Of a DNA stretch of 57,475 bases, positions 1 through 57,475 are shown in pieces (positions within the stretch are counted from its first letter, which is position 1; each line of letters starts with the position of its first letter). This DNA is from an uncultured Gammaproteobacteria bacterium (GTDB taxonomy: Bacteria; Patescibacteriota; Microgenomatia; Daviesbacterales; UBA10151). The notes beneath the pieces were generated by a model, which searched no databases, was not told where the DNA came from, and saw nothing but the letters and a program-made list of their open reading frames with translations. A program made the position numbers and the translations under genes. The stretch covers positions 1-57,475 of the forward strand of contig CAZCNP010000003.1 of assembly GCA_964500725.1 (NCBI GenBank), written 5' to 3'.

Positions 1-40
1 TGAGTAATTCGAATATATCAAATTACTTAACTACATTATG

Positions 41-51
41 AAAGGAGGTGA
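41..51 (+). promoter_or_regulatory. Shine-Dalgarno site for first repeat-protein gene
   Basis: AAAGGAGGTGA ends 8 nt before the ATG at 60, supporting that start over GTG at 48. Confidence 0.7.
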
Positions 52-59
52 AAAAGAAA

Positions 60-1358
60 ATGATTAAAAAAATAAGTTCAGCAATTGCGACTCTATCCCT
101 CCTATTTTACTCATTTGCAATACCAGCTTTTGCCCAAACTGTAACTTTAGAAGTTTCCGGCAATGGAGCAGGTTCTGAAAATGAGGTAGAAGTGGAAACC
201 ACAACAGAAACTACGGTAGTCCAAGAGAACAATGCCAACATTGTAAATAATATCGAAGCAGAAGCAAAAACTGGAGACAATGAGGCAGAAGACAATACAG
301 GCGGAGATGTCTCTATTGAGACAGGAGATGCAACAACAGAGGTAACTGTCAGTAATCAAGCAAATACTAACACTGCTGATGTAAGTTGTTCAAACTGCAC
401 AGGCGATATTAGCGCCACAGTCTCAGGCAATGGCTCAAATTCAGAAAATGAAATCGAGGTCGAAAATGAGCAGAATACCGAAGTTTACCAAAACAATACT
501 GCCTATATCACAAATAATATCGAAGCAGAAGCAAAAACTGGAGACAATGAGGCAGAGGACAATACAGGCGGAGATGTCTCTATTACAACAGGCAACGCAG
601 ATACGTCTGTTACAGTCAGCAATCTGGCAAATGCCAATGTGGCGAGTGTAGGCGGAGGAGGAACCCAAGGAGCTTTAAGCGCTTGGATAACCGGCAATGG
701 CTCAGATTCAGAAAATGAAATCGAGCTGGATTTGGATAGATCTGTGCTTCTTGTCCAGGAAAATAGGGCTGATATCAGAAACTATATCGAAGCAGAAGCA
801 GAAACTGGAGACAATGAGGCAGAAGACAATACAGGCGGAGATGTCAGTATTGATACAGGCGATGCTACTACTACAGTTGATGTTAACAATGAGGCTAACT
901 TTAACTGGGCAGATGTTGAGTGTTGTTTATTCGATATCTTAGCCAAGATTTCCGGCAACGGTTCTGATTCAGAAAATGAAATCGAGGCAGAAATCGAAAA
1001 CACCTTAGAGCTCTTCCAGGAGAATTGTGGCAAAGATCATGTCGAATCGTTGTTTAACAGCAATAACCGCCATAACTGCGGGATTGAAAACGATATCGAG
1101 GCAGAAGCAGAAACTGGAGACAATGATCCTGATGGCAATACAGGCCCAGCGGTACTTGATCCAGTTGAAGTTACAACTGGCAATGCCGAATCAACAGTGG
1201 AAGTTAACAACTCTACTGGTGCTAACATCTTCAGCCAAGGAAATGCAACTTTGCAAGACGGACTAAATAGCCTATTTGAAGGTTTAAATCTTGATTTTAA
1301 TTTCAGTTTTAACCTTGAGGCTCTTTTAGCACTGCTGCAAAGCCAACTGGCTGGTTAA
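60..1358 (+). CDS. secreted acidic repeat protein (GNG..S.N / TGDN...NTGGDVSI.TG.A repeats), putative fibre or surface subunit
   Basis: Signal peptide ending AFA-Q; four ~75-80 aa repeats; Cys pairs (CSNC, ECC); no C-terminal TM. Confidence 0.75.
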   Translation: MIKKISSAIATLSLLFYSFAIPAFAQTVTLEVSGNGAGSENEVEVETTTETTVVQENNANIVNNIEAEAKTGDNEAEDNTGGDVSIETGDATTEVTVSNQANTNTADVSCSNCTGDISATVSGNGSNSENEIEVENEQNTEVYQNNTAYITNNIEAEAKTGDNEAEDNTGGDVSITTGNADTSVTVSNLANANVASVGGGGTQGALSAWITGNGSDSENEIELDLDRSVLLVQENRADIRNYIEAEAETGDNEAEDNTGGDVSIDTGDATTTVDVNNEANFNWADVECCLFDILAKISGNGSDSENEIEAEIENTLELFQENCGKDHVESLFNSNNRHNCGIENDIEAEAETGDNDPDGNTGPAVLDPVEVTTGNAESTVEVNNSTGANIFSQGNATLQDGLNSLFEGLNLDFNFSFNLEALLALLQSQLAG

Positions 1359-1372
1359 AAGAAATTTTGGAT

Positions 1373-1413
1373 TGTAGGGTGTTTTAGTTTGCACTTCGAC
1401 AAAACACCCTGCA
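1373..1413 (+). terminator. intergenic hairpin (terminator or mRNA-stabilising)
   Basis: TGTAGGGTGTTTT pairs with AAAACACCCTGCA. Confidence 0.6.
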
Positions 1414-1439
1414 CCAAAGAAAGGAAATTAGATTAAAAA

Positions 1440-3611
1440 ATGATAAAGACTGTCAGAAAAATAATAGCTATCTTAACAATTAGTGTATTGTTACTTTCTC
1501 AAACAATAAGCATATCAGCTTTTGAGGCTCCCACCCCGCCTCCAGAACCTACTGCTCCAACCTTGGAAGAAACCCAAAGTTCGCCCCCGCCCGCACCAGA
1601 GGCGCCAACAGCCCCCTCGTCCTCAGACACCATTGATCCTGCTCCTACTGCTGCACCAGAACCTGCTGAGACTGAGGAAACCAACCAGGAGGAAAAACAA
1701 CAAACAGAGTCTATACAACCCCAAGATAGCCAAACTGGACAAGTAGATTCTAATGGCAATGTAGGCGATACCACCATCCAAACCGGCGATGGCTTGACAA
1801 CAGGCTTTCTCACCAACGAAGTAAATAATAATGCAGCAACACAAGAACAAGATCCAAGCCCTTTAAGTGACAGTAGCGCAGAAAATACTAACAATGGTTC
1901 GGATTCAACCAACTCAGCCTCATCTGAAACTACCTCCAGCACCACCCTTATCCAGGATAACGTTGCTACTGTTGGAAATAATATGGAATTAACTACAACT
2001 ACCGGCGAATCCTCTGCCTCTCAAAACGTAGGCAACTCAACCATCACCACCGGTGATGCCAACGTTAGCGGCACACTTTTAACTATGGCCAACTCTAATG
2101 TGGCAGGGCTAGCTGTTTCCGAATTTAATATTGTTGACGATATTGAAGGAGATTACATCTTAGACTTTGCAGAAGGATGTATTTTAGGATGCGACGTCTT
2201 TGATTCTGCTTATGTTACAAATACCGGCAACGGCGAAGATTCTACTAATGATGCTGCAGTAAGTCAAAATATAGATAATCAAACTTTCCAAAACAACGAA
2301 GCAATTTTAGAAAATAACTTGGATTTTACAGCCAACTCAGGAGACAACCAGACTGATCAAAATACAGGCGGAGATTCTACCATCACTACAGGAGATGCAA
2401 ATATCTCAGCCAGCGTTGTCAACTTTTTAAACAGCAATCTTGCAGGCAACATTCTTTTAGGTGTGGTAAATATCTTTGGTGATTTAATTGGCGATATTAT
2501 CTTGCCTGAGGAGATATTAAACGCGCCTCTTACCAGCGCGACCAATACTGCCAATGGCTCAGACTCGACCAACACTGCACTTGTTGACAACACAATTGAT
2601 AATACCACCTTTCAAACTAATGATGCCTTAATACAAAACAACTTAGATTTTACAGCAAATACCGGAGACAACCAGACGAATAAAAATACCGGCGGCAATT
2701 CCAGCATAGAAACAGGAGAAGCCAATATTGAATCACAAACTCTCAATATTGTAAATTCCAATATAGACGGCGGAAATTGGTGGCTGGTGCTGGTAAACAA
2801 GGCAGGAGAGTGGGTAGGAAAGATTTTGGGAACAGAAGATGGGTCAAACATAGCCGGCTCCCAAGGAACAGAGTTTTCAGTAGATCCTAATGGAGATATT
2901 ACAGTAACTAATCAGGGAAATGGAACAGAGTCTACAAATACTACCTCTGCAACCTCCAGCAGCACAACTACTACTGTTCAAGATAATATTGCCCGAATTA
3001 TCAACAATATAAATTTGTTTGCAAATACAGGAGGAAATAGCGCCTCGCAAAATACAGGCGGAGATTCTACCATCACTACAGGCGATGCTAATATTGTAGC
3101 CAGTCTAGTAAATTTTATAAACAATAATATAGTAGGAAATGGTCGGCTAACAATTACTATAGTTAATGTATTTGGCAGCTGGATTGGCGATTTTGTTACA
3201 CCAGGCAATGAAAAAGAAAAAGACCAAATAGTTGAAAGTCTACAAAATACTGATAGCCCTCCGAATTCAACTGATAATACAAACCAGGAATATTCTCCTG
3301 TGCCTGTAATAACGCAAAATACAAACTTAAGCTCAGAAAACTCTTCAAGCTCAGTGGAAGGCAAACAGAACTCTTCTGCAAACCTATTACCATCCCCTAC
3401 CCTTGTTCCTCTATCACAAAACTCCTATCAAGGAACAGCACAAGTGGCTGGCTTAAAGATTACAGCAAATAACCCAGCAACCCCTTCAAACAGTACGCAG
3501 GATAACCAACTGAAAAATATCAAGAAAAAGATTAACATCAATCTTGCTTGGTTGCTAACCTTAGCCCCCTTTGCCGGAATATCTTTCCTGATAAAAAAGA
3601 GGCTAAAATGA
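1440..3611 (+). CDS. secreted repeat protein paralog with Pro-rich N-terminus and C-terminal membrane anchor
   Basis: Signal peptide; same TGDN..NTGG..I.TG.A repeats; ends in LAWLLTLAPFAGISFLI plus KKRLK. Confidence 0.75.
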   Translation: MIKTVRKIIAILTISVLLLSQTISISAFEAPTPPPEPTAPTLEETQSSPPPAPEAPTAPSSSDTIDPAPTAAPEPAETEETNQEEKQQTESIQPQDSQTGQVDSNGNVGDTTIQTGDGLTTGFLTNEVNNNAATQEQDPSPLSDSSAENTNNGSDSTNSASSETTSSTTLIQDNVATVGNNMELTTTTGESSASQNVGNSTITTGDANVSGTLLTMANSNVAGLAVSEFNIVDDIEGDYILDFAEGCILGCDVFDSAYVTNTGNGEDSTNDAAVSQNIDNQTFQNNEAILENNLDFTANSGDNQTDQNTGGDSTITTGDANISASVVNFLNSNLAGNILLGVVNIFGDLIGDIILPEEILNAPLTSATNTANGSDSTNTALVDNTIDNTTFQTNDALIQNNLDFTANTGDNQTNKNTGGNSSIETGEANIESQTLNIVNSNIDGGNWWLVLVNKAGEWVGKILGTEDGSNIAGSQGTEFSVDPNGDITVTNQGNGTESTNTTSATSSSTTTTVQDNIARIINNINLFANTGGNSASQNTGGDSTITTGDANIVASLVNFINNNIVGNGRLTITIVNVFGSWIGDFVTPGNEKEKDQIVESLQNTDSPPNSTDNTNQEYSPVPVITQNTNLSSENSSSSVEGKQNSSANLLPSPTLVPLSQNSYQGTAQVAGLKITANNPATPSNSTQDNQLKNIKKKININLAWLLTLAPFAGISFLIKKRLK

Positions 3612-4807
3612 TTAGCACAGTTAAAACATTTACAGCAGGGCTATTTATTTTACTGTTTACCCTTACTTTAGGGCTTAAACCAGTATGGGCAGAAGAGCTA
3701 ATAATTTCAGGCAATGGGGAAAATTCTCAAAATGCAGTTTCAGTTACCACCAACACCGATACCACCATTGAACAATCAAATAATACCCAAATTACCAATG
3801 ACGTTAACCTAAGCGCAGATACAGGCAGCAATCAAACCTCAGACAACAGCGGCGGCGCAACAATCACTACCGGAGATGCAACTGAACAATCAACCATAGA
3901 AAATAGCGCCAGCAGCTCCCAGGTTACTTCTGAATGCTGTTTGTCTCCTACTCCCCAGGCTATCATCTCTGCTAATGGGTCTGACTCCACCAACTCTATT
4001 ACGGCCAATCAGACAAACCAGACAGAAGTTACAGTCAGTCAAACCGCCAATATTAACAATACCACAGACGGACAAGCCAATACTGGAGGCAATGAGGCAA
4101 GCAGCAACGGAGGCAACGTTTCTATTAATACTGGCAATATCAATGCAGAAGAAAATATTCAAAACTCTAGCATCAACTCAACTGATATTACTATACCTCA
4201 AGGCGGAAGGAACAACTGGTCTGCAAGTATTTCCGACAATGGATCTGACTCCACCAACTCTATTAATCTTGATCTGATAAACCAAAACAGTATTACCATC
4301 AATAACGAAGCAAATATTGAAAACAACAGCCACTGGAATTTAAATACCGGAGGAAATTTTGCAAATGGAAATTTGGGCGATGTTGCAATTACTACAGGAG
4401 ATATTGATTTTAGTTCCGCTATAGAAAACGCGTTCATTAACATTAGCGAGGTTGCTTTGATTTGCTGCGCTGCTCCCTCCCCATCCCCTTCACCCTCCTC
4501 CAGCCCTTCCCCTTCGCCTAGCCCCAATCCCTCTGGTGGAGAAAATAACGAAGAAGATCCACCAGAAATAACTAGTAGCATATCCGGTGGAGGTAGTGCT
4601 GGGGCAAGTGGAGAACCATCTGAGGACGCCGCTATAACTGGAGCAGTCTTAGGAGCATCTGCCCTAGGAGAAGTCCTGGCTGCAGCTGGTAATGCATGGT
4701 TGCTGCTTTTAACAATCTTAGCGCTGTTAAGTCTAGTGGTCGGATTATACTTTCGTTTTGGCCCCTTACCTAAAATCCAAATTAAACGTTTAAAATTCGC
4801 TTTGTGA
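3608..4807 (+). CDS. secreted repeat protein paralog with putative sortase sorting signal
   Basis: ATG overlaps upstream TGA (ATGA); signal peptide; repeats; (PS)n linker; VLG then LAAAG, a hydrophobic helix and a basic tail. Confidence 0.75.
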   Translation: MISTVKTFTAGLFILLFTLTLGLKPVWAEELIISGNGENSQNAVSVTTNTDTTIEQSNNTQITNDVNLSADTGSNQTSDNSGGATITTGDATEQSTIENSASSSQVTSECCLSPTPQAIISANGSDSTNSITANQTNQTEVTVSQTANINNTTDGQANTGGNEASSNGGNVSINTGNINAEENIQNSSINSTDITIPQGGRNNWSASISDNGSDSTNSINLDLINQNSITINNEANIENNSHWNLNTGGNFANGNLGDVAITTGDIDFSSAIENAFINISEVALICCAAPSPSPSPSSSPSPSPSPNPSGGENNEEDPPEITSSISGGGSAGASGEPSEDAAITGAVLGASALGEVLAAAGNAWLLLLTILALLSLVVGLYFRFGPLPKIQIKRLKFAL

Positions 4808-5334
4808 GAAACCGAAAGACTCGCCACCTGTTAGGCAACATCTTAATTTTGGCTTCAGTTTTCATACTGCTTTTTACTTACTACCCTTTTATTAAACTTT
4901 ATTTTTCCTCTTCTATGGTCTCTTCCCAAAACACCGGGTATTTCATAGCCATTCCCAAAATAAACGCCTACGCCCCCATCATCCCCAACATTAACCCTTG
5001 GCAAAAAAGTGATTACCTAAAAGCTTTATCGCAAGGAGTAGCAGCAACCCAAGGCAATCCTTGGTTCCTATTTGCCCACTCATCTGACCTGCCTTGGAAA
5101 ATAACCCGCTATAATACTGCCTTTTTAAGGCTAGGTGAGCTTCAAAAAGGAGACCAAATTATTATTAATAAATACGGCACTAGATACCAATACGAAGTTG
5201 TGGAAAAAAGAGAAGTCTGGCCTGATCAAGTCCAGCACATCAAAGAAGCTGGACCGAATCGCTTAATACTAATGACTTGTACCCCGATTGGCACCTCCTT
5301 GAAAAGATTACTAATTTTTGCCCGCCCACTTTAA
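4804..5334 (+). CDS. sortase
   Basis: N-terminal TM; FAHSS His, LMTCTP Cys and downstream KR Arg form the sortase triad; GTGA overlap with upstream gene. Confidence 0.88.
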   Translation: MRNRKTRHLLGNILILASVFILLFTYYPFIKLYFSSSMVSSQNTGYFIAIPKINAYAPIIPNINPWQKSDYLKALSQGVAATQGNPWFLFAHSSDLPWKITRYNTAFLRLGELQKGDQIIINKYGTRYQYEVVEKREVWPDQVQHIKEAGPNRLILMTCTPIGTSLKRLLIFARPL

Positions 5335-5367
5335 TATCTTCTCGTGTAATATACTAGAATAAACATT

Positions 5368-6711
5368 ATGTATAAACGATATCTTATCGTTTTGGTTATT
5401 CTTTTGGGATTATTTTTATTCTGGTCTTATCAGGGAATTGTTAATACAGGCATACATGTTGATTTGGCAAGAGATTTAAACTTCCTATCTGATATCTGGA
5501 TCCATAAGATTGTATGGCTTGGTCCGATGACCAGCGCTAATTTTCCTGCCAGCCCAATCTATTATTATTTGCTTTTCCCAGGACTATTGCTAAGCGGAGG
5601 AAACGCGCTATCTTTGATTGTTTCCCAAGCTTTCTTTGCCCTTTTAGGACTTGGATTATTCGCCTACTTCCAAATTAAAAGGTCTTTAATTTCTGCATTA
5701 CTGGTCATACTGGCAATTGGTCTTTCTCCCTGGTGGATTAAGGCCTCGTCTGCTCCTTGGAATGGATATATGTATGTATCCTGGATATTTTTGGGATTAA
5801 CTAGCCTGTGGTTTAAAGGCCCAATTTTTGTATCAGCTTTATTGTTTGGGATAGCCATAGCTATTAACCCCGTGGCAATTTTAGGGCTACCTGTATTATT
5901 TTATGAATGGATTGCAAATACACAAAAAGTAAGGAAGTTATTCTATATTCTGCTGGGATTATTGCTACCCTGGACCCCAATCATTATTTTTGAAGTTATT
6001 ACCAAAGCTTTTTTAACACGCCAATGGTTAGAACATCCCTCTACAGCAGGGATTGTTTTTGATCCAAACTTATCAAATATCAGCCCCTTACTAAACAGCT
6101 TCAATCTGTCTTCGATTGTGGCAATTATTATTCTATTCACATCTTTTTTTATAGGCAGCAAAAGAGCAAAGTTTTGGATTATATTTGCTAGTCTTCCGAT
6201 TATATTTGTTTTCTCTGTTACCCCCCTTAGACAATATTATCTATTCGGTCTTATGAGCGCCCTAACTTTCACTATTGTAACTACACTATCATCACATATG
6301 CTTGGTAAAATTATCCTTACTCTTTTCATCCTTTCATACCTGCAAGTAATTACACTGCCTCCTCTGGTCTTGGCTGGACGCTCAATAATCAGAATGGATA
6401 ATATGGTAAGCACCTTTATACAAAAGAGCAACTTAGATAAAACCAAAAAATATGCTGTTGTTTCCCTTAGGGATTTACAGAATTCTACCCCACAAGCAGA
6501 TGATTTCAGATTCTTTTTAAGAATAAAGGGGGTTAATGCTTTAAGTATTGATGACTACCCAAAAGCTGATATTTTACTGCTTTTTATTGAAGTTCCCAAC
6601 TTTAAATGGCAAAATTGGGATGACTGGCATATACAAAGATTTGGCAGCAGGAAATTCATCTCCAATCAAAATATTGATGGTATAGAGGTAATAATGTATA
6701 GCAGGGATTAA
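5368..6711 (+). CDS. polytopic membrane glycosyltransferase (GT-C/PMT-like)
   Basis: Many TM helices; DLARD and LGP..S...PIYYYLLFP motifs typical of GT-C. Confidence 0.7.
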   Translation: MYKRYLIVLVILLGLFLFWSYQGIVNTGIHVDLARDLNFLSDIWIHKIVWLGPMTSANFPASPIYYYLLFPGLLLSGGNALSLIVSQAFFALLGLGLFAYFQIKRSLISALLVILAIGLSPWWIKASSAPWNGYMYVSWIFLGLTSLWFKGPIFVSALLFGIAIAINPVAILGLPVLFYEWIANTQKVRKLFYILLGLLLPWTPIIIFEVITKAFLTRQWLEHPSTAGIVFDPNLSNISPLLNSFNLSSIVAIIILFTSFFIGSKRAKFWIIFASLPIIFVFSVTPLRQYYLFGLMSALTFTIVTTLSSHMLGKIILTLFILSYLQVITLPPLVLAGRSIIRMDNMVSTFIQKSNLDKTKKYAVVSLRDLQNSTPQADDFRFFLRIKGVNALSIDDYPKADILLLFIEVPNFKWQNWDDWHIQRFGSRKFISNQNIDGIEVIMYSRD

Positions 6712-7916
6712 GGAGAAACTGCATTGGCAGCATTGACACGCCCAGCAGACCAATAAGTTCCAGTTCCAGGTATTTTATCGGCTGTTGTTTGTAGTCGTGT
6801 CCTAACTTGAGAAGCCGAGGTTCCGTATGGTGTTGACCAAATAAGAGCTGCCACAGCTGAAGTCATTGGAGTGGCCATCGAGGTTCCTGAACCAAAATCA
6901 TAACCTAAGGATTTATTTATTTTATAAGAGTGGTTAGGAAAAGTGGAAAAGATATTTTCCCCAGGAGCTGCTACATCAACCCATTTGGCGCCATAGCTTG
7001 AAAATGCTGCTTTTTGATCTTTGTTATTAGTAGCAGCCACAGCAATTGCATTGGTATAAGCAGCCGGATAAGTCTTTGATCGGTTAGCTGAATTACCAGC
7101 AGCAGCTACAACTACGACATTTCTATCCCAAGCATAATTTACCGCCCTTTCCAAAGTTGTAGATCTTACTGATCCTCCAAGGCTCATATTGATTACTTTG
7201 GCTCCATTGTCTGTTGCCCAAGTAATACCATTTGCTATCCAGGAGTAGGCCCCTGAACCGCTGTCATTTAACACCTTCCCGTTCATTAACTGACAATCAG
7301 GACAACCACCTGCAACACCTATGTTGTTATCAGTAACAGCTGCAACTATCCCTCCAACATGAGTTCCATGTCCATATAAATCATCAATCGTAGAAGAATC
7401 AGTAAAATTTCTTTGCGTGGTGATCTTTGAAGATAAATCTTCATGGTCTTGATCGATACCAGTATCTAAAATAGCCACTTTTACTCCACCGGCAGTTATA
7501 TCCCAGCCAGCAGGTCCATCAATATCTGCATCAACTACTCCAGCAACACCGGCAATAGTTTGTCCTGTATTTTCCAATCCCCATTGACTGCTGGCAAAGT
7601 ATGTATCATTCGGGGCAAGAAATACTTCAGCTAAATAATCTAATTCTGCATACTCTACATTAGGGTTTTTTGATAAAGCAGTAACTGCTTTTTCTTCTGC
7701 GGCTTGGGGAACCCGCAATACCAAAACTCCCAGAGCATCTAATTTATTAACTATCTGCCCACGGTTGTTTTTTAATTGATTATCTATTTCTTTCTGCGAA
7801 ACTCCCTCCTTAAACTTTACAAGAACTTGACCAGGAACATGGTCATTATTTTGAGCTTTTGCAACAGGATTGAAATTAAATATTCCTATGAGTAAAAATA
7901 TGAGTATCTTTTTCAC
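6708..7916 (-). CDS. secreted subtilisin/thermitase-like S8 serine protease
   Basis: VAILDTGI (Asp), HGTHVGG (His), GTSMATP (Ser); I9-like prodomain. Confidence 0.95.
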   Translation of the reverse strand: MKKILIFLLIGIFNFNPVAKAQNNDHVPGQVLVKFKEGVSQKEIDNQLKNNRGQIVNKLDALGVLVLRVPQAAEEKAVTALSKNPNVEYAELDYLAEVFLAPNDTYFASSQWGLENTGQTIAGVAGVVDADIDGPAGWDITAGGVKVAILDTGIDQDHEDLSSKITTQRNFTDSSTIDDLYGHGTHVGGIVAAVTDNNIGVAGGCPDCQLMNGKVLNDSGSGAYSWIANGITWATDNGAKVINMSLGGSVRSTTLERAVNYAWDRNVVVVAAAGNSANRSKTYPAAYTNAIAVAATNNKDQKAAFSSYGAKWVDVAAPGENIFSTFPNHSYKINKSLGYDFGSGTSMATPMTSAVAALIWSTPYGTSASQVRTRLQTTADKIPGTGTYWSAGRVNAANAVSP

Positions 7917-7954
7917 TTATCTTGATACTACCATAAATAAATGATTTTTGTGCA

Positions 7955-7976
7955 ATTATTACACAATTATTACAAT
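7955..7976 (+). promoter_or_regulatory. 11-bp-period direct repeat box ATTATTACA-N2-ATTATTACA
   Basis: Seen directly upstream of the protease gene; second copy at 8319-8340. Confidence 0.5.
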
Positions 7977-7988
7977 AGAGGAGAAAAT

Positions 7989-8243
7989 TCACACAGGGAG
8001 CGCATGTAAGCCTCTAATCAACCCCAGATATGTTTTATACTTCCCATATGGTAAAAGCTTCCAGGTAAACTTTTCCATATTACTCTGCTTTTCTAAAGAG
8101 AAAACCAGATAGGCTTTTTTCTCCTTGGCAAACTCTTCAGCTTCTTTTTTACCATCAAACATTTTTGAATAGATTTTTTTCGGATCATATTCAATCCAGA
8201 CCACTTTTATCTTGCCTTTTCCGTAAGGTATATATGTCATCAC
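7989..8243 (-). CDS. hypothetical protein
   Basis: 84-aa ORF filling intergenic space. Confidence 0.6.
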   Translation of the reverse strand: MMTYIPYGKGKIKVVWIEYDPKKIYSKMFDGKKEAEEFAKEKKAYLVFSLEKQSNMEKFTWKLLPYGKYKTYLGLIRGLHALPV

Positions 8244-8318
8244 CCCTACTAATTTACTTGGATTTTAATATTAATTAAATAGAATTTTGTAAGATTTAAG
8301 TAGGAATTGTTTTTTAAG

Positions 8319-8340
8319 ATTATTACAAGATTATTACAAT
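8319..8340 (+). promoter_or_regulatory. 11-bp-period direct repeat box (second copy)
   Basis: ATTATTACAAGATTATTACAAT upstream of gene at 8398. Confidence 0.5.
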
Positions 8341-8397
8341 AAAATTCTTGGTGATTAGATAAACTATTTTTAGATGAAAAGAAAGGGGGTGAAAAAT

Positions 8398-8865
8398 ATG
8401 AATATTAAAAAACTTATAGCTGGAGCGTCTGCAGGCGTAATAATGCTTAGCACTATGGCAATTCCAGCATTGGCTGTTCAACCAAATGGTCCTTCTGCTG
8501 TTAATGGTTTAGAACATCCTGGACAAGTATCTCAACTCTATCTTTATGAAAAAGATGCAAGTTGGAATGCAGTAGCCGGAGGTGCTTGGGGACAATTGAC
8601 CTTTGGTTCGGATTTTGTATTTAACGGTCATGGTTTACAACCAGATACAGAATATACATTGATTAGATATACTGATCCATGGCCAGGAAGTCCAGTATGC
8701 TTAGCATCCGGTACAAGTAATGCTGGTGGAAACATCAACTTGTCTGGTGCCATGTTAAGTGGTGGTCCTAAGATTTGGTTAGTGTTAACTAGCGATGTTA
8801 ACTGCGGAGTAGGAATGACTGGTTGGAATCCAGCAGAATATCTCTTTGAGTATAATACGATTTAA
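8398..8865 (+). CDS. secreted hypothetical protein
   Basis: SD-like AAAGGGGGTG before ATG 8398; signal peptide ending ALA. Confidence 0.75.
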   Translation: MNIKKLIAGASAGVIMLSTMAIPALAVQPNGPSAVNGLEHPGQVSQLYLYEKDASWNAVAGGAWGQLTFGSDFVFNGHGLQPDTEYTLIRYTDPWPGSPVCLASGTSNAGGNINLSGAMLSGGPKIWLVLTSDVNCGVGMTGWNPAEYLFEYNTI

Positions 8866-8888
8866 GATCGTTTACCAAAGGTTTCCGG

Positions 8889-8922
8889 ACAACCCATCAG
8901 GACTAAAAATCCGGTGGGTTGT
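8889..8922. terminator. hairpin between convergent genes
   Basis: ACAACCCATC pairs with GGTGGGTTGT. Confidence 0.55.
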
Positions 8923-9414
8923 TCATTTAGGCAACTCTCCACATGCGGTATAAACAGCAATTTCTTGATCTGATTTATGAATATTTAAAGCCATTGGGCT
9001 TTGTGCAGATTTGAGTTGATCCAAAGTTGTATCTATCTCAGTTACCGATCTTCCATCTACTACATTATTTAGTGGAAACAGGACTTCACCTACTCCAGGA
9101 CAAGAACCCAGATGAATATGTGCTGGCTGATTATTTAATTCATCAATTCGGTTTACCTCAACTGTCACGGTAACTTTACCATCCTTTTCTTCAAGAACTG
9201 CTTTGCCAGATTGATCAAATTGATCTCTATTTACTGGATTTAGGGTTACTTCCATTTTTTGTGGTTGTGGAGATATTGATGCTACTAGCCCTGGGCCACC
9301 CCCTACACCAGTTTGTCCAGGTTGAGTTGTTTGTTGATTATTTGCAAGAAGTAAAAAACCACCTATTACTACTACCGCAGCTACCACTACCCAAATAATA
9401 TAGCTATCTCTCAT
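8923..9414 (-). CDS. membrane-anchored CHRD-like/His-rich domain protein
   Basis: N-terminal TM; [10 protein letters not shown] and ALNIHKS motifs; terminal ACG. Confidence 0.6.
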
Positions 9415-9487
9415 AAAGTAGTTAAATTATGCAGCTTTGAGTTAACAAAGAGGTTAAAAGAAGCTAATAGTTTAGTAAGAAATTATT

Positions 9488-11467
9488 TTAATCCCCTATT
9501 TTCAGATTTCTTTTTATTTCATCAACGCTGATTTTTTCAAACGGGGCAACAATAATAGGCATTCTGATTCTAGCAGTTTTAGCAGTTCCCTCATCGTAAA
9601 CAACTTGGCTCAAGTAACGATTTTGGAGAGTATTGGTTAAATAGCAATCACTTTTGCTCTCTATATTTAACTTGTAATAGTTAGCACTGAAGGAAGAAAA
9701 CCGTTCTAATATAAAGTCAAGATCCTCCTCTATGCTGCATAATTTAAAATCAAAGTCAAAATTATCCAAACTGATAATCTGTATTCCACTTTTATCAAAA
9801 ATTGTTCCCTTTTTGAGGGTAGTTTGGTTTTGAGAAAGATTTTGAGCTTGTTGTTTTGATAGTAAGTCTTTGTGGATGATGATATATTGTATGCCGATAA
9901 TTTTAAGCTTTTTGAGATCATCTTCCTCAAGGGATTTTTTGAAAGGGTCCATAAACTCAAACCAGTCAGGCGGCATATAACTACTATATCCATTGATCAT
10001 TTTTTCTTGCGTTACAGTACCAAAGGTGAGATAGCTTGCTTCTTCACCCAAGTAACCAAAGGGGAAATGCAGGGTACTTTTACCGTTTAAGAAACTAAAA
10101 TTATGCTCGATAAATTGTTTTTCCCTAAGGACTTTAGAAGTAGAATCAAACTTAAAGTGATTAAGATTTTCTACTATTAATAAAACCGTGAGTGAAATAA
10201 AAATAGGTATAAGAAAGCGCCTTTTAGCTTTGTAAATTATCAGAAAACCGAAAGACACTAAAATTGAAAAAGGGATATAAAAAATAAATTGGAATCTTGA
10301 GGGAACTCTTGTGCCTTTGAAAATCGGTAGCCAATGCATAAGGTAGTAAAAAGGCAGTTTGATATTACCAAGATGCGGCCCAAAGGAAAGAACAACACTA
10401 ACCATTAAGGTGAGCAAACTTACGGATAAAAGTAATCTATCCTTAGATCTTGAAAGAAAAACCAAACCCAGGATTGCCAAGACTAAAGGTACAATATTTA
10501 TAAAAAGGGTATGCTCTTCGCTTACATCAGCATATCCCCAGCCAGGAATTTTTTCAGTCCTGTTTGTTGGCAGTAAGTTTTTATATAGAAAGTTGTTAGG
10601 AAGCGGCGAAACCCAATCTTTTAAAGTTGCTGAATAAAGCCATAGGAGCTGAAGATCAAAGGTAGCCTTTTCTTTCTGTACAAAATTAAAATAAGGAAGA
10701 TAGAAGTAAGCCAACAGAGGAATAAATATAATGAAAAGTAAGCTCTTTTTTAGGATATTTAGGAAATATATATAATTTCTTTTGTATAAATTTAGGAAAA
10801 AGAAAAATATAAGATAAATAGCTAGAGCAAAGTTACTAAAAAACATTAGGTTGAAGGAAGTTAAAGCATTGAGGGTAAAAAACAAGAAAAAAAACAGTGC
10901 ATTCTTGGTCTCCGGCTTTTTAAAAAACAAATAACCATATAATAATAAAGGAAGAAGAAAATATTTACTCATAAATTGAAGGTGATTAGGGAAATGAGCA
11001 AGAGTCAGCGGATTAAAGGTATAGACAAGGCTTCCTAAAAAGGCAGCAAACTTACTTGCAAGGTATGGAACTCGTTCATTTTTAGTAAAATAATTTAGGC
11101 AATAGAAACTGGAGATAAATGATAAAACAAAGCTTAGGAAAACATAGAAGTTTAAAGAAAAGGGTAACTCTTGGCTGATCCAATAAATAGGTGAAAAAAT
11201 TAAAGATGGAATTAATAATAATTCACTGTAAGCTAGTGAATATGGCCATGGATAGAATTGGAAAGAATTAAAATACTCAGATGGATTTAAAATTCTGCCT
11301 GTAACAAGAGAGAACTGATTGTACCAAAGGGTATAACCATTCTGAGGATAATCACCGATATCTGAATAGAACGATGTAAGATTGGCAAGAAATGGCCAAG
11401 TGAGAATTGTGGTTAAAATACTCCCGACCACTATAAGGATAAATAGTTGTAAGATTTTTTGCCTCAT
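9488..11467 (-). CDS. multi-pass membrane glycosyltransferase (YfhO/GT-C-like)
   Basis: ~12 TMs; FYPWPYSLAYSE, RVPSRF and MINGYSSY motifs. Confidence 0.7.
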   Translation of the reverse strand: MRQKILQLFILIVVGSILTTILTWPFLANLTSFYSDIGDYPQNGYTLWYNQFSLVTGRILNPSEYFNSFQFYPWPYSLAYSELLLIPSLIFSPIYWISQELPFSLNFYVFLSFVLSFISSFYCLNYFTKNERVPYLASKFAAFLGSLVYTFNPLTLAHFPNHLQFMSKYFLLPLLLYGYLFFKKPETKNALFFFLFFTLNALTSFNLMFFSNFALAIYLIFFFFLNLYKRNYIYFLNILKKSLLFIIFIPLLAYFYLPYFNFVQKEKATFDLQLLWLYSATLKDWVSPLPNNFLYKNLLPTNRTEKIPGWGYADVSEEHTLFINIVPLVLAILGLVFLSRSKDRLLLSVSLLTLMVSVVLSFGPHLGNIKLPFYYLMHWLPIFKGTRVPSRFQFIFYIPFSILVSFGFLIIYKAKRRFLIPIFISLTVLLIVENLNHFKFDSTSKVLREKQFIEHNFSFLNGKSTLHFPFGYLGEEASYLTFGTVTQEKMINGYSSYMPPDWFEFMDPFKKSLEEDDLKKLKIIGIQYIIIHKDLLSKQQAQNLSQNQTTLKKGTIFDKSGIQIISLDNFDFDFKLCSIEEDLDFILERFSSFSANYYKLNIESKSDCYLTNTLQNRYLSQVVYDEGTAKTARIRMPIIVAPFEKISVDEIKRNLKIGD

Positions 11468-11500
11468 TTAATTTCTCTAATTCCTAATTATTTCCAATTT

Positions 11501-11650
11501 TCAAACACCCTTTTCCCTACCCAAATTCACGTTTTTCTCCGTATTGTTTGGATTAATCGAACTCCATGAACCGGTAATCATATAGGGAATTTTACTTTTA
11601 TCCAAAAAATGCGTGATATCTTTTAAGATTTTTGCCTGAGGGGTTTCCAT
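11501..11650 (-). pseudogene. N-terminal fragment of nucleotidyltransferase-like gene
   Basis: METPQAKILKDITHFLDKSKIPYMITGSWSSI then unrelated sequence; homologous to start of 12731-13127. Confidence 0.65.
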
Positions 11651-11656
11651 TAATAT

Positions 11657-11791
11657 TTAAGCGCCCATTTTTGCTTTTCCCATCTTTCTCACATCCCGTA
11701 CCATCTGAGAAAGACTCATAGCTAAACGGATTTTTTTCTCTCCGGACATTTGGGCGTATTTTTTTAATATGAATGTTGTAAGTTTATTCAT
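11657..11791 (-). CDS. 44-aa partner of the nucleotidyltransferase (Rv0623-like)
   Basis: MNKLTTFILKKYAQMSGEKKIRLAMSLSQMVRDVRKMGKAKMGA; stop 6 nt before NTase ATG; below ORF-track cutoff. Confidence 0.55.
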   Translation of the reverse strand: MNKLTTFILKKYAQMSGEKKIRLAMSLSQMVRDVRKMGKAKMGA

Positions 11792-11887
11792 AAATATACT
11801 ATCTTCCACCCAATTATATACTTTCTGCGAAAGACTGTAATTTTCGCTGACTCAAATTATAGCATTCTTACAAATAGATCTCGGAAT

Positions 11888-12004
11888 TGGCTCCCCCTAA
11901 AGGATTTATTCATCAACCGAAAGTTAGAGTTTAACTGTGATCTTAGTAGCCTAAAAATCCTCTACTCTGAGCTTAAGATACCAAAACCTAACTTCTTAAT
12001 TTAA
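11888..12004 (+). repeat. junction J1: attP-like core plus recombinase C-terminal tail remnant
   Basis: TGGCTCCCC followed by open frame WLPLKDLFINRKLEFNCDLSSLKILYSELKIPKPNFLI. Confidence 0.55.
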
Positions 12005-12280
12005 AATTATTTCTTTCTCCCCTTTTATGTATTGACGAATTAATAAACTAATTAGGGTCTGGTAAGCTATACCATTCCTCTTGGCCTTAGCTTTAATTTT
12101 AATAAGATCCTCTATATTAACCCTTAAGGTAATGCTCTTGGTTTCTTGTAGCAACCTAAAGTTTTTAGCTGCCTCCTGAAACATTTGTTTAGTAGCTTCT
12201 AGATTAGGAATACTAACAAATTCGCCCTTTTCTAAAGCATTTTCTAAATCTTTCTCGTATTTATCAAGTATCACTTTCAT
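11996..12280 (-). CDS. BrnA-like antitoxin (C-terminal RHH)
   Basis: KSITLRV...KAKRNGIAYQTLI motif; coupled to BrnT-like gene. Confidence 0.85.
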   Translation of the reverse strand: MKVILDKYEKDLENALEKGEFVSIPNLEATKQMFQEAAKNFRLLQETKSITLRVNIEDLIKIKAKAKRNGIAYQTLISLLIRQYIKGEKEIILN

Positions 12281-12575
12281 TTTTGGCGCCTCCTTTCAGA
12301 TATTTATCAGTCAACACCCTGCTTGGATAGGCTGTTTTAAGAAAAATTACTTTTCTTTTTTTATCTATTACGTAAGGCACTGCATATATATAATCTTTTA
12401 TCTTTATTACTAATATTCTCTGGTGAGGATATTTTTTGCTATTATGCTGTATATCACCTAGTATTTGCTTTTCTTCAACAGCAGTAACGACATCCTCCAA
12501 CCCCACTCCCCTAGTTTCTTTTAATAACAAATTCTTCTCTTCAGAAAACTCAAGTCTGTAACCCTGATACTTCAC
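12264..12575 (-). CDS. BrnT-like toxin
   Basis: EFSEEKNLLLKETRGVGLEDV...YAVPYV...FLKTAYPSR. Confidence 0.85.
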   Translation of the reverse strand: MKYQGYRLEFSEEKNLLLKETRGVGLEDVVTAVEEKQILGDIQHNSKKYPHQRILVIKIKDYIYAVPYVIDKKRKVIFLKTAYPSRVLTDKYLKGGAKNESDT

Positions 12576-12681
12576 TAATATATTATAGTCTTTGTATGTA
12601 CTTTGTCAATACACAAAAACTGATTGTCTGTTAAATATCTATAGCTTAACAACTAAACACTAAGAACCAGCCAGTTCAATA

Positions 12682-12715
12682 ATGTGCCACTTGGCTCCGT
12701 ATTCCTAGTCTTAAT
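12682..12715 (+). repeat. junction J2 (34 bp identical to J6)
   Basis: ATGTGCCACTTGGCTCCGTATTCCTAGTCTTAAT also at 19728-19761. Confidence 0.85.
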
Positions 12716-12730
12716 AAAATTTATTGTTTG

Positions 12731-13127
12731 TTAAATATACTCTTCCAGATCTATTTTGTTTAACATTTCAAAATACTTTTTTAGATTAAGTCTACTTATC
12801 CAATGACTTAAATATTTATAGTCTAATTTTTTCTCCTGTATTTGTAAAACAAAAGCAGCATCAATGAGGTGTTTTTCTATCTCATTTCAGAATTGTTGGG
12901 AGATGCAAAACTTGAAATTGATTTTGTTTTTTAATTGCCTCTTTAATAGTTTCAAGTTGTATCATAAAAGTTTCTGGTAGGCGGGAGAAAATTTTTGTAA
13001 GCTTTCCTTCCTCTTCTAGCTTAAACTCTACTACAAAATCAATATCATGGGATGCCCGTGGCCTACCGTAGTAAATCGAGCTCCATGAACCGGTAATCAT
13101 GTAGGAAATTTTATTTGATAATGACAT
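12731..13127 (-). pseudogene. nucleotidyltransferase (MNT-like) pseudogene, 5' truncated with internal deletion and frameshift
   Basis: YMITGSWSSIYYGRPRASHDIDF motif, stop at 12882; C-terminus EKHLIDAAFVLQIQ...LDYKYLSHW continues in another frame to 12731. Confidence 0.75.
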
Positions 13128-13132
13128 TTATA

Positions 13133-13933
13133 TTAAGGGGTAACCCACTGAGGAACAACTTTCATTTGATAATCCACAGCCATACCTCTATATAAACAGG
13201 CGATTGTGATAGGTAAAGGATTTCTTCTTAGATCTTCTCCAAGGGTTGCATAAGCCTCTTGGGCTAAAGCTATCAGATCTTTTGGATCTGCTTCTTGAGT
13301 AAAACGCATTACTGAGCTATGAAAAATATCATGATAGTCATTTGGTGTAAAATTTCCTTCAACAGGTGGTTGGCTCGTTGATTTTAAGTTACCTACGGCA
13401 TGAGCAATAATCCTATCCATCACTCTCCTTGCTCTAAAAACTCCTCCTTGTTCTGCATCAAACTTACCTGCGCAAACATAGGTAGTTGGAGCAGCGATTA
13501 CTAAGGTATCATGATGAAATGTTAAGCCCTCAAGTATTTTAGCAAGTAAGTTCAAATGGGAATTATTAGAAGCTAAATATTTTTTAATAGCTTCCATTTG
13601 CTCTGGATCTAAATTGGTAAATCTGCCTGGCTGCAAAACAACATGAGGAGGACCATCACCTATTCCCGGATAAACAGCAGTAATATTATGCGCTTCTGCT
13701 AATTGGCGCAAAGGATTAACAACTCTTTCTATAACAAGTTTTTGGGAAGGTTCATCTAATAAAAGTATCGTATCAAAAGTTCTCCCTGAGTGTTTTTCTA
13801 TAGACCAACCTGTAAATAAAGGTAGCTCTCCAGAGGCAATTTTTTTTAACCCTTCAGCTTTATTCTTGTCAATCTTTGCAGTGTAAGCTGCCTGTTCTTG
13901 AGCAACTATTTCTGGGTTTTTTACTGGATACAA
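13133..13933 (-). CDS. hypothetical protein, possible 2H-phosphoesterase fold
   Basis: 266-aa ORF; PHVV and FHSS loosely resemble two HxT/S motifs. Confidence 0.45.
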   Translation of the reverse strand: MYPVKNPEIVAQEQAAYTAKIDKNKAEGLKKIASGELPLFTGWSIEKHSGRTFDTILLLDEPSQKLVIERVVNPLRQLAEAHNITAVYPGIGDGPPHVVLQPGRFTNLDPEQMEAIKKYLASNNSHLNLLAKILEGLTFHHDTLVIAAPTTYVCAGKFDAEQGGVFRARRVMDRIIAHAVGNLKSTSQPPVEGNFTPNDYHDIFHSSVMRFTQEADPKDLIALAQEAYATLGEDLRRNPLPITIACLYRGMAVDYQMKVVPQWVTP

Positions 13934-14279
13934 TACATAGCCACTCCCCTTCGCTTTTTATACTCATCAGATCCATCTAAACCATCAAGAACGGCTGTAT
14001 ATTTTGGATTTTTCCCAGGATAAACGAACCATGCTCTTCAGAGGAAACTTGAAAAGCAAGCTGTGTATCTTTAAGCGCATTCAATACTGCATCTTCTGCT
14101 TGAATATCCATTGCTAAAGCCATCTCTCCAAACGGGTTTAGCTGCGTATTAGATTTTCCAGCATCCCCCAAACGCTCATGAAGACGGTAAGTGGCTATTA
14201 GTCCGTTTATTACTGCGTTAACCAATAATCGCCCTTGCGGTGTTAGCGCGCCATTTCTTCCCAACTCTTTCGAAGTCAT
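13921..14279 (-). pseudogene. inositol monophosphatase/FBPase-family fragment, frameshifted
   Basis: DIQAED...SEEHG, then a shift in an A-run gives NPKYTAVLDGLDGS; terminates shortly after. Confidence 0.7.
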
Positions 14280-14328
14280 AAACTAAATTATAGCAGGCTT
14301 TAGAGGCAATAATCAATACTATGAGTCT

Positions 14329-14466
14329 TTGCTCCCCAGTCCTGAGATTATTAGAACTCTGATATTTAGGATTATAAAGGTTTGTGAAGATGCTATGCAA
14401 ATGGAGATAATAGTGGAAAGATGGGAAGAATTAAAAAGATTTAGGGTTATTAATCAGGCATTATAG
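14329..14466 (+). repeat. junction J3 with recombinase tail remnant
   Basis: TTGCTCCCC core; frame LPSPEIIRTLIF...IIVERWEELKRF matches the RWEEIKK tail of J6/J8. Confidence 0.65.
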
Positions 14467-15687
14467 AATTTTTTGATATTCAATGTCTGCTACACTTAAA
14501 GCCCTTTCCCATCCTACCGCTTCTGGAAACCTAATCGATCTTACAAATTCATCTAAATTAACTCTTTCTGGAACAGATATTTGTAACTGAGGCTTTGGTC
14601 GTAAAATACCCGCTACTGTAGCAATAACACTAGCCTTAGAATCTTTATGAAGACTATAATCATGTTCTTGATAACGATATCGCTCACCAAATCTTAAATG
14701 CCCTCGGTGAATAACCTCAAAATCAGAATCTTCAACGACAACCCGCACTACATCTTTATTATCCTGATCGAAGTAGAAATAGGTAGTGAAATTACTTAAA
14801 CTTTCATATTTATCCTTATTAGTTGCCAGTAACATTGCAACATTACTAACCAACGAGTCGGCAATTAATTCAACTCTTTGATAAGCATCTTCTCTTGTAT
14901 TAAAGTCAAAAGGTAAATCTCCTATCACTTCATCCGCTAAATCACAAGATACAGCATCAATTTCCTCTTGACTATAATCATCCTTCAGGTGTTCTGCTAC
15001 TGTACTACCTACTATGGCAACAACTTCCATTCTAGCTCTTGCTTTTTCATCCTCAGACCAAGCCCGCATAATCTCATCGGCCTTTCTTTTTGGATCATCT
15101 TTTGCCCAGTCTAAGTATTCCTTCTGAGCAGTATCAGGTTCATCATGAATAGGTCCCATTTCGGGGTAAAACGTAGCCATGGCTCCTTCAATACGACAAA
15201 GCTGGGCTAAAGCTTTGAGATTATCAGGTAAAAGTTGTCGAAGCTCATCTTGGTATGCAACCATTAAATCTGTAGAATTATGATGCACTCTAACTTCATA
15301 AAGTTCTCCTCTTTTATAGGCGACGAAGAAAAAATCTGGGACCGATTCATCTGCTATTTGTAACCATACTTCCCAAGAAGACAAGGCAGTATCGGGTTCT
15401 AATGTAACCTCCTTATGTAATCCGTCAGCGTGTTTTTCAATAACATAGCTTGGCTCTTGTGGGATATTACCAGATTCTATCTTACGAGACACATATCGAT
15501 ATAATGGACTACTGGGTAATCTATCCGTTCTTGATTCCCGAAAACTTTTTAAGTCCTTATTCCAAACAGTAGTAGCTCCTGTTACAGCGTCAATTTGTGT
15601 ACACTCCATGATAATCCGATCGGACCGCCTTTGTCTACGCCAATTTGATCTTGGGCCAGGCATTAAATCCAGTGGTAATCTCTCCAT
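14461..15687 (-). CDS. hypothetical protein
   Basis: 408-aa ORF, no motif recognised. Confidence 0.7.
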   Translation of the reverse strand: MERLPLDLMPGPRSNWRRQRRSDRIIMECTQIDAVTGATTVWNKDLKSFRESRTDRLPSSPLYRYVSRKIESGNIPQEPSYVIEKHADGLHKEVTLEPDTALSSWEVWLQIADESVPDFFFVAYKRGELYEVRVHHNSTDLMVAYQDELRQLLPDNLKALAQLCRIEGAMATFYPEMGPIHDEPDTAQKEYLDWAKDDPKRKADEIMRAWSEDEKARARMEVVAIVGSTVAEHLKDDYSQEEIDAVSCDLADEVIGDLPFDFNTREDAYQRVELIADSLVSNVAMLLATNKDKYESLSNFTTYFYFDQDNKDVVRVVVEDSDFEVIHRGHLRFGERYRYQEHDYSLHKDSKASVIATVAGILRPKPQLQISVPERVNLDEFVRSIRFPEAVGWERALSVADIEYQKIL

Positions 15688-15692
15688 AACCT

Positions 15693-16568
15693 TTATGCTT
15701 TATTCTGTTGAGAAGCTTTAATTAAATCTTGACCATGCATACTTAAATAATTTAGACCTCTGACTAAGCGATCCAAAGGTACTGTTGGTGCGGCTATTAC
15801 TTCTAGTAATGAGTGCTTCACAAAAGGTTCGTTAAAACGAGGCATAGGTAATTCATATCCTGGTACTTCTGGCAAACCAATTCTACCTACTATACGATCT
15901 CTTGCCTCTCTCATTCCTGAACTAAGTAAATTGAGAATGTTATAGCCTCCATTAAGAATAACATAAAGTTCACTTGTTCTAAGGGCAATATCAACTGGAC
16001 TATCCCCACTAACCACTTTAGCTCCAACTATGACAGGTATTAAGAAGAGATCAAATAACAATAAAGATTTATAGCTTGCATAAACAGCTAGATTATATTT
16101 TCCACTATTTAAAAGCTTTTCTCTTTTTAAACAGCTTGTTAAACCCCTTGAAACTTCTCCACGGAATGCCTCAACATACATATCATCAAACTTTCTCTTC
16201 CCATCATTTGACCTTGCAACCCTATCGGCAAGTTCCTGATCATTTATAGCTACAAGCCAAACACCATCTTCTCTTTTTGTTTCCACCATGCCATCTCCAT
16301 GCCAAAATTCCATCCTGGGCATTTTAAGAAACTTTGCTACTCTCACGAACCCAATTTCATCATAATCGCGAACCCTATCTTGAGGTTTTTGGATAATAAC
16401 AATATCATCTCTCATATCGCTTACCCTCATAAATCCATCTGCAATAGGATCATTTAATTGCATTAGATCTTTTGCAACACCGTGATATCCATCGAGTGAA
16501 ATTTGTTTAGCGTGTTTAAATTTATAGCCTTGTGGCTCACGATCCAACATAAGTGTACTATTATACAA
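15693..16568 (-). CDS. hypothetical protein with hydrophobic segment
   Basis: 291-aa ORF. Confidence 0.7.
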   Translation of the reverse strand: MYNSTLMLDREPQGYKFKHAKQISLDGYHGVAKDLMQLNDPIADGFMRVSDMRDDIVIIQKPQDRVRDYDEIGFVRVAKFLKMPRMEFWHGDGMVETKREDGVWLVAINDQELADRVARSNDGKRKFDDMYVEAFRGEVSRGLTSCLKREKLLNSGKYNLAVYASYKSLLLFDLFLIPVIVGAKVVSGDSPVDIALRTSELYVILNGGYNILNLLSSGMREARDRIVGRIGLPEVPGYELPMPRFNEPFVKHSLLEVIAAPTVPLDRLVRGLNYLSMHGQDLIKASQQNKA

Positions 16569-16719
16569 TAACTATAAGACTTCATACAAGTTCAGAGTGA
16601 TCAAAATTTGCACGATGTCCATTGTAATCAAGGCTTTTCAGAACCCAATATGGACAGAGCAAGCTAGGGAAAGACTCAAACAAATTCACACTTTAACCAG
16701 AGTAGCTGCTATTTAAATT

Positions 16720-17448
16720 CTAGTTTGAGAATTTAAAGGTTGAAATGATCTGATCATATAAAGAAGTGTTTTGCCATTCTGAAAGTGGTATATCTTTCGG
16801 GCTTATAGGCTTACCCTGTGAATAAAACTGCTCTCGAACATCAATTGTATAGATCTTTTTATTATGTACTAATACAACTGTTTTCATAGGAATAGGCGCA
16901 GTTGATTCACTTGTTTGTCCCCCTATAAAATTATTAACATAACTAATTTTAATTGCTGAAGTTCCACTCAATTCCAGATTTTCCTCTTTATTAATAACAG
17001 GACTCATATCCTTTGTAAGATTTCTCAACCAGACTTCCTTTGCAGAGAGTGTTGAATCTTTTTCGCTTAACTCCTCAACTTTAATAGTGATATGTCCACA
17101 ATATTTTGTTGTTTCCCAACAATTTTTTGATCCTTCTAATGTAACCCAAAAATGTTGTGCTATGAATTCTGGTGTTTGGCCTGGGCCTGACCCACCTAAG
17201 TTCCAGGCATTAGGATAATTAATAGAGTAACCATATTTAGTATTAGTAAATATTTGCCAGGAATCAGTAGGTGCCTGGGTAATTGATGGTGTTGGTTGTG
17301 GTGTATTAGCTACATTTTGAGCGATTGATTGTTGAGAGGAAGGAATAACACTGTTTTTCTGCATTAAATAATAAACCCCACCTCCAATTAAAACCAAAAG
17401 GAAAACCACAATTAATATTAGTGTTAAGGATAATCCTTTTTGGTTCAT
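16720..17448 (-). CDS. membrane-anchored PsbP-like surface protein
   Basis: MNQKG pilin-like N-terminus, TM, W..FTN.KYGYSI.YP..W, ending DQIISTFKF. Confidence 0.7.
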   Translation of the reverse strand: MNQKGLSLTLILIVVFLLVLIGGGVYYLMQKNSVIPSSQQSIAQNVANTPQPTPSITQAPTDSWQIFTNTKYGYSINYPNAWNLGGSGPGQTPEFIAQHFWVTLEGSKNCWETTKYCGHITIKVEELSEKDSTLSAKEVWLRNLTKDMSPVINKEENLELSGTSAIKISYVNNFIGGQTSESTAPIPMKTVVLVHNKKIYTIDVREQFYSQGKPISPKDIPLSEWQNTSLYDQIISTFKFSN

Positions 17449-17521
17449 AAATTAAATATAACATCCCAAGAAAAAATAGTCATCCTAATGACCACCAACA
17501 TGGTTCGATTAAGAACAGTTC

Positions 17522-17538
17522 AGCTCCTTGACCTGGAT
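17522..17538 (+). repeat. degenerate copy of tRNA-Asn 3' end (attR-like)
   Basis: AGCTCCTTGACCTGGAT vs AGCTCCTCGACCTGGAT at 34454-34470 (16/17). Confidence 0.7.
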
Positions 17539-17659
17539 AATCACGTATCCTTCGAAGACTCAGGATTAACGAACAGCTTCCCACTACGTGGGGCGCAGTC
17601 ACAAATCCACAGGCAAAGGATAACAAAAAAGTGAATGCAAGACCCACTTTTTTGATTAT

Positions 17660-17818
17660 GCTCGCCAAGCCTTGATATATTATACCAGCCTATTTTAGAT
17701 GCATTCTCGAATAAGCAGAGCTTCTCAGCGGCGCTTACAGCTTGCTGATAAAAGTTACATGGGTGAATTGAGGCAAAGATGGCTGGAGATTAAGAAATTA
17801 CAACAAAATACAATGTAA
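17660..17818 (+). repeat. junction J4, homologous to J8
   Basis: GCTCGCCAAGCCTTGA start; ATAAAAGTTACATGGGTGAA (17748-17767) identical to 23005-23024. Confidence 0.8.
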
Positions 17819-17819
17819 A

Positions 17820-18125
17820 TTACAGTTGCATATACTCTACAACAATATTAATAATTTTCTGCACGTTTTCATTACAGTTTTTGAAGCTTATTTTATCTAA
17901 CACATCGCTCCCAAATTCTCTAATTACTTCGCTTATTAATGCATGAATAAAAGACTGGGTTGTTGAATCGATTTTATCGAAATCTAAAATAACCTCTTCG
18001 TTTTTTTTCAGAAGAGGTGTGATTTCGTTAAGTCTAATCTCTCTTGCTATATCTTTATCTTCAGCAAAGCTCCCAACTTTAGGAAACAGTTTTATCTGAA
18101 AGAGAACTTTGTTCATCTCTTTCAT
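17820..18125 (-). CDS. STAS-like domain protein (DUF4325-like)
   Basis: VILDFDKIDSTTQSFIHALISE motif; downstream of HATPase gene. Confidence 0.8.
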   Translation of the reverse strand: MKEMNKVLFQIKLFPKVGSFAEDKDIAREIRLNEITPLLKKNEEVILDFDKIDSTTQSFIHALISEVIREFGSDVLDKISFKNCNENVQKIINIVVEYMQL

Positions 18126-19084
18126 ATAAATTTAGCTTTCTTATAATATTCTTTTCTTCTTTCTCTAACAGATTGAGAGTATGTTTGGTTAATGAGCCCT
18201 AAAAGGGTCGAGAACTCTTCTCTATCATCAAGCTTAATATCAACACCTACAACAGTACCTTGCCAATTAGGAAAGTCTTCCCCTTCAGAATGTTTATCTT
18301 TAGAAGGATCACTATGCAGACGTATTTGTTTTTTACTGTCTGCTTTTAATAATTTATACATTGCCTTCCCACTATAAATTACAAAAAAATCTTTATTGAC
18401 TGTTGCAATTGATTTGATAAAAAATAGTCCTGCCCCTGCGTTATAATCAGTACCGCCTATCCTCCTTGTTGTTCCTGTTATACCAGGAGTTAAAGCTAAT
18501 TTGATCGCTTCAATATCATTGCGTACTCGATGTGAAGCGGAAATTGTTTTCATAATCCCTACACCCCTATCAACAATCCCAATTCTTATGGTATTGCTTT
18601 TTTTATAATACTGAGCACATAGAATGGCACCCACTGGAGACTCGGCATGCTCAAATACATTCCGCATGAGTTCACTTAATATATATCTAATAGGTTCAAC
18701 TTGATTTGGCTCCAAATGCAATAATGGAATTACCTCGGTAATAAAATCAGTCAAATTTTCACTGTTATCTATCTGTTTAAGCGGTATAAACCTTCCTGCC
18801 GGTTCATGTTCTGTAATTTCAATACCAGAATCAATATTTAACAGATCAAATAAACCCATTCTTTTAAGATAGTGTTTCGATCTAGCTTCCATGTGTTCAC
18901 ATTGAATATTTTTAGGTTTAAGAGAAAGACCAAGAGCCGCGACCATAGAAAGCACAATCGGGTGTATTGATATCCATTGTTTATTTGCCGTAATCTCTAA
19001 TACCTCTGGGTTAGAAGTATCAAAAGTTCTAAGAAATGGGTCAATATTACCCAAAAAAGCACTATTTGGTATATGGATTTTCAT
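18122..19084 (-). CDS. HATPase_c/GHKL (anti-sigma kinase-like) ATP-binding protein
   Basis: SELMRNVFEH (N box), IVDRGVGI (G1), NAGAGLFF (G2), QGTVV (G3). Confidence 0.82.
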   Translation of the reverse strand: MKIHIPNSAFLGNIDPFLRTFDTSNPEVLEITANKQWISIHPIVLSMVAALGLSLKPKNIQCEHMEARSKHYLKRMGLFDLLNIDSGIEITEHEPAGRFIPLKQIDNSENLTDFITEVIPLLHLEPNQVEPIRYILSELMRNVFEHAESPVGAILCAQYYKKSNTIRIGIVDRGVGIMKTISASHRVRNDIEAIKLALTPGITGTTRRIGGTDYNAGAGLFFIKSIATVNKDFFVIYSGKAMYKLLKADSKKQIRLHSDPSKDKHSEGEDFPNWQGTVVGVDIKLDDREEFSTLLGLINQTYSQSVRERRKEYYKKAKFI

Positions 19085-19093
19085 AATATGACC

Positions 19094-19148
19094 ATTTTAC
19101 CGGGAATCCCGGAGAAAGTCAAGTTTTACCGGGAATCCCGGAGAAAGT
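19094..19148 (-). promoter_or_regulatory. sigma70 promoter embedded in tandem palindromic operator
   Basis: TTGACT-N17-TAAAAT on minus strand; 25-bp direct repeat (19095-19119, 19124-19148), each with CCGGGA-A-TCCCGG. Confidence 0.75.
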
Positions 19149-19204
19149 ATAACTGAGATATAAATCCTGGTAACACAATCCTAAATTATGTAGATCATCA
19201 ACTT

Positions 19205-19232
19205 TGGCTCGAGAATCGTAACTCTAATATAA
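19205..19232 (+). repeat. junction J5 (28 bp identical to J7)
   Basis: TGGCTCGAGAATCGTAACTCTAATATAA also at 21161-21188; both followed by ACCAAG..TAGCTTGT. Confidence 0.85.
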
Positions 19233-19368
19233 GAACCTTTCGCTTCGCTCAAGAACCTTGATTCTCACTATTGCTCGAATTAACCAAGCAATTAGCTTGT
19301 TTAATCAAGAACTTTGAAGATTTTATATTAGTCTCCCAAATCAGAAAACAAATAGAAACAACTAAAAT

Positions 19369-19710
19369 TTATTTATAAGTTGTTTCGTGTGGGTTTAAGA
19401 CCAAAGGATAAACGTCAAGAGCCACTTCTTCATAAGGATGTACTTTTTTAATAGCCTTGATTACCTTATCTAAATCATCTTTGTAACACACAGTTTCAAT
19501 TCTTTCTTCTTTAACTTCTTCTAATTTACCTATTTTCCCAATTGTGGGATGCGCGGTTTCAAGTGGAATAAAACGTCCCACTCCTTTAATAGAAAAACTA
19601 CAATATTTATAATCTCCAATTAAACCAGCTCCCGCTTCCCCCATTGCTTCTCTAACAATATCAGCATGAGTCTCCGGAACAAAAACGACTATTTTTACAG
19701 TTCCTCTCAT
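19369..19710 (-). CDS. YqfO/NIF3-associated PII-like protein
   Basis: KIVVFVP...GAGLIGDY..CSF..G.G.F...HPYEEVALDVYPL. Confidence 0.85.
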   Translation of the reverse strand: MRGTVKIVVFVPETHADIVREAMGEAGAGLIGDYKYCSFSIKGVGRFIPLETAHPTIGKIGKLEEVKEERIETVCYKDDLDKVIKAIKKVHPYEEVALDVYPLVLNPHETTYK

Positions 19711-19720
19711 ATTAATTTTG

Positions 19721-19857
19721 GTATATTATGTGCCACTTGGCTCCGTATTCCTAGTCTTAATCGAACTGGTAGTTTGAATTCAATTATAACAGCTTTTCAG
19801 AATCCAGTAGTTGTTGAGCTCAAACAAAGATGGGGAAGAAACAAAAAAGTTAAATAA
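19721..19857 (+). repeat. junction J6 with recombinase tail remnant
   Basis: GTATATTATGTGCCACTTGGCTCC matches 22935-22958 at 22/24; tail WLRIPSL...VELKQRW. Confidence 0.85.
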
Positions 19858-19862
19858 CAATT

Positions 19863-20993
19863 TTAGGTAAATAAATTAACATATTCTTGATAAGAGAATA
19901 CCCTATTTCTTTTCTGCCCAGTCAATTCATGCAAAATCCCTAGCTTAACAAATCTTTCAACTAATATAAGCGCATTGGGGTTAGATAAGAAGATTATTCT
20001 TTCAACATCTTTTACCCGTACTAATGGTGTGCGATAAAGCACATTAAGTAACTTAATACCTCTTTCTGCCGATTTTCCCATTCCAGCAACTTTATTCAAG
20101 TGATTATCTCTTAACTTAATTATTTTTCTTGCAGTCTCCACTGCTTTTTCTGAAGTCTCAATAACTCCCTCCATAAAGAACTTTAACCATTCCTCAATAG
20201 CATCATCTTTTCTATACTGATTAAGCTTTTCGTAATAATCTTGTCTATGCTCTTTAAAAAAAGCAGACAAATATAACAGCTGTTTCCGCAAGACACCTTG
20301 CTGACACAAATAGAAAGTTACTAATAACCTACCAATTCTACCGTTTCCATCCAGAAAAGGGTGAACCGTTTCAAACTGAGCATGAATAAGGCCAGTTTTA
20401 ATAAGAATTGGCACTAACGAATTATCATGCATATATTCTTCCAGATTACCCATTAGAGGCATTACCTCACGATGAGGGGGCGGTATGAATTTAGCAGTTT
20501 GTAGATCAGCTCCTCCTATCCAGTTTTGAGAGGTTCTGAATTCTCCAGGGGTTTTCCATTCTCCTCTAACCCCCCTCAAAAGTATCTTATGAATTTCTCT
20601 GATTAGCCTTAACGAAAGAGGAATTTGATCTAGTCTCTCTAACCCGTAGTTCATCGCAGAAATGTAATTTAAAACTTCATCTACGTCTTTATGGGCTTCT
20701 AAGTCTTCTATCTTAGCCTCTGCTTTAAGTACATCTACAAAAGTTGCTTGCGTACCCTCTATTTGACTTGATAAGGTAGCTTCTTTTCTAACATACATTA
20801 GGATAAAGAAATCTATAATATCCTTTGGTAGGATATCTGCTACTCCATCAAGCCTCCCTAGTGCAAGATCTGCTTTTGAAAGAAGTGTTTGTAATTCTGG
20901 ATCTATATTAACCTCAAAAGGAAGACTACTAGGCATAAAAGCTTTATAACGTAAAACTCCTGCTAATTGGTTAATAAAAGTACCTGTTCGCAT
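19863..20993 (-). CDS. Fic family protein (Fic_N, Fic, C-terminal HTH)
   Basis: HPFLDGNGRIGR; EATLSSQIEGT. Confidence 0.93.
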   Translation of the reverse strand: MRTGTFINQLAGVLRYKAFMPSSLPFEVNIDPELQTLLSKADLALGRLDGVADILPKDIIDFFILMYVRKEATLSSQIEGTQATFVDVLKAEAKIEDLEAHKDVDEVLNYISAMNYGLERLDQIPLSLRLIREIHKILLRGVRGEWKTPGEFRTSQNWIGGADLQTAKFIPPPHREVMPLMGNLEEYMHDNSLVPILIKTGLIHAQFETVHPFLDGNGRIGRLLVTFYLCQQGVLRKQLLYLSAFFKEHRQDYYEKLNQYRKDDAIEEWLKFFMEGVIETSEKAVETARKIIKLRDNHLNKVAGMGKSAERGIKLLNVLYRTPLVRVKDVERIIFLSNPNALILVERFVKLGILHELTGQKRNRVFSYQEYVNLFT

Positions 20994-21003
20994 ATTTTTC
21001 TCC

Positions 21004-21101
21004 CATAGATAAGATTTTTATTATCTATGTTTACTATAATAAAACATAGATAACACTATGTCAACCCTTGAGAAGCATAGATAAGATTTTCGCTATCTAT
21101 G
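21004..21101 (-). promoter_or_regulatory. Fic promoter with palindromic operators
   Basis: CATAGATA-N10-TATCTATG at 21004-21029 and 21076-21101; TTGACA(21059-64)-N17-TATTAT(21036-41) on minus strand. Confidence 0.75.
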
Positions 21102-21160
21102 GATGCGGATAGAAACAATAAAAATATAATAAGTGGCTTTGTGGGTTATAAAATTGAACC

Positions 21161-21276
21161 TGGCTCGAGAATCGTAACTCTAATATAACCAAGAACTAGC
21201 TTGTATCTACAAGACTCTCTTTGACTTTAGGCTTGTAGTTCAAATCAAAGAGGAAATAGAAAAAGTGGAACTATAG
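21161..21276 (+). repeat. junction J7 with tail remnant
   Basis: 28-bp identity to J5; tail QELACIYKTLFDFRLVVQIKEEIEK parallels KQLACLIKNFEDFILVSQIRKQIE after J5. Confidence 0.8.
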
Positions 21277-21933
21277 TTATTCTGTAACACACTCAATATC
21301 AAAATCGTCAGAAAATTCGTCTTTTCCTAAACGTTTCTTCTCCTCCACTGCAAAAGTGAACAATTCTCTTAACGTGTTTCTGGCCTGAGTAATATCCAAG
21401 TTATCCCAATAGTCAATTGTGTTCATTTTGCCGTTTTGAACAATATAATCATCTAAACACTCTTTACCATCACCCGACCTTACGAACCCCCTATGTACAC
21501 TACTCGAAAAATGTAACCCAGTAGTATCAATAGACCAAAAAAGTTCGTGTACCTCATAGCTATTGTTTTGAGAATTTTTGCCACATAGGTCAAAAAAAGC
21601 AGTTACCTCATTAGGGAAAATATGCATATTACGTTTAAGTTGTTCATGCACATCTTTTTCAATTAAATTTCTGAAGTCCTCGCTTATGTGTTTTAAGCTC
21701 TTATTATTCCATTGGTTTGAATTTTCGTATTCGAAACAAAGTTTTTCCCAAGATTTATTTCCGAATTCATTTACTCCGTGATTGAAAATCATCAGAGGAA
21801 TGCTGGCAAATTTGTATATTTTATTAAACCCATCATTATTTTGTACCAATCCATTTTTATACCTTCTTCTGTTTCTTTTATCAGCACATACACATATTCC
21901 ATTTTTACATAATGCAGTAAGAATGAGGGTCAT
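21277..21933 (-). CDS. putative Ntn-hydrolase (proteasome beta-like) peptidase
   Basis: Starts M-TLILTALCKNGICVCADKR, like T1...D17..R19 of proteasome/HslV subunits; later RSG. Confidence 0.55.
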   Translation of the reverse strand: MTLILTALCKNGICVCADKRNRRRYKNGLVQNNDGFNKIYKFASIPLMIFNHGVNEFGNKSWEKLCFEYENSNQWNNKSLKHISEDFRNLIEKDVHEQLKRNMHIFPNEVTAFFDLCGKNSQNNSYEVHELFWSIDTTGLHFSSSVHRGFVRSGDGKECLDDYIVQNGKMNTIDYWDNLDITQARNTLRELFTFAVEEKKRLGKDEFSDDFDIECVTE

Positions 21934-21935
21934 AT

Positions 21936-22925
21936 TTAGCTTTTAATCATTGCATCAAAAACAAAAGGGCTACTCTTTGAAAGAGCTAATGATTGAAAAT
22001 ATTCAAGAGTGTTAACCATAGCATCGTTCACTTCATAAATAAATTTTTTGGATGCGATTTTTTCATTACCAATTAAAACAAAAAGTTCTCCTACTAACTC
22101 ACCTTTCTCGACTAATGAGAGTTCAAAATTCTCAAATTCAATTGTCAGACGTGTAGAGTCTGCAGTGTTTAAAATGATCGGGAATCTTGTAGTATAATCC
22201 GGTTCTCTAGAACTGTTTGGATTGATTTTAAAGAATTTTTTAAAATGAACTATCCCATCATTTAATCTTACATAGGAGCCTTTAATAACAGTAGGCTGTC
22301 CATGATTATTAGTAACAGCAAACTCTAGTTGTATCCTTGTTCCAGGTAATTCTGGGCTTTTAACTATACCCATGAACGGGCTAAGAGTTATAGAAACCTT
22401 GTCATCAAATGGAACGTTCCCTGATTTTTCTGCTTCAATTTCTTCTCCTCCAGTGACGATTGTATCTGGAATCTGTGGACTGGGTGTAGCCATATAAATA
22501 TTGTTTATTATATAACTGTCTCCTTCTTTAATTTCTACTTTGTTATGCCCTAAATTGATAGAACCTAATGAGGGATTGAGGGGTTCTAGATTTAATATAG
22601 ATCCCTCATGGTCTTTTTTCATTTTCTTCAAAGTTTCCACTGTGTATTTTATTGGATCATCATCTATTTCTTTATGACAAGTTTTACATAACCAAATTCC
22701 GTTTTTAATATCACTTCTTTCCTCGGGAGTCATTTTGGAATTATATCTAGCAGAGGTAGGTTGGACTCCCTCAATATGAGCAGCATCACCCACAATAGTT
22801 GCTTTTGTTGGGGTGGAATTTCCTCCGCTTGTATGTCTTTTGCATTTAGAACAAACTTGACCTGCTCGCTTAGCTAATATATCAACTGTAGTTTTGTTAA
22901 AGTCATTAGGGTTAGATTTTGGCAT
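21936..22925 (-). CDS. HNH endonuclease domain protein with unknown C-terminal domain
   Basis: CSKC...AAHIEG...NGIWLCKTCHKEID. Confidence 0.85.
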   Translation of the reverse strand: MPKSNPNDFNKTTVDILAKRAGQVCSKCKRHTSGGNSTPTKATIVGDAAHIEGVQPTSARYNSKMTPEERSDIKNGIWLCKTCHKEIDDDPIKYTVETLKKMKKDHEGSILNLEPLNPSLGSINLGHNKVEIKEGDSYIINNIYMATPSPQIPDTIVTGGEEIEAEKSGNVPFDDKVSITLSPFMGIVKSPELPGTRIQLEFAVTNNHGQPTVIKGSYVRLNDGIVHFKKFFKINPNSSREPDYTTRFPIILNTADSTRLTIEFENFELSLVEKGELVGELFVLIGNEKIASKKFIYEVNDAMVNTLEYFQSLALSKSSPFVFDAMIKS

Positions 22926-22934
22926 AATGTTTAA

Positions 22935-23081
22935 GTATATTAAGTGCCAATTGGCTCCTCAAGCCTTGACTTATTATACCCCCAAATTTTGGAGACTTTA
23001 TCAAATAAAAGTTACATGGGTGAACTTAGGCAAAGATGGGAAGAAATTAAGAAACTAAGAGATAATTACCAGTTCGCCTGA
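22935..23081 (+). repeat. junction J8 = attL of the intact element, carrying a 39-codon recombinase tail
   Basis: TGGCTCCTC shares core GCTCCTC with 34455-34461; open frame SLDLLYPQILETLSNKSYMGELRQRWEEIKKLRDNYQFA to TGA 23079-81. Confidence 0.8.
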
Positions 23082-23161
23082 TGTTTGTAGCTTCCATTGA
23101 ACATGGTATCAATTTTTTTAAATATTGACCAATTAATATCTTAAAGAGTAATATCCAGTTA

Positions 23162-23548
23162 GTGAATAAGGCCCACATCATAGCAATATATTTAGCTTTA
23201 GGAATTTTGGCATTATTTACTTTCTTTGGTAATAATCAAAACTCTGACCTAGACCAGATAAAAGACAGGGTGACAAAAGTTGAATTTTTCCAAGAAGCTA
23301 CAAGAGTTAGAGAGAATATTGTGGGATTTAAACAAGTAAATGCTTCCTTGGTAAATGATACAGAAAGAGCAAAGAGCTGTACTGAAAGTAAAGATTTATT
23401 AACTGAATGGACAGAAGATATAAAAAAGCTGGGCTTAGACTTTGGAACCTATATGACTAATCATCAAGAGGCTAAGGATTACTTTGATACAATCAGTAAA
23501 CTTAATGATGTTAATATTACTGAATGTAATAAGTTAACTAGCAAATGA
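23162..23548 (+). CDS. membrane-anchored hypothetical protein
   Basis: N-terminal TM, helical C-terminus with Cys pair. Confidence 0.65.
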   Translation: MNKAHIIAIYLALGILALFTFFGNNQNSDLDQIKDRVTKVEFFQEATRVRENIVGFKQVNASLVNDTERAKSCTESKDLLTEWTEDIKKLGLDFGTYMTNHQEAKDYFDTISKLNDVNITECNKLTSK

Positions 23549-25179
23549 CCAAGCTCAAGGTCTTAAAGTATTTACAGTGTATTATTCTTCTTTTAGTGCT
23601 ATTTTTCTCCTTTGTCCCCATAGTAGAGGCACGATCCTACAGAAGTTCTTTTTCGGATGTACATGTTAGGTCTTACTATCGAAAAGATGGAACTTTTGTC
23701 CAGAGTCATTATCGTTCTAGACCTGATGGAATTATCTCTAATAACTATTCCTGTATTGATAATGGAAGGTGTGGTGCAAATTACACATCACGAAGTTATA
23801 GCACTTACTCGTTTACCCTCCCTAGTAGTTATACTTATAAACCATCCTGGCTACCTGTACTTGCACCAGTAGGTTATGATTATGGAGGCTCAACCGAATA
23901 TACATCCTATACACAACCTGCACCCAAGATTACTCCACCAATCAATGCTCATTTGAATTACTTTGGTGACAGTTGGGTATGTGACAACGGTTATAAACGC
24001 AACTATCTGACCGATCAATGTGACAAAATTCAGGTTCCTTCAAACGCATATTTGGCATCGTGGGGAAGTGATTGGCTTTGCAGTACGGGATATAAAAAGA
24101 ATTATTTAACCGACCAGTGCGATAAAGTAAATGTTCCTGCGAATGGATTATTAAGCTACTTCGGGGATGATTTTACCTGTAATAGAGGTTTCAAGAAAAA
24201 CTATTCTACGAACCAGTGTGATCAGATTACAATTCCTGAAAACGCTAGTCTAAGCTATTTTGGTGATGACTGGACATGCAACTATGGCTTTAAAAAGAAT
24301 TACTCTACAAATAGATGCGACAAAATAGAAGTGCCTGCTAACGCTAGCATGTATAGTTGGGGTTCAGACTGGTACTGTAACAAAGGATTTAAGAAAAATT
24401 ACAACACGAACCAATGTGATCCTGTTGTAGTACCTGAAAACGCAAGCTTAGATTACTTCGGTTCTGATTGGAATTGTAACTATGGGTACAAAAAGAACTA
24501 CTCAACTAATAAGTGCGATAAAGTTGAGGTTCCAGCTAATGCGACTTTGTACAGTTGGGGATCTGATTGGTATTGCAATAAAGGATTTAAGAAGAACTAT
24601 ACTACTAATCAATGTGAACCCGTAGTGGCTCCTGAGAACGCAAGTTTGAGTTATTTTGGGGATGATTGGGTATGTAATAATGGCTACAAAAAGAATTATT
24701 CAACCAATAAGTGCGATAAAATAGAGGTACCTGCTAATGCTACCTTAAACAGCTGGGGTAGCGACTGGACTTGTAATTCTGGCTACCGCAAAAACTATAC
24801 AACCAACCAATGCGATAAAGTAGAATGTCCGGCTAACTCCTACGAGTCCTACGGCTATTGCTACTGTAATTCTGGTTATAAAAAGAACTATTCTAATGGT
24901 CAGTGTGAAAAAGTTGAGTGTCCATCCAATTCGTATGAATCCTATGGCTATTGTTACTGTAACAGCGGGTACACCAAAAACTACAGTACTAACCAATGCG
25001 AACCCCTTTACAAACCCACACCCTCACCTAGTCCTACTGTTCAAATAGTTACTCCAACACCAACTTCAATACCTACGCTGATCCCTAGTCCTACACCTTC
25101 ACCCACCCCACTAGTCACTTCAACACCAGAACCCACACCAGCACTATCACCCACTGTTACTCCAATGTCAAATCCCTAA
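23545..25179 (+). CDS. secreted Cys/Trp-rich tandem-repeat protein
   Basis: Signal peptide; VHVRSYYRKDGTFVQSHYRS domain; nine 33-aa P.NA....G..W.C..G.K.NY....C repeats and two 31-aa variants; Pro/Thr tail. Confidence 0.85.
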   Translation: MTKLKVLKYLQCIILLLVLFFSFVPIVEARSYRSSFSDVHVRSYYRKDGTFVQSHYRSRPDGIISNNYSCIDNGRCGANYTSRSYSTYSFTLPSSYTYKPSWLPVLAPVGYDYGGSTEYTSYTQPAPKITPPINAHLNYFGDSWVCDNGYKRNYLTDQCDKIQVPSNAYLASWGSDWLCSTGYKKNYLTDQCDKVNVPANGLLSYFGDDFTCNRGFKKNYSTNQCDQITIPENASLSYFGDDWTCNYGFKKNYSTNRCDKIEVPANASMYSWGSDWYCNKGFKKNYNTNQCDPVVVPENASLDYFGSDWNCNYGYKKNYSTNKCDKVEVPANATLYSWGSDWYCNKGFKKNYTTNQCEPVVAPENASLSYFGDDWVCNNGYKKNYSTNKCDKIEVPANATLNSWGSDWTCNSGYRKNYTTNQCDKVECPANSYESYGYCYCNSGYKKNYSNGQCEKVECPSNSYESYGYCYCNSGYTKNYSTNQCEPLYKPTPSPSPTVQIVTPTPTSIPTLIPSPTPSPTPLVTSTPEPTPALSPTVTPMSNP

Positions 25180-25246
25180 TAGAACACTCTTTACAGCAAA
25201 AAGTTGTTGTAAAAGTTTAATTTTAAGAGTAATATAATAAGCATTC

Positions 25247-25501
25247 ATGAAAAAATTGCTTATCAGTCTACTCCTTGGAGTCTTTGTTTTCTCTATCCTT
25301 ATTCCAACTGGCGTAGAGGCTGCTTCCAGAGTTAAAGGTTATACTAAGAAAAATGGTACCTATGTTGCACCCCACTATAAAACCCCACCAAATAAATCAA
25401 AATTTGACAATTTCAGTACAAAGGGTAATATCAATCCTTATACTGGTAAAAAGGGTACTGTAAATCCCTATAAATTCACACCCAAAAAATACAAACGATA
25501 G
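25247..25501 (+). CDS. small secreted basic protein (VKGYTKKNGTYVAPHY family)
   Basis: Signal peptide; homologous to N-domain of upstream gene. Confidence 0.75.
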   Translation: MKKLLISLLLGVFVFSILIPTGVEAASRVKGYTKKNGTYVAPHYKTPPNKSKFDNFSTKGNINPYTGKKGTVNPYKFTPKKYKR

Positions 25502-25570
25502 TTGCCCGAAAGCATTTATTTATCCTGTTATAAAGGGACTTAATATAAGAATTGGGTAAATTTATTTTAC

Positions 25571-26917
25571 TCAATTCTTCAAATTAGGTACTGGTAATTG
25601 AAGTGCAGATACAACTCCGTTCTCACAACCTTTTCGTACCTTTGCCATTTCTGTATTAAGATTTTCTAACTTTTCCTCTAACTTAGTAACTAATATTCGA
25701 TAATTTTCGCTTATCATATTTATCTCTACTTCAAGCTGTTGTTTTAAACCTAATCTTAAATCATTTTTCTTTATAACCTCACCTCTTATATTATCTACTT
25801 CCTCTGCTAGTGTGAGTTTACCTTTGCTTTCAAACTTCTCCCTTTGGAAGTACTTTCGAATATTGTTCAAAATGACTTCAAATAAGAATAATGCATTAAA
25901 AAGCAGTATTAAGACCAGAGATAAAACTACTTTTATGGGGCTAAATACAAATGCAAAACCACCGGTTTTCTGAACTTTCCTTATAGTGAGGGTAACACCA
26001 ACAATCAGGGGTATGAACATTAAGCGAAACAGAAAATCTAATAAATCCGTAGACATAGATATTAGAACCGCATAAAGAATAAGCAAAATTAATCCCACTA
26101 GGATCATTAAATAAACTTTAGGCTTATTTTTTCTGTATTCTGACGACTTCTCAAATAAATCCAGAAGTTGCTCTAGATAAATCAAATAGATAATAGCCAA
26201 CATTCCACTTGAAACATAAATTATCCATTCATTATTTTTGAATATAATCTTTAAAAACTCCCTAAATATATATAGGGATATTACATAGTCCCCTGCTAGC
26301 AATAAACCAATTAAAACAAGATACACATACCTCAATAAATCACCTTCTAATCTTTGTGTTGCTTTATTTAGAAATTCTATAGTTTTTTCTATTTTTCCTG
26401 AGAAAAAGTAGACTTTCTGACTTTTGTTTTTGCTGTCCTGCTCTAATCTTTCATTTTTGTCATCTTCTTCTCTTTTTAATTGAAACAGCTCTTCTTCCTT
26501 AGCTTTTAAAGTATGTTCTATTGCTTGGATTTCTTCTACAAGTTTCTTATCTTTATCCTCACATTCTTTAACAGCAGCTTCTTTTTTAAGTTTCGCTTCC
26601 TCTTTTAGAGAATTAGTCTGTTGTTCTAAACGACTCACTCTTTGATCGTAATCTTCACGATATACAGAAAGACCTACATTGAAGACCATATCCTTCACCA
26701 TTTTTACACGCTCTTCCATATTTTTTTGAGAATGAGGAGAGGTTAATATTTTTATGATTGGGTCATTAAATTTAATTGCAACCTTCTTACCAGTTTGTTT
26801 TCCATAACGGTCGTGTCTGGTATTGTATAAATAAGCCGATGCTGCTACCCCTGTCCCAGTAAAGAGAGTTGTTAAAGTAACAAAATTAGTTTGTAAAAAG
26901 TTAATGAGCTCGTTCAT
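25571..26917 (-). CDS. coiled-coil and multi-TM membrane protein
   Basis: Coiled coils flank ~5 hydrophobic helices. Confidence 0.7.
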   Translation of the reverse strand: MNELINFLQTNFVTLTTLFTGTGVAASAYLYNTRHDRYGKQTGKKVAIKFNDPIIKILTSPHSQKNMEERVKMVKDMVFNVGLSVYREDYDQRVSRLEQQTNSLKEEAKLKKEAAVKECEDKDKKLVEEIQAIEHTLKAKEEELFQLKREEDDKNERLEQDSKNKSQKVYFFSGKIEKTIEFLNKATQRLEGDLLRYVYLVLIGLLLAGDYVISLYIFREFLKIIFKNNEWIIYVSSGMLAIIYLIYLEQLLDLFEKSSEYRKNKPKVYLMILVGLILLILYAVLISMSTDLLDFLFRLMFIPLIVGVTLTIRKVQKTGGFAFVFSPIKVVLSLVLILLFNALFLFEVILNNIRKYFQREKFESKGKLTLAEEVDNIRGEVIKKNDLRLGLKQQLEVEINMISENYRILVTKLEEKLENLNTEMAKVRKGCENGVVSALQLPVPNLKN

Positions 26918-26923
26918 AGTTGG

Positions 26924-28129
26924 TTAAAAATTCTCAAAAACTAACTGGCATGATTTTAGTAGCTCACGGTAAAACTCCTGAACAGTCTGACGATAAGAAA
27001 AGTTATCACCATACTCCATTCCTACAATAATAAACCTACCACCTGGATTTTTACAAATAGGAGAACCATTTATTATAAGTTCTTTGTTTCTTTTTTTCTG
27101 AAGATAACTTTTAATCACGTCATAATCCTTGAGGGTCGAATATACTTCTTTACCCCCTGTGATTTCATCATCTCTAAGGGCAAACTCACCATCTGTAACT
27201 AAAAGGAATTCATAATTATCATATTTTTTGTTGACTATATCATCACTTATCTGAGTAAGATGAGGTATTAAATAAGTACCAGAATGACAACCAGTATTAG
27301 GATTTTTAATACCATTCTCCCAGAACTCCTTTATCTTCTGATAAATTACCTCTTCATCGTTAGTTGTAATTTCATTACCAACCTCTTTTACTTCGGAAGG
27401 CAATTTATCCCCTAATTCAATAAGTAACTGTTTATTCTTTTTAGCATAAATAATATTTGCATCCCATTCTGGTTCTGTGTATTTTATAACCAATTTATTA
27501 TTGCAGGGATTATCCTTGAAGTCTGGACCGTAAAAACGGACATTTATAGTATCGTTCGGCAATAAACCGTTATTGGAGGGTTCACGAAGATAATTTTTTA
27601 TTTTTTGGAATACTAGATCAGAATATTTATTTTCAGCTTTTTTTATAACTGAGTCCTTATCTCTGGTCACAACTGAATTAGAAATATCTAGCGAGATATC
27701 AACTAATCTTTTGTATCCTTGATCAATTCGGGGAAGCTTTAATTGACTATTCAGCCTATCGCCCTTTTTGGCTTCTGCAAGGATATACTTCTCTAAATGA
27801 GGGTTAACATTATCTCCCTTGAAATATTCTTCAAAAAATATCTCATTATTATCCCTCCTTTTTATAGTTAACTTCTCGCAATCCTCGCATTCATCAATAA
27901 CAAAACGATTATTTTTATTATTCGTATTTTTGCTTTTTATATCAATTTTTATATCCTGTAGGGTTACTTCTAAAGGTTCTTGGTTAAAATTCCTTACCAG
28001 TATAACTAGAGCCACAAAAATAATTATTCCTATCCCACCAAACAATAAAACTCTCTTCTCTATAAACGAAGACTTAGTTTTTATTGGCTTCTTCTTGGTT
28101 ACCTTGATTAAATTATTTTTATTATTCAT
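26924..28129 (-). CDS. membrane-anchored vWA-like domain protein
   Basis: N-terminal TM; DISNS (DxSxS-like MIDAS) and LLVTDGE. Confidence 0.55.
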   Translation of the reverse strand: MNNKNNLIKVTKKKPIKTKSSFIEKRVLLFGGIGIIIFVALVILVRNFNQEPLEVTLQDIKIDIKSKNTNNKNNRFVIDECEDCEKLTIKRRDNNEIFFEEYFKGDNVNPHLEKYILAEAKKGDRLNSQLKLPRIDQGYKRLVDISLDISNSVVTRDKDSVIKKAENKYSDLVFQKIKNYLREPSNNGLLPNDTINVRFYGPDFKDNPCNNKLVIKYTEPEWDANIIYAKKNKQLLIELGDKLPSEVKEVGNEITTNDEEVIYQKIKEFWENGIKNPNTGCHSGTYLIPHLTQISDDIVNKKYDNYEFLLVTDGEFALRDDEITGGKEVYSTLKDYDVIKSYLQKKRNKELIINGSPICKNPGGRFIIVGMEYGDNFSYRQTVQEFYRELLKSCQLVFENF

Positions 28130-28203
28130 TGTTATTATTTATATCTTACATGTTATTATAGCCAGATTAGAACCAGCTTGAATAGGCTTTTATTCACCTG
28201 TAC

Positions 28204-28380
28204 CTAATTAGAGTTTTTTAAAAACTTCTCTATATCTTCTTTTTTATAGCGCCTATCTCCTCTAGTGCTAACAATCACAGCCTTTAATTTCCCTAAACGA
28301 TCCCATCTTCTAAGAGTTTCGGGATTAACACTTAACATCTCTGCTACTTCTTTGATTTTTAAAAGTCTAGTTTTAACCAT
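28204..28380 (-). CDS. MerR/excisionase-type HTH protein (58 aa)
   Basis: MVKTRLLKIKEVAEMLSVNPETLRRWD..G.L...RGDRRY; not in ORF track. Confidence 0.85.
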   Translation of the reverse strand: MVKTRLLKIKEVAEMLSVNPETLRRWDRLGKLKAVIVSTRGDRRYKKEDIEKFLKNSN

Positions 28381-28459
28381 AATTATTAGACTTAATTATA
28401 CATCTAGTTTTTCAAAAGTTAAGGAATGTTAAAATATAACATAGATAAGATACAACAAT

Positions 28460-29008
28460 ATGGAAAAAAATAAAGGTGGTAGACCACCAACAACAGAAGA
28501 AACACTTGATTTGTATTTGCGGAAACTAGAACCATTCCTAAAGAGTGGTCAGACGCTCTATAGAGCTTGTCTTAACACCCAAATTCCATATAGGACAGTT
28601 AAAGATTGGTCCGATAAAAGTGAGGGGTTTTCGCAAAAAATAGATGCTTTTTTAAGCTACACAGCTAATTTAATTAATAACCTACATTTTAGTAGATTAG
28701 TTGGTATTGCAACAAAGCAAAGTAAAATGCAGGAATTACTAGCTGATCTAAAAGCCGGAAAGATAAAAAAAGAAGATTTTGATAAGCTATGTGCAGATTA
28801 TGAGATATCTGATAAAGAGTGGCAATTTATAGCATGGTACGCTACCCACTCGTATTCCACTAGAGAGGACTATGGACAAAGGATAGATCGTATTGAAGAA
28901 AATCCACAACCATTAACACCTGAAGCAGACACAAGAGAAGTAGCAGAATTATTGCAGGCTATTCTTCATAAAAATGATGCTCCTGAAGAAAAAATTGTTA
29001 TAAGCTAG
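28460..29008 (+). CDS. hypothetical protein, terminase small subunit-like N-terminal HTH
   Basis: GGRP...G.TL..AC....IPYRTVKDW pattern. Confidence 0.45.
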   Translation: MEKNKGGRPPTTEETLDLYLRKLEPFLKSGQTLYRACLNTQIPYRTVKDWSDKSEGFSQKIDAFLSYTANLINNLHFSRLVGIATKQSKMQELLADLKAGKIKKEDFDKLCADYEISDKEWQFIAWYATHSYSTREDYGQRIDRIEENPQPLTPEADTREVAELLQAILHKNDAPEEKIVIS

Positions 29009-29261
29009 TTAGCTCATTCATGGAAACTCCAAGCGCTTTGGCAATCTTCCACATAACAAAAACTGTGGGATGGTATTTCCCAAGCTCTAAATGACCAACA
29101 TAAGTAAGATGGAGTCCAGCCTTTTCTGCTAACTCTTGCTGGGTCATTCTTTTGTTTTTCCTTACCTCTTTTAGTCTCTCGCTGAGTAATCCGGTAAATT
29201 CTCTTCTTAATTTCTTATTCTCGTTCTCATCTTTAGGAGTTTTGAACTGTAAAGTACCCAT
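28998..29261 (-). CDS. XRE-family HTH regulator
   Basis: MTQQELAEKAGLHLTYVGHLELGK..P. Confidence 0.92.
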   Translation of the reverse strand: MGTLQFKTPKDENENKKLRREFTGLLSERLKEVRKNKRMTQQELAEKAGLHLTYVGHLELGKYHPTVFVMWKIAKALGVSMNELTSL

Positions 29262-29349
29262 GCCTCTAATTTTCTAGCGTAGACATAGTTTTATATATAG
29301 CGTACTTATCTAAATATTGTTATAATTGATATAGACTCATTTACTATTT

Positions 29350-30045
29350 ATGGCACTTCTACCTTTTACAGAGGAACAAAAAAGTAAAATTAAAGAGGAA
29401 GAGGATGAAGACTTAAGAAGGCAATTGAGGTCTTTTACTTCTAAAACTAATCAGAAGCATGGTGTACCTGCAATTTTGTCATTGTTTATTCCTGGACTTG
29501 GACAAATAGTAAAGGGGCAGACTGGAAAGGGTATCCTAATCCTTATTTGTACGCTTATTGGCTATTTCGTGTTTGTTGTTCCCGGACTCATTATTCATAT
29601 CTGGCAAATTGCTGATGCATACAATAATAACAAGATATCGGATAATGAAGACAAACCAAAAAGTAAAGTTAAGTGGCTTGGTTTAATTTTGATTACGCTT
29701 ATTATCTTACTCCTTAGCTTAGCGGGTAAGTATTCTAGTGGCACAACAAGCAAAGAGAGCTTCCAAGATTTATCAAGAAAAAGATTTGATGGTATATTAG
29801 CTACATCGCCTGAACTAGAAAGTATTGAATGTTTAGATGGAAATTGTACATCTGTTGTGTATTTTAACTTTAGGAAGTTGCCTGATGATTTAGAGTATAT
29901 GATTAGAGCCAATACTGTAACTTTCTCAAATTTTAAATACGAGAATACTGGAACAAGTAATATAAGCATATTTGCGACATATAACGGTAGCACTCTGTTA
30001 CAATGCGATGGTGGTCAAGGAAAGGTAAAAGACTGCAAAAAATAA
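29350..30045 (+). CDS. membrane protein
   Basis: AILSLFIPGLGQIVKGQTGKG motif; several TMs. Confidence 0.7.
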   Translation: MALLPFTEEQKSKIKEEEDEDLRRQLRSFTSKTNQKHGVPAILSLFIPGLGQIVKGQTGKGILILICTLIGYFVFVVPGLIIHIWQIADAYNNNKISDNEDKPKSKVKWLGLILITLIILLLSLAGKYSSGTTSKESFQDLSRKRFDGILATSPELESIECLDGNCTSVVYFNFRKLPDDLEYMIRANTVTFSNFKYENTGTSNISIFATYNGSTLLQCDGGQGKVKDCKK

Positions 30046-30063
30046 AAAAGAATTACCTTATGT

Positions 30064-31005
30064 ATGAACGGATTATTTGTTTTACTGTTTATAATCTCCC
30101 TGATACTGTTTCCTATAGCAGTTATTAAGCCAAGTTTTGTTGCGAAAGTAACAAAACATACATTTACAAGATTAAGAATTGGATCACTCTTAGGAATAGT
30201 AACATTGGCACTATTTATTTTAGTAGGAGTAACTGCACCACCAAAATCTACAAATAACATTTCAGTATCTCAAGATCAACAAGTAAAGGAAGCATCTAAG
30301 CAACAGGTAGGAGTTAATGTAGAAGATAAAAGTAAAGAACCGGAAAAAGCCTCACCTACACCAGCGTCATCTTCGCAAACAAATCTTTATACTGTTACTT
30401 CTGTTATTGATGGAGATACTGTTAAAGTTACCCTGGGCAGTGAGCAGGAAACCCTGCGTTTAATAGGCATTGACTCACCGGAGACAGTAGACCCTAGAAA
30501 ACCAGTCCAGTGTTTTGGTAAGGAAGCCTCTGCAAAAGCTAAAGCATTACTTTCCGGTAAATCCGTAAGGCTTGAGGCAGACCCAACACAAGGTGAAAGG
30601 GATAAATATCAAAGGCTTCTTAGGTATGTTTTTTTAGAAGATGGGACTAGTTTTAATAAACTAATGATTTCAGAAGGATATGCTCACGAATATACTTACA
30701 ATGTACCTTACAAATATCAGGCTGAATTTAAACAAGCACAGAAAGAAGCAGAAGCAAATAAAAGGGGTTTATGGGCTGATGATGCTTGTGGTAGACCGCA
30801 ACCAACTACAAATGTTAGTTCTTCGGGCAATACAGGAGCTTCAGGGGGATCTTCTGGTAATAGTGGCGGTTTCACTTGTGCAGGTAAGACTTTATGTGGT
30901 CAGATGACTTCTTGTGCAGAGGCTAATTTTTACTTAAATACATGCGGAATAAGTAGATTAGATGGCGATAAAGATGGTGTTCCTTGTGAAACACTTTGTA
31001 ATTAA
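30064..31005 (+). CDS. thermonuclease (SNase) with C-terminal excalibur Ca-binding domain
   Basis: VIDGDT, RLIGIDSPE, DKYQRLLRYV; LDGDKDGVPCE. Confidence 0.92.
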   Translation: MNGLFVLLFIISLILFPIAVIKPSFVAKVTKHTFTRLRIGSLLGIVTLALFILVGVTAPPKSTNNISVSQDQQVKEASKQQVGVNVEDKSKEPEKASPTPASSSQTNLYTVTSVIDGDTVKVTLGSEQETLRLIGIDSPETVDPRKPVQCFGKEASAKAKALLSGKSVRLEADPTQGERDKYQRLLRYVFLEDGTSFNKLMISEGYAHEYTYNVPYKYQAEFKQAQKEAEANKRGLWADDACGRPQPTTNVSSSGNTGASGGSSGNSGGFTCAGKTLCGQMTSCAEANFYLNTCGISRLDGDKDGVPCETLCN

Positions 31006-31097
31006 ATCACTGCAACTGTTGCAGGAATACTTGATATTTATTTCCATTAAAATACAATAAGTCCACTCTAAAAGTTTGGAGCAAATATAAAGATAAA

Positions 31098-31955
31098 ATG
31101 AGTATAAACAATCAAACCAGTTTGGGTTTTAAGGATCTTATACAAATTCTTCTACAAACCCAAATGGATTATAAATGGTTTAGCGTAAGGAAAAAACTAA
31201 ACTATGAAAAAGCCTTATTCCTCCCTATTAGCAAAGAATTTACTAAAGATATTTTATCAATCAAAGAAGAATTTAATGTACCAAAATTAAGCCCAGACAA
31301 GGACTACATTTTTATTGAGGGTGCTGGAATTGAGATTGAGGACTCAAATTGGCTTAGCGTAAAACCCAAAGAGTTTATAAACAGATGGGAAGCATGCATA
31401 ACGGAATTGCTTCATAAATATAAACTTCCTGTAAGTTTCATAGATTGGGTGGAATGGAATATTCTTTATGGAAAACCTAAAACTTATCCTAATTACAACA
31501 TGGAGACATTTTTAGAAATAATAAGATATCCCCAAGAAGCAAATAGAATAGGTTTAACAACGGGTGAGAAGAAACTAATGCTGGAACTACTGAGGTTTGT
31601 AATCAAATCCACAAAAGGTAAACGAAGGACTACTTTAAAAAAATCATTTGTACAACTGGAAGAGATAATTAAACAAAGCAAAAATCGGAGGCGTGGGATA
31701 AGAAGCTTAAAAACATCCTTAATCGCATACAACAAACCAGAAGTTGAAACATATCACGATACAACTAAGGGCAGTCATGGAGAAGATGTAACAAAACACT
31801 ATTCATATAGGAAACTGGTTTCTGACCATTTTGATATTGATACTGAAGACGATAATGAGTTTGAGGAAGAAATAAATAAAAATGCAGCAAAGTTAAGAAA
31901 ACAAAAGGAAAGACTTTTAAAACGCCATATTCAGCCTCAAAAAGTTGAAAATTAG
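31098..31955 (+). CDS. hypothetical protein
   Basis: 285-aa ORF. Confidence 0.7.
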   Translation: MSINNQTSLGFKDLIQILLQTQMDYKWFSVRKKLNYEKALFLPISKEFTKDILSIKEEFNVPKLSPDKDYIFIEGAGIEIEDSNWLSVKPKEFINRWEACITELLHKYKLPVSFIDWVEWNILYGKPKTYPNYNMETFLEIIRYPQEANRIGLTTGEKKLMLELLRFVIKSTKGKRRTTLKKSFVQLEEIIKQSKNRRRGIRSLKTSLIAYNKPEVETYHDTTKGSHGEDVTKHYSYRKLVSDHFDIDTEDDNEFEEEINKNAAKLRKQKERLLKRHIQPQKVEN

Positions 31956-32123
31956 TGTCACTTTTTCCATTTTAAGCTCCTGTAGACTAGTGCTTAATGA
32001 GTATCAATATTAAGGATAAGCAAAAACATCAATTAGAAATGGTTGCAGAACAATGGGTCAATATAGTATTCGCCCATTTACAGCATAAAAAGCAATTCCT
32101 GATCAAAAAGAATAAAAATAACT

Positions 32124-32369
32124 ATGGAAAATAATAAAAACATCTTTTCTACTGACTCATTTGTTCTAGCAAGTTACCTCCTTTGTGAGTCATTAAAACT
32201 TACATCTATAAATAGGGATAATCCCAAGAGAATGATTTTTGTATTTGAAGACTCCACACAAAGGAAACTATTGATAGAGCTTTTCTTTTCATATAAAGCC
32301 CGAGTTGAACCTAATCGGTTCTATTCAGCTCAGAGAAATTTGAAGCAGATGATTTATCAAAATAAATAG
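32124..32369 (+). CDS. DUF5659-like protein
   Basis: FSTDSFVLASYLL...DNPKRMIFVF...VEP..F pattern. Confidence 0.65.
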   Translation: MENNKNIFSTDSFVLASYLLCESLKLTSINRDNPKRMIFVFEDSTQRKLLIELFFSYKARVEPNRFYSAQRNLKQMIYQNK

Positions 32370-32393
32370 TAAAAATTAGTAATAAAAATAAAA

Positions 32394-32732
32394 ATGAATA
32401 TGGGCAAATTTAGAATTAATCAGATAGCATTACGCAACATTGTTTGGAGGGCTCCTGAATACCCTTTAGCAGCGAAGGTGCTCTTACTTGACCTTCTTTG
32501 GTATGCAGGTAACAGTAATTCCGCCTTTCCCTCTCAAAAGACCCTAGGGAAAAACCATGGTTTAAGCTCCCGTTATGTAAGGAAAATGCTCAAATTACTA
32601 AAAGAGTATGGCTGTATAACTTGGAGAAAATCTGGTTTTTCAAAAAGCAATCATTATACTTTCAGCACAGATTTATATGGTGTTATCAATGAAACAATCA
32701 ATGAGGAACAAACAGATGAGGGAACAAAATGA
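32394..32732 (+). CDS. HTH replication-initiator-like protein (possibly truncated)
   Basis: AFPSQKTLG...LS.RYV...LK.L...G.I...SNHY wHTH. Confidence 0.7.
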   Translation: MNMGKFRINQIALRNIVWRAPEYPLAAKVLLLDLLWYAGNSNSAFPSQKTLGKNHGLSSRYVRKMLKLLKEYGCITWRKSGFSKSNHYTFSTDLYGVINETINEEQTDEGTK

Positions 32733-32929
32733 GTAAGGAATTATTGTTCCTCCAACTAGAGGTATTAAAGTTCCTATTCATAAAGGAACAAGGAAACCGA
32801 CTAATGATAATCAGAACTAAAGATAATCAAATTAAAGATAGTCAGGATTATCTGAAAGATAATCCCTTCAACGAGTATGCGTTGAAGGATGCTGGTTTAC
32901 CAGCATCAATCCTTGTAGGAAAAGTGTAA
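32729..32929 (+). CDS. hypothetical or C-terminal fragment of replication gene
   Basis: ATGA overlap; GGAAC/GTTCC repeats. Confidence 0.3.
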   Translation: MSKELLFLQLEVLKFLFIKEQGNRLMIIRTKDNQIKDSQDYLKDNPFNEYALKDAGLPASILVGKV

Positions 32930-32968
32930 AATATAATGTATAATTAAATATAAGTAATAAACATAAAT

Positions 32969-34507
32969 ATGAAGAATTGTTATATCTATTTAAGAGTAAG
33001 TACAGACGAGCAAGCCAACGAAGGTTTCTCTTTAGATAACCAGAAACGCTCCTGTTCAGACTACGCCCAAATGTGTGGGTACCATATTAAGAGGGTATTT
33101 GAGGATGGCGGTAAAAGCGGTAGAACAACAGATAGACCAGCTTTTCAAGAGTTGTTAACCCTACTCCAAGAAAGCCCAGTAGATGCAGTTATTATTTATA
33201 AAATTGATAGATTTGCCAGAAATGTTGGGGATTTCTCCGGAATAAGGAAACAGTTTAAAAACATGGGCGTTAAGCTCCTCTCTGTATCCGAAAATGGTGA
33301 TGTGACCGAGGGTTTAATAGGAAATATCTTTGCTTCTGTTGCGGAGTGGGAGTCAGAGGTAAATGGACAAAGGACTAAGGATGCTTTAATGCAGAAATTT
33401 AGGGAAGGTTGGCAGCCAACCCCTCCTCCACTTGGCTATATAAGCATTGGCGGAGATCGAGAGAGAAAAACTTGTGAACCGGATCCATATGTAGCATCTA
33501 TTGTCAAGGAAATGTTCGAGATTTATGCTACAGGGAATTATTCAATCCTAGAACTCCAAGAATGGCTCAGTAATAAAAATTTGGTTTCTAAATCAGGGAC
33601 AGGACTCGGACATAGCGTAATCTGCAATATTCTAAATAACCCTTTCTACTACGGTCTAATACGCTGGAAGGGTGAGTCAAAGATAGGAAAACATATCCCC
33701 ATTATTACTAGGGATTTGTTTGAAACCTGCCAGTATGTTTTAGCAAAGCACAGAAACTTTTTAATGAGACGCAGAGTCCACGATTTCCTTCTTAGAGGGT
33801 TTATCTATTGTGGTGAGTGTGGTCAAAGATATACCGCTGAATGGCATGTAGATGCGGTAAAACTTAAGAAACGAGGCGGAAAGATAGGATATTACCATTG
33901 CAAGAAATTAGGCAGAAACGGCTGTCCTGCCCCGTATGTGGAGCTAGCAGACTTAGAAAACCAAACTATGGAAGAATTTAAAAAAATGCAATTTAGCCAA
34001 GAATTTATAGATGCTGTGGTCCGCAAAACTAAGGAACGCTTAGAAAACACCCGCAAAACCGCAGCTTCTTTAAAACAAGGCATGATAAACCAAAAAACAG
34101 CTTTTGAAGCTAAAAGAAGCAAGCTTGAAGATGCTTTATTAGATGCGACTATAGACCGAGATACATTTAAAAGAAAACACTCAGAAATTCAGGATAAAAT
34201 CCTCAATCTAGAGGCTCAAATACAGGAGATTGATGCTGAGAGCCAGATAGATATTGAGCTTATTGATGAAGTTCTAGCTTTTACTAGGAATATTTATCAA
34301 ACTTACTCTGAAGCCCCAGATTTTCTAAAAAGGCACTACCTCAGGTTCTTTTATGAAAAGATAATTGTAAGAAATAAAGAGATTATAGAAGCAACGCCAA
34401 CTCCGATTTTCGCATCCCTGCTTGCTAATCAGCAGGTTATAATAACAGACTTGAGCTCCTCGACCTGGATTCGAACCAGGAACCTGCCGATTACATTTTA
34501 CCCTTAA
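32969..34507 (+). CDS. large serine recombinase
   Basis: YLRVST catalytic Ser, KIDRFAR, recombinase domain, CGECG zinc ribbon, coiled coil; 3' end runs antisense into tRNA-Asn. Confidence 0.95.
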   Translation: MKNCYIYLRVSTDEQANEGFSLDNQKRSCSDYAQMCGYHIKRVFEDGGKSGRTTDRPAFQELLTLLQESPVDAVIIYKIDRFARNVGDFSGIRKQFKNMGVKLLSVSENGDVTEGLIGNIFASVAEWESEVNGQRTKDALMQKFREGWQPTPPPLGYISIGGDRERKTCEPDPYVASIVKEMFEIYATGNYSILELQEWLSNKNLVSKSGTGLGHSVICNILNNPFYYGLIRWKGESKIGKHIPIITRDLFETCQYVLAKHRNFLMRRRVHDFLLRGFIYCGECGQRYTAEWHVDAVKLKKRGGKIGYYHCKKLGRNGCPAPYVELADLENQTMEEFKKMQFSQEFIDAVVRKTKERLENTRKTAASLKQGMINQKTAFEAKRSKLEDALLDATIDRDTFKRKHSEIQDKILNLEAQIQEIDAESQIDIELIDEVLAFTRNIYQTYSEAPDFLKRHYLRFFYEKIIVRNKEIIEATPTPIFASLLANQQVIITDLSSSTWIRTRNLPITFYP

Positions 34508-34760
34508 TTTACATCAAGGAATGGACTATCTCTTCACCATAAACTTGATTCTGGACAAGCCAGAACGACATATTTTTAGGTGTGGGGCGCTAATTGGTGT
34601 ACTCACCTAGTCTCTGCACCTTCCCCCCGCCTTTGGCAGGGGTCTTGGCTCAGGATTACCTCTAAAAGGGTTTCCTGAATTCACCCCATTCTCATTCTTA
34701 GCTTTTGCCAAGAAGCTGCATTTTCTACAGTCGGACGCTCTACCGTTGAGCTATCGAGGA
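34456..34760 (-). tRNA. tRNA-Asn(GTT) split by a group I intron (exons 34727-34760 and 34456-34493)
   Basis: Joined exons form a 72-nt cloverleaf, TCCTCGA/TCGAGGA acceptor, loop CTGTTAA; CCA not encoded. Confidence 0.9.
34494..34726 (-). ncRNA. group I intron (IC3-like), 233 nt, between anticodon positions 35 and 36
   Basis: Exon-terminal U; terminal G; IGS GCAG pairs CUGU; AATTCAGGAAAC, AATCCTGAGCC, GCAGAGACTAG and AAGAGATAGTCC core. Confidence 0.9.
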
Positions 34761-34763
34761 ATA

Positions 34764-35459
34764 TTAAAGTACGTCAGCTATTTTACCACCCAATAAAGCC
34801 GAAATCCATCCTATTATTTTTCTTTGCTTATCACTATCGCTAAAACGAATCGCAAAAACACCATACTGGTGGATATTCTTTCTAATTTTCTTGCTGTCTT
34901 TTTTATCTTTTGCTATGTAGGTTTTATGAAATTGCTCTTCAGGAATACCAGTAAGCTTTGACCAATATTGTTTGGCAACTATATCATCCAGGCCTTGATG
35001 TATCCAAATTGCTCCTCTTAATTTTGTCATTGGCAAACGGCAAAATTCCTGGAACCATTTACTCATAAACTTAATTAAAATAGGATCCGAATTTACAAAT
35101 CCACCCTTTCCGTCATTTTTAAAACCTTCTCCCGAGTAAAGAGCTACCCCAGCTATGAAGCGATCTCTTTTTGATAATTTACCTAACTCTTTTTTCGCAT
35201 CCTTAAAAATAACCCTTGTTCTTGCTAATCTTGCCCTTCTTTTATTATCAGCTGCTACAATCGAACCCTTTCTTTGCCCAAACATTTTATTCTCCAGAAG
35301 CTGTCTTTTTTGATCTTGTGTGAGCTTGATATCCCGACACCATCTGCTAACAGTATCTTTTGAAACATGAATTTGCTGCATTATTTTACCGTAAGACAAA
35401 CCTTTTTTACGTAGCGATTGAGCTTTAAACTTTTCCTCTAGCTTACCTACATACCCCAT
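34764..35459 (-). CDS. HTH plus LAGLIDADG-like protein, tRNA-adjacent
   Basis: N-terminal HTH (GLSYGKI...VSKDTVSRW); ALYSGEG.K...FVNSDP; stops 3 nt before tRNA-Asn. Confidence 0.6.
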   Translation of the reverse strand: MGYVGKLEEKFKAQSLRKKGLSYGKIMQQIHVSKDTVSRWCRDIKLTQDQKRQLLENKMFGQRKGSIVAADNKRRARLARTRVIFKDAKKELGKLSKRDRFIAGVALYSGEGFKNDGKGGFVNSDPILIKFMSKWFQEFCRLPMTKLRGAIWIHQGLDDIVAKQYWSKLTGIPEEQFHKTYIAKDKKDSKKIRKNIHQYGVFAIRFSDSDKQRKIIGWISALLGGKIADVL

Positions 35460-35563
35460 ATTTACATTATCAAATTAGGACTAAGTATTGTCAAGTATTT
35501 ATTACTAGAGATGGTAATACGATTTGAAATATAATAAATTTTATCACCTATCCTGTCCATATC

Positions 35564-35603
35564 TAGATTGCTTCTCCCGACTAAAGTCGGGATCGCAAGG
35601 ACA
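35564..35603. repeat. REP-like palindromic element
   Basis: GATTGCTTC-TCCCGACTAAAGTCGGGA-TCGCAAGGAC hairpin. Confidence 0.45.
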
Positions 35604-35636
35604 AAAGGAGAGGATTTGCTTTTTTAAACAGAAAAG

Positions 35637-36728
35637 CTATTCTAGATAATCCCGAAGTTTTTTTGCTCTGGTGGGATGTTTTAATTTTCTAATAGCTTTG
35701 GCTTCAATTTGTCTAATTCTTTCTCTAGTAACTCCAAATTCTTTGCCTACTTCTTCTAATGTTCTTTGTTTACCATCTTCTAGACCAAACCTGAGCTGTA
35801 ATACTCTTTTTTCTCTAGGAGAGAGACTATCCAGCACCTCATCTAAATGAATCTTTAAAAGCTCTCTTGTAGCCTGCTCATCTGGCTGCAAGCCTTGGTC
35901 AGCAATAAAATCCCCTAAATGAGAATCTTCCTCATCTCCAACAGGAGTTTCCAAAGAAGTAGGCTCTTGGGAAACTTTAATAATTTCCCTGGCTTTACTT
36001 TCATCAATCCCTAAAGCTTTGGCTACTTCTTCTGGGGCAGGTTCTCTGCCTAGCTCCTGCATTAACCTTCTTTGAGTTCTATTGAATCTATTGATAGTTT
36101 CTACCATATGAACAGGAATTCTAATAGTTCTTGCCTGATCAGCAATTGCCCTGGTGATAGCTTGCCTGATCCACCAAGTGGCATAAGTGGAAAATTTATA
36201 ACCCCTTCTCCAGTCATATTTGTCTACTGCTCTCATCAAACCAATATTCCCCTCTTCAATTAAATCGAGCAAGCTCATTCCTCTTCCTACATACTTTTTG
36301 GCTATAGAGACAACTAAACGCAAGTTAGCGCTAATCAATTTATCTCTAGAGGGTTGATCATTTTTTTCTGCTTTTTTGGCAAGCTCAATTTCATCTTGGG
36401 CTGTTAGAAGTGGGATCTTACCAATATCACGAAGATATTGTCTAACAGGATCTGTAACAGAACCTCCCTCTAAAGTAGTTAAAACCTCTAATTCTTTTTC
36501 CAAATCGGAAGGAGATTTAGTTTCAGCTTCCAGCTCTTCTGCTGTGCTTTCAAATACATCAATACTGGCATCAATTAATTGAATATAAAACTCATCCAAA
36601 GCTGGGATTACTTCTTCTGGTTTAGGGAAAATCTGTAAAATTTCCTCTTGGGTAACAAAGCCTCTGTCTTTACCTAATTTAAGAAGCTTTTTAATATCTA
36701 GTGTTGTTTGTTTTCTTTGTTTAGCCAT
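35637..36728 (-). CDS. rpoD: RNA polymerase sigma factor RpoD
   Basis: [39 protein letters not shown]. Confidence 0.98.
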
Positions 36729-36730
36729 AT

Positions 36731-38506
36731 TTAAAGATTTTTAAGCTTGACTGACAGATCCCTAAAGCGCTTGTTTAAAGACTCTACAACATCCATCTTA
36801 TCAAATTCCTGGGCATTCTTAATCTCCAAGGTTAGTTTTTGCAAAGAAGCTTTAATTAAAGCCTTCTTAAGCTCTGAGACTACCCCCTCCAATTCCTTCT
36901 GCCAGAATTTATTGTCACTTAGTTTACTATCAAGTTCAGTTAAATACAACCTATCTACTTCAACAGTCAATTCTTTAGGCAAACCTTCCACAAATTCATT
37001 AATCTCAAATGCCCTGCTTTTAAAAGAAATTGAGTCCAAATAAATCACTAGCAAAACATATATTTGTCTCCATTTTTCTGCCAAAAATAACGTTTCAGGA
37101 AAGGTGGGCACAAAGTTAAAATCTTTAGGCAAATGCAAAAGTAAGGCAATCAAATACTCCTCCAGCAGCTCTCTTCTGGATTTAGAAGGCACTACATTAT
37201 CTTTGGCGCTGGCTGTTTTTAACACATTGGTATAGCTTTGCAATTTGGTGTTGCGTTCTTTGTCCACCGCACTTCGGATAATCTTTTCATCTGATTTTAA
37301 GTAAGCTGATAGCCTCTGGATATAGCGCTCTCTTACTAAATCATCAGTAATTTTGGCCCAAACAGGGATTAACTCTTCTCCGATTCTTTTCAAATCAGCA
37401 GGATTTTTGGTGTCATATCTTTTAGCTGTTGAAGTAAGGTAATAATCATAAATAGGCACAGACTCTTCTATGGCCTTTTGCCAGAGTGAAGGATTTTCAG
37501 AAACTGCCTCAGCTGCATCTTTACCGCCTGAAAGTTGAACCACTTTAATATTTAACCCAGCTTTATCTGCTATTTCAATACCTCTTCTGCAAGCGCTGTC
37601 CCCTGCCAAATCCATATCAAAGGCCAAGGAGATATTATCTGTGTATTTTGTAATCAAATCAATTTGCCCTTCAGTCAAAGCAGTTCCTTTTGAAGCCACA
37701 ATATTTTTAAAACCTGCCTGGAAAGACATAATCATATCCATCTCTCCTTCTACCAAAATTGCTTCTTTTTTATTCCTGATTTCTCCTTTGGCTAAATTTA
37801 AACCAAAGAGCAAGTTTCCTTTATCAAAAATGGGGGTTTGAGGGGTGTTGATATATTTTGGTTCAGCAGGGTATAACACTCTGCCTGAAAAACCCCTGAG
37901 TTTTCCTTTACCATCAATTAAAGGATAAGTAATTCTGCCTCGGAAACGGTCATAACTGCCAGATTTTGAAGCCACTCCTAAACCTGATTGAATAATTTCT
38001 TGATGGCTAAAACCTCTTTTGAGCAAAAATTTAGTCAAAGATTCCCAGGAATTAGGAGCATAACCAATTCCAAATTCTTCTATTGAGCTTGAAGTTAATC
38101 CCCTATTTTTTAGGTATTCCAAGGCTTTTTTGCCTAAAGAATGAGTGGTTAAAATATAATGGAAAAATTCCTGGGCTTTTAAATTAATTTCAAACAACCT
38201 ACTAGTAAAATCTTTTTTATCAGGAGCCTGTTTTAAAACAATTCCAGCTTTGCTAGCCAACATCTCCAAGGCTTCTTTAAAATCTACCCCTTCTTTTTCA
38301 ATTAAAAAAGTAAAAACATCACCTGATTTAGAACATCCAAAACACTTAAAAATCTGTCTTTCTGGAGAGATTACAAAAGAGGGAGTTTTTTCATTATGAA
38401 AGGGACAATTGGCTTTAAAATTTACACCACTCTTTTTTACTGGGAGATACTCGGAGATCAAATCTACAATATTTATTTTCTCTTTGATAAGTTCAATGTC
38501 GTCCAT
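36731..38506 (-). CDS. dnaG: DNA primase
   Basis: CPFH zinc finger, FKCFGC, YINTPQT, VEGEMD, DMDLAG TOPRIM. Confidence 0.98.
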
Positions 38507-38613
38507 ATTTGTAATAGTTATCTAATCGTCCGCCTCTGGCGAGACCATTGGAAACTATCGGGCCAATTCTACACCAAAAAAACCCAAAAAACAAGGCTAG
38601 AGTATAAATAATA

Positions 38614-38781
38614 TTATTTAGCTACTGTAATAGGTTTACTAGAGAGTTTGAGATTAGGAAACCGAACACCTCTTGCTGCTTTAGAATAATCTACATATTC
38701 TGTGGAATCATGAGTTTGCCAAAACTCCCGTTCTTCTTTCTCGCTTCTAAACTTAGGGATCGTTTTTAATTTCTTCTTCAT
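38614..38781 (-). pseudogene. truncated CopG/BrnA-like antitoxin
   Basis: MKKKLKTIPKFRSEKEEREFWQTHDSTEYVD...KPITVAK stops at start of RHH; no toxin partner. Confidence 0.65.
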
Positions 38782-38806
38782 ACAACTTTTCGTTGTTTTT
38801 ACTAAT

Positions 38807-38896
38807 TGGCGGTGGGAGAGGGATTCGAACCCTCGGTAGACTTACGCCCACACGATCTTTCCAGGATCGCCGGTTAAACCACTCCCGAATCCCACC
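38807..38896 (-). tRNA. tRNA-Ser(GGA)
   Basis: GGTGGGA acceptor, CTGGAAA loop, long variable arm, GCCA end. Confidence 0.95.
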
Positions 38897-39924
38897 TTCG
38901 TCCTTAATCTATGCGTTTTTTGGTTTAAATAATAATTAAATTTTTTCCAATTTTTTGGATTATGCGATCCAATCAATTTAAAGTATTTTTTAATTTCCTC
39001 AAAACTATAAATATAAATCTGCGTTTCTTTCTTTGCAAAGGAAAATTTTAATCCTAGTGATTTTAACACTTTTGCTACAGATTGAACAATTGGAAGAGAT
39101 TTGTTTGTAAAACACATCCCAAAATTTTTATAAATCAAACCATTCGCTTTATGCTTATGAAAATAACAACCGCCATCCGTGTCCATCAGACCTCGCACAC
39201 AAGCTTTTTGAAATTCCGTTCTCTTCCATATCCATTGGGGAAAATCAATCTGGTGCCTAACTTTATTCCCTCTCACAAAACCCCATTTTTCTAGTTCTTC
39301 AACCAAATTAACCCCAGAAATTGTTAGATCAATTGCATTACAATTATTGCGCTCATGCGAACTTGGCCTGCAATCAAAAACCCTCTCAAACAAGGAAGAA
39401 ACAGCTAAGGAATATTCTTTATCCACTAGACTACTTAAACTAATTCTAAGTTGATTGTTAGAGATTGCTCCATCTCCTAAGATTATTCCAGCTACTTCTG
39501 CAAAATCCACTGAAGGGTTAACGACTTTAAATTTATTGCGAGTATTACACCCTAGTAGTCGATATTTTTCTGGATTTTCTTTTCTTCTGAGTTGAGAGTT
39601 CTTACCACCTTTACTCCTACCTTCAATAGTCCCAGGCGGGCCATAAAGTTCTAGTCTTTTTAGGGCTCCCCTCCTAGCTCCTTTTACTGTATACCAATAA
39701 TCATTTACTATTTGTATATTCGTGGGAGTTTCTAGATTGAAATGCTTGGCTAGAATTGATAAAGCTTTTTCAGAAATATGATACTTTCCTCTTAACCAAT
39801 CCCTCATCGTACGTCCAGATACCTGGCATAACGAGCCTAATTGATTACTGTTTAATTTTGATGATAATTTAACTTCTCTTAGGAAATGTGTTTGCTCTGA
39901 ACCCTGGAAGATAACTCTACCCAT
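38842..39924 (-). CDS. LAGLIDADG homing endonuclease-like protein with N-terminal HTH
   Basis: VAGIILGDG and VRGLMDTDG motifs; 3' end overlaps tRNA-Ser by 55 nt. Confidence 0.88.
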   Translation of the reverse strand: MGRVIFQGSEQTHFLREVKLSSKLNSNQLGSLCQVSGRTMRDWLRGKYHISEKALSILAKHFNLETPTNIQIVNDYWYTVKGARRGALKRLELYGPPGTIEGRSKGGKNSQLRRKENPEKYRLLGCNTRNKFKVVNPSVDFAEVAGIILGDGAISNNQLRISLSSLVDKEYSLAVSSLFERVFDCRPSSHERNNCNAIDLTISGVNLVEELEKWGFVRGNKVRHQIDFPQWIWKRTEFQKACVRGLMDTDGGCYFHKHKANGLIYKNFGMCFTNKSLPIVQSVAKVLKSLGLKFSFAKKETQIYIYSFEEIKKYFKLIGSHNPKNWKKFNYYLNQKTHRLRTKVGFGSGLTGDPGKIVWA

Positions 39925-40044
39925 AATTCTACATTAACCGAATAAAATGCGAAAGTCAAGATCTAATTAAGCAGATCTTTTTGAAAAACGTTCCAACGTG
40001 CCTTGACCCCGATCCCGATATAATCGGGACAGGTTAAATCAGGG

Positions 40045-40082
40045 TTGACAGGAAATAGGTATTACTATAAAATTGGTAATAC
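40045..40082 (+). promoter_or_regulatory. sigma70 promoter and operator of AbrB-VapC pair
   Basis: TTGACA-N17-TAAAAT; GTATTAC-N10-GTAATAC palindrome. Confidence 0.75.
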
Positions 40083-40083
40083 T

Positions 40084-40380
40084 ATGTTACAGATTCAACC
40101 TACTACTGTTACCCGAAAGGGGCAAGTAACTATCCCTGCGCCTGTCAGAAAAGCTTTGGGCCTTAGACCCGGCGATCAGATAGATTTTAGAATCACCGGC
40201 AAAACCAAAGCTGAAATAAAACCTAAAAAAAAGTTTTCCATTATGTCACTTTATGGCTCTTTAAAACCAAAAGTTAAACCTAAACTAACAGGCCAAGAGT
40301 TAATTAAATGGGAGGAACAAGCCTGGCCGAAAGCAGCAGCAGAACATGACAGAAAAATATTGAGATCAGCACAAAAATGA
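40084..40380 (+). CDS. AbrB/MazE-family antitoxin
   Basis: VTRKGQVTIPAPVRKALGLRPGD. Confidence 0.9.
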   Translation: MLQIQPTTVTRKGQVTIPAPVRKALGLRPGDQIDFRITGKTKAEIKPKKKFSIMSLYGSLKPKVKPKLTGQELIKWEEQAWPKAAAEHDRKILRSAQK

Positions 40381-40778
40381 TTTTAATAGATACAAATATT
40401 ATTTTACGTTTTATTTTAAATGATAGCCCTGCTTTATCCTCTAAAGCTCAAAGAATTTTTGAAAAGATAACAAATGGCAAAATCCAAGTTTTTATCAGTT
40501 TATTAACAATTTCTGAAATCATATTTACCTTGGAACGATCCTACAAAATTCCCAAAAATGATATTATCAAAAGTTTATCCAATATGTTTTTAATAACCAA
40601 TTTGAAAGTAGAAAAAAGGGTTCTAATAGAACAAGCACTAAGTATTTATGTAGAGAAAAATATTAGTTTTCCGGATGCCTATCATGTAGTATTTATGAAC
40701 TTTAAACAGATTAAACAAATTTATTCTTTTGATGAGGATTTTGATAAATTTCCTCAAATTAAAAGGCTTAGTGTATAA
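40377..40778 (+). CDS. VapC PIN-domain toxin
   Basis: LIDTNII, SEI, DAYH, SFDEDF. Confidence 0.9.
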   Translation: MILIDTNIILRFILNDSPALSSKAQRIFEKITNGKIQVFISLLTISEIIFTLERSYKIPKNDIIKSLSNMFLITNLKVEKRVLIEQALSIYVEKNISFPDAYHVVFMNFKQIKQIYSFDEDFDKFPQIKRLSV

Positions 40779-40786
40779 TAACCTTA

Positions 40787-41035
40787 ATGTTTAATAATTT
40801 TAAACTTCCAGATTTAGGGGCAGGAATTTTTGTGCTGATTTTATGGGAAGTTTTATGGAAAGGAATTGGACTGTGGAAGTCTGCCAAAAAAGGAGATCTG
40901 GTTTGGTTTATAGCTATCTTTTTAATTAACTTTTTTGGAATTATCCCTATTTTTTACCTTTGGAGAACTAAGCAACTGGAAACTGTAATAGAAGATGCCC
41001 AAAAGCTTGTTAAATCAAAGTTTAAGAAGCAATAA
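40787..41035 (+). CDS. DUF5652-like membrane protein
   Basis: WEVLWKGIGLWKSAK....WF.....N.FGI.P. Confidence 0.75.
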   Translation: MFNNFKLPDLGAGIFVLILWEVLWKGIGLWKSAKKGDLVWFIAIFLINFFGIIPIFYLWRTKQLETVIEDAQKLVKSKFKKQ

Positions 41036-41587
41036 ATACTCCTGATTTCCCCCACCCCCTAAAATTGGTGATTCAATACAATTTACAATGTACAATTTAC
41101 AATGTACAATTTTTTCAAGCACTTGATTTTTAACCTGCTCAGCTTTTTCAAGAGGTAGAACTCCTTTAACTAAATCTTTTTTGCTGGCTTCATAATGGGG
41201 CTTGAGCAATGCAATAATTAACCCTTCTGGCTTTAGGAATTTTTTAACAATAGGTAAAATAAGTTCTAATTTAGTCCAACCAGCATCAATGGTTATTAGA
41301 TCCACCTGGGAGGAGTCAAAGCCCACCTCCCAGGTGTTTTTAAACAAAATATTTGTTCTTTCCATTACTACTACTCGAGGATCATTCCGCAGTTTCCAAG
41401 CCAACTCCCCATAGGCTGTATCCAAGGCATATACCTTTTTTGCCCCATTTTGCAGCAGGGAGTCTACAAATCCACCAGTTGAGGAACCTACATCTAAAAC
41501 GACGTAATTTTTAATTTCTAATTTAAAATTTTTAATAGCGGCTTCAAGTTTTTCCCCACCCCTGGAAATAAATTTAACACTTGACAT
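41015..41587 (-). CDS. tlyA: TlyA-family RNA methyltransferase lacking S4 domain
   Basis: FISRGGEKL, LDVGSSTGGF, LLKPHYE, SPILGGGGNQEYL. Confidence 0.8.
   Translation of the reverse strand: MSSVKFISRGGEKLEAAIKNFKLEIKNYVVLDVGSSTGGFVDSLLQNGAKKVYALDTAYGELAWKLRNDPRVVVMERTNILFKNTWEVGFDSSQVDLITIDAGWTKLELILPIVKKFLKPEGLIIALLKPHYEASKKDLVKGVLPLEKAEQVKNQVLEKIVHCKLYIVNCIESPILGGGGNQEYLLLLKL
41077..41111 (+). repeat. heptamer tandem repeat TACAAT(T/G) x5 inside tlyA
   Basis: Encodes IVHCKLYIVNC on minus strand. Confidence 0.8.
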
Positions 41588-41984
41588 ACATTTCTACAGC
41601 TTTTTTTAAAAGCTCCTTATCGCGTGAATAAGACAATTGCTTTAAAGCATCTTCTGGGGCAAACCATCCAATATCACTAACTTCCCAGTCATGATCTGCT
41701 ATGTTGCCAGAAAGATATTTCATTAAAAAATAAGTTACTATCTTAAAGATTTTTTCCCCATTTAAAGAATATATATACTTTGAATAACCAACTTTATCTA
41801 TAATTTCAGCCTCTATTCCTCCCTCTTCTTTTACTTCCCTTAAAGCTGACTGCTCTGTTGTTTGCTCAGGATGATCCAGCAAACCTTTGGGAAAAGACCA
41901 GTGTTTATTTTGAGAGTGTTGGGTAACTAACACTTGGCCTTTGTCGTTAAAAACTATCCCACCTGCGCTAAATTCTCTTTTCAT
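41574..41984 (-). CDS. NUDIX hydrolase
   Basis: FPKG...EQSALREVKEEGG Nudix box. Confidence 0.93.
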   Translation of the reverse strand: MKREFSAGGIVFNDKGQVLVTQHSQNKHWSFPKGLLDHPEQTTEQSALREVKEEGGIEAEIIDKVGYSKYIYSLNGEKIFKIVTYFLMKYLSGNIADHDWEVSDIGWFAPEDALKQLSYSRDKELLKKAVEMYVKC

Positions 41985-42233
41985 CTGTAAATATCTTTCC
42001 TATGATCTACATCTAGAATCATAATTATATTTTCTACCTCAAGATCAAAAACTACCCTATACACTCCTATCCTAAATCTATATTTGCCTATTTTTGAATT
42101 AGTCAAAACCTCTGCAAAGATAAGCGGATTGGGTAAGATAAAATTCAAGCTTTGCTACTATTCTTTTTTGAACATCAGGTGTAAGTTTCAGGAAACGTTT
42201 TTGCGTAGAGGCTTTAAATTTTACTTGAAACAT
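41981..42233 (-). pseudogene. RelE/ParE toxin, frameshifted
   Basis: MFQVKF...KRIVAKLE then frameshift to FAEVLTNSKIGKYRFRIGVYRVVF...DHRKDIYR; 253 nt. Confidence 0.8.
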
Positions 42234-42511
42234 TAAAGGCCAATTTGTTTTTTAACTTCTTCAAGAGTATAAGTTTTTTTATCAGCTCTGGATTTAGCAA
42301 TTCTTTTCAGGTAATTTTCAGAAGAGAGTGCTTCTAAATCTTCCAAGAAGGATTCCCAAACCTCATTAGGGACTAGCACTCCTAAGGGTTCATTGTTTCT
42401 CATTACCCTAACAAATTTACCATCTCTAGCAGCTTTTTTAAACACCTTTGTCAAACCTGCCTGAGCTTTCTGGATACTTGTAAAATCTTCATCTGCAATA
42501 AACTGCCTCAT
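42233..42511 (-). CDS. Phd/YefM-like antitoxin
   Basis: VMRNNEPLGVLV..E.W....EDLE; TAATG coupling to RelE. Confidence 0.8.
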   Translation of the reverse strand: MRQFIADEDFTSIQKAQAGLTKVFKKAARDGKFVRVMRNNEPLGVLVPNEVWESFLEDLEALSSENYLKRIAKSRADKKTYTLEEVKKQIGL

Positions 42512-42626
42512 AATATAATAATTATTACAGAATTATGACAGCTTGTCAAGTATAAATCTGTGCCCTTGGCGAGTACTTAACAAGTAAGCATAGTATCCTT
42601 TTGGATACTATGAGCAAACCTGCTAG

Positions 42627-42714
42627 CGGAGGCGGTAGGATTCGAACCTACGCGAGCCTTTCGGCCCCCAGGGTTTTCGAAACCCGGCTAATAAACCACT
42701 CTAAGCACGCCTCC
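42627..42714 (-). tRNA. tRNA-Ser(CGA)
   Basis: GGAGGCG acceptor, TTCGAAA loop, long variable arm. Confidence 0.93.
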
Positions 42715-42720
42715 TCTAAG

Positions 42721-42792
42721 CGCCCCTGGCGGGAATCGAACCCACAATACGAGATCCGCAATCTCGAGGTTTATCCGTTAGCCTACAGGGAC
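42721..42792 (-). tRNA. tRNA-Arg(GCG)
   Basis: CGAGA-TTGCGGA-TCTCG anticodon arm; GGTTCGATTCC. Confidence 0.92.
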
Positions 42793-42847
42793 AATATGGG
42801 TATTTTAACAGAAATTTAGTCTGAAAGCTGAGGGCTATGACTGAAGA

Positions 42848-43438
42848 CTATCTATGGACGTTTTCAAGAGGAAAATGTTTTTGCAGAGATTCTGACCATT
42901 TTTCCATCCATGATTTATATGGAACTTCTACAAAGGGTAAAAATCTGGCTATAATTTTTGTGGTTTTTTCTTCACCTTGGTCTCCTAGAACCAACATTAG
43001 CTGAGCTGGAAAACGCAGTCTTGTTTGAATATGTAATACTTTTGATCCTTCTTTTTCTTTAAACCAAAAAGCATCCAGAAAATGCCAAAAGTAAAAATCC
43101 TCACCAATGGTAATCCCTTGGGTTGAAACTCTATATTTAATATTATGAGGAGGCACAAAGGCCAACACATAAGTCACAAAACCCAAAGATAAAAGTGTGC
43201 CAATCAGCAAAAAGTCTTTTAACCAGAAAAATACAATTAAAACTACCAATATAAGCAAAGTAGCAATTGTTGTGTAGTATGAACGGTCCTTTTTCCTAAA
43301 TGGGCGGGCTGGAGCCTCCCAGGAAAGCAGAGTTTTAATCTCTTCAGCTTCCATCATTTTAGGAGTAAAAAATTCAGGCGCTTCAGGCTTTTCCTGCTTA
43401 TTTTTGGGGGATAATTTTTGCTTTTCCTCTTTGAACAT
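42848..43438 (-). CDS. conserved membrane protein (two TMs plus PH-like domain)
   Basis: LLSWEAPARPF..., two TMs, FW...FW. Confidence 0.7.
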   Translation of the reverse strand: MFKEEKQKLSPKNKQEKPEAPEFFTPKMMEAEEIKTLLSWEAPARPFRKKDRSYYTTIATLLILVVLIVFFWLKDFLLIGTLLSLGFVTYVLAFVPPHNIKYRVSTQGITIGEDFYFWHFLDAFWFKEKEGSKVLHIQTRLRFPAQLMLVLGDQGEEKTTKIIARFLPFVEVPYKSWMEKWSESLQKHFPLENVHR

Positions 43439-43504
43439 TTACTTTTAGTTTAACACTAATTATAAACTTCCGCGGACTGAAAATCCACGGTCTTCTGCTA
43501 GTGA

Positions 43505-43846
43505 TTATAAATATTTCACAAACTGATTATTTTTATTTACTAATATAGCAACTGATTTTACAGGTTTGTCAGTTAACTCAAACCCCATGATAATGATTTC
43601 CTCACCTTTTTTAATTAAATGCGCTGCTGCCCCATTCATGCAAATAATGCCTGATCCGGCCTTGCCGACGATGATGTATGTTTCCAGACGCGCACCAGAA
43701 GTATTACTGACTACCAGCACTTTTTCGCCAGCCCAAAACCCCGCCTTTTCTACCAACTTCTCATCAATAGTAATGCTGCCGATATAACTTAAATCAGCTT
43801 CTGTAACTGTGGCTTTATGAATCTTAGAACGCAAAACAAATCTCAT
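43505..43846 (-). CDS. panD: aspartate 1-decarboxylase
   Basis: [15 protein letters not shown] cleavage site, RLETY, CMNGAAA. Confidence 0.95.
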
Positions 43847-43939
43847 ATTTTCATACCCATTTATACTACTATACTACGAATTATACTCTGTTCCAAAAAT
43901 GTTGTCTAAGCTTTGGTGATATGGTAATGTTGAATTATG

Positions 43940-44388
43940 GTTAGTAGGTTTATCCGGAAGAACTATTAGAGATTGGCGGAGGGAAAAATTTAAACCTACT
44001 AAGGAACATATTTTTAAGATGGGTCATTTAGCAAAAATAGTATTGCCCAAATATACAACCCCTATTACTGAACCTGTAGAATCAGTTGAATAGAAAGCAT
44101 AAAGTTTGCCGAGTTAGTGTTTCAAGTGTAAATTTGGTAAAATATCTTACCTCTAAAGGATTATCGTTAGGTAACAAAGTATGTTTACAAGTTGGTGTTC
44201 CTAATTGGATCTTATCTAAAGAGGATTATATAAAAGCTTGTATTAGGGGTTTAATAGATACTGATGGTTCTTTTGTATTACATAGGTATACAATTAAAGG
44301 GAAGATATATACATACCCAAAAATCTCTTTTAGTAATAGATCTGAACCATTACTAGAATTTGTTTATCAGGGGTTAAGAAGTATTTAG
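43940..44388 (+). pseudogene. degraded LAGLIDADG endonuclease gene
   Basis: Fragments GLSGRTIRDWRREK and IRGLIDTDGS...FSNRSEPLL, paralogous to 38842-39924; interrupted by stops; left boundary approximate. Confidence 0.78.
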
Positions 44389-44433
44389 AAATAGTTGGAG
44401 TAAGTAACTACAAACCTAATATAATAAAAATGG

Positions 44434-44519
44434 GGTGGGTTGCCCGAGAGGCTTAAGGGGGCAGTTCGCTAAACTGCTGGCGCGTAAGCGTCACACAGGT
44501 TCGAATCCTGTACCCACCG
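44434..44519 (+). tRNA. tRNA-Ser(GCT)
   Basis: GCAGT-TCGCTAA-ACTGC; long variable arm. Confidence 0.93.
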
Positions 44520-44524
44520 CTTAG

Positions 44525-44611
44525 GGAGAGGTCGCATAGAGGCCGAGTGCGGAAGTTTTGAAAACTTCTGCTGGCGCAAGTCAGCCGTGGGTTCGAATCC
44601 CACCCTCTCCG
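44525..44611 (+). tRNA. tRNA-Ser(TGA)
   Basis: GAAGT-TTTGAAA-ACTTC; long variable arm. Confidence 0.93.
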
Positions 44612-44619
44612 CAGCGTGA

Positions 44620-44799
44620 GATTTTGGGAGAAAATTGGAGGATATATTACAGGCAAACTTAGATCTTGCTACCTGGCTGGTTAAATACAATTCCTACAGA
44701 CCCCATGAATCCCTTGATTATGATACTCCACTGGAGTATGCTCAAAAAAACTTCTTTAACAAAGTGTTACCTATATGGTCTGCCTACACACCTGGTTGA
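44620..44799 (+). mobile_element. IS481/IS3-type transposase C-terminal remnant
   Basis: WLVKYNSYRPHESLDYDTPLEY...KVLPIWS. Confidence 0.72.
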
Positions 44800-44837
44800 C
44801 ATATAGGTACAAATAAGGTATATTTAGGTCATAAACG

Positions 44838-44877
44838 CCTCAGCTAGTGCGAAAGCCCGCTGAGGTTTTTTCTTGGC
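44838..44877 (+). promoter_or_regulatory. GC-rich hairpin with U-tract upstream of NYN gene
   Basis: CCTCAGC...GCTGAGG followed by TTTTTT. Confidence 0.5.
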
Positions 44878-44898
44878 TTTTTATGATAAAATTGCTTT

Positions 44899-45480
44899 AT
44901 GCCTAAGTCTATTCTTTTTATTGATGGTGAGAATTTCCTGCATAAAGTTGAAGAAGTTTTAAAAGAAGAAGGGATTGATAAATATAGTGTCGACTTAAGC
45001 GCCATTGATTTAAACAAGCTGCTTAAAGAGCCGCTCAAAAGCTTTGATATTTCCAGAAAGATATTTTATGTTTCCAGGTTGCATGTTCATCCAGAAACTA
45101 AAGAGAAATCCCTGGAGCTTATTAAATTTCAGAGAAAGTTGAGAAATAATTTGGTTAAACAAGGTTATGAATTTGTTATTGCTGGTAATGTTAGGGCTCA
45201 AAAAGTGGGAGAGAAAATTGTTTTTAGAGAGAAAGGTGTGGATGTAAAAATAGGTGTTGATTTGGTGGCTTTTGCCTGTGATAAAAAGATGGATTCAGCT
45301 GCCCTATGTAGTTCAGATTCCGATTTGCAACCTGCTGTAGCAGAGTTGAAGGCAAGAAAAGTAGAAATAGTCTATGTTGGCTTTGAAACTAATCCAAATA
45401 AGGGATTATCTTACACAACTAATAGGACAATTCTCTTAAGAAACCCTGAAGTTATTGAAGCTTGCCCAAAAGGAAAATAA
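44899..45480 (+). CDS. NYN-domain (LabA/DUF88) PIN-like nuclease
   Basis: FIDGENF, EKGVDV, SSDSDL. Confidence 0.92.
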   Translation: MPKSILFIDGENFLHKVEEVLKEEGIDKYSVDLSAIDLNKLLKEPLKSFDISRKIFYVSRLHVHPETKEKSLELIKFQRKLRNNLVKQGYEFVIAGNVRAQKVGEKIVFREKGVDVKIGVDLVAFACDKKMDSAALCSSDSDLQPAVAELKARKVEIVYVGFETNPNKGLSYTTNRTILLRNPEVIEACPKGK

Positions 45481-45989
45481 TAGCAGTGACAAAGAAAGAT
45501 AAAGTAAAAAAACTGCTTATAGACGCTGAAAAGTGTCTAATCCTAGGAGAAAATTCTGATGCCGAGACAATCTCTAGGCAAATTATAGAGCTTGCGCCTA
45601 ATAATTCAGCAGCTTATTATTTTTTAGGTGAGGCTTTGTGTAAGCAAGAAAAGTTTCAGGAATCAATGGATATACTGAGAAAAGCTGATAAACTTCTCCC
45701 AAACCATCCTAGGATTACTCACCTTCTTGGTTGGGCAATATTTATGAATGGTGATGTAGAGTTGGGTAGAACACTTATTAAACGAGCTTTAACGAAGTTA
45801 CCAGAAGATATTCAGATTTTATGCGATTTAGCAGTTTTGGAAACTCGACAAGGTAATGGTGATTTAGCAAAAGAATATGCCCTAAAAGCCTTTGAAATTG
45901 ATGCTACTCATCCTTTAGTACAAGAAGTGTTTAAAACGGTTGTGCATTTTGATAAAGAGAGATCCAGGCTCACTAAATGGATAAATTAA
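45462..45989 (+). CDS. tetratricopeptide repeat protein
   Basis: Four TPR-like units (AYYFLGEAL, ITHLLGWA). Confidence 0.82.
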   Translation: MPKRKIIAVTKKDKVKKLLIDAEKCLILGENSDAETISRQIIELAPNNSAAYYFLGEALCKQEKFQESMDILRKADKLLPNHPRITHLLGWAIFMNGDVELGRTLIKRALTKLPEDIQILCDLAVLETRQGNGDLAKEYALKAFEIDATHPLVQEVFKTVVHFDKERSRLTKWIN

Positions 45990-46091
45990 GCTGAAAGTGT
46001 TAGAATCTCTTGTGTTTGTTGTAGGATTAGTTCGGGATACTCTATAATATCTATCCAGTTGGTAGATCGAAAGTTATCCCATGCTGCCCGC

Positions 46092-46790
46092 TTATCTTGC
46101 TATAGTAATTGCCCAGACTTTTTTGGCACCAGCTTTTTTTAATACACCACAACACTCTTTTAGGGTTGAACCAGTAGTCCAGACATCATCGATAAGGAGT
46201 ACTGAGTTCATAGTTCGTGGTTGGTAGTTAGAGGAAATTGTGAAAGCGTTACGGATATTTTGATGACGGTCGCTACTTCTTAGCTTAACTTGGGGCTTCG
46301 TAGGACGGATACGTTTTAAGCCATCACAATAAGCTAAACCTAGCTTTTTGGACAGTATTTGTCCTAATAAAGCCGATTGATTAAAACCCCTATTATTCTC
46401 CCTCCACCAGTGTAAAGACACAGGAATAACTACCCACCCTCCCCCTTTATCTTTTTTAATTTGATCAAAAACAAATGGCTGGTATTTTGCCCAATATTCT
46501 AAACAAATAACCATCAAAGCTTCAGCCAATCCTTCGACTCTGCCATATTTAAGCTTTTTAATGGCTTTTTGGAGCAATCCTTGGTAAATACCCAAGCTCC
46601 AGAGTCCATCTAAACCATATCTTTTTCTGCAAATTGGATGAGTTTGCCCACCCATAGCCAAGCGTTCGCATTCTGGACAATCTAAATCAGTCTGCAGAAT
46701 ATTACTAACACAATCCTGACAAAAGTGGGTATCAAACCTACCACAGCCTATACACTTTTTAGGAAAAAAGAGGTCTAGGATTAAATTCAT
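46092..46790 (-). CDS. comF: ComF family amidophosphoribosyltransferase-like protein
   Basis: C..C zinc ribbons, RGFNQS, LIDDVWTTGST. Confidence 0.93.
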   Translation of the reverse strand: MNLILDLFFPKKCIGCGRFDTHFCQDCVSNILQTDLDCPECERLAMGGQTHPICRKRYGLDGLWSLGIYQGLLQKAIKKLKYGRVEGLAEALMVICLEYWAKYQPFVFDQIKKDKGGGWVVIPVSLHWWRENNRGFNQSALLGQILSKKLGLAYCDGLKRIRPTKPQVKLRSSDRHQNIRNAFTISSNYQPRTMNSVLLIDDVWTTGSTLKECCGVLKKAGAKKVWAITIAR

Positions 46791-46831
46791 TAACTTGATT
46801 TTAAACCTAAATTATGGTAATATACAAATCT

Positions 46832-47252
46832 GGGGATGTATTGTCTCGACAGGATTGCTCTTTAAAAACTGCAAGCTGATAAGGAAACATTAATCATTAA
46901 ATATTGTTTCAAAACACAAACGGCAAAGATATTGCCCGTTACCTGAAGCAGGCAGCTGCTAAGATCGCAGGAGCTAATCCATTCGTGGGTCCGCAACTCG
47001 CTTTCCAACCAGCTTACAGCTAAAGGTTGCTTTAGAAAATGTTCTCCTTCTGACGGAACACTAAAGTACGTACAAAGTCAGGATGCTGCTGGTAAGGTGT
47101 TGGTTGATCCTTGCTAGTAAAAGACAATTCAATCATTCATTAGTTTTCCTGCTAATTGGTTACAACTATTGAATAAAAATTAATTAGCTAAGCTTGTAGA
47201 GGTTTAAAAAGTTACAATTTTGGACTCGGCTTCACCGCCGACATCTCCACCA
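46832..47252 (+). ncRNA. ssrA: tmRNA
   Basis: GGGGATG/CATCTCC-ACCA acceptor with G3-U; TCGAC; internal tag ORF 46922-47023; convergent smpB; TTGATT-N17-TAATAT promoter. Confidence 0.9.
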
Positions 47253-47256
47253 AGTA

Positions 47257-47281
47257 ATCCCGACACTGGTCGGGATTTTTT
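47257..47281 (+). terminator. rho-independent terminator
   Basis: ATCCCGAC-ACTG-GTCGGGAT plus T-run. Confidence 0.8.
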
Positions 47282-47286
47282 GTGCT

Positions 47287-47727
47287 TCATTCCTTACCTC
47301 GAAGCTCTTGCTCTATTCTTCTTTGGTGGTCTTTTTCTTTGATGATCTTTCTTTTGTCAAATTCTTTTTTACTCTTTGCCAACCCCACCTCTACTTTAAA
47401 TCTATTATTTTTCTCATATATAGAAACTGGAACTAAAGTTACCCCCTTACCTGAGGTTTTACCTATCAAAGAGTTAATTTGGTCTTTATGAAGTAGTAAT
47501 TTCCTGCTTTTTTGAGCATCATATTCATTATCTGCAGCTTGATTATATCGGGGGATATTAGCACCTACTAAAAAGGCTTCTCCAGATAAAATTTTTACAT
47601 AAGCTTCACCTAAATCTATTCTGCCAGTCCTGATAGATTTAACTTCTGCTCCAGACAAAACTACCCCTGCTTCTAAGTGTTCCAGGATATGGTAATTATG
47701 AAGAGCTTTTTTATTAATAATCCGCAT
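47287..47727 (-). CDS. smpB: SsrA-binding protein
   Basis: EAGVVLSGAEVKS, RKLLLHK, KKEFDKR. Confidence 0.97.
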   Translation of the reverse strand: MRIINKKALHNYHILEHLEAGVVLSGAEVKSIRTGRIDLGEAYVKILSGEAFLVGANIPRYNQAADNEYDAQKSRKLLLHKDQINSLIGKTSGKGVTLVPVSIYEKNNRFKVEVGLAKSKKEFDKRKIIKEKDHQRRIEQELRGKE

Positions 47728-47731
47728 GGGA

Positions 47732-49615
47732 TTATTTTAGATCTACCGAGTAAATTTTGCCACCATCTAAAAGATAAACCTTTTTGCCAACCTCATCTAC
47801 TGCCAAATCTGTGGCAGCAGCAAACTTACCCCCACTCATTTGGCTTTTATAACCACCTGTTTTAGTTAAAGTTAGCAGCCTGGAGTTACCAGAGTCTAAC
47901 AGATATAAATTATCAGTATCAGATGAAACAAACAGACTTTTGGGATCTTTTACCCCTGAAGGCAACCCTGAAAAAGAAAAGTTATCTTTTACTCCTTTGG
48001 TAAATCTTAAGACCTCTCCCCCACTTTTTAATACATAAATTGATGATTCAATCTGCAGCCTCAAAGCAGATGATAAATCAGCTTTAGTATCTGTACTAAA
48101 ATACTCTCTTTTGTCTGAATAACTATCAGAAGCTGGCAAATATTTCCAGATCATATTCCCTGTTGGATCCAAAAGATAAACATTGCTGGCAAAACCATAA
48201 ATATCTTTAACCCCTCCTAAATCACTGTCTTTTTTAGAAACTACAGCTATTTTTTGATTACTAGTATCAATTCTTAAAACTCCTTTATCTTTGGAGTAAA
48301 CAAAGGCAAAATTACCATTCAAAGAAGCAAATACAGCCTCACCTAATTGTTCTGAACCTGCCAAAATTTGATTGCTTTTCTTGGCAAGATCTACCACTAC
48401 CAAAGTTTTAACAGTTGGATCCAGCAGCAATAACTTACTGCCTGAGAGACTTAACTGAGTAGCTCTAAAGTTTTTCTTAACCAAATCCATATCTAAAAAG
48501 ACAGGAAAATCAGAAATAGAAGATTGTTGCAAAATTGAAGGAGTTTCTTTTTCTATTTGATCTTTTAAACTTTGAGCTTCAGTGCTTTTTGGTTGCAAAA
48601 GCAAAGCTTTTTTAACTTTTTCCAAAGATAAATCCAGTTTAGTTTTAGCCTCATTGGGATTTAAACTAGCCAACCCTTTGGCCCCATTAAAATCATCTTT
48701 GGCCTCTTGCAATGTTTGATTGAATTGAGCCTGAACTTTCCGATCAAGGCTTAATTTATACTGATAGCCTGCACCCAACAGAATAATAATAATTAATATA
48801 ACTGCCACGATTGCCCTGCCCCGACCACTTTGGGGAATATAGATCTTTACTCTACTTACTGCTTTAGCAATTTTACTTAAAACAGCGCTAACATTAAATG
48901 ATGGCCTGGTTGCCCTTTCTTGCTCATCCATTATTTGCTGCTCTTCTTCCTTTTTTTCTTCTGTTGCTGGAAGCGATGAAATTTCTACATCCTCATCAAC
49001 TGCTTCTATTGTCAAAGCAGCCAAGCCTTGGACCTTTGGCAAACTCTCATCTTTTACTTCCTCGCCTTCAGGAACTTTTTTTTCTGAGGCTGTCAATTCT
49101 TCAATTTTACTTCCTACTTCTTCTTCAAAATTTTCAATAGGCAAACTTAAAGATTTATCTAACTCACTCCCAAGAAAACCAGACAGACTATTAGTAGTCA
49201 GCAGCAACCGGTCTCCTGAGGCAATAAACCCTGAAATCAGTTGCTCTTGGGCTGCCACTGACAGAAGCGGGGATAATTTGTCTCCTCTTTTAAGGTAAAC
49301 TTCCACCTGACCTTTGCCTATCAAATACAATACTTTGCCTGAAATAGTTGCTAAACTTAAACTAAAATCTACTCCTTCACCGGTTTTGTTTTTAGCCTCA
49401 TCAAAAGCAGCTTTTAGCTTCTCGGAAATAGTACCTTCAGACTCAAAGTAGAAATCTTCCAGCTCAGAGAGGATTTGCCTGCCTTTGGTAAAAGCATCAT
49501 CGCTAGCAATTTCTAAAACTGCCAAAAAGGTATTATCTTCCCTGGTAGCAGAGCTAACTTGTGCAGCTTTTTGATCAGTATTTAAGCCAACTACTTGAGC
49601 AATCTTTATGTTCAT
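47732..49615 (-). CDS. membrane protein with PP2C-like N-domain and beta-propeller C-domain
   Basis: GDRLLLTT N-domain; central TM; repeated LYLLD propeller blades. Confidence 0.6.
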   Translation of the reverse strand: MNIKIAQVVGLNTDQKAAQVSSATREDNTFLAVLEIASDDAFTKGRQILSELEDFYFESEGTISEKLKAAFDEAKNKTGEGVDFSLSLATISGKVLYLIGKGQVEVYLKRGDKLSPLLSVAAQEQLISGFIASGDRLLLTTNSLSGFLGSELDKSLSLPIENFEEEVGSKIEELTASEKKVPEGEEVKDESLPKVQGLAALTIEAVDEDVEISSLPATEEKKEEEQQIMDEQERATRPSFNVSAVLSKIAKAVSRVKIYIPQSGRGRAIVAVILIIIILLGAGYQYKLSLDRKVQAQFNQTLQEAKDDFNGAKGLASLNPNEAKTKLDLSLEKVKKALLLQPKSTEAQSLKDQIEKETPSILQQSSISDFPVFLDMDLVKKNFRATQLSLSGSKLLLLDPTVKTLVVVDLAKKSNQILAGSEQLGEAVFASLNGNFAFVYSKDKGVLRIDTSNQKIAVVSKKDSDLGGVKDIYGFASNVYLLDPTGNMIWKYLPASDSYSDKREYFSTDTKADLSSALRLQIESSIYVLKSGGEVLRFTKGVKDNFSFSGLPSGVKDPKSLFVSSDTDNLYLLDSGNSRLLTLTKTGGYKSQMSGGKFAAATDLAVDEVGKKVYLLDGGKIYSVDLK

Positions 49616-49676
49616 AATTTGAGTCCGCGAAAATTCTTTTCCGTAGGAAAATAGTCCTACGGTTTATAGTCCACGT

Positions 49677-49913
49677 CTATAGTATCCCCCAAACTAAAAT
49701 GATTAAACCAATGGCAAAACCTGCATGAAGAATAGAAAAAGCTTTCAGTACCGGCGAAACTTTAGTAATCAAAGTTTTGCTCATAAGATCTACTTGTCTG
49801 ACAATCAGTAATGCAAATATAGCGTAAAACACCAAAATAAGCAAAATTGCCCCTTTGGCAAACATTAAAGTAACTCCTAAATCAAGTAGATTAACCGGGG
49901 TGGTGGTAGGCAT
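49677..49913 (-). CDS. DUF5657-like membrane protein
   Basis: YAIFALLIVRQVDLM motif; ATG 49913 after GGGAGGG. Confidence 0.7.
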   Translation of the reverse strand: MPTTTPVNLLDLGVTLMFAKGAILLILVFYAIFALLIVRQVDLMSKTLITKVSPVLKAFSILHAGFAIGLIILVWGIL

Positions 49914-50466
49914 CCCTCCCCTTTCCATAAATTTTATGCGCTTCATCTAAAATAAAATCTGCCACATGATGTGGTCTTGGCACAAAGGTCAGTTCAATAT
50001 TTTTTGCAGCGCCAGCTGTTTGAATAAATACATTACCGAAGTGAAAAATTGAACTTAAAATCCCTCCCATAGAAGATGAGGTGTCCTCAATATTCCGGAG
50101 AGGCGCTACATCAATATTTTTAAATAAAATTGAATGAAAATCCACATCAACAATATTTTTATCAGTCACAATATAGACATTAAAATACCAATGCAAAAAT
50201 CCTTCAAAAACAATTATCAAAACCAAAAGATAATTGATTATTAAAAATACCAGCCCAAAGGTTTCTGGGATTGATGATAAATCTAAATTAAGAAACTGGG
50301 AAACTGTTAGTGCCAAAAAAGGGGCTAAAAAAAGCAGCAAAGCAGGAATAATCCAATTGAAATTAGTAATTGGATGAGCTCTTAAAAGGAGTAATATTTG
50401 CTCATCTGTGTCCTGACCTTCAAAACGATAATTAGTAGGTTTTTCAATATAAGAGGATAGCATCAA
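49891..50466 (-). CDS. membrane protein with bacterial PH domain
   Basis: LLRAHP, WYFNVYIVTDKNIVD, FGNVFIQTAG. Confidence 0.8.
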   Translation of the reverse strand: MMLSSYIEKPTNYRFEGQDTDEQILLLLRAHPITNFNWIIPALLLFLAPFLALTVSQFLNLDLSSIPETFGLVFLIINYLLVLIIVFEGFLHWYFNVYIVTDKNIVDVDFHSILFKNIDVAPLRNIEDTSSSMGGILSSIFHFGNVFIQTAGAAKNIELTFVPRPHHVADFILDEAHKIYGKGRDAYHHPG

Positions 50467-50486
50467 GGCCAGTATATACCATTAAC

Positions 50487-52244
50487 CTATCTTTTTTCTA
50501 CATTAAATAAAGGCCCAACAATGTTGATATTAGATGGAGCCCTCAAGTTAAAGTAATCTTTGAATTCACTGCCAGAAAATGATTCTGATTTACCATCTCC
50601 TGACACTGTGACTGAGCTAGTCCTACCTGAGCCAAAATCAGCTGATACAGACACATCAGAAATAGAATTAAAAGCCCTAGATCCTAACTCACTTTTAACC
50701 CTATTTGCATCCCAGGTTTCTTGCCCATCAGGGTTAGGTTTATCAATTTGGGACAGGTGCACTTGGGTACTGGAGTCTTTTTTGGCAAGCATTAAAACAT
50801 TGACTATATCAGCCAGCTCTTCAGGTTTTAACCAGGCAGTTTTATTATATTGGGCCCTAGATCCCCAATCACAGTAAAAAATGGGTGAGTTTTTATCATA
50901 TGCATTATTTTGCAAATCTGCAAAACTTCCAATACCTCCAGTTGTATCCTGAGCCCTCTTGGTAAAAGCTGTTGAACTCCAACCAATGTCACCAGAGTTA
51001 AAAATATAACCTCCATGGGTTGAAGAATACCAAGCCTTAATAGGCTGCCCGCCAGAGGTCATCACTACTCCTCTGGTAGCCTCCACAGCAGCTTGCCAGT
51101 TACCATCATTAATTTCTTTTTTGACCACCTGGCATTGCTGGCTGGGACAAATTGGACCTGATCCATTGTTGGTATAAGCCAAAGCATAAGACCTGGCAGC
51201 AATAGCTTGGGCTTTTAAGGCTTCCATTGGCCATCCTGCCGGCATCTCATATAAATGTTTGACATAATCTTCAATATTTAAAGCTTCATCAAAAGACTGC
51301 CCATATTCATTTGTGCCTCTTACATGAATATTTATGCCTTGGTTGTAGCCCGTGGTGTAATCAGCATTATAGTAAGCTTTTAAAATGCTTTCTGCATTTT
51401 GCCCAGCCTCTGCCCTACCTTTGGCTCCAAACTGATTTAAACCGACTCTATTGGGAACTCCATAAGAAAACATGGCAAACCGGGGAGCAAACCCAGGATC
51501 AATGCTTCGATCGTCAGTACACCCCCCTTTCATAGAATAGGCTGATTTGGGTAAATTTAAGCTGCCTAATTTTGCAGCCAGCAACTCTTGCTGTCTGGCT
51601 GAAAGTTGGGCAATTTTACCTGTTAGATCTGCCTGATAAGCTTTGGCTTTTTTGATTTCCCCACCTAAAAAGGCAGCATTTTTATCAACTTCTGCCTGCA
51701 AAAGGGCCAATCTAGTTTTATCTTTTTCCAGCTTGGTTTTTTCAGTTAAAAGATCTATCACTTCAGAGGTTATGGAAACAATTATTTGGCGGTCTTCCCG
51801 AGTTACAGATTGGCGGTATGACAGCTCTCTAAATAAATCCCCTGCTCCAATTGAGGATAAAATTACTGTTAAAGGATCTGTTAGAAAGGAGCGGATATAG
51901 TAGGCTTTAACTCTTTGTTCCAGTAAGGCTTGCTGCAAGGCTATCTTATCTTCCCTGATATCTAAATCTTTTTGTTTTTGGGTAATACTGGCAGATAACC
52001 CATCAATAGTAGCCTGGATTTGGGCCAGCTGTCTTTCCAGTCCTGCCAGCTGCCCTTCCAAAGGTTTGGTGGCTTTAACAGATAACTCTCTGGCTTCACT
52101 TAGCTCCTTAATCTGTTTTCCTAAATCATCTATTTCATCAGCATGGACAATTGGTAGTATGTAGAAGGTAGTAAGTATTATGCATAAAAATCCCATAATA
52201 CATAACACATAATACATACCACTTTTCTTGGGATGGGCAATCAT
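50487..52244 (-). CDS. SpoIID/LytB domain protein with N-terminal coiled coil
   Basis: LYEMPAGWPMEALKAQAIAARSY, CQV, YSSTHGG; exact start uncertain. Confidence 0.88.
   Translation of the reverse strand: MIAHPKKSGMYYVLCIMGFLCIILTTFYILPIVHADEIDDLGKQIKELSEARELSVKATKPLEGQLAGLERQLAQIQATIDGLSASITQKQKDLDIREDKIALQQALLEQRVKAYYIRSFLTDPLTVILSSIGAGDLFRELSYRQSVTREDRQIIVSITSEVIDLLTEKTKLEKDKTRLALLQAEVDKNAAFLGGEIKKAKAYQADLTGKIAQLSARQQELLAAKLGSLNLPKSAYSMKGGCTDDRSIDPGFAPRFAMFSYGVPNRVGLNQFGAKGRAEAGQNAESILKAYYNADYTTGYNQGINIHVRGTNEYGQSFDEALNIEDYVKHLYEMPAGWPMEALKAQAIAARSYALAYTNNGSGPICPSQQCQVVKKEINDGNWQAAVEATRGVVMTSGGQPIKAWYSSTHGGYIFNSGDIGWSSTAFTKRAQDTTGGIGSFADLQNNAYDKNSPIFYCDWGSRAQYNKTAWLKPEELADIVNVLMLAKKDSSTQVHLSQIDKPNPDGQETWDANRVKSELGSRAFNSISDVSVSADFGSGRTSSVTVSGDGKSESFSGSEFKDYFNLRAPSNINIVGPLFNVEKR
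52154..52221. repeat. inverted heptamer-repeat hairpin within signal-peptide coding region
   Basis: GTAGTAT/GTAGAAG/GTAGTAA/GTATTAT arm facing CATAATA/CATAACA/CATAATA arm. Confidence 0.6.
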
Positions 52245-52333
52245 GCCCTAAAATTCTACCATATATATCTCCGCGGCAAAATATACCCTTATGTATATAA
52301 GGGAGATATTGACATTATGGTAAAATTGTAGTA

Positions 52334-52648
52334 TTGTATTTATATATGATTACTCAAAAAATGACAGCAAAAGAGGCAAGAGATAATTTCACTGACTTGT
52401 TAGGTACTGTTTATTATGGCAAGGAAGTAGTAATGGTGGAGAAAAAAGGCAGGCCTTTTGCTGTAGTGATAAATCCCAGTGAATATGAAAACTATCAAAA
52501 CTTTAAAAAAGTAGCTAAAAAGCGCTTCTTTGAACTAGTGGATGAAATTCAAGCTGCCAATAAAGATAAGTCTTTTGATAAGATTTACAAGGATGTAACT
52601 AAAATTGTTGAAGAAGTCCGTAAAGAGCGCTATGCCAAAGGTAAGTAA
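52334..52648 (+). CDS. Phd/YefM antitoxin
   Basis: MTAKEARDNFTDLL...VEKKGRPFAVVI. Confidence 0.9.
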   Translation: MYLYMITQKMTAKEARDNFTDLLGTVYYGKEVVMVEKKGRPFAVVINPSEYENYQNFKKVAKKRFFELVDEIQAANKDKSFDKIYKDVTKIVEEVRKERYAKGK

Positions 52649-53084
52649 ATTAAAGGTCGTAATAGATACTAACCTTCTAATCAGTGCTATTATTACTGCG
52701 CGAAGTAATCCAGATAAAGTTATTCAGATATGGAAAAAGGACATCTTTATTCTTCTTGTTTCACAACAGTTGATGAGTGAGCTTGAAGAAGTTATCTCCA
52801 GGAAAAAGTTTTTAAATTATCATGCTGTATTTAAAGAAAAAGGTGAAGAGCTTATTGCATCCCTGAAAGCAGCAGCTGAAGCAGTAGATCCCTTACCGGT
52901 TGAGAAGTTACCGATTCATAGTAGAGACCCTAAAGATGATTATCTGCTGTCTGCCTCTTTAGGAGGAAAAGCTGATTATCTAGTTACAGGAGATGAAGAC
53001 TTACTTGTACTTCAGACTAACCCAAATTTGGGGAAACTCCAAATTATTACGATTAAAGAATTCTTATCTAAACTTAAACCCTAG
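52632..53084 (+). CDS. PIN-domain toxin
   Basis: VVIDTNLLIS, RDPKDD, LVTGDEDLL. Confidence 0.9.
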   Translation: MPKVSKLKVVIDTNLLISAIITARSNPDKVIQIWKKDIFILLVSQQLMSELEEVISRKKFLNYHAVFKEKGEELIASLKAAAEAVDPLPVEKLPIHSRDPKDDYLLSASLGGKADYLVTGDEDLLVLQTNPNLGKLQIITIKEFLSKLKP

Positions 53085-53152
53085 TTTCAACCCCCAAATG
53101 TCCAAAATTGAAATCTTGACATTTATTACAGAAGTAATATAATTGTATTATT

Positions 53153-53449
53153 ATGCAAAGAACAGTTTTACAAGTTCCATTACCAAAAGAGTTAAAAATA
53201 AGCGCTGAAAAAGCTGCTCAGGATGCTGGATTTTCTTCCTTGCAGGAAGTCTTGAGGGTGTTTATGAAAAAATTTGCCAGTAAAAAAATTGATCTTGCTT
53301 TTGAAGAGGAAGTTACTTATCTTTCTCCTAAGGCAGAAAAAAGATACACAAAAATTATGCATGATATTGAAAACGGCAAAGAAAAGGTTTATACAACAAA
53401 AAGTGTTGATGACTTCTTAAACCAACTTCATAGTTATGACAAAGATTAG
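53153..53449 (+). CDS. putative RHH/RelB-like antitoxin
   Basis: VLQVPL...GFSSLQEVLRVF; acidic tail; coupled to toxin. Confidence 0.7.
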   Translation: MQRTVLQVPLPKELKISAEKAAQDAGFSSLQEVLRVFMKKFASKKIDLAFEEEVTYLSPKAEKRYTKIMHDIENGKEKVYTTKSVDDFLNQLHSYDKD

Positions 53450-53702
53450 GTATATCGGGAATTTTATTAAGCATTTCAATAAACGTATTGAACCACATCC
53501 TAACTTAAATCAGAAATTCGATGAAAGAATCAAACTATTTTTAGCTAGTTCAAATAACCCAATTCTTAAGAATCATCAACTAAAAGGGAATAAGATTGGC
53601 TTCAGAGCGTTTTCCATCACTGGAGATATTCGAGTTGTTTATTATACAAAAGAAAACTTTATATACTTTATTGATATCGGTACTCATAATCAAGTTTACT
53701 GA
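53436..53702 (+). CDS. YafQ/RelE-family mRNA interferase toxin
   Basis: LKNHQLKG...RAFSITGDIRVVY...IGTHNQVY. Confidence 0.88.
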   Translation: MTKIRYIGNFIKHFNKRIEPHPNLNQKFDERIKLFLASSNNPILKNHQLKGNKIGFRAFSITGDIRVVYYTKENFIYFIDIGTHNQVY

Positions 53703-53760
53703 TGAATCCCTAGACTCTAACAACTAGCCACTGTTTTAAAATTGTGCTAAGCTAATTTTA

Positions 53761-55221
53761 ATGTCCAAAGTATTAATTATTCTTTTGTGTTTAATTTTTG
53801 CCTTTTGGAATATTCCTCAGACCGATAGAATTTTTGCTGCAGATCCATTTCGCTGCAGCCAGATAGGAATCGAAACTAAAATCAGTTACAACTTAAACAA
53901 TCAACTGTTCTACTTAAATAACAACGAAACAATACCAGAAGGGACAGCAGCTATTTATTTTGAAATTTCAGGACCTTTAGAAAATGGCATTACTTATCAA
54001 CTAGATTTTGGCAACGGTAAAACAAATACCAAAGAGGCTACTAACGGAAAACTCGATTACCTAGAAACTAACGAACCAAATTTACTTTCAGGAGGCCCTC
54101 ATTTTGGTAAATTGATGAAAATAGGTTCAACCATCCCCTTCTGCACAGAAATAAATTATTATGTAGGCAATAAATACTCTGATACTGATTGTCGAATAAA
54201 ACTAAGCTCCGACCCTGGCTTTCCTGCAATCAATCAACCTGTCAGCGCAACAGCGCAACATGCTCCAGCTAAAACTTATTCTATTATTTATTCCACAGAT
54301 GATTTCCTAGATAAAAACAAACAAAGCAATAAGGAAGTCACAGTGGATAGAAATGGAGACGGTAACTTTACCTTTTATACGGGCAGTGTCCCTTTGCAAA
54401 ATGCGGAAATCGCACTACAATATACTCTATATGAACCTATTAGCGGAGCAACTATACCTACACAGTTATGCCGCCGAAGATTTAATATTACCCCTGTTGC
54501 GCAACCTACACAAATTCAATGCACAATCGTTCCTGACTCCCAAGAGATTACTGTTTTCAAAGACGTTTGGGTAAATATTACTAATGCAAATGCAGGAAAC
54601 CTATATCAGGCGATACTGTTCAATCAGAATAACAAAAATGATCCAAATAGCCCCCCTTATTTCAAAACAGATTGGTTTGGCGCTAATAGAGATGGTACTG
54701 TCAAAATTCAGCTTAATAAACCACCCCAGAAGTTACCAGAGGATAATTATATTCTAAAGGTTCTAAGAGAAAACACAAGTGCGGTATGCACCAAAGAATT
54801 TTCTGTCAAACAAAACGTGGCTCAATTGACACCAGCTACCCAGAAATGCGGTGTTGACAAAGACGAAAATGGCAATATTATTCCTTGTTCTGAAGGAGGA
54901 GGAGATTCTTGTACAGCAAATCCCGATGATGGAAGAGGTCCTGCTTTCAAAACTGCTATTGGATGTGTTCATACTAATCCTGCTGAATTTGTCAAAGATT
55001 TAATGAAGTTTATGATTGGAATTGGTGGAGGCTTGTCATTTTTAATGATGCTTTTGGGAGCTTATCAAATGCTTTCCTCTGGGGGGAATCCAGAAAGTCT
55101 TAAAGCTGGACAAGATAGGATAACCAGCGCTGTAACTGGACTTCTATTCATTATCTTTTCCATTTTGCTACTACAAATCATTGGAGTTGATATACTAGCA
55201 ATACCAGGGTTTGGAAAATAA
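53761..55221 (+). CDS. large secreted protein with C-terminal VirB2/TrbC-like pilin domain
   Basis: Signal peptide; beta-rich Cys-containing middle; TAIGC...GAYQMLSSGGNPE...A...ITSAVTGL. Confidence 0.78.
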   Translation: MSKVLIILLCLIFAFWNIPQTDRIFAADPFRCSQIGIETKISYNLNNQLFYLNNNETIPEGTAAIYFEISGPLENGITYQLDFGNGKTNTKEATNGKLDYLETNEPNLLSGGPHFGKLMKIGSTIPFCTEINYYVGNKYSDTDCRIKLSSDPGFPAINQPVSATAQHAPAKTYSIIYSTDDFLDKNKQSNKEVTVDRNGDGNFTFYTGSVPLQNAEIALQYTLYEPISGATIPTQLCRRRFNITPVAQPTQIQCTIVPDSQEITVFKDVWVNITNANAGNLYQAILFNQNNKNDPNSPPYFKTDWFGANRDGTVKIQLNKPPQKLPEDNYILKVLRENTSAVCTKEFSVKQNVAQLTPATQKCGVDKDENGNIIPCSEGGGDSCTANPDDGRGPAFKTAIGCVHTNPAEFVKDLMKFMIGIGGGLSFLMMLLGAYQMLSSGGNPESLKAGQDRITSAVTGLLFIIFSILLLQIIGVDILAIPGFGK

Positions 55222-55225
55222 AATT

Positions 55226-55287
55226 GTAGTAAGTATTAAGTAGTATGTATTATGGGAAAAAGCATAATACTTAATACATGATACATA
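55226..55287. repeat. heptamer inverted-repeat hairpin and first 28-bp direct repeat
   Basis: GTAGTAAGTATTAAGTAGTATGTATTATG faces CATAATACTTAATACATGATAC; 55260-55287 repeated at 55665-55692. Confidence 0.8.
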
Positions 55288-55679
55288 TCATGCAAAACGC
55301 AGAATACACAGCAATCAAATCATTTACTGATCTTAATACCTGGAAAGAAGGTCATCAATTAGTATTGGCAATTTATAAAATGACAAAATTATTTCCTTCT
55401 GATGAAAAATTCGGCTTAATTAATCAAATACAAAGAGCTTCTGTTTCTATAACCAGTAATATCGCTGAAGGTTTTTCTCGACATTCCAACAAAGAAAAGA
55501 TCCAATTTTACTATACTGCTTTAGGATCACTAACCGAGGTGCAAAATCAGCTGTTAATCTCTAGTGACCTTGAATATATTGACTCTTCACTTTTTAATGA
55601 GATATCTCAGAAAACAGTTATTGTTAGTAAACTTCTTAACGGCTTGATCAAAAGTGTTAAAAAGAAGCATAATACTTAA
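55278..55679 (+). CDS. four-helix-bundle protein (23S rRNA IVP/S23-like family)
   Basis: FTDLNTWK, FPSDEKFGLINQIQRASVSITSNIAEG. Confidence 0.92.
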   Translation: MIHIMQNAEYTAIKSFTDLNTWKEGHQLVLAIYKMTKLFPSDEKFGLINQIQRASVSITSNIAEGFSRHSNKEKIQFYYTALGSLTEVQNQLLISSDLEYIDSSLFNEISQKTVIVSKLLNGLIKSVKKKHNT

Positions 55680-55692
55680 TACATGATACATA
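55665..55692 (+). repeat. second 28-bp direct repeat
   Basis: AAGCATAATACTTAATACATGATACATA identical to 55260-55287. Confidence 0.85.
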
Positions 55693-56024
55693 ATACTGTT
55701 GTGAAAATAGCCTTAAAATTACCAGGCGGGAACGAAGTGCCGCAACCACCTGAACTAACCAATCTAGGCTTTAATAATCTAGCCAGCCTTATCTCTGGAC
55801 TTTTAAATATTGTTTTTTATTTGGCTGTATTCTTTGCTTTTTACTGGTTAGTTTGGGGAGCTTTTCAATATATACTAGCCCAAGGCAAGAAAGAAGAATT
55901 AGGAAAAGCCAAAGCTAGGATTACTTGGGCTTTAATAGGTCTTATAGTTATTCTTCTGGCCTTTATCATTACCAAATTTGCAGCTGAAATATTCCCACCA
56001 AGCAAAGGAGGATTACCATTCTAA
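55683..56024 (+). CDS. VirB2/TrbC-like pilin
   Basis: GAFQYILAQG.KE...AKARITWALIGL. Confidence 0.82.
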   Translation: MIHNTVVKIALKLPGGNEVPQPPELTNLGFNNLASLISGLLNIVFYLAVFFAFYWLVWGAFQYILAQGKKEELGKAKARITWALIGLIVILLAFIITKFAAEIFPPSKGGLPF

Positions 56025-56030
56025 AAAATT

Positions 56031-56113
56031 TACAATGTACAATTTAAAATTTACAATTAAACTTACCTTCCTACTTTTTACTTTTTACATTTTACATTCT
56101 ACATTCTACATTT
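56031..56113 (+). repeat. heptamer tandem repeats (TACAATT/TACATTC-type) x10
   Basis: Same unit as in tlyA at 41077-41111. Confidence 0.75.
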
Positions 56114-56436
56114 CTCCTGTTTATGCTGAAGTGGACTTAGGAGCTGAAGTGGACTTAGGAGCTAAATTTGGCTTTGGAGGTATTAGATCCCTAGGACAAG
56201 GAACCTCTAAATTGGTAGGCCCTGCATTTTCTATAGCAGCTGCAATAGTAGTTATCTATTTTCTTTTGGGGGCTTTTAAATATTTAAAGGCTGAGGCAAA
56301 TAAAGAAGAACTTGAAGGAGCAAGACAAATGATTACCCAATCTATTATTGGCTTTATACTGCTAATCTTTGTTTTCTTTATCCTGCCATTTATACTAGCA
56401 AGACTATTTGGCATTACTACTTTCCAACTATTTTAA
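56035..56436 (+). CDS. VirB2/TrbC-like pilin
   Basis: GAFKYLKAEANKE...ARQMITQSIIG; signal region built from heptamer repeats; 18-bp tandem duplication (AEVDLG x2). Confidence 0.8.
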   Translation: MYNLKFTIKLTFLLFTFYILHSTFYISPVYAEVDLGAEVDLGAKFGFGGIRSLGQGTSKLVGPAFSIAAAIVVIYFLLGAFKYLKAEANKEELEGARQMITQSIIGFILLIFVFFILPFILARLFGITTFQLF

Positions 56437-56452
56437 ACTTAAGAAGTAAAGA

Positions 56453-57475
56453 TTAAATAACAAAATCTAAATAATTATCCCTTGTGATAACATCAATACT
56501 GGCATTAGGATACGTATCTAGAAACTCTTGCGGCAGTTTAACCTTTTTGGAACTATATTTAAATTCAAACCCAAATAGTTTTCCTTCTCTTTCCTCCACA
56601 AAATCTATTTCTTTTTGATCCCATGTTCTCCAAAAATAATTATTGCTATAAATTTTTTTATATGCTTGTTTTTTAATCCTCTCTGTAACTAAAAAATTTT
56701 CCCAAATCCTACCTATATCATCCCTTAGATCCAACGGGTTGAAATTAGAAATAACTGCATTTCTGATCCCGTTGTCATAAAAATAATACTTACTGTATTT
56801 TTTAATTTCCTTCCGTAAATTCCTACTGAGGCCCCTGATATTAATTAATATAAATGCCTTTTCTAAAAGATCGAGATACCTGGCTACAGTTTTGATGTCT
56901 ATGTTTAAATTTAGAGCAAGCTCGCTCAAAGATACCTCAGATCCCACCTGAAAAGCCACTAACCGAAGCAAATCCAGAAGGATCTTTGATCCTTTTACCT
57001 GTTCTAACTCCAAAATATCTTTTAAGAGATAAGAATTTACGACTCCTGTCAGATAATCCCTTTTTTCATCCAAACTTTGCGCAGTTAAGGCTTCCGGATA
57101 AGAACCATAGATTAAATATTGCCAATTTTTTTCCTTCAACTCATATCTATTAAAATCCTCTGCCAACTCCAGTTGAGCTAGTGGATATAATTTCAGGGTG
57201 ACAGACCTACCAACCAACGGCTCGCCTATTTTATTAGACAAATCAAACGAGGCGGAACCTGTTGCAATCACCTTAATACCCTCAATATTGTCAACCAGAA
57301 TTTTTAAACCCATACCTATATTTGGAATCTTTTGTGCTTCATCTATAACAAATAATTCATATCCGCGAGTATATTCCTTGATTAATTCTATTCTTTGCGA
57401 ACTTAAAACGGTTTGAACATCCAGATCATCCCCACTTACAAATTTATACTTCAGCTTGCTTGAACTTAGAAAATT
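56453..57475 (-). CDS. AAA+ ATPase with DUF4143 domain (5' truncated by window edge)
   Basis: Frame open to window end; FVIDEAQ Walker B, ATGS, KYYFYDNG, QKEIDFV. Confidence 0.9.
   Translation of the reverse strand, partial: NFLSSSKLKYKFVSGDDLDVQTVLSSQRIELIKEYTRGYELFVIDEAQKIPNIGMGLKILVDNIEGIKVIATGSASFDLSNKIGEPLVGRSVTLKLYPLAQLELAEDFNRYELKEKNWQYLIYGSYPEALTAQSLDEKRDYLTGVVNSYLLKDILELEQVKGSKILLDLLRLVAFQVGSEVSLSELALNLNIDIKTVARYLDLLEKAFILINIRGLSRNLRKEIKKYSKYYFYDNGIRNAVISNFNPLDLRDDIGRIWENFLVTERIKKQAYKKIYSNNYFWRTWDQKEIDFVEEREGKLFGFEFKYSSKKVKLPQEFLDTYPNASIDVITRDNYLDFVI

Follow-up and report, generated by a model that had tools for sequence, protein, structure and literature searches.

Organization of the locus

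The window, i.e., the whole analyzed stretch of 57,475 nucleotides, encodes at positions 60–5334 of the plus strand three paralogous secreted proteins that are very acidic and rich in Asn, Thr, Ser, and Gly. They are here called A, B, and C and are followed by a minimal sortase. The window holds the 3′ half of a cassette that is conserved across Microgenomates-type Patescibacteria (CPR). The genes A (60–1358), B (1440–3611), and C (3608–4807) are adjacent and, like the other features described below, located on the plus strand. B and C overlap by 4 nt (ATGA), as do C and the sortase gene (GTGA). Sec-type signal peptides were found on all three proteins (3/3), and the mature proteins have net charges of −74 (A), −74 (B), and −37 (C). 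The host is an uncultured groundwater bacterium of the Microgenomates, probably belonging to the Daviesbacteria, and the locus was found in groundwater DNA runs only. The source contig terminates approximately 86 nt upstream of the window.

A shared repeat in the three secreted proteins

A preliminary description of the locus had presented the three neighboring secreted proteins as built from one common repeat, and this holds: next to a signal peptide on each protein, A and B contain four copies each and C three. The repeat is a single all-beta unit of about 88 aa with 11 invariant columns across 10 aligned units. Its period is 87–89 aa in A and C and 108–122 aa in B, where hydrophobic inserts occur; the value of about 75 aa given earlier has to be corrected. 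The repeat is no composition artefact, because its HMM matched none of 900 composition-matched shuffles (0/900). An HMM built from the repeats of one protein recovers, with 22–59 bits, almost every repeat of the two remaining proteins, the exception being the interrupted fourth unit of A, which scores 17 bits with the C-only HMM and is missed by the B-only HMM. These comparisons indicate that A, B, and C are genuinely homologous in their repeats.

At E ≤ 1e-3 the family comprises 3,404 cluster representatives, of which 877 remain at E ≤ 1e-30, and the three C-terminal architectures (A, B, and C types) recur across all of it. The family had no match in Pfam, NCBIfam, or the PDB, and a search of PDB sequences with the repeat profile was likewise negative, in line with the earlier remark that the repeat is not recognizable as a characterized pilin fold. 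None of the three proteins matched the Pfam families Curlin_rpt, Fap, chaplin, or TasA/camelysin at E ≤ 1, the repeat proteins have no Pfam match to Cna_B, FctA, or other pilin domains, and neither SLH nor CWB2 nor any further S-layer domain turned up in Pfam/NCBIfam searches of the cassette proteins. The TGGD motifs were also considered as RTX-like calcium-binding elements, which was rejected, as no HemolysinCabind match was found and Foldseek matches appeared only at E > 3.

Conserved Cys pairs sit at equivalent repeat boundaries in A, B, and C. A vicinal pair had been noted in each protein, which is correct for A (CC) and C (two CC) but not for B, where the pair is a CxxxC (C247/C251). CPR are enriched in MdbA-like disulfide oxidoreductases (PMC6744442).

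The AlphaFold prediction of C from the single sequence was uninformative (pLDDT 40). With an MSA of 64 sequences an all-beta model of moderate confidence was obtained (pLDDT 70.5, pTM 0.47). Foldseek searches against the PDB and viral structures returned no significant neighbor (best E 8e-3, TM < 0.2), and the weak neighbors were only FapC, CsgA (both at E 8e-3 to 4, TM < 0.2), and beta-helix proteins. The proposed beta-solenoid or amyloid-like character is consistent with this model, in which the repeats are predicted to be all-beta and the sole, weak neighbors are functional amyloids and beta-helices.

Gene A and the hairpin downstream of it

Gene A (60–1358) encodes a secreted, unanchored repeat protein of 432 aa with a charge of about −74, which is a candidate bulk subunit. 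Its Shine-Dalgarno region (AAAGGAGGTG, 41–50) contains GGAGG at 44–48 ahead of the ATG at 60, and the gene caller of the source contig agrees on this start (ATG at 60, 432 aa). The signal peptide is followed by four repeats (144–1235; HMM domain coordinates 144–401, 411–668, 678–935, and 942–1235), the last of which holds a Cys-containing insert. Neither a TM beyond the signal peptide nor a sorting signal is present. The cysteines of A form a CxxC and a CC, plus two more Cys; the conserved codons are located at 387–389, 396–398, and 921–926, and Cys conservation in A-type orthologues is 53–94% (n = 79). Lys300 is fairly conserved (76% of orthologues). The A-specific C-terminal tail (LNLDFNFSFNLEALLALLQSQLAG, 1284–1355) consists of an alternating aromatic/acidic stretch and a Leu-rich stretch, and tails of the FDFxFxF...LLxxLGL type were found repeatedly among A-type orthologues. 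In every locus that includes the first position of the cassette, this position is occupied by an A-type orthologue.

A conserved RNA hairpin (1365–1419) is located between the stop codon of A and the RBS of B. It consists of 13+3+6 bp with the loop UGCACUUC, has no U-tract, and folds with a dG of −26.1 kcal/mol (z = −3.9), a stability reached by 0 of 200 shuffles. A stable hairpin was found at the equivalent position in 13 other loci (14/14 in all), and 14 of the 20 base pairs show compensatory double changes. MAFFT combined with RNAalifold gave no structure, the stems being misaligned, and a covariance model with a structure-aware alignment was used instead. This model recovered seven non-seed loci; on 232 kb, searched on both strands, its sole other match was a weak one at window position 12591 (E = 0.39). 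The hairpin after A suggests that A is the bulk subunit, but it could also act in termination or processing, or regulate the genes with another outcome for stoichiometry. In CPR it stands as a candidate for a regulatory RNA element.

Genes B and C and the LAAAG motif

Gene B (1440–3611) encodes a 723-aa repeat protein with a signal peptide, repeats, a stalk, and a C-terminal TM anchor. Full repeats are located at 1875–2123, 2211–2468, 2535–2792, and 2901–3158 and a partial one at 1725–1838; the remaining parts are a Pro-rich N-terminal region, B-specific hydrophobic inserts, and the S/T/N/P-rich stalk. The CxxxC (codons 2178–2180 and 2190–2192) is about 90% conserved in 48 orthologues. The C-terminal anchor (3537–3608) begins with INLAW (3537–3551), which opens a 19-residue TM (to 3593) followed by KKRLK, and the combination of INLAW, TM, and basic tail was found in about 50 B-type orthologues. 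Membrane attachment of B by its C-terminal TM helix is strongly supported; more tentatively, the INLAW-TM end could be another new signal for sorting or docking.

Gene C (3608–4807), whose ATG overlaps the TGA of B, encodes a 399-aa candidate sortase substrate with a signal peptide and three repeats (3695–3952, 3956–4195, and 4220–4477). Its two CC pairs (3935–3940 and 4463–4468) are 84–95% conserved among 56 orthologues. Mature C contains 0 Lys, and the 56 C orthologues have no conserved Lys column. The repeats are followed by a Pro/Ser/Gly-rich spacer (4469–4675), which is typical of a wall-spanning segment and has an AlphaFold pLDDT below 50, and by the predicted sorting signal (4676–4804), composed of LAAAG (4676–4690; aa 357–361), a TM (4697–4753), and a basic tail (4754–4804). 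This order of signal peptide, domain, P/S/G spacer, motif, TM, and basic tail is the canonical layout of wall-sorted proteins. The C-termini of the three proteins differ as described before, A having no anchor, B a TM with KKRLK, and C the LAAAG with TM and basic tail. The sorting signal is confined to C and missing from A and B, and no further sorting-signal protein was found in the 57-kb window.

Pro and Thr, which most sortases need, are both missing from LAAAG, and no sortase is known to cleave after Ala in an LAAAG-like motif. In the alignment of the C orthologues LAAAG falls in the LPxTG columns, with the TM (aa 364–382) and the K/R tail present. At these columns LPATG, LPVTG, LPDTG, or a similar motif is found in most orthologues. 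The Leu and Gly of LAAAG, the TM, and the tail are kept between C orthologues that are 71–73% identical. LAAAG is a derived state, and the common and ancestral motif of the family is LPxTG, not LAXTG.

The sortase and its co-variation with the motif

The sortase gene (4804–5334) starts with a GTG overlapping the stop codon of C and encodes 176 aa with a single N-terminal TM (4828–4884; aa 9–27). The catalytic triad consists of His92 (5077–5079), Cys159 (5278–5280), and Arg168 (5305–5307), and Met157 (5272–5274) is the x of the TLxTC signature. FAH92SS, LM-T-C159, and KR168L are conserved in 12 aligned cassette sortases. Translational coupling of C to a sortase with an intact triad, as reported earlier, is thus confirmed by the GTGA overlap and the presence of His92, Cys159, and Arg168.

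The enzyme matches Pfam Sortase (PF04203; 1.7e-17, 63.8 bits vs. a cutoff of 26.6) and TIGR01076 (48.2 bits vs. a cutoff of 39.35), with only the generic model passed. The best partial NCBIfam match, the class C model NF033745, reached 55.3 bits and the class E model NF033747 31 bits, both below the cutoff of 160. Among the solved structures closest to it are class C pilus sortases, but only at E~1e-6. The protein ends 8 residues after Arg168 and has no C-terminal anchor. An NPW/DPW motif was considered as a class C ‘lid’ and rejected, as it is located after the first strands and off the canonical lid position. By its profile scores, the cassette sortase belongs to no curated class.

LPxTG in C pairs with LQTC in the sortase in 7/7 cases and L[PA]xAG with LMTC in 6/6 (Fisher p = 6e-4, with phylogeny ignored), and LGL[SA]xT pairs with a divergent sortase subtype (3/3). 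Ala at the fourth motif position co-varies with Met157 of the sortase. The six Ala/Met lineages span 54–83% sortase identity, and the correlation of Q/M with T/A may reflect one ancestral event. The dN/dS of the sortase is 0.11 at a dS of 0.9 against the orthologue in locus L018, and by this estimate the enzyme is under purifying selection in LAAAG lineages. To our knowledge, the motif variants L[PA]xAG and LGL[SA]xT are undescribed. Since the orthologues carry LPxTG at the position of LAAAG and the motif co-varies with the sortase, it is strongly supported that C is the cognate substrate of the adjoining, co-translated sortase, and LAAAG, already proposed as a sorting motif, is probably functional as a sorting signal. 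The natural co-variation (Thr/Gln, Ala/Met, LGLSxT/other) provides a map of sortase specificity determinants, which may aid sortase engineering.

Conservation and genomic neighborhood

Wherever the flanking sequence suffices, the gene order is A-B-C-sortase, and C is immediately followed by a sortase in each of 16 distinct genomes (16/16). This synteny census covers 16 genomes, not hundreds; a locus search with a narrower alignment returned 8 loci. The labelled loci belong to Chisholm-, Levy-, Woese-, and Daviesbacteria, and the cassette stands as a core gene block beside housekeeping genes such as TsaE/TsaD. One contig with 63% GC (L019) carries A-like and B-like genes without C and without a sortase, which shows that the repeat proteins can exist without a sortase. 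Some genomes, e.g., L001, have a second sortase. Sortase has been reported as near-ubiquitous in Microgenomates, without a substrate being named (PMC6744442). The cassette is a concrete, conserved candidate in which a large protein family without annotation is anchored in three ways and has a sortase dedicated to it, and it offers testable handles on surface building in ultrasmall, probably episymbiotic cells.

The gene downstream of the sortase (5368–6711) encodes a polytopic membrane protein of 447 aa with at least 8 hydrophobic segments and a C-terminal domain of about 110 aa, which had been taken for a GT-C glycosyltransferase. The protein, 20 homologues, and their profile had no match in Pfam, NCBIfam, or the PDB. 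D32, R35, and D36 are invariant and, together with the topology, compatible with GT-C but non-specific. The labelled homologues are Daviesbacteria. The gene is absent 3′ of the sortase in all other loci, is located beyond an S8 protease in L018, and has no synteny outside close relatives, being displaced even in the nearest one. The GT-C assignment and the suggested link to glycosylation are not supported, as there is no homology match (the 20-sequence profile included) and the gene lies outside the conserved cassette. The protein is probably not part of the system.

Proposed assembly and alternative explanations

The cassette probably represents an undescribed cell-surface assembly, and the earlier idea of a sortase-linked surface system of three paralogues on an uncharacterized repeat is supported. 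We see about an even chance that the A-B-C-sortase cassette builds a surface assembly of three all-beta paralogues which are attached in three ways. It is strongly supported that C is exported and that its C-terminal signal is the target of the sortase. The enzyme would cleave C inside LAAAG and, in analogy to other sortases, join it to peptidoglycan through the Pro/Ser-rich spacer. The sortase would serve for anchoring C and not for polymerization, because sorting signals are missing from A and B and no Lys acceptor is available in mature C. ‘Sortase-attached’, as the product had been called, is an apt term, with C as the wall-anchored base, whereas a sortase-built polymer is at odds with a sorting signal on C only and a mature C without Lys. 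A would be produced in excess over B, C, and the sortase, because the conserved hairpin follows its stop codon and the other three are translationally coupled downstream. Through the repeats that the three have in common, free A would associate with its anchored paralogues, B and C acting as base or nucleator, and the product would be an acidic, disulfide-stabilized fibre or layer on the cell surface. A filamentous form and a role in host attachment, both suggested earlier, are hypothetical. The roles of A as major subunit, B as minor subunit, and C as base are plausible and indirectly supported by the hairpin. A more far-reaching version is only tentative: A, B, and C would be the main structural proteins of a new, lineage-defining surface fibre or coat of Microgenomates, monoderm, sortase- and membrane-anchored, amyloid- or beta-solenoid-like, and nucleated on anchored paralogues, and its dedicated sortase clade would have changed in specificity, towards L[PA]xAG where TLxTC has Met and towards LGL[SA]xT.

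Clearly less probable than a joint assembly, though to be taken seriously, is that A, B, and C are independent envelope or secreted proteins, e.g., cation-binding or adhesive ones, whose repeat stems from duplication and of which the sortase anchors C only. The high negative charge would go well with cation binding, surface proteins that are paralogues with and without LPXTG often work independently of each other, and in L019 A-like and B-like genes are present but neither C nor a sortase. However, strict co-linearity with translational coupling across 16 genomes, complementary anchoring modes, Cys pairs at equivalent repeat boundaries, and a conserved hairpin that sets A expression apart suggest a stoichiometric complex. 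It is also unlikely, if slightly more so, that the sorting signal is dead, with LAAAG uncleaved, C tethered to the membrane like B, and the sortase serving other substrates. The loss of Pro and Thr from the motif speaks for this, as does the second sortase in genomes such as L001, which indicates that sortases have other clients. Against it, the change of Thr to Ala is matched by Gln to Met in TLxTC in 6/6 lineages at 54–83% sortase identity, Leu and Gly of LAAAG, the TM, and the tail are conserved, the 4-nt C/sortase overlap is retained, and the 57-kb window holds no other sorting-signal protein.

The joint assembly could also take the form of an S-layer-like two-dimensional lattice, a paracrystalline coat of acidic A tethered by B to the membrane and by C to the wall, which we regard as quite improbable. 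Cryo-TEM of groundwater ultrasmall cells has been reported to show a surface layer, and on this reading the coat would be the surface layer of the ultrasmall CPR cells in groundwater. The position as a conserved core gene block beside TsaE/TsaD and the very acidic proteins would fit such a coat, and the CPR cell envelope has been called unresolved (PMC5220378), but SLH, CWB2, and other S-layer domains are missing from the proteins, and elongated tandem beta repeats with a weak amyloid/beta-helix likeness suit rods or fibres at least equally. A covalent, sortase-polymerized Spa-type pilus with A as major pilin, B as minor pilin, and C as base is largely refuted by the anatomy of the proteins and highly improbable, despite class C enzymes among the closest solved sortases (E~1e-6), a class C model as best partial NCBIfam match, and the Lys300 found in 76% of A orthologues. 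A and B have no sorting signal and cannot be sortase donors, mature C has 0 Lys and its orthologues no conserved one, Cna_B, FctA, or other pilin domains are missing, and the single sortase, with one N-terminal TM and no C-terminal anchor, reaches 55 bits vs. 160 with the class C model.

Comparison with known systems

Gram-positive Spa/Fim-type pili share with the cassette a sortase, several surface subunits encoded in one operon, and conserved Cys, but two of the three cassette proteins have no sorting signal, and a pilin-motif Lys, CnaB/Ig domains, and class C features are missing. Dedicated sortase/single-target pairs and LPXTG anchoring in monoderms are similar in that a sortase is coupled to one substrate with a tripartite signal and in the co-variation of motif and enzyme; they differ in that the cassette sortase belongs to no curated class and its substrate family is uncharacterized.

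The Pam pili (PamA/PamB; bioRxiv 10.64898/2026.03.03.709456) are likewise a CPR-specific surface filament present in Microgenomatia, whose pilins have paired Cys and signal peptides. They are, however, two-domain Ig-like proteins with donor-strand exchange and chaperone-like PamC/D, encoded beside ATP synthase genes, and sortases are mentioned in that work only as background on Gram-positive pili (bioRxiv 10.64898/2026.03.03.709456). The cassette was rejected as a Pam pilus on its architecture of tandem 88-aa repeats plus sortase, the comparison being made by description only.

Curli (CsgA/CsgB) and Fap also combine a free major subunit with a surface-tethered paralogue and have imperfect Asn/Gln/Gly-rich beta repeats, and FapC and CsgA are the top Foldseek neighbors of the cassette model, although non-significant (TM < 0.2). 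The cassette proteins have no Curlin_rpt or Fap match, and their repeats are four times longer. Moreover, curli and Fap are described in Gram-negative (diderm) bacteria, whereas the cassette attaches by sortase and TM helix.

In the chaplins of Streptomyces the wall-anchored long forms were proposed as anchoring sites for the unanchored, fibre-forming ones (PMC8300730). As in the cassette, paralogues share a beta-forming domain, some being sortase-anchored (long ChpA-C) and others free (short ChpD-H), and LAAAG superficially recalls the LAXTG of class E sortase substrates. Nevertheless, the cassette proteins have no chaplin-domain match, the sortase falls short of class E (31 bits vs. 160), the ancestral motif is LPxTG, and a third, TM-anchored paralogue is present. 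Chaplin domains are also highly hydrophobic (PMC8300730), whereas the cassette repeats are acidic, polar, about 88 aa long, and arranged in tandem 3–5 times. By analogy, the design of the cassette would be best read as resembling that of the long and short chaplins or of CsgB and CsgA in curli.

Organization of the Cassette

Four genes, all oriented in the same direction, extend across window 60-5334. Gene A (60-1358, +), whose ATG is preceded by GGAGG, codes for a secreted protein of 432 amino acids with four repeats and without an anchor. Gene B (1440-3611, +) codes for 723 amino acids; the signal peptide and an N-terminal region rich in Pro are followed by four full repeats and one partial repeat, a long S/T/N/P-rich stalk and a membrane-anchored C-terminus, which reads ...KININLAWLLTLAPFAGISFLIKKRLK. 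The 399 amino acids encoded by gene C (3608-4807, +) form a signal peptide and three repeats, followed by a Pro/Ser/Gly spacer, the motif LAAAG (residues 357-361) and a TM helix with a basic tail after it, and by its sequence C appears to be laid out as a classical wall-sorted protein. The fourth gene (4804-5334, +) encodes a sortase of 176 amino acids (Pfam Sortase match, 1.7e-17) with a single N-terminal TM helix. The generic model TIGR01076 is the only one it passed, the models for classes C, D, and E being far under their cutoffs. B and C overlap by ATGA, and C and the sortase gene by GTGA; together with the residues His92, Cys159, and Arg168 this bears out the preliminary description, which had noted a sortase with a His/Cys/Arg triad coupled to C. 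The mature proteins A, B, and C are strongly acidic (net -74, -74, and -37, respectively), with a high content of N, T, S, and G.

The repeats of B are spaced by B-specific hydrophobic inserts, one per repeat end (approximately 2124-2210, 2469-2534, 2793-2900, and 3159-3230). They have a common motif (VNIFGDLIGDIILP / VNKAGEWVGKILG / VNVFGSWIGDFV), which is kept in the B orthologues P0085 and P0092, and could make up a sheet of their own or serve as a surface for interactions. The TM helix of B (3537-3593) starts with INLAW, which is strongly conserved in the B-type orthologues of all loci. With a Lys before and a basic tail after it, the arrangement is sorting-signal-like; no NCBIfam C-terminal sorting domain matched this end of B.

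The Repeat Family

The repeat common to A, B, and C is genuine. Eleven columns are invariant across ten aligned units, with the consensus SGNGsdStN..V......Q.N.A.I.NN....ANTGdN.A..NTGGdv.I.TGDA.......N..N.N, and the repeat HMM matched none of 900 composition-matched shuffles. HMMs built from a single protein recover nearly all repeats of the other two with 22-59 bits, the exception being the interrupted fourth unit of A, which reaches 17 bits with the C-only HMM and is missed by the B-only HMM. The earlier recognition of three paralogues with one repeat therefore stands, whereas the length of ~75 amino acids assigned to it was too short, as the period is 87-89 amino acids in A and C vs. 108-122 in B.

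At E ≤ 1e-3, an exhaustive profile search yielded 3,404 cluster representatives, of which 877 remain at E ≤ 1e-30. The family has no match in Pfam, NCBIfam or PDB sequences, in agreement with the earlier statement that the repeat was not recognised as a characterised pilin fold, and its members are uniformly named ‘hypothetical protein’ in their sources. The named organisms are Daviesbacteria, Chisholmbacteria, Levybacteria, Woesebacteria, Gottesmanbacteria, and one Parcubacteria group bacterium. Three architectures recur: A-type proteins (~400-510 amino acids) with the C-terminal end FDFxFxF...LLxxLGL, B-type proteins (~700-800 amino acids), whose C-terminus consists of INLAW, TM helix and basic tail, and C-type proteins (~360-410 amino acids), which combine three repeats with a sorting signal. 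Conservation of the Cys pairs at the boundaries of repeats 1/2 and 3/4 amounts to 84-95% in A and C, and that of the CxxxC pair of B to ~90%.

A fourth, small member of the family (~200 amino acids, two repeats) lies on the opposite strand directly past the sortase gene in three related loci (L005 9728-10324, -; L011 8723-9331, -; L016 8775-9380, -) and is not present in the window. In addition, a contig of 63% GC (L019, 2-4251) carries an A-like member and a B-like member with eight repeats, with neither a C-type gene nor a sortase gene near them. The family may reach past the low-GC loci examined (window, 32-42% GC).

Synteny and Neighboring Genes

The gene order A-B-C-sortase was found in all related loci with sufficient flanking DNA; in one of them two APH genes (PF01636) lie between B and C. 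As to the co-occurrence of repeat and sortase, which the preliminary description proposed as a check, all 16 distinct genomes have the sortase gene immediately 3′ of C; the repeat genes of L019 have none nearby.

Upstream of the cassette, three further genes are conserved in 8-9 of nine loci. They lie directly before A (L001 3748-5948, L003 3100-4161, L004 2842-4124, L005 3226-4179, L011 1746-3168, L016 1480-3117, and L017 192-2003); two code for membrane proteins that are single-pass and carry Pro/Ser/Thr linkers, and one for a small protein of the DUF2292 (YezD-like) type. Due to this conservation, the cassette may comprise about seven genes; in the window they are not visible, since the source contig ends ~86 nt upstream.

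The region 3′ of the sortase gene varies between loci. In the window it holds a gene (5368-6711) for a protein of 447 amino acids in which at least eight segments are hydrophobic, the C-terminal domain is soluble and the residues D32, R35, and D36 are invariant. Neither this protein nor 20 homologues nor their profile matched a Pfam or PDB entry, and the labelled homologues belong to Daviesbacteria. It is missing 3′ of the sortase gene in every other locus, being found beyond the S8 protease gene in the nearest relative, L018. The label of a GT-C glycosyltransferase, which it had been given before, gains no support from these searches, and judged from gene order the protein probably lies outside the conserved system.

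A secreted subtilase with a Peptidase_S8 domain and a fervidolysin-like prodomain is encoded convergently to the cassette (6708-7916, -), and its gene also adjoins the sortase gene in L018. Processing of the repeat proteins by this enzyme is possible. A weak CHRD-domain protein is encoded at 8923-9414 (-). Further downstream, a group I intron hit (Rfam, 85 bits, E 2.6e-20) lies at 34502-34737 (-). It adjoins the gene of a large serine recombinase (32969-34507, +) at the 3′ end of the latter, as well as a weak-HTH ORF (34764-35459, -); neither a tRNA nor an rRNA was detected as its host gene. The regions 35637-38506 (-), 38807-44612, and 46832-47252 contain a DnaG-RpoD pair, four tRNA-Ser and one tRNA-Arg, and a tmRNA, which is an ordinary chromosomal context.

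Four MAGs with the cassette (L010, L014, L015, and L016) are titled ‘uncultured Gammaproteobacteria’ or ‘Pseudomonadales’. Otherwise, the cassette is found only in genomes labelled Patescibacteria/CPR, and these four labels may be wrong.

The Sortase and Its Sorting Motif

Among A, B, and C, only C carries a sorting signal. In a 64-sequence alignment, the columns of LAAAG read LPATG, LPVTG, LPDTG, LPTTG or LPISG in most orthologues, which share the TM helix past the motif and often the tail LYLRLxSGRxP. Motif and enzyme vary together: LPxTG occurs with L-I-L-Q-T-C sortases (7/7), LGL[SA]xT with a divergent subtype, LTL[YF]TC[SA]G (3/3), and motifs with Ala for Thr (three times LAAAG, LPIAG, LPVAG, and LPEAG) with L-M-T-C sortases (6/6), a group spanning 54-83% sortase identity (Fisher p = 6e-4, phylogenetically uncorrected). 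The sortase residue that changes with the motif sits at x in the TLxTC signature, a position that lines the substrate groove in S. aureus SrtA. C is accordingly read as the cognate substrate of the adjacent sortase.

LAAAG could also be a decayed signal beside an idle enzyme. This is unlikely in view of the covariation and of the dN/dS of 0.11 (dS 0.9) between the sortase genes of the window and of L018, likewise an LAAAG locus; LAAAG is probably functional as a sorting signal. With regard to polymerisation, mature C contains no Lys, and 56 C-type orthologues have no conserved Lys column. No pilin domains were found in the cassette proteins, and the features of class C sortases are missing from the enzyme. 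The sortase is thus suggested to anchor C and not to polymerise it.

A Conserved Hairpin Between A and B

A 55-nt RNA hairpin (1365-1419, +; -26 kcal/mol, z -3.9) is located between the stop codon of A and the RBS of B. A stable hairpin is present at this position in each of the other loci that include an A-B junction, 13 in all (L001, L003-L006, L010, L011, L016-L018, and L020-L022; z -2.7 to -9.9), with the apical loop GCACUUCGG in most of them. A covariance model built from four seed loci recovered seven non-seed loci (E 8e-12 to 0.16) in a search space of 232 kb and matched little besides A-B spacers, the sole exception, at window 12591, being weak (E = 0.39). Of the paired cells 128/150 are canonical and 14/20 pairs show compensatory double changes, counts which are biased towards structure, since the alignment was fitted to the model. 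No U-tract follows 3′ of the hairpin, and Rfam reported no family at this position. By analogy, it may act as a 3′ stabiliser or attenuator, raising A relative to B, C and the sortase, whose genes are tightly coupled. A comparable role is known for major-pilin mRNAs in fimbrial operons.

Predicted Structure and Comparison With Known Systems

AlphaFold with a 64-sequence MSA gave an all-beta model (pLDDT 70.5, pTM 0.47), whose most confident parts (above 90) are the second halves of repeats 2 and 3 and whose spacer is disordered. Foldseek returned no significant structural neighbour, thus the fold is either new or too elongated to match; the best, weak matches were the amyloids FapC and CsgA and beta-helix proteins. 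From this model, a beta-solenoid or amyloid-like fold is a lead and not a result. The observation of a sortase operon with three repeat proteins was essentially right, and its interpretation as a glycosylated, sortase-attached filament right in part only.

The cassette is a case of sortase-anchored surface proteins whose building block is an uncharacterised repeat family widespread in CPR. In the assembly proposed here, the dedicated sortase would sort C to the wall, B would be tethered in the membrane via its long stalk, and the abundant, unanchored A would assemble on both through the shared repeats, as a fibre or a sheet, with disulfides stabilising the whole. The sortase family is reported to be almost universal among Microgenomates (Meheust et al., PMC6744442), and full-text searches gave no paper that connects a CPR sortase with a substrate. 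Unusual in the cassette are the three-anchor design and the co-evolved, non-canonical sorting motifs. Although A, B, and C belong neither to the chaplin nor to the CsgB/CsgA family, the long and short chaplins (PMC8300730) and the CsgB/CsgA pair are their nearest analogues in design.

Follow-up and report, generated by a model that had tools for sequence, protein, structure and literature searches.

Stacks of similar kind are already known elsewhere, for example in the SCC islands of staphylococci. In SCC and SCCmec, large serine recombinases (Ccr) act at a single site in the 3' end of a conserved gene, rlmH, and successive elements are stacked in tandem with integration-site repeats between them. 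Composite SCC islands also contain ccr-less psiSCC units, bounded by such repeats and presumed to rely on the recombinase that a neighbouring SCC encodes (PMC2900268; 10.1101/336396). In the tycheposon islands of Prochlorococcus the same stacking takes place at tRNA genes: newcomers push older elements deeper inside, degenerate remnants build up alongside repeats of part of the tRNA, the cargo serves defence and adaptation, and a minority of the elements carry large serine recombinases (10.1101/2020.12.28.424599). The 'suicidal' integrases of the SSV type, tyrosine recombinases described as confined to archaea, have the site in their own gene; integration splits this gene and places its parts at opposite ends of the element, and integrase-mediated excision is thought to require an intact copy (PMC8371274). 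Integrons hold short, co-oriented, mostly single-gene cassettes with recombination sites between them and one adjoining recombinase gene. In the accretion-mobilisation of streptococcal CIMEs and ICEs, att-flanked recombinase-less units co-excise with a neighbouring integrative element, and in the integration-dependent immunity of mycobacteriophages attP lies in the 3' end of a gene, the repressor, whose product is altered on integration; both systems use tyrosine recombinases.

We analysed a window of 57,475 nt (the whole stretch of DNA) from a groundwater Microgenomates (CPR) bacterium, in which a 23-kb island (about 11536-34459) adjoins a tRNA-Asn gene. The island was probably built up by successive site-specific integrations at the 3' end of this gene, with an array of cassettes as its older part, and we consider it reasonably likely that this stack of recombinase-less gene cassettes arose by repeated insertion of small plasmid-like elements carrying a serine recombinase. 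The array resembles SCC in its recombinase class, its single 3'-end site and its tandem stacking with site repeats. It differs in its target (a tRNA gene), its CPR host, its much smaller units (0.5-3.3 kb), the overwhelming majority of recombinase-less units and an att site within the recombinase reading frame. Tycheposons mostly use tyrosine recombinases and leave partial tRNAs as repeats, whereas the repeats of the array are recombinase gene ends; fragmented integrases, reported for tycheposons, were not found in the array. Like the SSV-type integrases, the enzyme described here has the recombination site inside its own gene, but it is a serine recombinase and loses only a flexible C-terminal extension. 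A recombinase gene cut near its end by its own recombinase appears to be undescribed in bacteria and is the freshest element of the finding. The array shares the cassette layout of integrons but has none of their tyrosine recombinase (IntI), folded single-stranded attC, attI and Pc promoter. The statement in an earlier, sequence-only reading of this DNA that no such system had been described was wrong in view of the psiSCC units and tycheposons.

Junctions J0 to J8 and the tRNA-Asn gene

The tRNA-Asn(GUU) gene (34455..34760, minus strand; exons 34727-34760 and 34455-34493) was missed by ARAGORN and by the Rfam tRNA model because a 233-nt group I intron (34494-34726; Rfam RF00028, 85 bits) splits its anticodon loop; ARAGORN detected it once the intron was spliced out in silico. 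The junction core is antisense to the 3' end of this tRNA, as the sequence-only reading had proposed, GCTCC being the antisense of the last acceptor-stem bases and the discriminator. All eight junctions listed in that reading were present at the positions it gave, and a ninth (J0, at about 11538) was added; attR (34455) is the tenth site. The junctions are real, chance having been excluded. Their interpretation as att junctions of a serine recombinase was supported, as was the view that they delimit recombinase-less units of one to three co-oriented genes.

The outermost junction, J0 (11533..11563; all junctions are given on the plus strand), joins a chromosomal arm to an element right arm (...CACGTTTTT|CTCCGTATTGTTTGGATTAATCGAACT) identical to that of J6 at 22 of 27 positions. 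Its tail is deleted, it is fused to a truncated NTase N-terminal fragment, and it lacks TGG, as expected for the outermost junction since TGG is supplied by the elements. The cores read TGGCTCC at J1, J2, J6 and J8, TGGCTCG at J5 and J7, TTGCTCC at J3 and ATGCTCG at J4. J1 (11888..12004) has an open 39-codon tail of P0022/P0048 type (WLPLKDLFINRKLEF...; E=1e-6 against the P0022 tail in tblastn). J2 (12668..12730) is complete as an attP-like site, with the alpha left arm ATAATGTGCCACTTG, GCTCC and a right arm; its tail is cut off after about 12 codons. The tail of J3 (14329..14466) is open over 46 codons (SLLPSPEIIRT...VERWEELKRFR...), and its right arm matches the commonest right-arm type of metagenome junctions. 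J4 (17657..17815) has a delta-type tail with a frameshift (LCSPSLDILYQPILDAFSNK / SYMGELRQRWLEIKKLQQN), which matches the J8 tail in two tblastn pieces (60% and 78% identical), and the interrupted epsilon-type tail of J5 (19205..19330; WLENRNSNI...) resembles that of P0054 (LEDRDSNIT...). J6 (19714..19857) is another complete attP-like site (GGTATATTATGTGCCACTTG / GCTCC) with an open 40-codon tail (WLRIPSLN...ELKQRWGRNKK), and J7 (21140..21276) has the left arm GGGTTATAAAATTGAACC and an epsilon-type tail with stops. J8 (22928..23081), the attL of the resident recombinase element, consists of an alpha left arm, GCTCC and the right arm TCAAGCCTTGACTTATTATACC, followed by an intact 43-codon tail (...SYMGELRQRWEEIKKLRDNYQFA, then stop).

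The sequence-only reading had seen one homologous tail. Tails are indeed present, but they are of several types (J3, J4, J6 and J8 share RW.E(I/L)K, J1 resembles P0022, J5 and J7 resemble P0054), and their identity as the C-terminal coding end of the recombinase had gone unrecognised. Those of J1, J3, J6 and J8 are open and the others are frameshifted, stopped or truncated, so that about half of the tails in the window are broken. The recombinase-like left arm of about 20 bp was clear for J2, J6, J8 and J7, not for the rest; in motif and spacing the alpha left arms agree with genuine recombinase 3' ends. J2 and J6 are identical over 34 bp (12682/19728) and J5 and J7 over 28 bp (19205/21161), exactly as claimed, with differing flanks; identity precisely over the site could mean that these sites were maintained or recently used. 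The exact 20-bp run common to J4 and J8 exists but sits in the tails (17748/23005), not in the core, and the left flanks of J6 and J8 agree at 22/24 positions only with the core counted, the flank alone giving 18/24. Only five exact repeats of at least 20 bp exist in 11401-23200. Three coincide with junction cores or tails; the remaining two are an NTase-fragment repeat (11562/13081) and tandem 25-mers (19095/19124).

The attP site within the recombinase gene

The sole large serine recombinase (LSR; 32969-34507, plus strand) adjoins the tRNA-Asn gene, in agreement with the earlier reading, and lies 10 kb to the right of the array. Contrary to what had been supposed, the array itself is not adjacent to the tRNA; an 11.5-kb recombinase element (22954-34459) intervenes. 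In its integrated form the LSR has 512 aa with Resolvase, Recombinase and Zn_ribbon_recom domains (Pfam), and its final 17 codons are antisense tRNA-Asn. The attP lies within the LSR reading frame, about 40 codons ahead of the stop, with the crossover in GCTCC, and integration therefore carries the tail to the element's far end; the tail behind each core is the LSR's own C-terminus. The recombinase and the J8 tail are read in one frame across the core, and attP as reconstructed is a dyad (GGTTATAATAA-n4-CTTGAG CTC CTCAAG-n7-TTATTATACC). The attR (34432..34480, plus strand) consists of the element left arm GGTTATAATAACAGACTTGA, GCTCC and the tRNA arm TCGACCTGGATTCGAACC. Integration costs the recombinase only its flexible extension, about 40 residues long, and leaves the catalytic and DNA-binding domains whole.

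Among the 654 recombinase homologues found, the full-length 538-aa P0033 has the tail (...QLRQRWNEIKKL) and is encoded on a 9,646-bp circle recovered in three assemblies with permuted starts and 30-bp terminal overlaps. When the C-termini of 120 homologues were compared, 50 ran into antisense tRNA (DSN/IRT motifs), 46 stopped 18 residues past the TPIF anchor and about 23 had long tails; about 80% of the 120 terminated in antisense-tRNA sequence. Each type of tail found in the window has its counterpart in the C-terminus of an actual recombinase lineage. A 659-aa ORF beside the array (9488-11467) was ruled out as a recombinase: it matches no family, and its sequence looks like that of a hydrophobic membrane protein with multiple passes.

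The elements are plasmid-like episomes of about 10 kb, each with a repressor, an excisionase-like gene, a Rep-like gene and an LSR, followed by cargo converging on the recombinase gene. The resident element (plus strand), presumably autonomous, has its cargo at 23162-28129. Its core module includes an HTH_17 excisionase-like gene (28204-28380, minus strand, 58 aa), an XRE repressor (28998-29261, minus strand, 87 aa) and a DUF5659-like gene (32124-32369, 81 aa), all three named by eye from translation and position, together with SNase (30064-31005), an HTH_36 Rep-like gene (32394-32732) and the recombinase. The order DUF5659, HTH_36, recombinase is common to the resident element, the 9.6-kb circle (L003-L005) and L006. 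The resident element lacks virion genes, and IMG/VR contains no close relative of it. At the boundary of cargo and core module of intact elements, no second att-like site that might allow clean loss was found.

Origin and mobility of the cassettes

Integration sets the recombinase, without its C-terminal tail, beside the tRNA, and tail and cargo go to the distal end of the element. Every new integration then creates a junction (J site) made of the left arm of the earlier element and the right arm and tail of the incoming one, so that serial integrations, each keeping tail and cargo without the recombinase, would yield the array as a stack of att junctions. In all older units the maintenance and recombinase module is entirely gone; what is left is a compact cassette of a tail, one to three cargo genes and a left arm of 0-40 nt. 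The cargo genes are transcribed in the direction of the tRNA. We infer that most junctions are relics; a cassette probably moves only as a passenger, when the resident recombinase element is excised via an outer junction, and probably not as a free single unit.

The recurrence of the pattern in relatives, as the sequence-only reading had it, was supported. At orthologous tRNA-Asn loci of Daviesbacteria, Gottesmanbacteria and Roizmanbacteria all stages were seen (tail absent; recombinase at the tRNA; tails without recombinase), and tandem complete elements, with the recombinase fused to the tail of the next element, occurred at L002, L129 and L006. One cassette was found beside unrelated left neighbours, the similarity beginning exactly at the G of GCTCC. 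Metagenome tails were orphan in 69 of the 70 testable cases, co-oriented in 132 of 135 and spaced by about 1.2 kb (range 141-9878 nt), and the left arms of metagenome junctions held at most 0.14 bit of information per position. Remnants of variable length left of the cores had been named beforehand as a sign against trans-mobile cassettes; the lengths do vary, from about 0 to 40 nt, but no remnant is ever long. A remnant of the recombinase body was seen in none of 67 flanks of 900 nt. Random decay fails to explain this complete loss while tails and cores persist, which counts against the best explanation, repeated insertion, as do the lack of a second att-like site in intact elements, the identities of J2 with J6 and of J5 with J7 over the site alone, and the contig ends at J7.

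The same absence of remnants would fit a different origin, advanced in the sequence-only reading, in which the cassettes are dedicated non-autonomous units (an attP-like site plus cargo) moved singly in trans by the resident serine recombinase; the cassette system would then be integron-like or SCC-like. We regard this as doubtful, although several observations point to it. Complete attP-like sites, with the cargo start codon only about 20-30 nt away, are present at J2, J6 and J8 and next to the tRNA in L020, L014 and L036. The median distance from the core to the start of the left-hand gene is 64 nt, compared with 388 nt for random positions, and the identities of J2 with J6 and of J5 with J7 are confined to the site. 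Of the orphan tails, 82% are still open, where the null gives 44-51%, though tail detection favours intact tails. Contigs of five samples end at the TGG of J7 (21161-21163), which the 28-bp repeat does not explain at k=31, and the resident element had entered a site with an element-derived left arm, so the enzyme tolerates non-canonical partners. Other points speak against movement of single cassettes. A junction of two element-type arms is attP-like, and attP x attP is normally not recombined by large serine recombinases. Neither circular cassette contigs nor any cassette or cargo common to different species was found, and contigs ran uninterrupted across J0, J1, J3, J4, J5 and J8. A left half-site was recognisable in only 18% of metagenome junctions, the core was mutated or missing in 29%, and the window holds decayed tails and truncated genes.

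Such degeneration of cores, arms and tails, together with pseudogene fragments in C0 and C2 and the 100% identity of the window sequence in assemblies of at least six samples, would also agree with purely inert scars, whose identities come from shared ancestry or gene conversion and in which no movement is left, that of the passenger included. This is improbable: recombinase and tail of the resident element are both intact, its attP is a dyad and it carries an excisionase-like gene, several of the junctions are complete as sites, and the J7 break would be unaccounted for. The tails are coding-like plus-strand segments closing with a stop and might thus be taken for repeated 3' ends of a chromosomal target gene, or for a small, independent repeat that has no relation to the recombinase. 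This is hardly credible, as a plus-strand gene body is absent left of the array, and it is refuted by the match of the tails to full-length recombinase C-termini and by the frame continuous with the resident recombinase.

Cargo of the cassettes

The names given to the cargo in the sequence-only reading held for a BrnA/CopG-type antitoxin, HATPase_c_2 with DUF4325 (STAS-like), Fic and HNH; NTase and FBPase/IMPase were weak, and 2H-like, YqfO, Ntn peptidase and BrnT were unsupported in Pfam, NCBIfam and PADLOC. Units had also been credited with their own promoters. C1 has a promoter-like site scoring 12/12 at 12609-12582. Promoter-like sites numbered 41 against 43.3 expected, no excess over chance.

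All cargo lies on the minus strand. C0 (11564..11887), a decayed cassette, holds an NTase N-terminal fragment (11501-11650, reading through J0), 43 nt of which share 91% identity with the beginning of the NTase in C2 (13074-13116), and a 50-aa ORF (11657-11809). C2 (12882..14279) encodes an unknown protein of 266 aa together with two fragments, one of an NTase (81 aa) and one FBPase/IMPase-like (100 aa), with weak Pfam matches under curated cut-offs and no NCBIfam or PADLOC match. The three genes of C3 (14461..17448; 408, 291 and 242 aa) have no confident family in Pfam, NCBIfam or PADLOC. C5 (19369..19710) encodes a 113-aa protein without family match, its ATG lying 28 nt from the TGG and 30 nt from the G of GCTCC of the J6 core.

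The toxin-antitoxin and defence flavour of the cargo was supported. C1 (11996..12575) consists of the antitoxin (11996-12280; Pfam CopG_antitoxin/BrnA) and an overlapping 103-aa partner (12264-12575), and a homologous pair is present in L015. The HATPase_c_2 protein (18122-19084) and the DUF4325/STAS-like protein (17820-18125) of C4 (17820..19084; Pfam) both match the N-terminal part of a single PADLOC DrmA model, and C6 (19863..20993) encodes a Fic/DOC-family protein (Pfam Fic_N and Fic). C7 (21277..22925), whose ATG lies 27 nt from the TGG and 29 nt from the G of GCTCC of the J8 core, encodes a 218-aa protein and an HNH endonuclease (21936-22925; Pfam HNH_2), with PADLOC matches to the PDC-M68A and SAVED-HNH effector models.

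The recombinase gene and its attachment site

The window has a single large serine recombinase (LSR) gene, on the plus strand at 32969-34507, whose end overlaps the 3' half of a tRNA-Asn in antisense. The LSR product matched the Pfam families Resolvase (6e-33), Recombinase (1e-12) and Zn_ribbon_recom (1e-9), and the domains follow in the order of a resolvase-type catalytic N-terminal domain, a recombinase domain and a zinc ribbon with an embedded coiled coil. In the AF2 model of a homologue, P0033, long helices (residues 344-448) lie between the zinc-ribbon strands. No tRNA was called near the array by ARAGORN or the Rfam tRNA model. The Rfam scan placed a minus-strand group I intron at 34502-34737, and in-silico removal of a 233-nt intron (34494-34726) yielded a canonical 73-nt tRNA-Asn(GUU) whose two minus-strand exons span 34727-34760 and 34455-34493. 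The intron sits in the anticodon loop. An intron-split tRNA-Asn was also seen in the related loci L011, L012, L014, L018, L019 and L020; in L023 the gene is uninterrupted.

Across GCTCC (34455-34459) the LSR keeps to the frame in which junction J8 of the array reads ...GSSSLDLLYPQILETLSNKSYMGELRQRWEEIKKLRDNYQFA*. An 11.5-kb resident element (22954-34459) has J8 as its attL and its attR at 34455. Joining the left arm at the LSR to the right arm of J8 gave a protein of 537 aa, and the reconstructed attP was a dyad, GGTTATAATAA-n4-CTTGAG CTC CTCAAG-n7-TTATTATACC, that is, a site of ~50 bp whose halves are imperfectly symmetric about a short non-palindromic crossover. From the symmetry and spacing of the outer motifs we infer that the crossover lies at TC within GCTCC. 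The reconstructed attP lies inside the LSR gene itself, about 40 codons from the stop. On integration this C-terminal coding end, the tail, would be left behind at the element's distal end, and every junction of the array bears what reads as such an orphan tail.

A search with the 537-aa protein returned 654 homologues at E<1e-20, all from Patescibacteria/Microgenomates; the best 120 were all uncultured Patescibacteria or metagenome sequences. Among these best 120 of 654, an antisense-tRNA C-terminal end (for example LPREDSNLQP) was found in 50, a stop exactly 18 residues past a conserved TPIF motif in 46, and a long tail in ~23. The 46 ends past TPIF are antisense tRNA with an early stop, as in L023. 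P0033 (538 aa, tail ...FQDLSCIGQLRQRWNEIKKLQYNV) was encoded on three 9,676-bp contigs from three samples; since these are circularly permuted with 30-bp terminal overlaps, its element is a circle of 9,646 bp. The tail of J1 matched those of the homologues P0022, P0048 and P0105, and the tails of J5 and J7 that of P0054. The AlphaFold model of P0033 was confident to about residue 490, and the crossover codons (497-499) and the tail had a pLDDT <50. According to this model, the exchanged part is probably a flexible C-terminal extension only, with the catalytic and DNA-binding domains staying intact; at this AF2 confidence, structural inference for the tail itself was dropped. The possibility that the tail is the 3' end of a chromosomal target gene was rejected, as there is no gene body to its left and the 163-aa ORF at 8374-8865 bears no relation to it. 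A 659-aa ORF beside the array (9488-11467), considered as the recombinase, matched no family and looks like a hydrophobic membrane protein with several passes.

The gene order DUF5659, HTH_36 Rep-like gene, LSR is common to the resident element, the free circle (L003) and the related locus L006. Upstream of these genes, small ORFs judged by eye from their translations resemble an HTH_17 excisionase and an XRE repressor. A viral origin of the element was rejected: no virion genes were found in the resident element, and the family is absent from IMG/VR, where it has no close relative. The cargo of the resident element includes a 544-aa protein (23545-25179) with cysteine-rich repeats that match a TNF-receptor-like domain model and no other family.

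Junctions and cargo of the cassette array

The sequence-only reading had proposed eight junctions, J1 to J8, at about 11888, 12692, 14329, 17660, 19205, 19738, 21161 and 22952, and all were present. Their cores are TGGCTCC (J1, J2, J6 and J8), TGGCTCG (J5 and J7), TTGCTCC (J3) and ATGCTCG (J4). A ninth and outermost junction, J0, was found at ~11533-11563 with the right arm CTCCGTATTGTTTGGATTAATCGAACT. It lacks the TGG, as is expected of an outermost junction composed of a chromosomal arm and an element arm; its tail is deleted, and the frame of an NTase gene fragment extends across the junction. The proposed exact identities between J2 and J6 (34 bp) and between J5 and J7 (28 bp) were confirmed. 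A 20-bp identity between J4 and J8 exists but is located inside their tails (17748/23005), and the match of 22/24 between the left flanks of J6 and J8 holds with the core counted, not otherwise. Just five exact repeats of at least 20 bp occur in the 11.8 kb, and the junction repeats are distinct from the background, since three of the five fall at junction cores or in tails. The tails are open in J1, J3, J6 and J8, frameshifted or stopped in J4, J5 and J7, and truncated in J0 and J2.

The left arm of J2, J6 and J8 (type alpha) reads GGTATATTAwGTGCCAmTTG immediately before GCTCC. Its outer motif and 10-nt spacing agree with those found where genuine LSR genes end, for example at the 3' end of that of L002 (GGGTATATTAACGACTAATGG before GCTCC). 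Because motif and spacing match, we read these arms as the last ~eight codons of lost LSR genes. That they are chromosomal-type or pseudo-site arms was rejected, as both features are common to true recombinase 3' ends. No further LSR remnant was detected within the array by tblastn of its whole length. J8 also forms a promoter-like site on the minus strand (22962-22934), in which TTGAGG from the core and right arm is followed by a 17-nt spacer and TATACT from the outer motif of the left arm; its end lies 8 nt ahead of the start codon of HNH. Such an arrangement was not seen at J6 or in L020.

All cargo genes lie on the minus strand, the direction of tRNA-Asn. Their stop codons fall -9 to +5 nt from those of the tails, and the start codons at J6 and J8 are 27-28 nt from the TGG of the core. 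The cargo with supported assignments comprises a BrnA/CopG-type antitoxin pair, HATPase_c_2 with DUF4325, Fic and an HNH nuclease with matches to PADLOC effector models; the remaining cargo genes had no confident family, and two genes of cassette C2 resemble fragments. Several cassettes had been thought to carry their own promoters; some strong promoter-like sites are indeed present, but in total their number is what chance would give. Two exact tandem 25-mers, TTTTACCGGGAATCCCGGAGAAAGT, each with a small palindrome, immediately precede the HATPase gene on its upstream side (19095-19148); a promoter-like site overlaps them, and they may serve as an operator. Two palindromic 26-mers, CATAGATAAGATTTT..TATCTATG (21004-21029 and 21076-21101), lie 72 nt apart upstream of the Fic gene and flank a promoter-like site of 11/12 matches.

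Junctions in relatives and metagenomes

The closest anchor-gene relatives of the window's uncultured groundwater bacterium are Daviesbacteria, and fourteen loci orthologous for the gene adjoining tRNA-Asn were fetched. The LSR lies directly at the tRNA in L016 and L023. In L020 and L014 the tRNA-CCA is followed by an alpha-type arm and, 22-23 nt on, a cargo start codon, with no LSR; L019 holds three orphan tails in 5 kb, also with no LSR. L012 has an intron-bearing tRNA-Asn in which CCA is not encoded and no tail within 9.7 kb. It was rejected as an empty site with conserved flanks because its 652-aa downstream ORF is not orthologous, and for this reason the left boundary of the array could not be set by synteny. 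No cargo is common to the window and these fourteen loci. Tandem complete elements were found as well, for example in L002, L006 and L129; in these an LSR continues, in frame or out of it, into the tail of the next element. In L129 a complete QatABCD-like defence operon (KAP NTPase, QatB, QueC-like and TatD; 11664-17255) directly follows a recombinase tail, and the element to its left bears methyltransferase and ResIII helicase genes.

In metagenomes, 80 loci holding 135 tails were found with a profile of the delta-type tail. Within a locus the tails were co-oriented (132/135) and spaced 141-9878 nt apart, with a median of ~1.2 kb. Among tails with at least 1.6 kb upstream, 69 of 70 had no LSR attached; an LSR of any kind occurred in just 3 of the 80 loci, and no LSR C-terminal remnant was found in any of 67 left flanks (900 nt each, even at E<1). 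The gene left of the tail was divergent from it in 50/68 cases, and its start lay at a median of 64 nt from the core, compared with 388 nt at random positions. One BrnA-like antitoxin cassette was present in two contigs with 92.6% identity over 752 nt; the similarity begins precisely with the G of GCTCC, and to its left the two contigs have nothing in common.

As read from their att sites, LSR elements with an intragenic attP would integrate at the 3' end of tRNA-Asn. Stacking makes junctions that consist of the left arm of one element and the right arm of the next, and the older units have no LSR. Two explanations of the junctions were weighed, that they are maintained or active sites and that they are scars of past integration. 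The identities between J2 and J6 and between J5 and J7 are confined to the site, a subset of the junctions are complete attP-like sites and LSR remnants are cleanly absent, all of which favors maintained sites. So do contigs from five samples, 100% identical to the window, that all end at 21161-21163 (the TGG of J7). Because they end there, the J7 right arm has at least two left partners in the five samples, whether at this locus or elsewhere. The 28-bp repeat of J5 and J7 is shorter than k-1 for k=31, and the assemblies that break at J7 run unbroken through J0, J1, J3, J4, J5 and J8. Strain comparison by exact-protein look-ups returned contigs that were all identical to the window, in a look-up that was incomplete, as the Fic query returned nothing despite the presence of identical sequence.

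Scars are favored by the pooled information content of 92 junctions, which was at most 0.14 bit per position in the left arm against 1.3-2.6 in the core and 0.3-1.3 in the right arm; the outer left motif was kept in 17/92 junctions (chance 1%). The core was mutated or missing in 30/104 tails, half of the window's tails are broken, and no circular cassettes were found among the 80 metagenome loci. Open tails were more frequent (82%) than under the null (44-51%), an excess that is weakened by detection bias and was set aside as proof of selection. No second att-like site between cargo and core module, by which the recombinase might be shed, was seen in the resident element or the free circle. 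The resident element would have entered a site with an element-derived left arm, which would mean that left half-site discrimination is relaxed, and cassettes would exit only alongside the resident LSR element by use of an outer junction. Of the earlier interpretation, the stack of serine-recombinase cassettes stands, while independent mobility of single cassettes in trans is, on balance, less likely than that they are passive relics or passengers.

A wider reading, which we regard as unlikely, is that Microgenomates (CPR) share a widespread serine-recombinase cassette system. In it the gene would span its own attP, integration and excision would swap the tail, possibly as a directionality or state switch, and cassettes, each made of a tail, defence/toxin-antitoxin cargo and a short arm, would be exchanged between tRNA-linked stacks and episomes by the recombinase acting in trans or by co-excision. 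If true, this would be a bacterial counterpart of SCC islands and of the archaeal self-splitting integrases.

Known systems and a further island of the window

The genomes of CPR bacteria are tiny, and few ways in which they exchange genes have been recognised. Much of the variation between their strains would be explained by small episomes that gather defence and toxin-antitoxin genes in stacks at tRNAs. Interest attaches mainly to the splitting of the LSR gene and to how widespread the phenomenon is in these bacteria; a simple idea that follows from an intragenic attP is that the LSR protein of the free element is not identical to that of the integrated one. For users of serine-integrase tools, the numerous natural attP/attB pairs, all at conserved tRNA ends, may also be of interest.

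The array had been proposed as an integron analogue. It is not an integron: the sole recombinase is a serine enzyme rather than an IntI-type tyrosine recombinase, no attC-like hairpin repeats were seen at the junctions, which are instead double-strand-type dyad sites with a recombinase-gene tail, attI is absent, and a common Pc promoter is probably lacking. The further claim that no such system had been described did not hold, as SCC and tycheposon islands are analogous. In SCC composite islands, serine recombinases act at a single chromosomal site with tandem units between site repeats, and psiSCC units without ccr presumably use the recombinase of a neighbour (PMC2900268; 10.1101/336396). 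These staphylococcal islands are the closest working analogue, by virtue of serine-recombinase integration at one chromosomal site and att junctions that delimit tandem units. The likeness is functional only: the target here is tRNA-Asn instead of rlmH, and on that count alone the array is not a member of SCC. Tycheposon islands stack at tRNAs and contain remnants (10.1101/2020.12.28.424599), and the array fits their description as tRNA-targeting integrative elements with tandem stacking and remnants. SSV-type integrases, tyrosine recombinases whose gene is fragmented by integration, were called exclusive to archaea as intragenic-att enzymes in a 2021 review (PMC8371274). Here too the att site lies within the integrase frame and integration would partition the gene, but the enzyme is a serine recombinase and only the C-terminal extension is swapped. 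A full-text literature search of incomplete coverage returned neither a serine integrase whose gene contains its attP nor such elements in CPR bacteria, and a serine recombinase that has attP within the 3' coding end of its gene appears to be undescribed.

A second mini-island, in mirror image and without a recombinase, occupies 44525-46108. It starts with a tRNA-Ser(UGA) (44525-44612, plus strand), contains an NYN-domain gene (44899-45480) and a TPR gene (45462-45989), and ends with an orphan recombinase tail of the P0119 type on the minus strand (46108-45992) that abuts the 3' end of a ComFC-like gene. Just downstream of the tRNA-Ser (44613-44899), a C-terminal fragment of an rve-type transposase, ...ESLDYDTPLEYAQKNFF.KVLPIWSA..., was read by eye, and in the metagenome contig L073 (2359-2447) a closely similar one has taken the place of a cassette's right end. 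These two fragments suggest an insertion sequence that lands in such islands. Elsewhere in the window, a 360-aa ORF with LAGLIDADG homing-endonuclease domains (38842-39924, minus strand) overlaps a tRNA-Ser(GGA) call (38807-38896) by ~55 nt.

What the first reader, a model, noticed from the sequence alone, without database searches (positions are those of the whole stretch)
22935..34507. Integration swaps the recombinase C-terminus; excision would restore tRNA CCA
Seen: joining the recombinase at core GCTCCTC (34455-61) to the left-end core (22954-60) is in frame. It replaces the 14-aa antisense-tRNA tail TWIRTRNLPITFYP with a 39-aa tail SLDLLYPQ...RQRWEEIKKLRDNYQFA, which is homologous to tails at other junctions. 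The empty site would read GAGGAG-CCA, whereas the integrated tRNA lacks encoded CCA. Inference: attP lies inside the recombinase gene, so free and integrated forms make different enzymes. This could be a directionality or stability switch, analogous to integration-dependent truncation in some phage systems, but in a serine recombinase.
Basis: partly seen in the sequence, partly recalled or inferred. Interest (0 to 1): 0.8.

Follow-up and report, generated by a model that had tools for sequence, protein, structure and literature searches.

The report
Integration swaps a serine recombinase's tail
An 11.5-kb mobile element sits in a tRNA-Asn gene of a Microgenomates (CPR) bacterium, and its attachment site lies inside its own serine-recombinase gene, so integrating cuts off a conserved 39-residue end of the enzyme that the circular form has; this was known for a few tyrosine integrases, and I found no report of it for serine recombinases.

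Summary
GCTCCTC occurs at 22954-60 and 34455-61. Joining the two copies keeps the recombinase in frame (512 aa becomes 537 aa). The rebuilt empty site reads ...GAGGAG-CCA.

The 7-bp repeat proves nothing alone, because it occurs 5 times in the window. The comparative evidence is strong:
- **Empty site.** Relatives have tRNA-Asn joined directly to the same 24-nt trailer, one of them with matching genes on both sides.
- **Free circle.** A 9,646-bp circle with the same gene backbone was assembled in three samples. It carries an unbroken 538-aa recombinase ending in the same tail.
- **Other integrated copies.** In 6 relatives the distal end carries the tail, in frame across a GCTCC-type core.
- **Selection.** Tail codons vary like coding sequence (0.25/0.13/0.52 by codon position in the motif GELRQRWEEIKKL), while synonymous sites are saturated.
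- **attP layout.** attP is a ~50-bp inverted repeat centred in the core. The codons for QVIIT form its left arm.

So free and integrated forms do make different enzymes, across this whole recombinase family. Whether this acts as a directionality or stability switch is untested. The CCA point is correct but incidental. This is a new variant of a known kind (Mx8 IntP/IntX, integration-dependent immunity).

The parts
22935..22953 (+). attB left half (B): the chromosomal trailer of tRNA-Asn, GTATATTAAGTGCCAATTG
   Evidence: The same trailer is joined directly to the tRNA-Asn 3' end in 6 metagenome contigs with empty sites and in the rebuilt attB of L011.
22954..22960 (+). Left copy of the core GCTCCTC (attL)
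   Evidence: The family core is GCTCC[CT]C.
22961..22979 (+). P' arm of attP (AAGCCTTGACTTATTATAC), which is also the first tail codons
   Evidence: It is the inverted repeat of the P arm (GGTTATAATAA ... TTATTATACC) and is conserved in 8 elements. In the AlphaFold model of P0033 this stretch is a disordered linker.
22961..23081 (+). Displaced 3' end of the recombinase gene: 39 tail codons plus the TGA stop. It has no start codon of its own.
   Evidence: In frame with the LSR across the core. Homologous tails lie at the distal ends of 6 integrated relatives and run unbroken in P0033 and P0104. The codon pattern matches coding sequence.
22961..34454 (.). Integrated element; 11,501 bp as a circle when one core copy is included
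   Evidence: Bounded by attL and attR. Absent from the syntenic empty site in L026. Its backbone (DUF5659, HTH_36, LSR, MerR/HTH_17, HTH_3) matches the circle L001-L003.
28204..28380 (-). 58-aa MerR/HTH_17 (excisionase-type) protein; candidate recombination directionality factor
   Evidence: Pfam PF12728, PF13411 and PF00376. 59% identical to its counterpart on the circle L001. Also present in L038 and L041. The RDF role is inferred, not tested.
28998..29261 (-). Cro/CI-type HTH_3 regulator
   Evidence: Pfam PF01381, E=5e-17. Conserved in L001, L006 and L041.
32124..32369 (+). DUF5659 backbone gene
   Evidence: Pfam PF18903, E=4e-12. It holds the same position in L001, L005, L006, L038 and L041.
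32394..32732 (+). HTH_36 protein with a weak RP-C match; possible replication or regulatory protein
   Evidence: Pfam PF13730. The L006 homologue has a weak DnaB_2 hit.
32969..34507 (+). Large serine recombinase, integrated isoform (512 aa). Residues 1-498 come from the element; the last 14 are antisense to the tRNA.
   Evidence: Pfam Resolvase, Recombinase and Zn_ribbon_recom. 654 homologues found.
34436..34454 (+). P arm of attP (GTTATAATAACAGACTTGA), inside the LSR codons ..QVIITDL..
   Evidence: Conserved as both DNA and protein in all family members examined.
34455..34461 (+). Right copy of the core GCTCCTC (attR); it is the antisense of tRNA positions ..GAGGAG-C
34455..34760 (-). tRNA-Asn(GUU), the integration target. 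The 3' exon is 34455-34493 and the 5' exon 34727-34760.
   Evidence: ARAGORN on the spliced sequence. Relatives have tRNA-Asn starting exactly at the LSR end (L009, L014, L016, L018).
34494..34726 (-). Group I intron in the anticodon loop of tRNA-Asn
   Evidence: Rfam RF00028, 85.2 bits, E=2.6e-20. Splice points were placed by hand and checked by the ARAGORN call.
14331..14445 (+). Remnant of an older left end: core GCTCCCCAG, a P'-like arm and a divergent tail (..IIVERWEELKRFR..)
   Evidence: It resembles the second tail in L008.
17510..17545 (+). attR-like remnant: P-arm-like sequence, GCTCCTT, then 9 nt of the tRNA 3' end
   Evidence: read directly from the sequence.
17659..17809 (+). Frameshifted remnant of a core (GCTCGCC), P' arm and tail
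   Evidence: tblastn E=1e-8 and E=0.013 in two different frames; sequence.
19722..19860 (+). Degenerate second copy of the whole attL (a trailer-like flank, the core, and a decayed tail)
   Evidence: Its origin is unexplained.

Best explanation
**Shown.**
- 22961-34454 is a small, non-viral, plasmid-like integrative element. A large serine recombinase (LSR) inserted it into the 3' end of an intron-containing tRNA-Asn(GUU) gene.
- The element's attP is a ~50-bp imperfect inverted repeat (GGTTATAATAA, 26 nt, TTATTATACC). It lies inside the 3' end of the LSR's own reading frame.
- The left arm of attP is the codons for ..QVIIT... The crossover core GCTCCTC is the codons for ..SSS... The right arm is the start of the tail.
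- The circular form therefore encodes a 537-aa enzyme. Its last 39 residues are a linker followed by a conserved helical motif (F..I...FQN..YIGELRQRW.EIKKLQ).
- Integration moves those codons 11.5 kb away to attL, where they have no start codon. The ORF then runs antisense into the tRNA for 14 arbitrary residues.
- The swap is a trait of the whole family, with hundreds of members in Microgenomates and other CPR bacteria. The tail is under purifying selection at the protein level.

**Inferred, about 45% likely.** The tail is a regulatory module that only the non-integrated enzyme carries.
- The likeliest role is to tune the enzyme's interaction with its coiled-coil or zinc-ribbon region, or with the small MerR/HTH_17 excisionase-like protein.
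- Under this view the full-length enzyme favours attP x attB integration, and the truncated prophage-state enzyme is the form that responds to the directionality factor, or is less active.
- Convergent transcription with the tRNA gene may also lower expression of the integrated copy.
For: **Identity of the enzyme and target**
- The LSR has the Resolvase, Recombinase and Zn_ribbon_recom domains.
- The target is tRNA-Asn.

**Empty sites**
- Six contigs have tRNA-Asn joined directly to the 24-nt trailer.
- L026 has rpoD (90% aa identity) on one side and a homologue of ORF 21277-21933 on the other.

**Free form**
- L001, L002 and L003 are 9,676-bp contigs from 3 samples. Each has a 30-bp terminal overlap, and they are exact circular permutations of each other.
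- They carry the same backbone and an unbroken 538-aa LSR (P0033) ending ..IGQLRQRWNEIKKLQYNV.

**Family pattern**
- Of the 120 best homologues, most stop at or just after ..L-P or run into antisense tRNA (R.DSN..P).
- About 20 carry long non-tRNA tails that fall into at least 4 families.

**Other integrated copies**
- The tail lies 6-10 kb upstream on the same strand in L008, L009, L011, L012 and L013, and in frame across a GCTCC-type core there as in the window, 6 junctions in all.
- The core assignment was ambiguous in L012.

**Selection**
- The analysis used 11 tails. Diversity by codon position is 0.25/0.13/0.52 in the 13-codon motif and 0.40/0.28/0.60 over 30 codons.
- The same taxa give 0.37/0.22/0.62 for the LSR coiled coil and 0.24/0.13/0.61 for the catalytic domain.
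- 279 of 541 comparisons with the same amino acid use different codons. pS is about 0.89 and pN about 0.32.
- Linker length varies only in whole codons.
- Tails in dead remnants are frameshifted or decayed.

**Structure**
- The AlphaFold model of P0033 has a disordered linker at 490-507, which corresponds to the attP core and P' arm. Two C-terminal helices follow.

**Plausibility that a C-terminal appendage changes directionality**
- Integrase-RDF fusions at the C-terminus switch directionality within one subunit (PMC5737554).
- The extreme C-terminus of phiC31 integrase contacts its RDF (bioRxiv 10.1101/2025.05.02.651858).
Against: - No functional data exist for either isoform.
- The free form of this exact element and its empty site were not found. 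The junction scan of JGI metagenomes gave 0 hits, and there is no near-identical full-length protein in the database.
- A circular assembly could in principle come from tandem identical copies rather than a free circle.
- The same tail families occur on a second LSR family only ~25% identical, and tails do not track LSR phylogeny. This argues against a tightly co-evolved contact with the LSR body and fits a more generic role, or none specific to recombination.
- Tail confidence in the model is low (pLDDT 50-67).
- The tail ends are not conserved, so an SsrA-type degron is unlikely.
- About a third of integrated copies in reference genomes are pseudogenes (L016-L019). That also fits integration being a dead end.
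Confidence: 0.8

Rival explanations
1. The overlap is a by-product of genome compaction. attP merely happens to sit at the end of the gene, and the tail is a dispensable read-through. On this view its conservation reflects DNA-level constraints (the P' arm, a promoter or terminator, or recent common ancestry), not protein function.
For: - The first ~7 tail codons are the P' arm, and this stretch corresponds to the disordered linker in the P0033 model.
- Tails are interchangeable between LSR bodies and even between LSR families.
- Integrated enzymes with arbitrary tails are common, and their ORFs are mostly intact.
Against: - The conserved motif lies 60-105 nt past the core, beyond a ~25-bp half-site.
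- Third codon positions are 2-4 times more variable than first and second positions, and synonymous sites are saturated.
- Indels occur only in whole codons.
- The rebuilt or unbroken junction is in frame in 6 family-1 integrated junctions (the window and five relatives), in P0033 and P0104, and in 2 family-2 array junctions.
- Tails decay in dead remnants.
Confidence: 0.2
2. Integration is a one-way lock. The tail is required for catalysis or synapsis, so the truncated integrated enzyme is inactive. The element then persists as a replicating circle or as a fixed island that slowly decays.
For: - Four of about 13 integrated copies in reference genomes are pseudogenes.
- The window holds at least three decayed left ends with no LSR left.
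- The backbone has Rep-like HTH_36/DnaB_2 genes, so a circle might replicate on its own.
Against: - All catalytic and DNA-binding domains and the coiled coil lie before the junction.
- Most integrated ORFs are intact.
- A conserved excisionase-like gene is kept.
- In Mx8, the analogous swap changes the integrase but does not inactivate it (PMC6070905).
Confidence: 0.15
3. The database proteins with tails come only from junctions inside tandem arrays, where one element's LSR reads into its neighbour's left end. On this view they say nothing about a free form.
For: - In L006, P0104 is followed by a second backbone set.
- In L008, a frameshifted P' arm and tail lie directly after the LSR.
- In L017 and L018, a family-2 LSR reads into a family-1 tail.
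Against: - L001-L003 are exact circular permutations with terminal overlaps and no chromosomal flank, found in 3 independent samples.
- Even inside arrays, a P-core-P' junction is an attP. The gene structure of the excised element is therefore the same.
Confidence: 0.1

Closest known systems
Myxococcus phage Mx8 integrase (IntP to IntX)
   Same: attP lies inside the integrase coding sequence. Integration into a tRNA gene creates a recombinant gene with a new 3' end. The prophage-form enzyme is altered, not destroyed (PMC6070905, citing Tojo 1996 and Magrini 1999).
   Different: Mx8 Int is a tyrosine recombinase of a tailed phage. This enzyme is a large serine recombinase on an 11.5-kb element with no capsid genes. 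Here the displaced tail belongs to a few conserved families shared by many elements.
Integration-dependent immunity of mycobacteriophages (clusters G, N and P; Broussard et al. 2013)
   Same: attP lies inside an ORF and overlaps a tRNA gene. Integration removes a C-terminal peptide, so the free and integrated states express different proteins (PMC5764923).
   Different: There the truncated gene is the repressor, the integrase is a tyrosine recombinase, and the removed peptide is an SsrA-like degradation tag. Here the recombinase itself is truncated, and the tail has no conserved extreme C-terminus.
SSV1-type archaeal integrases
   Same: attP lies inside the int gene, and the target is a tRNA gene (from my own knowledge; see also the review PMC8371274 listed, which I did not read).
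   Different: The SSV1 int gene is split into two large parts and is disrupted in the provirus. Here only the last 39 of 537 residues are displaced and all known domains stay together. SSV1 Int is also a tyrosine recombinase.
Engineered serine integrase-RDF fusions
   Same: A polypeptide attached to the LSR C-terminus by a flexible linker changes directionality through contacts within one subunit (PMC5737554). That layout matches the linker-plus-helix tail predicted here.
   Different: The fusions are artificial and use a whole RDF protein. They favour excision. The natural tail is ~25 structured residues of unknown activity, and it is present in the form that must integrate.
phiRSM-type filamentous phage serine recombinase
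   Same: A serine recombinase integrates at the 3' end of a tRNA gene, with the att core in reverse orientation to the tRNA (PMC3816273).
   Different: It is a small resolvase/invertase-type enzyme, and its attP lies between ORF14 and ORF15, not inside the recombinase gene.

Membership tests
Large serine recombinase (serine integrase) | N-terminal resolvase-type catalytic domain with the nucleophilic serine | tested here: met
   PF00239, E=6e-33, residues 5-147. The motif R9-V10-S11 is invariant across 60 homologues.
Large serine recombinase (serine integrase) | Recombinase domain plus a zinc-ribbon domain after the catalytic domain | tested here: met
   PF07508 (E=1e-12) and PF13408 (E=1e-9). 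The cysteines are invariant.
Large serine recombinase (serine integrase) | Coiled-coil motif inserted in the zinc-ribbon domain | tested here: met
   The AlphaFold model of homologue P0033 has two long antiparallel helices, 344-391 and 397-440, at pLDDT ~90. This is a prediction, not a solved structure.
Large serine recombinase (serine integrase) | Short (~40-50 bp) attP with imperfect inverted repeats around a central dinucleotide shared with attB | tested here: met
   attP has GGTTATAATAA, 26 nt, TTATTATACC, plus an inner repeat CTTGAG/CTCAAG. Its centre falls inside the 7-bp identity with attB. The layout is conserved in 8 elements.
Large serine recombinase (serine integrase) | attB half-sites bound in a register 5 bp closer to the centre than attP half-sites | tested here: inconclusive
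   The left attB flank of the window and of L011 carries a P'-like motif at attP-type spacing. Other relatives show nothing similar. The register is known from structures and cannot be read from sequence alone.
Large serine recombinase (serine integrase) | Excision requires a separate recombination directionality factor | not testable with these tools
   Only a candidate exists: the conserved 58-aa MerR/HTH_17 protein at 28204-28380.
attP-inside-integrase systems (Mx8 IntP/IntX type) | The attP core lies inside the integrase ORF, and integration gives the gene a new 3' end | tested here: met
attP-inside-integrase systems (Mx8 IntP/IntX type) | The integrase is a tyrosine recombinase | tested here: not met
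   The enzyme is a serine recombinase.
attP-inside-integrase systems (Mx8 IntP/IntX type) | The prophage-form enzyme has altered activity or specificity | not testable with these tools
   This needs recombination assays of both isoforms.
Integration-dependent immunity (mycobacteriophage clusters G/N/P) | attP lies inside the immunity repressor gene | tested here: not met
   attP is inside the recombinase gene. The HTH_3 regulator at 28998-29261 is far from either junction.
Integration-dependent immunity (mycobacteriophage clusters G/N/P) | The removed C-terminal peptide is an SsrA-like degradation tag | tested here: not met
   The tail ends differ between elements (..YQFA..QYNV..SSSIT..RVSV..LATP..DVRA). 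The conserved part is internal.
SSV1-type split integrase | Integration splits the int gene into two substantial parts and disrupts it | tested here: not met
   Only the last 39 of 537 residues are displaced. All Pfam domains and the coiled coil remain in the integrated ORF.
tRNA-targeting integrative element / genomic island | Insertion at the 3' end of a tRNA gene, flanked by a direct repeat, with the tRNA kept intact | tested here: met
   The 7-bp repeat flanks the element. The tRNA-Asn acceptor stem and discriminator base are unchanged and only the bases at the CCA position differ. Empty sites exist in relatives.

The most novel reading that the evidence does not exclude
The tail may be a portable peptide that senses the element's state and controls directionality.
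- It would be attached to the recombinase only while the element is a circle, or when a neighbouring element supplies it in a tandem array.
- It would act within the same subunit on the zinc-ribbon/coiled-coil region or the RDF interface, making the enzyme favour integration or ignore the RDF.
- Integration would physically cut it off, allowing RDF-dependent excision.
- The same four tail families serve two LSR families that are only ~25% identical. The module would therefore be generic and could perhaps be transferred to other serine integrases.
Probability: 0.25. Interest if true: 0.85.

Novelty: new variant of a known kind. Interest (0 to 1): 0.62.

Why it matters
**For serine integrase biology.**
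- Serine integrases are valued because their direction is set only by the pair of att sites and a separate RDF protein.
- A natural family whose own C-terminus changes with integration state would add a third layer of control, one written into the DNA topology itself.
- That would give a defined, testable ~40-residue module, and the free and integrated isoforms can be compared directly.

**For CPR bacteria.**
- The work defines a widespread family of small integrative elements at tRNA-Asn in Microgenomates and other CPR bacteria. Mobile elements in these organisms are poorly described.
- Relatives of the element carry defence-type genes such as KAP NTPase, Qat-like genes and restriction-modification genes.

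**If the tail proves dispensable.** The case still shows a recombination site and a protein-coding region sharing the same bases, with the QVIIT codons doubling as the attP arm.

Tried and rejected
- **ARAGORN on the raw window.** It found no tRNA at the junction. The group I intron explains this.
- **Scan of JGI metagenome contigs.** I used one degenerate 45-nt pattern covering attL, attR, attP and attB of this exact element. It gave 0 hits, so the source genome is not in that collection.
- **IMG/VR scan with the family alignment.** Only relatives at 28% identity or less turned up. I dropped the idea that this is a recognised virus or prophage; the island also has no capsid or terminase genes.
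- **Circularity of the tail-B and tail-C contigs** (L038-L041). They show no terminal overlaps, so their state is unknown.
- **Circularity of the family-2 contigs** (L042, L043). I fetched them but did not test them for terminal overlaps.
- **Terminator after the tail stop codon.** None was found.
- **Tail as an independent small ORF.** Rejected: there is no conserved start codon, and the frame is continuous with the LSR in every case.
- **Tail as an SsrA-like degron.** Rejected: the ends are not conserved.
- **CCA restoration as functionally important.** Rejected.
- **Literature.** Searches for attP inside a serine recombinase gene found no precedent. The library does not cover most subscription journals, so this does not prove none exists.
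- **My regex classification of tails**. It was crude, with 24 of 120 left unanchored. The counts I quote come from reading by eye.

Full report
**1. What is at the coordinates**

The ORF 32969-34507 (+) encodes a 512-aa large serine recombinase (LSR). It has Resolvase (E=6e-33), Recombinase and Zn_ribbon_recom domains.

Its last 14 codons run antisense into a tRNA on the minus strand. ARAGORN does not report this tRNA, because Rfam finds a group I intron at 34502-34737 (85 bits, E=2.6e-20). After I removed 34494-34726 by hand, ARAGORN called tRNA-Asn(GTT) spanning 34455-34760.

- GCTCCTC occurs at 22954-60 and 34455-61.
- Joining 34461 to 22961 is in frame and turns the 512-aa protein into a 537-aa one.
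- The new 39-residue tail is SLDLLYPQILETLSNKSYMGELRQRWEEIKKLRDNYQFA.
- The circle would be 11,501 bp.
- The rebuilt empty site gives the tRNA an encoded CCA, which the integrated copy lacks.

The 7-mer alone means nothing, since it occurs five times on the + strand of the window.

**2. The boundaries are real**

I scanned metagenome contigs for the tRNA T-loop and acceptor end joined directly to the left flank (GGAGCCAATYGGCACTTAATATAC). Six contigs matched, in four different sequence contexts.

One of them, L026, is a syntenic empty site:
- rpoD (90% aa identity to window 35637-36728) lies on one side.
- An intron-less tRNA-Asn and the trailer follow.
- A homologue of window ORF 21277-21933 lies on the other side.

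In GTDB genomes, relatives of the LSR end exactly where ARAGORN places a tRNA-Asn(GTT) 3' end (L009, L014, L016, L018). In L011, L012 and L013 the LSR runs into a tRNA T-arm sequence instead.

**3. attP lies inside the gene, and this is a family trait**

A search with the 537-aa chimera found 654 homologues at E<1e-20, mostly from Daviesbacteria, Roizmanbacteria and other Microgenomates/CPR bacteria. Reading their C-termini gives this picture:
- Most stop within a few residues of a conserved ...VII....L-P.
- Others continue as R.DSN..P, which is the translated antisense of a tRNA T-arm. These are integrated copies.
- About 20 of the best 120 carry long tails unrelated to tRNA. These fall into at least four families.
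- Family A is the window's tail. Examples are P0033 (..ISFDFASIYEAFQDLSCIGQLRQRWNEIKKLQYNV), P0104 and P0054.

P0033 is encoded on L001, L002 and L003:
- These are 9,676-bp contigs from three sequencing runs, each with a 30-bp terminal overlap.
- After trimming, they are exact circular permutations of one another.
- They therefore represent a 9,646-bp circle.
- It has the same backbone as the window's island: DUF5659, HTH_36, LSR, MerR/HTH_17 and HTH_3.
- Its HTH_17 protein is 59% identical to the window's.

So the unbroken LSR-plus-tail gene exists in a free form.

**4. Independent integrated copies behave the same way**

tblastn with the tails found a family-A tail on the LSR strand, 6-10 kb upstream of the LSR, in L008, L009, L011, L012, L013 and L019. 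In L017 and L018 the upstream tail is instead the C-terminus of a second, family-2 LSR (section 9).

For the window and the five relatives with an intact LSR, I looked for the longest k-mer shared between the LSR 3' end and the region before the tail:
- It is a GCTCC-type core in each case: GCTCCTC, GCTCCCCAG, GCTCCCC, GCTCCCC, GCTCCC and GGTGCTCC.
- The join is in frame in each case.
- In L012 there were four tied 6-mers, and I chose the one homologous to the family core.

**5. Layout of attP**

Aligning the rebuilt and unbroken attP sequences shows an outer inverted repeat, GGTTATAATAA then 26 nt then TTATTATACC. In the window there is also an inner repeat, CTTGAG/CTCAAG.
- The centre of symmetry falls on the CC in the middle of the core.
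- The attB and attP flanks differ immediately on both sides of the 7 bp.
- The crossover must therefore lie inside GCTCCTC.
- The left arm is the codons for ..QVIIT.. and the right arm is the first tail codons (..LDLLY..).

**6. The tail is under protein-level selection**

I made a codon alignment of 11 family-A tails.

| Region | Diversity at codon positions 1/2/3 | Source |
|---|---|---|
| Tail motif GELRQRWEEIKKL (13 codons) | 0.25 / 0.13 / 0.52 | |
| Tail, 30 ungapped codons | 0.40 / 0.28 / 0.60 | |
| LSR catalytic domain | 0.24 / 0.13 / 0.61 | |
| LSR coiled coil | 0.37 / 0.22 / 0.62 | |

The tail figures use all 11 tails; the 30-codon figure is the same for the 8 taxa with an intact LSR that give the two LSR rows.

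Other points:
- 279 of 541 comparisons with identical amino acids use different codons.
- Synonymous sites are saturated (median pS 0.89) against pN 0.32.
- Linker lengths differ only in whole codons.
- The conserved motif lies 60-105 nt past the core, which is beyond any plausible half-site.
- The tail frame has no conserved start codon, so it is not a separate ORF.
- The old left ends in the window are frameshifted or degenerate (17659-17809, 19722-19860, 14331-14445).

**7. Structure**

The AlphaFold2 model of P0033 used 60 aligned sequences and has a mean pLDDT of 79.6.
- It shows the usual LSR domains and a long coiled coil (344-391 and 397-440).
- Residues 490-507 are disordered. These are the residues encoded by the attP core and P' arm.
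- Two C-terminal helices follow (508-515 and 519-537), at low confidence (pLDDT 50-67).

The stretch that must double as a DNA site therefore encodes a flexible linker, and the conserved motif is a helix attached to it.

**8. What it may do (inferred)**

Nothing here measures activity. Three published facts make a regulatory role plausible:
- In phage Mx8, attP inside int gives the prophage a recombinant gene with a new 3' end. The resulting enzyme is altered but not inactivated (PMC6070905).
- Fusing an RDF to the C-terminus of a serine integrase through a flexible linker switches directionality within one subunit (PMC5737554).
- The extreme C-terminus of phiC31 integrase contacts its RDF (bioRxiv 10.1101/2025.05.02.651858).

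I think it most likely (about 45%) that the tail tunes integration against RDF-dependent excision, or tunes activity level. The alternatives are:
- a dispensable read-through (about 20%);
- a one-way lock in which the truncated enzyme is dead (about 15%).

An SsrA-type degron is unlikely, because the tail ends are not conserved.

The CCA point is incidental. Four of the five other tRNAs in the window lack an encoded CCA, and only three of six rebuilt attB sites encode it.

**9. Arrays and a second LSR family**

Several loci are tandem arrays:
- In L008 the LSR is followed by a frameshifted P' arm and tail from another element, not by a tRNA.
- In L006, P0104 is full length because a second backbone set follows it.
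- In L017 and L018, an LSR only ~25% identical to this one reads in frame (..W-L-P..) into a family-A tail. That tail belongs to a downstream family-1 element whose own LSR, next to tRNA-Asn, is a pseudogene.

A homologue search with that second LSR showed the same overall pattern:
- Most members stop at ..WLP or run into antisense tRNA.
- About 15 of 120 carry tails A, B, C or D.

Both LSR families read the core in the same frame. Tail family does not follow LSR phylogeny. The tails therefore behave as modules of the element's left end. This weakens any model that needs tight co-evolution between the tail and the LSR body.

**10. Comparison with known systems and novelty**

- **Mechanism class.** This belongs with the cases where attP lies inside an ORF and integration changes the protein. 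Those are Mx8 IntP/IntX, SSV1-type integrases and mycobacteriophage integration-dependent immunity (PMC5764923).
- **Why it is not a member of those.** The enzyme is a serine recombinase, not a tyrosine one. The truncated gene is the recombinase, not a repressor. The gene is not split into halves.
- **Other serine recombinases at tRNA genes.** The phiRSM enzyme also targets a tRNA 3' end, but its attP lies between genes (PMC3816273).
- **Precedent search.** I found no paper describing attP inside a serine recombinase ORF. The search covers open-access literature only.
- **Element type.** The family has no close relatives in IMG/VR, and the island has no virion genes. It is best described as a small plasmid-like integrative element.

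I rate it a new variant of a known kind.

**11. Verdict**

- The structural inference is supported at about 0.9.
- The proposed switch is plausible but untested.
- Interest is moderate to high for people who study recombinases and CPR mobile elements.

Noticed in passing
window 34494-34726 (-), inside tRNA-Asn 34455-34760: tRNA-Asn(GUU) carries a 233-nt group I intron in its anticodon loop, so ARAGORN and the Rfam tRNA model both miss the gene. Relatives have alleles with the intron (L022, L023, L027) and without it (L024, L026, L009).
   Followed up: partly
window 14331-14445, 17510-17545, 17659-17809, 19722-19860: At least three decayed left ends (core, P' arm and tail) and one attR-like remnant lie to the left of the intact element, with no recombinase gene left. 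The tRNA-Asn locus looks like a graveyard of earlier insertions. The copy at 19722 also repeats the chromosomal trailer, which no simple tandem-insertion model explains.
   Followed up: partly
window 22935-22957; L011; L022-L027: The 24-nt trailer after tRNA-Asn (CCAATYGGCACTTAATATAC) is identical in several organisms whose sequence beyond it differs. Its GTATATTAAGTG is 11/12 identical to the reverse complement of the element's P' arm, and it lies at the same distance from the core. That is attP-type spacing, not the register 5 bp closer to the centre reported for attB half-sites.
   Followed up: partly
L017 1615-3264; L018 1-1533; proteins P0121-P0240: A second LSR family, ~25% identical, targets the same core in the same reading frame. 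It shows the same split between integrated and tailed forms and carries the same four tail families. It occurs in Patescibacteria and in MAGs labelled Chloroflexota and Omnitrophica.
   Followed up: partly
proteins P0009, P0010, P0022 and others: Tail family does not follow the phylogeny of the recombinase body. For example, tail-C protein P0009 is 85% identical to the integrated P0010 and 77% identical to tail-B protein P0022. This suggests that left-end modules are shuffled between elements, perhaps through tandem arrays.
   Followed up: no
window 23545-25179, 30064-31005; L001 4524-7412; L006 2977-6869 and 12333-17255: Cargo differs between elements. The window has a 544-aa Cys-rich repeat protein and a 313-aa protein with SNase and Excalibur domains. 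Relatives carry a KAP NTPase, a Qat-like set (QatB, QueC-like, TatD) and ResIII/methyltransferase genes, so this looks like a carrier of defence-type genes.
   Followed up: no
window 19863-20993 (-), 21936-22925 (-): A Fic/DOC protein and a protein with a weak HNH_2 match lie just left of the island, between two attL-like sequences. They may be cargo left by an older element. The HNH_2 gene is absent from the syntenic empty site in L026.
   Followed up: no
L016-L019 (LSR matches starting at 10001): Four of about 13 integrated LSR copies in GTDB reference genomes are interrupted by frameshifts or stops, so integrated copies often decay.
   Followed up: no
window 38807-44612 and 46832-47252: There is a cluster of five tRNA genes, four of them tRNA-Ser and only one with an encoded CCA. 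A tmRNA gene lies at 46832-47252 (Rfam, 107 bits).
   Followed up: no
L010, L013, L015, L017 record titles: Several contigs that carry this CPR-type recombinase at tRNA-Asn belong to MAGs labelled 'uncultured Gammaproteobacteria'. This is probably mis-binning or mislabelling.
   Followed up: no

Follow-up and report, generated by a model that had tools for sequence, protein, structure and literature searches.

A group I intron in the anticodon of a single tRNA-Asn gene, and two mobile features sharing its locus, in a groundwater candidate-phyla-radiation bacterium

The split tRNA-Asn gene

The DNA analysed here (the window, 57,475 nucleotides in full) derives from a groundwater candidate-phyla-radiation (CPR) bacterium and carries on its minus strand (34760-34456) a gene for tRNA-Asn(GTT) whose anticodon is interrupted between U35 and U36: a group I intron of 233 nt occupies 34726-34494. 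A 231-aa gene adjoins the tRNA on its 5' side, and an integrative element with a large serine recombinase gene adjoins it on its 3' side. The tRNA gene itself comprises:

34727-34760, minus strand: 5' exon of tRNA-Asn(GTT), ending in CTGT and containing the acceptor 5' strand, the D arm, the anticodon stem 5' strand and loop residues C32, U33, G34 and U35 (ARAGORN in intron mode, sequence, the same exon in 30 related loci)
34494-34726, minus strand: group I intron, 233 nt, ORF-less, ending in AAAATG (Rfam, ARAGORN, covariation, MFE fold)
34456-34493, minus strand: 3' exon of tRNA-Asn, starting with TAATCGG and containing U36, A37 and A38, the anticodon stem 3' strand, the variable loop, the T arm and the acceptor 3' strand (sequence, ARAGORN, related loci)

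The Rfam group I model (Intron_gpI, RF00028) matches the window at 34502-34737 on the minus strand over model positions 1-253, scoring 85.2 bits (E = 2.6e-20) against a gathering score of 50 bits, and ARAGORN in intron mode reports tRNA-Asn(gtt) c[34455,34760], i(35,233), 'actgt-Intron-taatc'. The agreement between the two programs bears out the sequence-only reading of this DNA, which had placed a group I intron at position 35/36 of tRNA-Asn(GTT), had named group I covariance models as a check, and had given the coordinates, length, junction, P1 U·G pair, P7 and terminal G as they are found here. Its expectation that standard scanners would miss the gene also held, since both ARAGORN in default mode and the Rfam tRNA model pass over it. 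A chance match is excluded by the Rfam E-value taken together with the folding z-score and the covariation among 26 homologues described below.

Both exons fold to a canonical tRNA in ARAGORN intron mode and, as the sequence reads, their joining gives the loop CTGT/TAA (the slash marking the junction) with anticodon GTT. The discriminator G lies at 34456 and CCA is not encoded in the present context, while the anticodon stem has a U27/C43 mismatch, a feature also present in the intron-less allele of genome G025. The remaining group I matches in the genome fall within the 16S and 23S rRNA genes, with none in tRNAs.

Intron architecture and its conservation among relatives

The following helices are assigned to the intron:

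34716-34730, minus strand: P1, exon CUGU (34730-34727) and intron A1 with intron U7-G11 (34720-34716)
34695-34714, minus strand: P2 hairpin, intron 13-20 with 25-32 (compensatory changes in six of six aligned pairs; MFE)
34583-34688, minus strand: P3, intron 39-45 with 138-144 (covariation, MFE), enclosing P4 (49-54/72-77), P5 (58-61/65-68), P6 (78-80/107-109), P6a (85-92/96-103), the P7 5' strand and an extra hairpin (120-123/128-131)
34523-34614, minus strand: P7 pseudoknot, G113, bulged A114 and G115-A119 (34614-34608) with U199-C204 (34528-34523), its span taking in P8/P8a (intron 145-192)
34502-34519, minus strand: P9 hairpin, intron 208-214 with 219-225 (compensatory changes in six of seven pairs)

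In P1 the segment CUGU/A pairs with UGCAG, which places the 5' splice site at a U35·G8 wobble pair, and the P7 strands read G-[A]-GACUA and UAGUCC. On the 3' side of P9 the sequence GUAAAAUG ends in the omega G, which is the last base of the intron (34494). The MFE fold of the single intron sequence has a z-score of -4.28 and contains helices matching those derived from the homologues. The 3' exon and the guide region show no clear P10 pairing.

Related introns are present in approximately 40 of 96 genomes of the bacterial family, the tRNA-Asn gene being intact in 36, and form four sub-lineages that occupy one and the same site. All 26 sampled family introns (180-265 nt) follow CTGT and end in G before TAA. 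ARAGORN labels several related loci as Thr, Asp, His, Gln or Leu; we rejected these labels as splice-site miscalls, all of the loci being tRNA-Asn with the arrangement CTGT/...G/TAA. RNAalifold applied to the 26 homologues recovers P1, P2, P3, P4, P5, P6a, P8, P9 and the anticodon stem, with compensatory changes in 29 of 41 pairs. Once P6 and P7 are added, 96.4% of cells are paired versus 75.9% in shuffles, and the covariation score is 0.575 versus 0.189 in shuffles; it does not exceed 0.133 when the partners are slid by 1-3 columns. The P1 U·G, the omega G and P7 with its bulged base are invariant in 26/26 homologues; P3, P4, P6a and P8 covary (three of the four P8 pairs being compensatory), as do the P1 pair next to the U·G (AU:10, CG:8, GC:4) and the anticodon stem, which shows 100% pairing. 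A natural variant of the intron in metagenome runs X5 and X6 carries deletions restricted to P8a.

Relationship to known tRNA introns

By its sequence traits the intron belongs to the published type Asn.4Ug (Williams 2020, bioRxiv 10.1101/2020.01.27.920355): it lies in tRNA-Asn(GTT) after the fourth loop base, with U at -1 and G at omega. The seed alignment of that study holds Pam37.Asn.4Ug, Wba81.Asp.4Ug and Mba143.Tyr.4Ug, so that the earlier suspicion that the class was probably not new proves correct, and its list of classical tRNA introns (Leu, fMet, Arg, Ile) matches the four classical cases named there (Leu, Arg, fMet, Ile2). The core blocks GGGTGAATTCAGGAAAC, GCAGAGACTA and GAGATAGTCC are held in common with the seeds Pam37.Asn.4Ug and Dba165.Lys.2Ug, both of which also possess the extra hairpin at 120-123/128-131. 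The core blocks match the Williams tRNA-intron seeds, whose four classical types are listed as IC3, and 'IC3-like' denotes this core-sequence similarity only.

The closest comparison is with Pam37.Asn.4Ug, which shares the host tRNA, the U35/U36 insertion point, the core blocks and the extra hairpin between P7 and the P3 3' strand. The two differ at the periphery, where the window intron has a short P1 loop, a long P8a and no insertion after P2, and identity is low outside the core. Like the introns of cyanobacterial (Anabaena) tRNA-Leu(UAA) and Azoarcus tRNA-Ile(CAU), both of subgroup IC3, the window intron is a small group I intron that lacks an ORF and interrupts the anticodon loop, with a P1 built from anticodon-loop bases, a P2-P9 core lacking P5abc, exons held by the anticodon stem, and conserved J6/7-P7 and J8/7 sequences. 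The classical introns occupy other loop positions (34/35 in Leu, 36/37 in Ile and Arg) in other tRNAs; those of Azoarcus and Anabaena lack the extra hairpin after P7, and splicing has been demonstrated for them whereas it is predicted for the window intron.

Proposed splicing pathway

From these features we infer a splicing mechanism for the tRNA-Asn intron. The precursor would be transcribed from the minus strand, and P1 would form between the internal guide UGCAG and the anticodon-loop CUGU together with the first intron base. An external guanosine bound in P7 would then attack after U35, the U of the wobble pair. The G site would next pass to the terminal G (34494), and exon joining would restore the loop CUGUUAA, with the anticodon stem expected to hold the exons together for this step. 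The assembly contains no second tRNA-Asn gene, so efficient splicing would be needed for AAY decoding.

It could instead be argued that the intron is a decayed relic and the tRNA-Asn a pseudogene, asparagine being decoded by a gene outside the assembly; the assembly is in 15 contigs, and splicing is a prediction here. However, the assembly is 99.3% complete and yields no further tRNA-Asn, the core helices are all intact with compensatory changes that keep the architecture across 26 genomes, and the two exons still give a canonical tRNA. We regard decay as extremely improbable and retain an active intron as the reading of the locus.

A serine-recombinase element at the tRNA 3' end

The DNA that follows the tRNA 3' end contains:

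32969-34507, plus strand: large serine recombinase gene, 512 aa (Pfam Resolvase, Recombinase and Zn_ribbon_recom)
22959-34455, no strand assigned: integrative element, about 11.5 kb, from attL (tRNA 3' end) to an attR-like junction
22944-22965, plus strand: attR-like junction (sequence; in the tRNA sense ...CTTGAGGAG/CCAATTGGCACTTAAT)

The recombinase domains are recognised with Pfam E-values of 6e-33 (Resolvase), 1e-12 (Recombinase) and 1e-9 (zinc ribbon), and the NCBIfam models that it most resembles are those for CcrB and XisF, with all NCBIfam scores far under the cut-offs of the families. The final 52 nt of the gene run antisense across the tRNA 3' exon and then 14 nt of the intron. The inserted element immediately follows the discriminator base. 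Over 6.2 kb on its right-hand side (28208-34485) it shares 91-94% identity with an element found at the tRNA-Asn of G092, a member of another genus, whereas the rpoD/dnaG neighbours are only 72% identical between the two genomes, and the element homology stops at the tRNA discriminator. In six other genomes the tRNA-Asn 3' end is adjoined by recombinases (23-94% identity) that read towards the tRNA.

The attR-like junction is laid out as P arm, tRNA-end GGAG, CCA and B' arm, with attL reading GGAG/CTCAAGTCTGTTATTATA and attR TATAATAAGTCAAGGCTTGAGGAG/CCAATTGGCAC. The junction repeats carry GGAG/CCA together with the B' arm; P and P' form an inverted repeat. Older copies of the junction are found at 19730 and 12684, giving three matches in the window where 0.17 are expected, and these repeated junctions suggest successive insertions. 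The tRNA-Asn 3' end would provide half of the target site for large-serine-recombinase elements. The window contains no direct repeat of the tRNA 3' half as an att duplication, which fits a serine recombinase. The att-like junctions and the comparative data support the earlier proposal that this tRNA is an integration target. No functional connection of the intron with integration is apparent. Roughly 35 nt separate it from the recombination site, and the insertion can be explained without it.

The left end of the element is set at 22959 by the att-like junction there; the end of the G092 homology (~28205), considered as an alternative left end, was rejected as only a module boundary. Contigs of four metagenome runs contain neither an empty attB nor a circular form of the element, and the outer boundary of the island is thus drawn only from the repeats and one cross-genus comparison. 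Relatives likewise offer no empty site, the tRNA being followed by unrelated DNA, 8 kb of it in G081 and 2.7 kb in G004. A 401-aa gene within the element (26924-28129) has a homologue in G087 only, on a contig other than that of the G087 tRNA-Asn. A conserved 3' flank, CCAGATAGTTCTTACTCG, is found in four genera, with genes for a nucleotidyltransferase, a toxin-antitoxin pair and a Fic protein downstream and no integrase within reach.

The element resembles staphylococcal SCC (CcrA/B/C) and tRNA-targeting elements in its Resolvase, Recombinase and Zn-ribbon architecture, and stacked SCC-type islands in its site-specific insertion at one conserved gene end with repeated junctions. It differs from these systems in that its target is the 3' end of a tRNA in a CPR bacterium, and in a recombinase reading frame that crosses the junction into the tRNA.

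The 231-aa gene upstream of the tRNA

Two features lie on the 5' side of the tRNA:

34764-35459, minus strand: 231-aa gene, N-terminal HTH and conserved C-terminal domain (Pfam, family comparison)
35466-35494, minus strand: sigma-70-like promoter match before the 231-aa gene, TTGACA-17-GATAAT, 11/12 (consensus match only)

The gene stops 3 nt before the tRNA, with the intron 38 nt downstream of this cassette. Orthologues (at least 55% identity) are found in 12 family genomes and truncated remnants with stop codons in two more, every one of them directly 5' of an intron-bearing tRNA-Asn, and the 36 genomes whose tRNA-Asn is intact have none (Fisher p = 2e-4, ignoring phylogeny). The gene is missing from approximately 26 of the 40 or so intron-bearing genomes, is absent from G004 and G092, and in the X5/X6 variant is replaced by 24 nt standing in for 34765-35520. 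It shows a clean presence/absence polymorphism even within one genus and one population, and decayed copies exist. It accompanies all four intron sub-lineages, and the closest relative of the protein (85%, in G058) is found with a very different intron. Tree congruence between the protein and rpoD was uninformative, the loci being too short and rpoD too conserved.

Paralogues of the protein are found just 5' of tRNA genes of several kinds, with which they share the strand and frequently overlap, and for at least 17 of 20 sampled the tRNA is uninterrupted. Pfam and NCBIfam recognise the HTH only, and ten paralogues yield a single LAGLIDADG_2 match (E = 0.045). No match was obtained by hhalign to the window's own LAGLIDADG_3 protein or by PDB sequence and profile searches. 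In the AlphaFold model a helix is predicted to end at the invariant E111-G112, and the full-length model gives a weak fold match to I-DmoI (prob 0.95, E = 0.09, TM 0.28-0.36); for the C-terminal-domain model the leading matches are OmpA-like and IspF folds (E no lower than 1.2e-3, TM no higher than 0.43), and none of its top 50 fold matches is a LAGLIDADG enzyme. Of the earlier description of an endonuclease-like upstream gene, the gene itself stands as real, conserved and cassette-like; the nuclease assignment is putative, none of the sequence or fold tests having grouped the protein with nucleases.

One reading is collaborative homing, in which the protein would be a free-standing homing endonuclease with intron-less tRNA-Asn as its substrate, cleaved in the anticodon loop or close to it; protection of the host's own essential gene would fall to the ORF-less intron, and repair of cut alleles would copy cassette and intron together. 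Precedents pair the free-standing endonuclease F-CphI with the psbA intron of cyanophage S-PM2, which lacks an ORF, and mobE of T4 with the nrdB intron (PMC3984707; PMC2790892). The exclusive placement of orthologues and remnants beside split genes, the cassette behaviour, the occurrence with all four sub-lineages and with the divergent G058 intron, and the modelled E111-G112 helix with its weak I-DmoI resemblance are consistent with this reading. Against it stand the failure of Pfam, NCBIfam, hhalign and PDB profiles to identify a nuclease family, the nearer OmpA-like and IspF folds, and the many intron-bearing genomes without the gene. The paralogues beside uninterrupted tRNAs further indicate that immunity does not in general depend on an intron; these paralogues, together with the cellular setting, the essential tRNA and the putative nuclease role, distinguish the locus from the F-CphI and mobE systems. 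We entertain only tentatively the idea that the 231-aa protein is a homing endonuclease of an unrecognised fold variant with the intron as immunity device and hitch-hiker, and judge collaborative homing as a whole to be possible rather than probable.

The protein may alternatively be a host factor, either a tRNA-linked regulator of transcription or processing or a splicing helper (maturase), and no selfish nuclease. Its N-terminal HTH, the consistent same-strand position of the paralogues 5' of tRNA genes and the good conservation of the orthologues (60-90% identity) agree with such a role, as does the promoter-like site, from which gene and tRNA could be co-transcribed. The patchy distribution and decayed remnants are unlike a needed host factor, however, and an obligatory maturase role is ruled out by the intron-bearing alleles, most of them, that lack the gene. 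This explanation, too, appears somewhat doubtful.

Implications

We consider it very likely that the locus holds a single tRNA-Asn(GUU) with a U35/U36 group I intron spliced as proposed, and two separate mobile features that share the site. The intron, the 5' cassette and the 3' serine-recombinase stack are three independent mobile layers on one essential 72-nt gene. The intron itself is a very well supported further example of a published class, and it carries a practical warning, as default tRNA scans report CPR genomes without tRNA-Asn when the gene is split. The family sample (about 40 genomes with the intron and 36 without, in four sub-lineages) is a resource for studies of intron gain and loss, and its introns are small natural ribozymes for biochemistry.

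The upstream cassette poses a more interesting question than the intron. If its product were a nuclease aimed at the intact anticodon loop, this would explain the spread of ORF-less tRNA introns among bacteria and the locus would be a case of collaborative homing that acts on an essential tRNA of a cellular genome. The paralogous family would then represent tRNA-gene-specific selfish nucleases in Patescibacteria.

A Group I Intron Splits the Only tRNA-Asn Gene

The tRNA-Asn gene lies in two pieces on the minus strand, interrupted at anticodon position 35/36:

34760-34456, minus: tRNA-Asn(GTT) in two pieces (from sequence)
5' piece, minus (from sequence): TCCTCGATAGCTCAACGGTAGAGCGTCCGACTGT, with acceptor strand, D arm, anticodon-stem 5' strand and loop bases C U G U
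3' piece, minus (from sequence): TAATCGGCAGGTTCCTGGTTCGAATCCAGGTCGAGGAG, with U A A, anticodon-stem 3' strand, variable loop, T arm, acceptor strand and discriminator G
34726-34494, minus: intron between the two pieces, 233 bases, ending ...AAAAUG

The Rfam group I model matches 34737-34502 with 85.2 bits (E 2.6e-20; gathering score 50), and with introns allowed ARAGORN calls tRNA-Asn(gtt) interrupted by 233 nt ('actgt-Intron-taatc'). The locus goes undetected by ARAGORN in default mode and by the Rfam tRNA model. Together with the sequence, the Rfam and intron-mode results bear out the coordinates, intron length, junction, U·G pair and terminal G of an earlier sequence-only reading. Since the assembly of this genome (1.21 Mb, 15 contigs, completeness 99.3%, contamination 0.19%) contains no second tRNA-Asn gene, whether searched with or without intron mode, the split gene must yield a working tRNA.

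P1 pairs exon CUGU plus intron A1 with intron U7-G11 (UGCAG), so that U35 faces G8. The single-sequence fold (z = -4.28) supplies most of the remaining helices, and the 233-nt intron contains no ORF. A co-occurring strain variant in metagenome runs X5 and X6 carries small deletions (~20 nt) confined to the P8a hairpin (34542-34573), leaving the intron core intact.

Pairings of the intron (intron numbering; all but P7 from the single-sequence fold)
13-20/25-32: P2
39-45/138-144: P3
49-54/72-77: P4
58-61/65-68: P5
78-80/107-109: P6
85-92/96-103: P6a
120-123/128-131: small extra hairpin
145-192: P8 with long P8a
208-214/219-225: P9
G113-[A114]-G115ACUA119 with U199AGUCC204: P7 pseudoknot

Covariation and Distribution across the Family

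Related loci were collected by DNA search of 96 genomes of the same family. At 26 fetched loci the tRNA-Asn is split at the identical position by introns of 180-265 nt, every one of which (26/26) comes after CTGT and terminates in G ahead of TAA, and four fetched loci have the uninterrupted loop CTGTTAA. The Thr, Asp, His and other labels given by ARAGORN at several related loci are splice-site miscalls of tRNA-Asn split after CTGT. Applied to these 26 sequences, RNAalifold finds P1, P2, P3, P4, P5, P6a, P8, P9 and the anticodon stem, with compensatory changes at 29 of 41 pairs. Adding P6 and P7 gives 96.4% paired cells (75.9% in shuffles) and a covariation score of 0.575; shuffles score 0.189, and displacing the partners by 1-3 columns gives 0.133 or less. 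P7 and the U·G pair are invariant; the pair adjoining the splice site covaries (AU 10, CG 8, GC 4). Judged from these alignments, the pattern appears to be the signature of a ribozyme maintained functional by selection; splicing, the in vivo junctions and any protein requirement are what we infer for an organism known from groundwater metagenomes only. The locus turns up in no RNA run.

Pattern searches place the intron in ~40 of the 96 genomes and an intact tRNA-Asn in 36, the former figure being a reading of 54 matched genomes after exclusion of chance matches and of another tRNA type that shares this P1, with one genome (G039) added. Both allele types occur within the window's own genus, and in the alignment the introns of this single site fall into at least four sub-lineages. 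Six genomes with intact tRNA-Asn (G038, G054, G059, G064, G080, G091) carry another tRNA-like 5' exon that ends in CCCTGT and is followed by a P1 partner (e.g. AGAGCGCATCCCTGTAGAAATGCAGC), probably from some other tRNA (Asp, Tyr or His) that is likewise interrupted at 35/36.

Recombinase Junctions at the tRNA 3' End

32969-34507, plus: large serine recombinase with Resolvase, Recombinase and Zn-ribbon domains
12684-12698, 19730-19744 and 22944-22958: three copies of the motif GTGCCANTTGGCTCC (0.17 expected)

The final 52 nt of the recombinase gene (34456-34507), including its last 17 codons (STWIRTRNLPITFYP), run antisense across the 3' exon of the tRNA and the end of the intron. The frame runs over the junction, and integration therefore sets the C-terminal tail of the enzyme. 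A family member of another genus (G092), whose acceptor stem and intron sub-lineage are unlike the window's, has a 94% identical recombinase and DNA 91-94% identical to window 28208-34485; the neighbouring rpoD/dnaG are just 72% identical, and the homology ends at the tRNA discriminator. Recombinases (23-56% identity) adjoin the tRNA-Asn 3' end in five further genomes, oriented towards the tRNA.

In the tRNA sense the GTGCCANTTGGCTCC copies read GGAG followed by CCAAnTGGCAC, that is, the tRNA-Asn end, CCA and flank, and they seem to record recombinase junctions formed one after another 3' of tRNA-Asn. At 22944 the sequence is ...TATAATAAGTCAAGGCTTGAGGAG followed by CCAATTGGCACTTAAT, and at the tRNA-side junction ...GGTCGAGGAG followed by CTCAAGTCTGTTATTATA; the arms that belong to the element are inverted repeats of each other, and the outer arm starts with CCA and resembles the natural tRNA-Asn 3' flank in another relative (G081). 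The att-like junction at 22944 and the tRNA-side junction would delimit a tRNA-proximal element at ~22959-34455, with older junctions farther out. Neither an empty site nor a circular element is found in four metagenome runs. The abutting recombinase, the end of G092 homology and the repeated junctions uphold the proposal that this tRNA is an integration target.

Shared chromosomal genes, matching the end of own-genome contig C4, resume 2.7 kb after the tRNA in one relative (G004) and 8 kb after it in G081, which makes the DNA 3' of tRNA-Asn hypervariable among family members. Four loci (L006, L020, L028 and L030, in G015, G025, G068 and G045) have an identical 18 nt, CCAG(A/G)(T/G)AGTTCTTACTCG, 3' of tRNA-Asn. 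This flank spans four genera, with or without intron; the genes beyond it vary (nucleotidyltransferase plus toxin-antitoxin; Fic), and no integrase lies within 1.5 kb of it at these loci. The recombination site is ~35 nt from the 3' splice site, related elements adjoin alleles with differing introns, and we find nothing that ties the intron functionally to integration.

The 231-aa Gene Upstream of the tRNA

34764-35459, minus: 231-aa ORF, ending 3 nt before the tRNA
38842-39924, minus: 360-aa protein with HTH and Pfam LAGLIDADG_3 (E 1.5e-8)
38807-38896, minus: tRNA-Ser(GGA)

The upstream gene, called endonuclease-like in the sequence-only reading, is real and directly adjacent; the nuclease label is a hypothesis, because tests for a nuclease fold are weak. 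Pfam and NCBIfam recognise nothing beyond a weak HTH at the N-terminus, the full-length model (pLDDT 85) has only a weak match to I-DmoI (E 0.09), and the domain-only model (pLDDT 84.5) ranks OmpA-like and IspF folds first. PDB profile searches, and hhalign against the window's LAGLIDADG_3 protein, give no match. The frame of that 360-aa protein runs into the co-oriented tRNA-Ser(GGA) gene and stops within its first 55 nt, and G092 keeps a 65%-identical copy.

More than 500 relatives of the 231-aa protein, all unnamed, occur in Daviesbacteria, Roizmanbacteria and other Patescibacteria. Orthologues (at least 55% identity) in 12 family genomes and two truncated remnants all lie directly 5' of an intron-bearing tRNA-Asn, with none in the 36 genomes with intact tRNA-Asn (Fisher p = 2e-4 for the cassette-intron association, phylogeny uncorrected). 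This distribution fits collaborative homing, described for F-CphI and mobE (PMC3984707, PMC2790892), in which the protein would be a free-standing endonuclease. The gene is absent in G004 and G092, and a population variant in runs X5 and X6 has 24 nt in place of 34765-35520.

The protein may equally be a tRNA-linked regulator. Paralogues (25-39% identity) were sampled at 20 sites in relatives, and at least 17 of them immediately precede a different tRNA gene of the same orientation, frequently overlapping it (Arg-TCT x7, Gln-TTG x3, Met-CAT x2, Val-GAC x2, Ile-TAT, Gly-GCC, Trp-CCA), and no intron is called in these tRNAs. For the remaining three, no tRNA is called immediately 3' of the gene; two of them face a group I intron encoded on the other strand and the third (L049) is just downstream of tRNA-Val(TAC). 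E111-G112-x-K114 and N123-x-x-P126 are invariant across the paralogues. The paralogue loci L038-L055 come from G005, G029, G049, G057, G068, G074, G075, G078, G081, G088, G090, G092 and G095, and several of their frames terminate within the tRNA (e.g. tail APVAQRIEQVNSNH).

At window 34761-34790, the final ~28 nt of the 231-aa gene (GGTGGTAAAATAGCTGACGTACTTTAATAT) are kept before tRNA-Asn even without the gene (G004: GATGGTAAAATACCAAGCGTACATTCACAT). Here TGGTAAAAT resembles an extended -10 box, so that the tRNA may have a promoter of its own within the 3' end of the gene.

Other RNA Features of the Genome

46832-47252, plus: tmRNA gene of the standard one-piece form (Rfam, 106.7 bits)

Outside the window, tRNA-Thr(GGT) at C1:293890-294121 has a 158-nt insertion after U36 (TTGGT, then aattgc...aaagcg, then AAGAACG), with U at -1, G at its end and the group-I-like blocks GAGACCG and GATACAGTC; the Rfam group I model misses it even when hits up to E 0.01 are admitted. 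Sub-threshold group I matches (26-35 bits) at C4:158-356 and C11:8000-9150, within 16S and 23S rRNA genes at contig ends, are probable rRNA introns, which are often reported in CPR bacteria.

Class of the Intron

The seed alignment of Williams (2020; bioRxiv 10.1101/2020.01.27.920355) includes Pam37.Asn.4Ug, Wba81.Asp.4Ug, Mba143.Tyr.4Ug and Mpe6.Lys.4Ug, and under that naming scheme our intron is of type Asn.4Ug. The sequence-only reading judged the class probably not new, and was right; Asn.4Ug and Asp.4Ug seeds are both in the published alignment. Our intron has its core blocks, and its extra hairpin after P7, in common with Pam37.Asn.4Ug and Dba165.Lys.2Ug, and the shared core makes an IC3 label plausible. 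The observation is confirmed and its interpretation supported: the intron is a well-documented further member of a published class. Because the class is already published, the intron itself is of modest interest, and the function of the tRNA-linked cassette protein is the more interesting matter.
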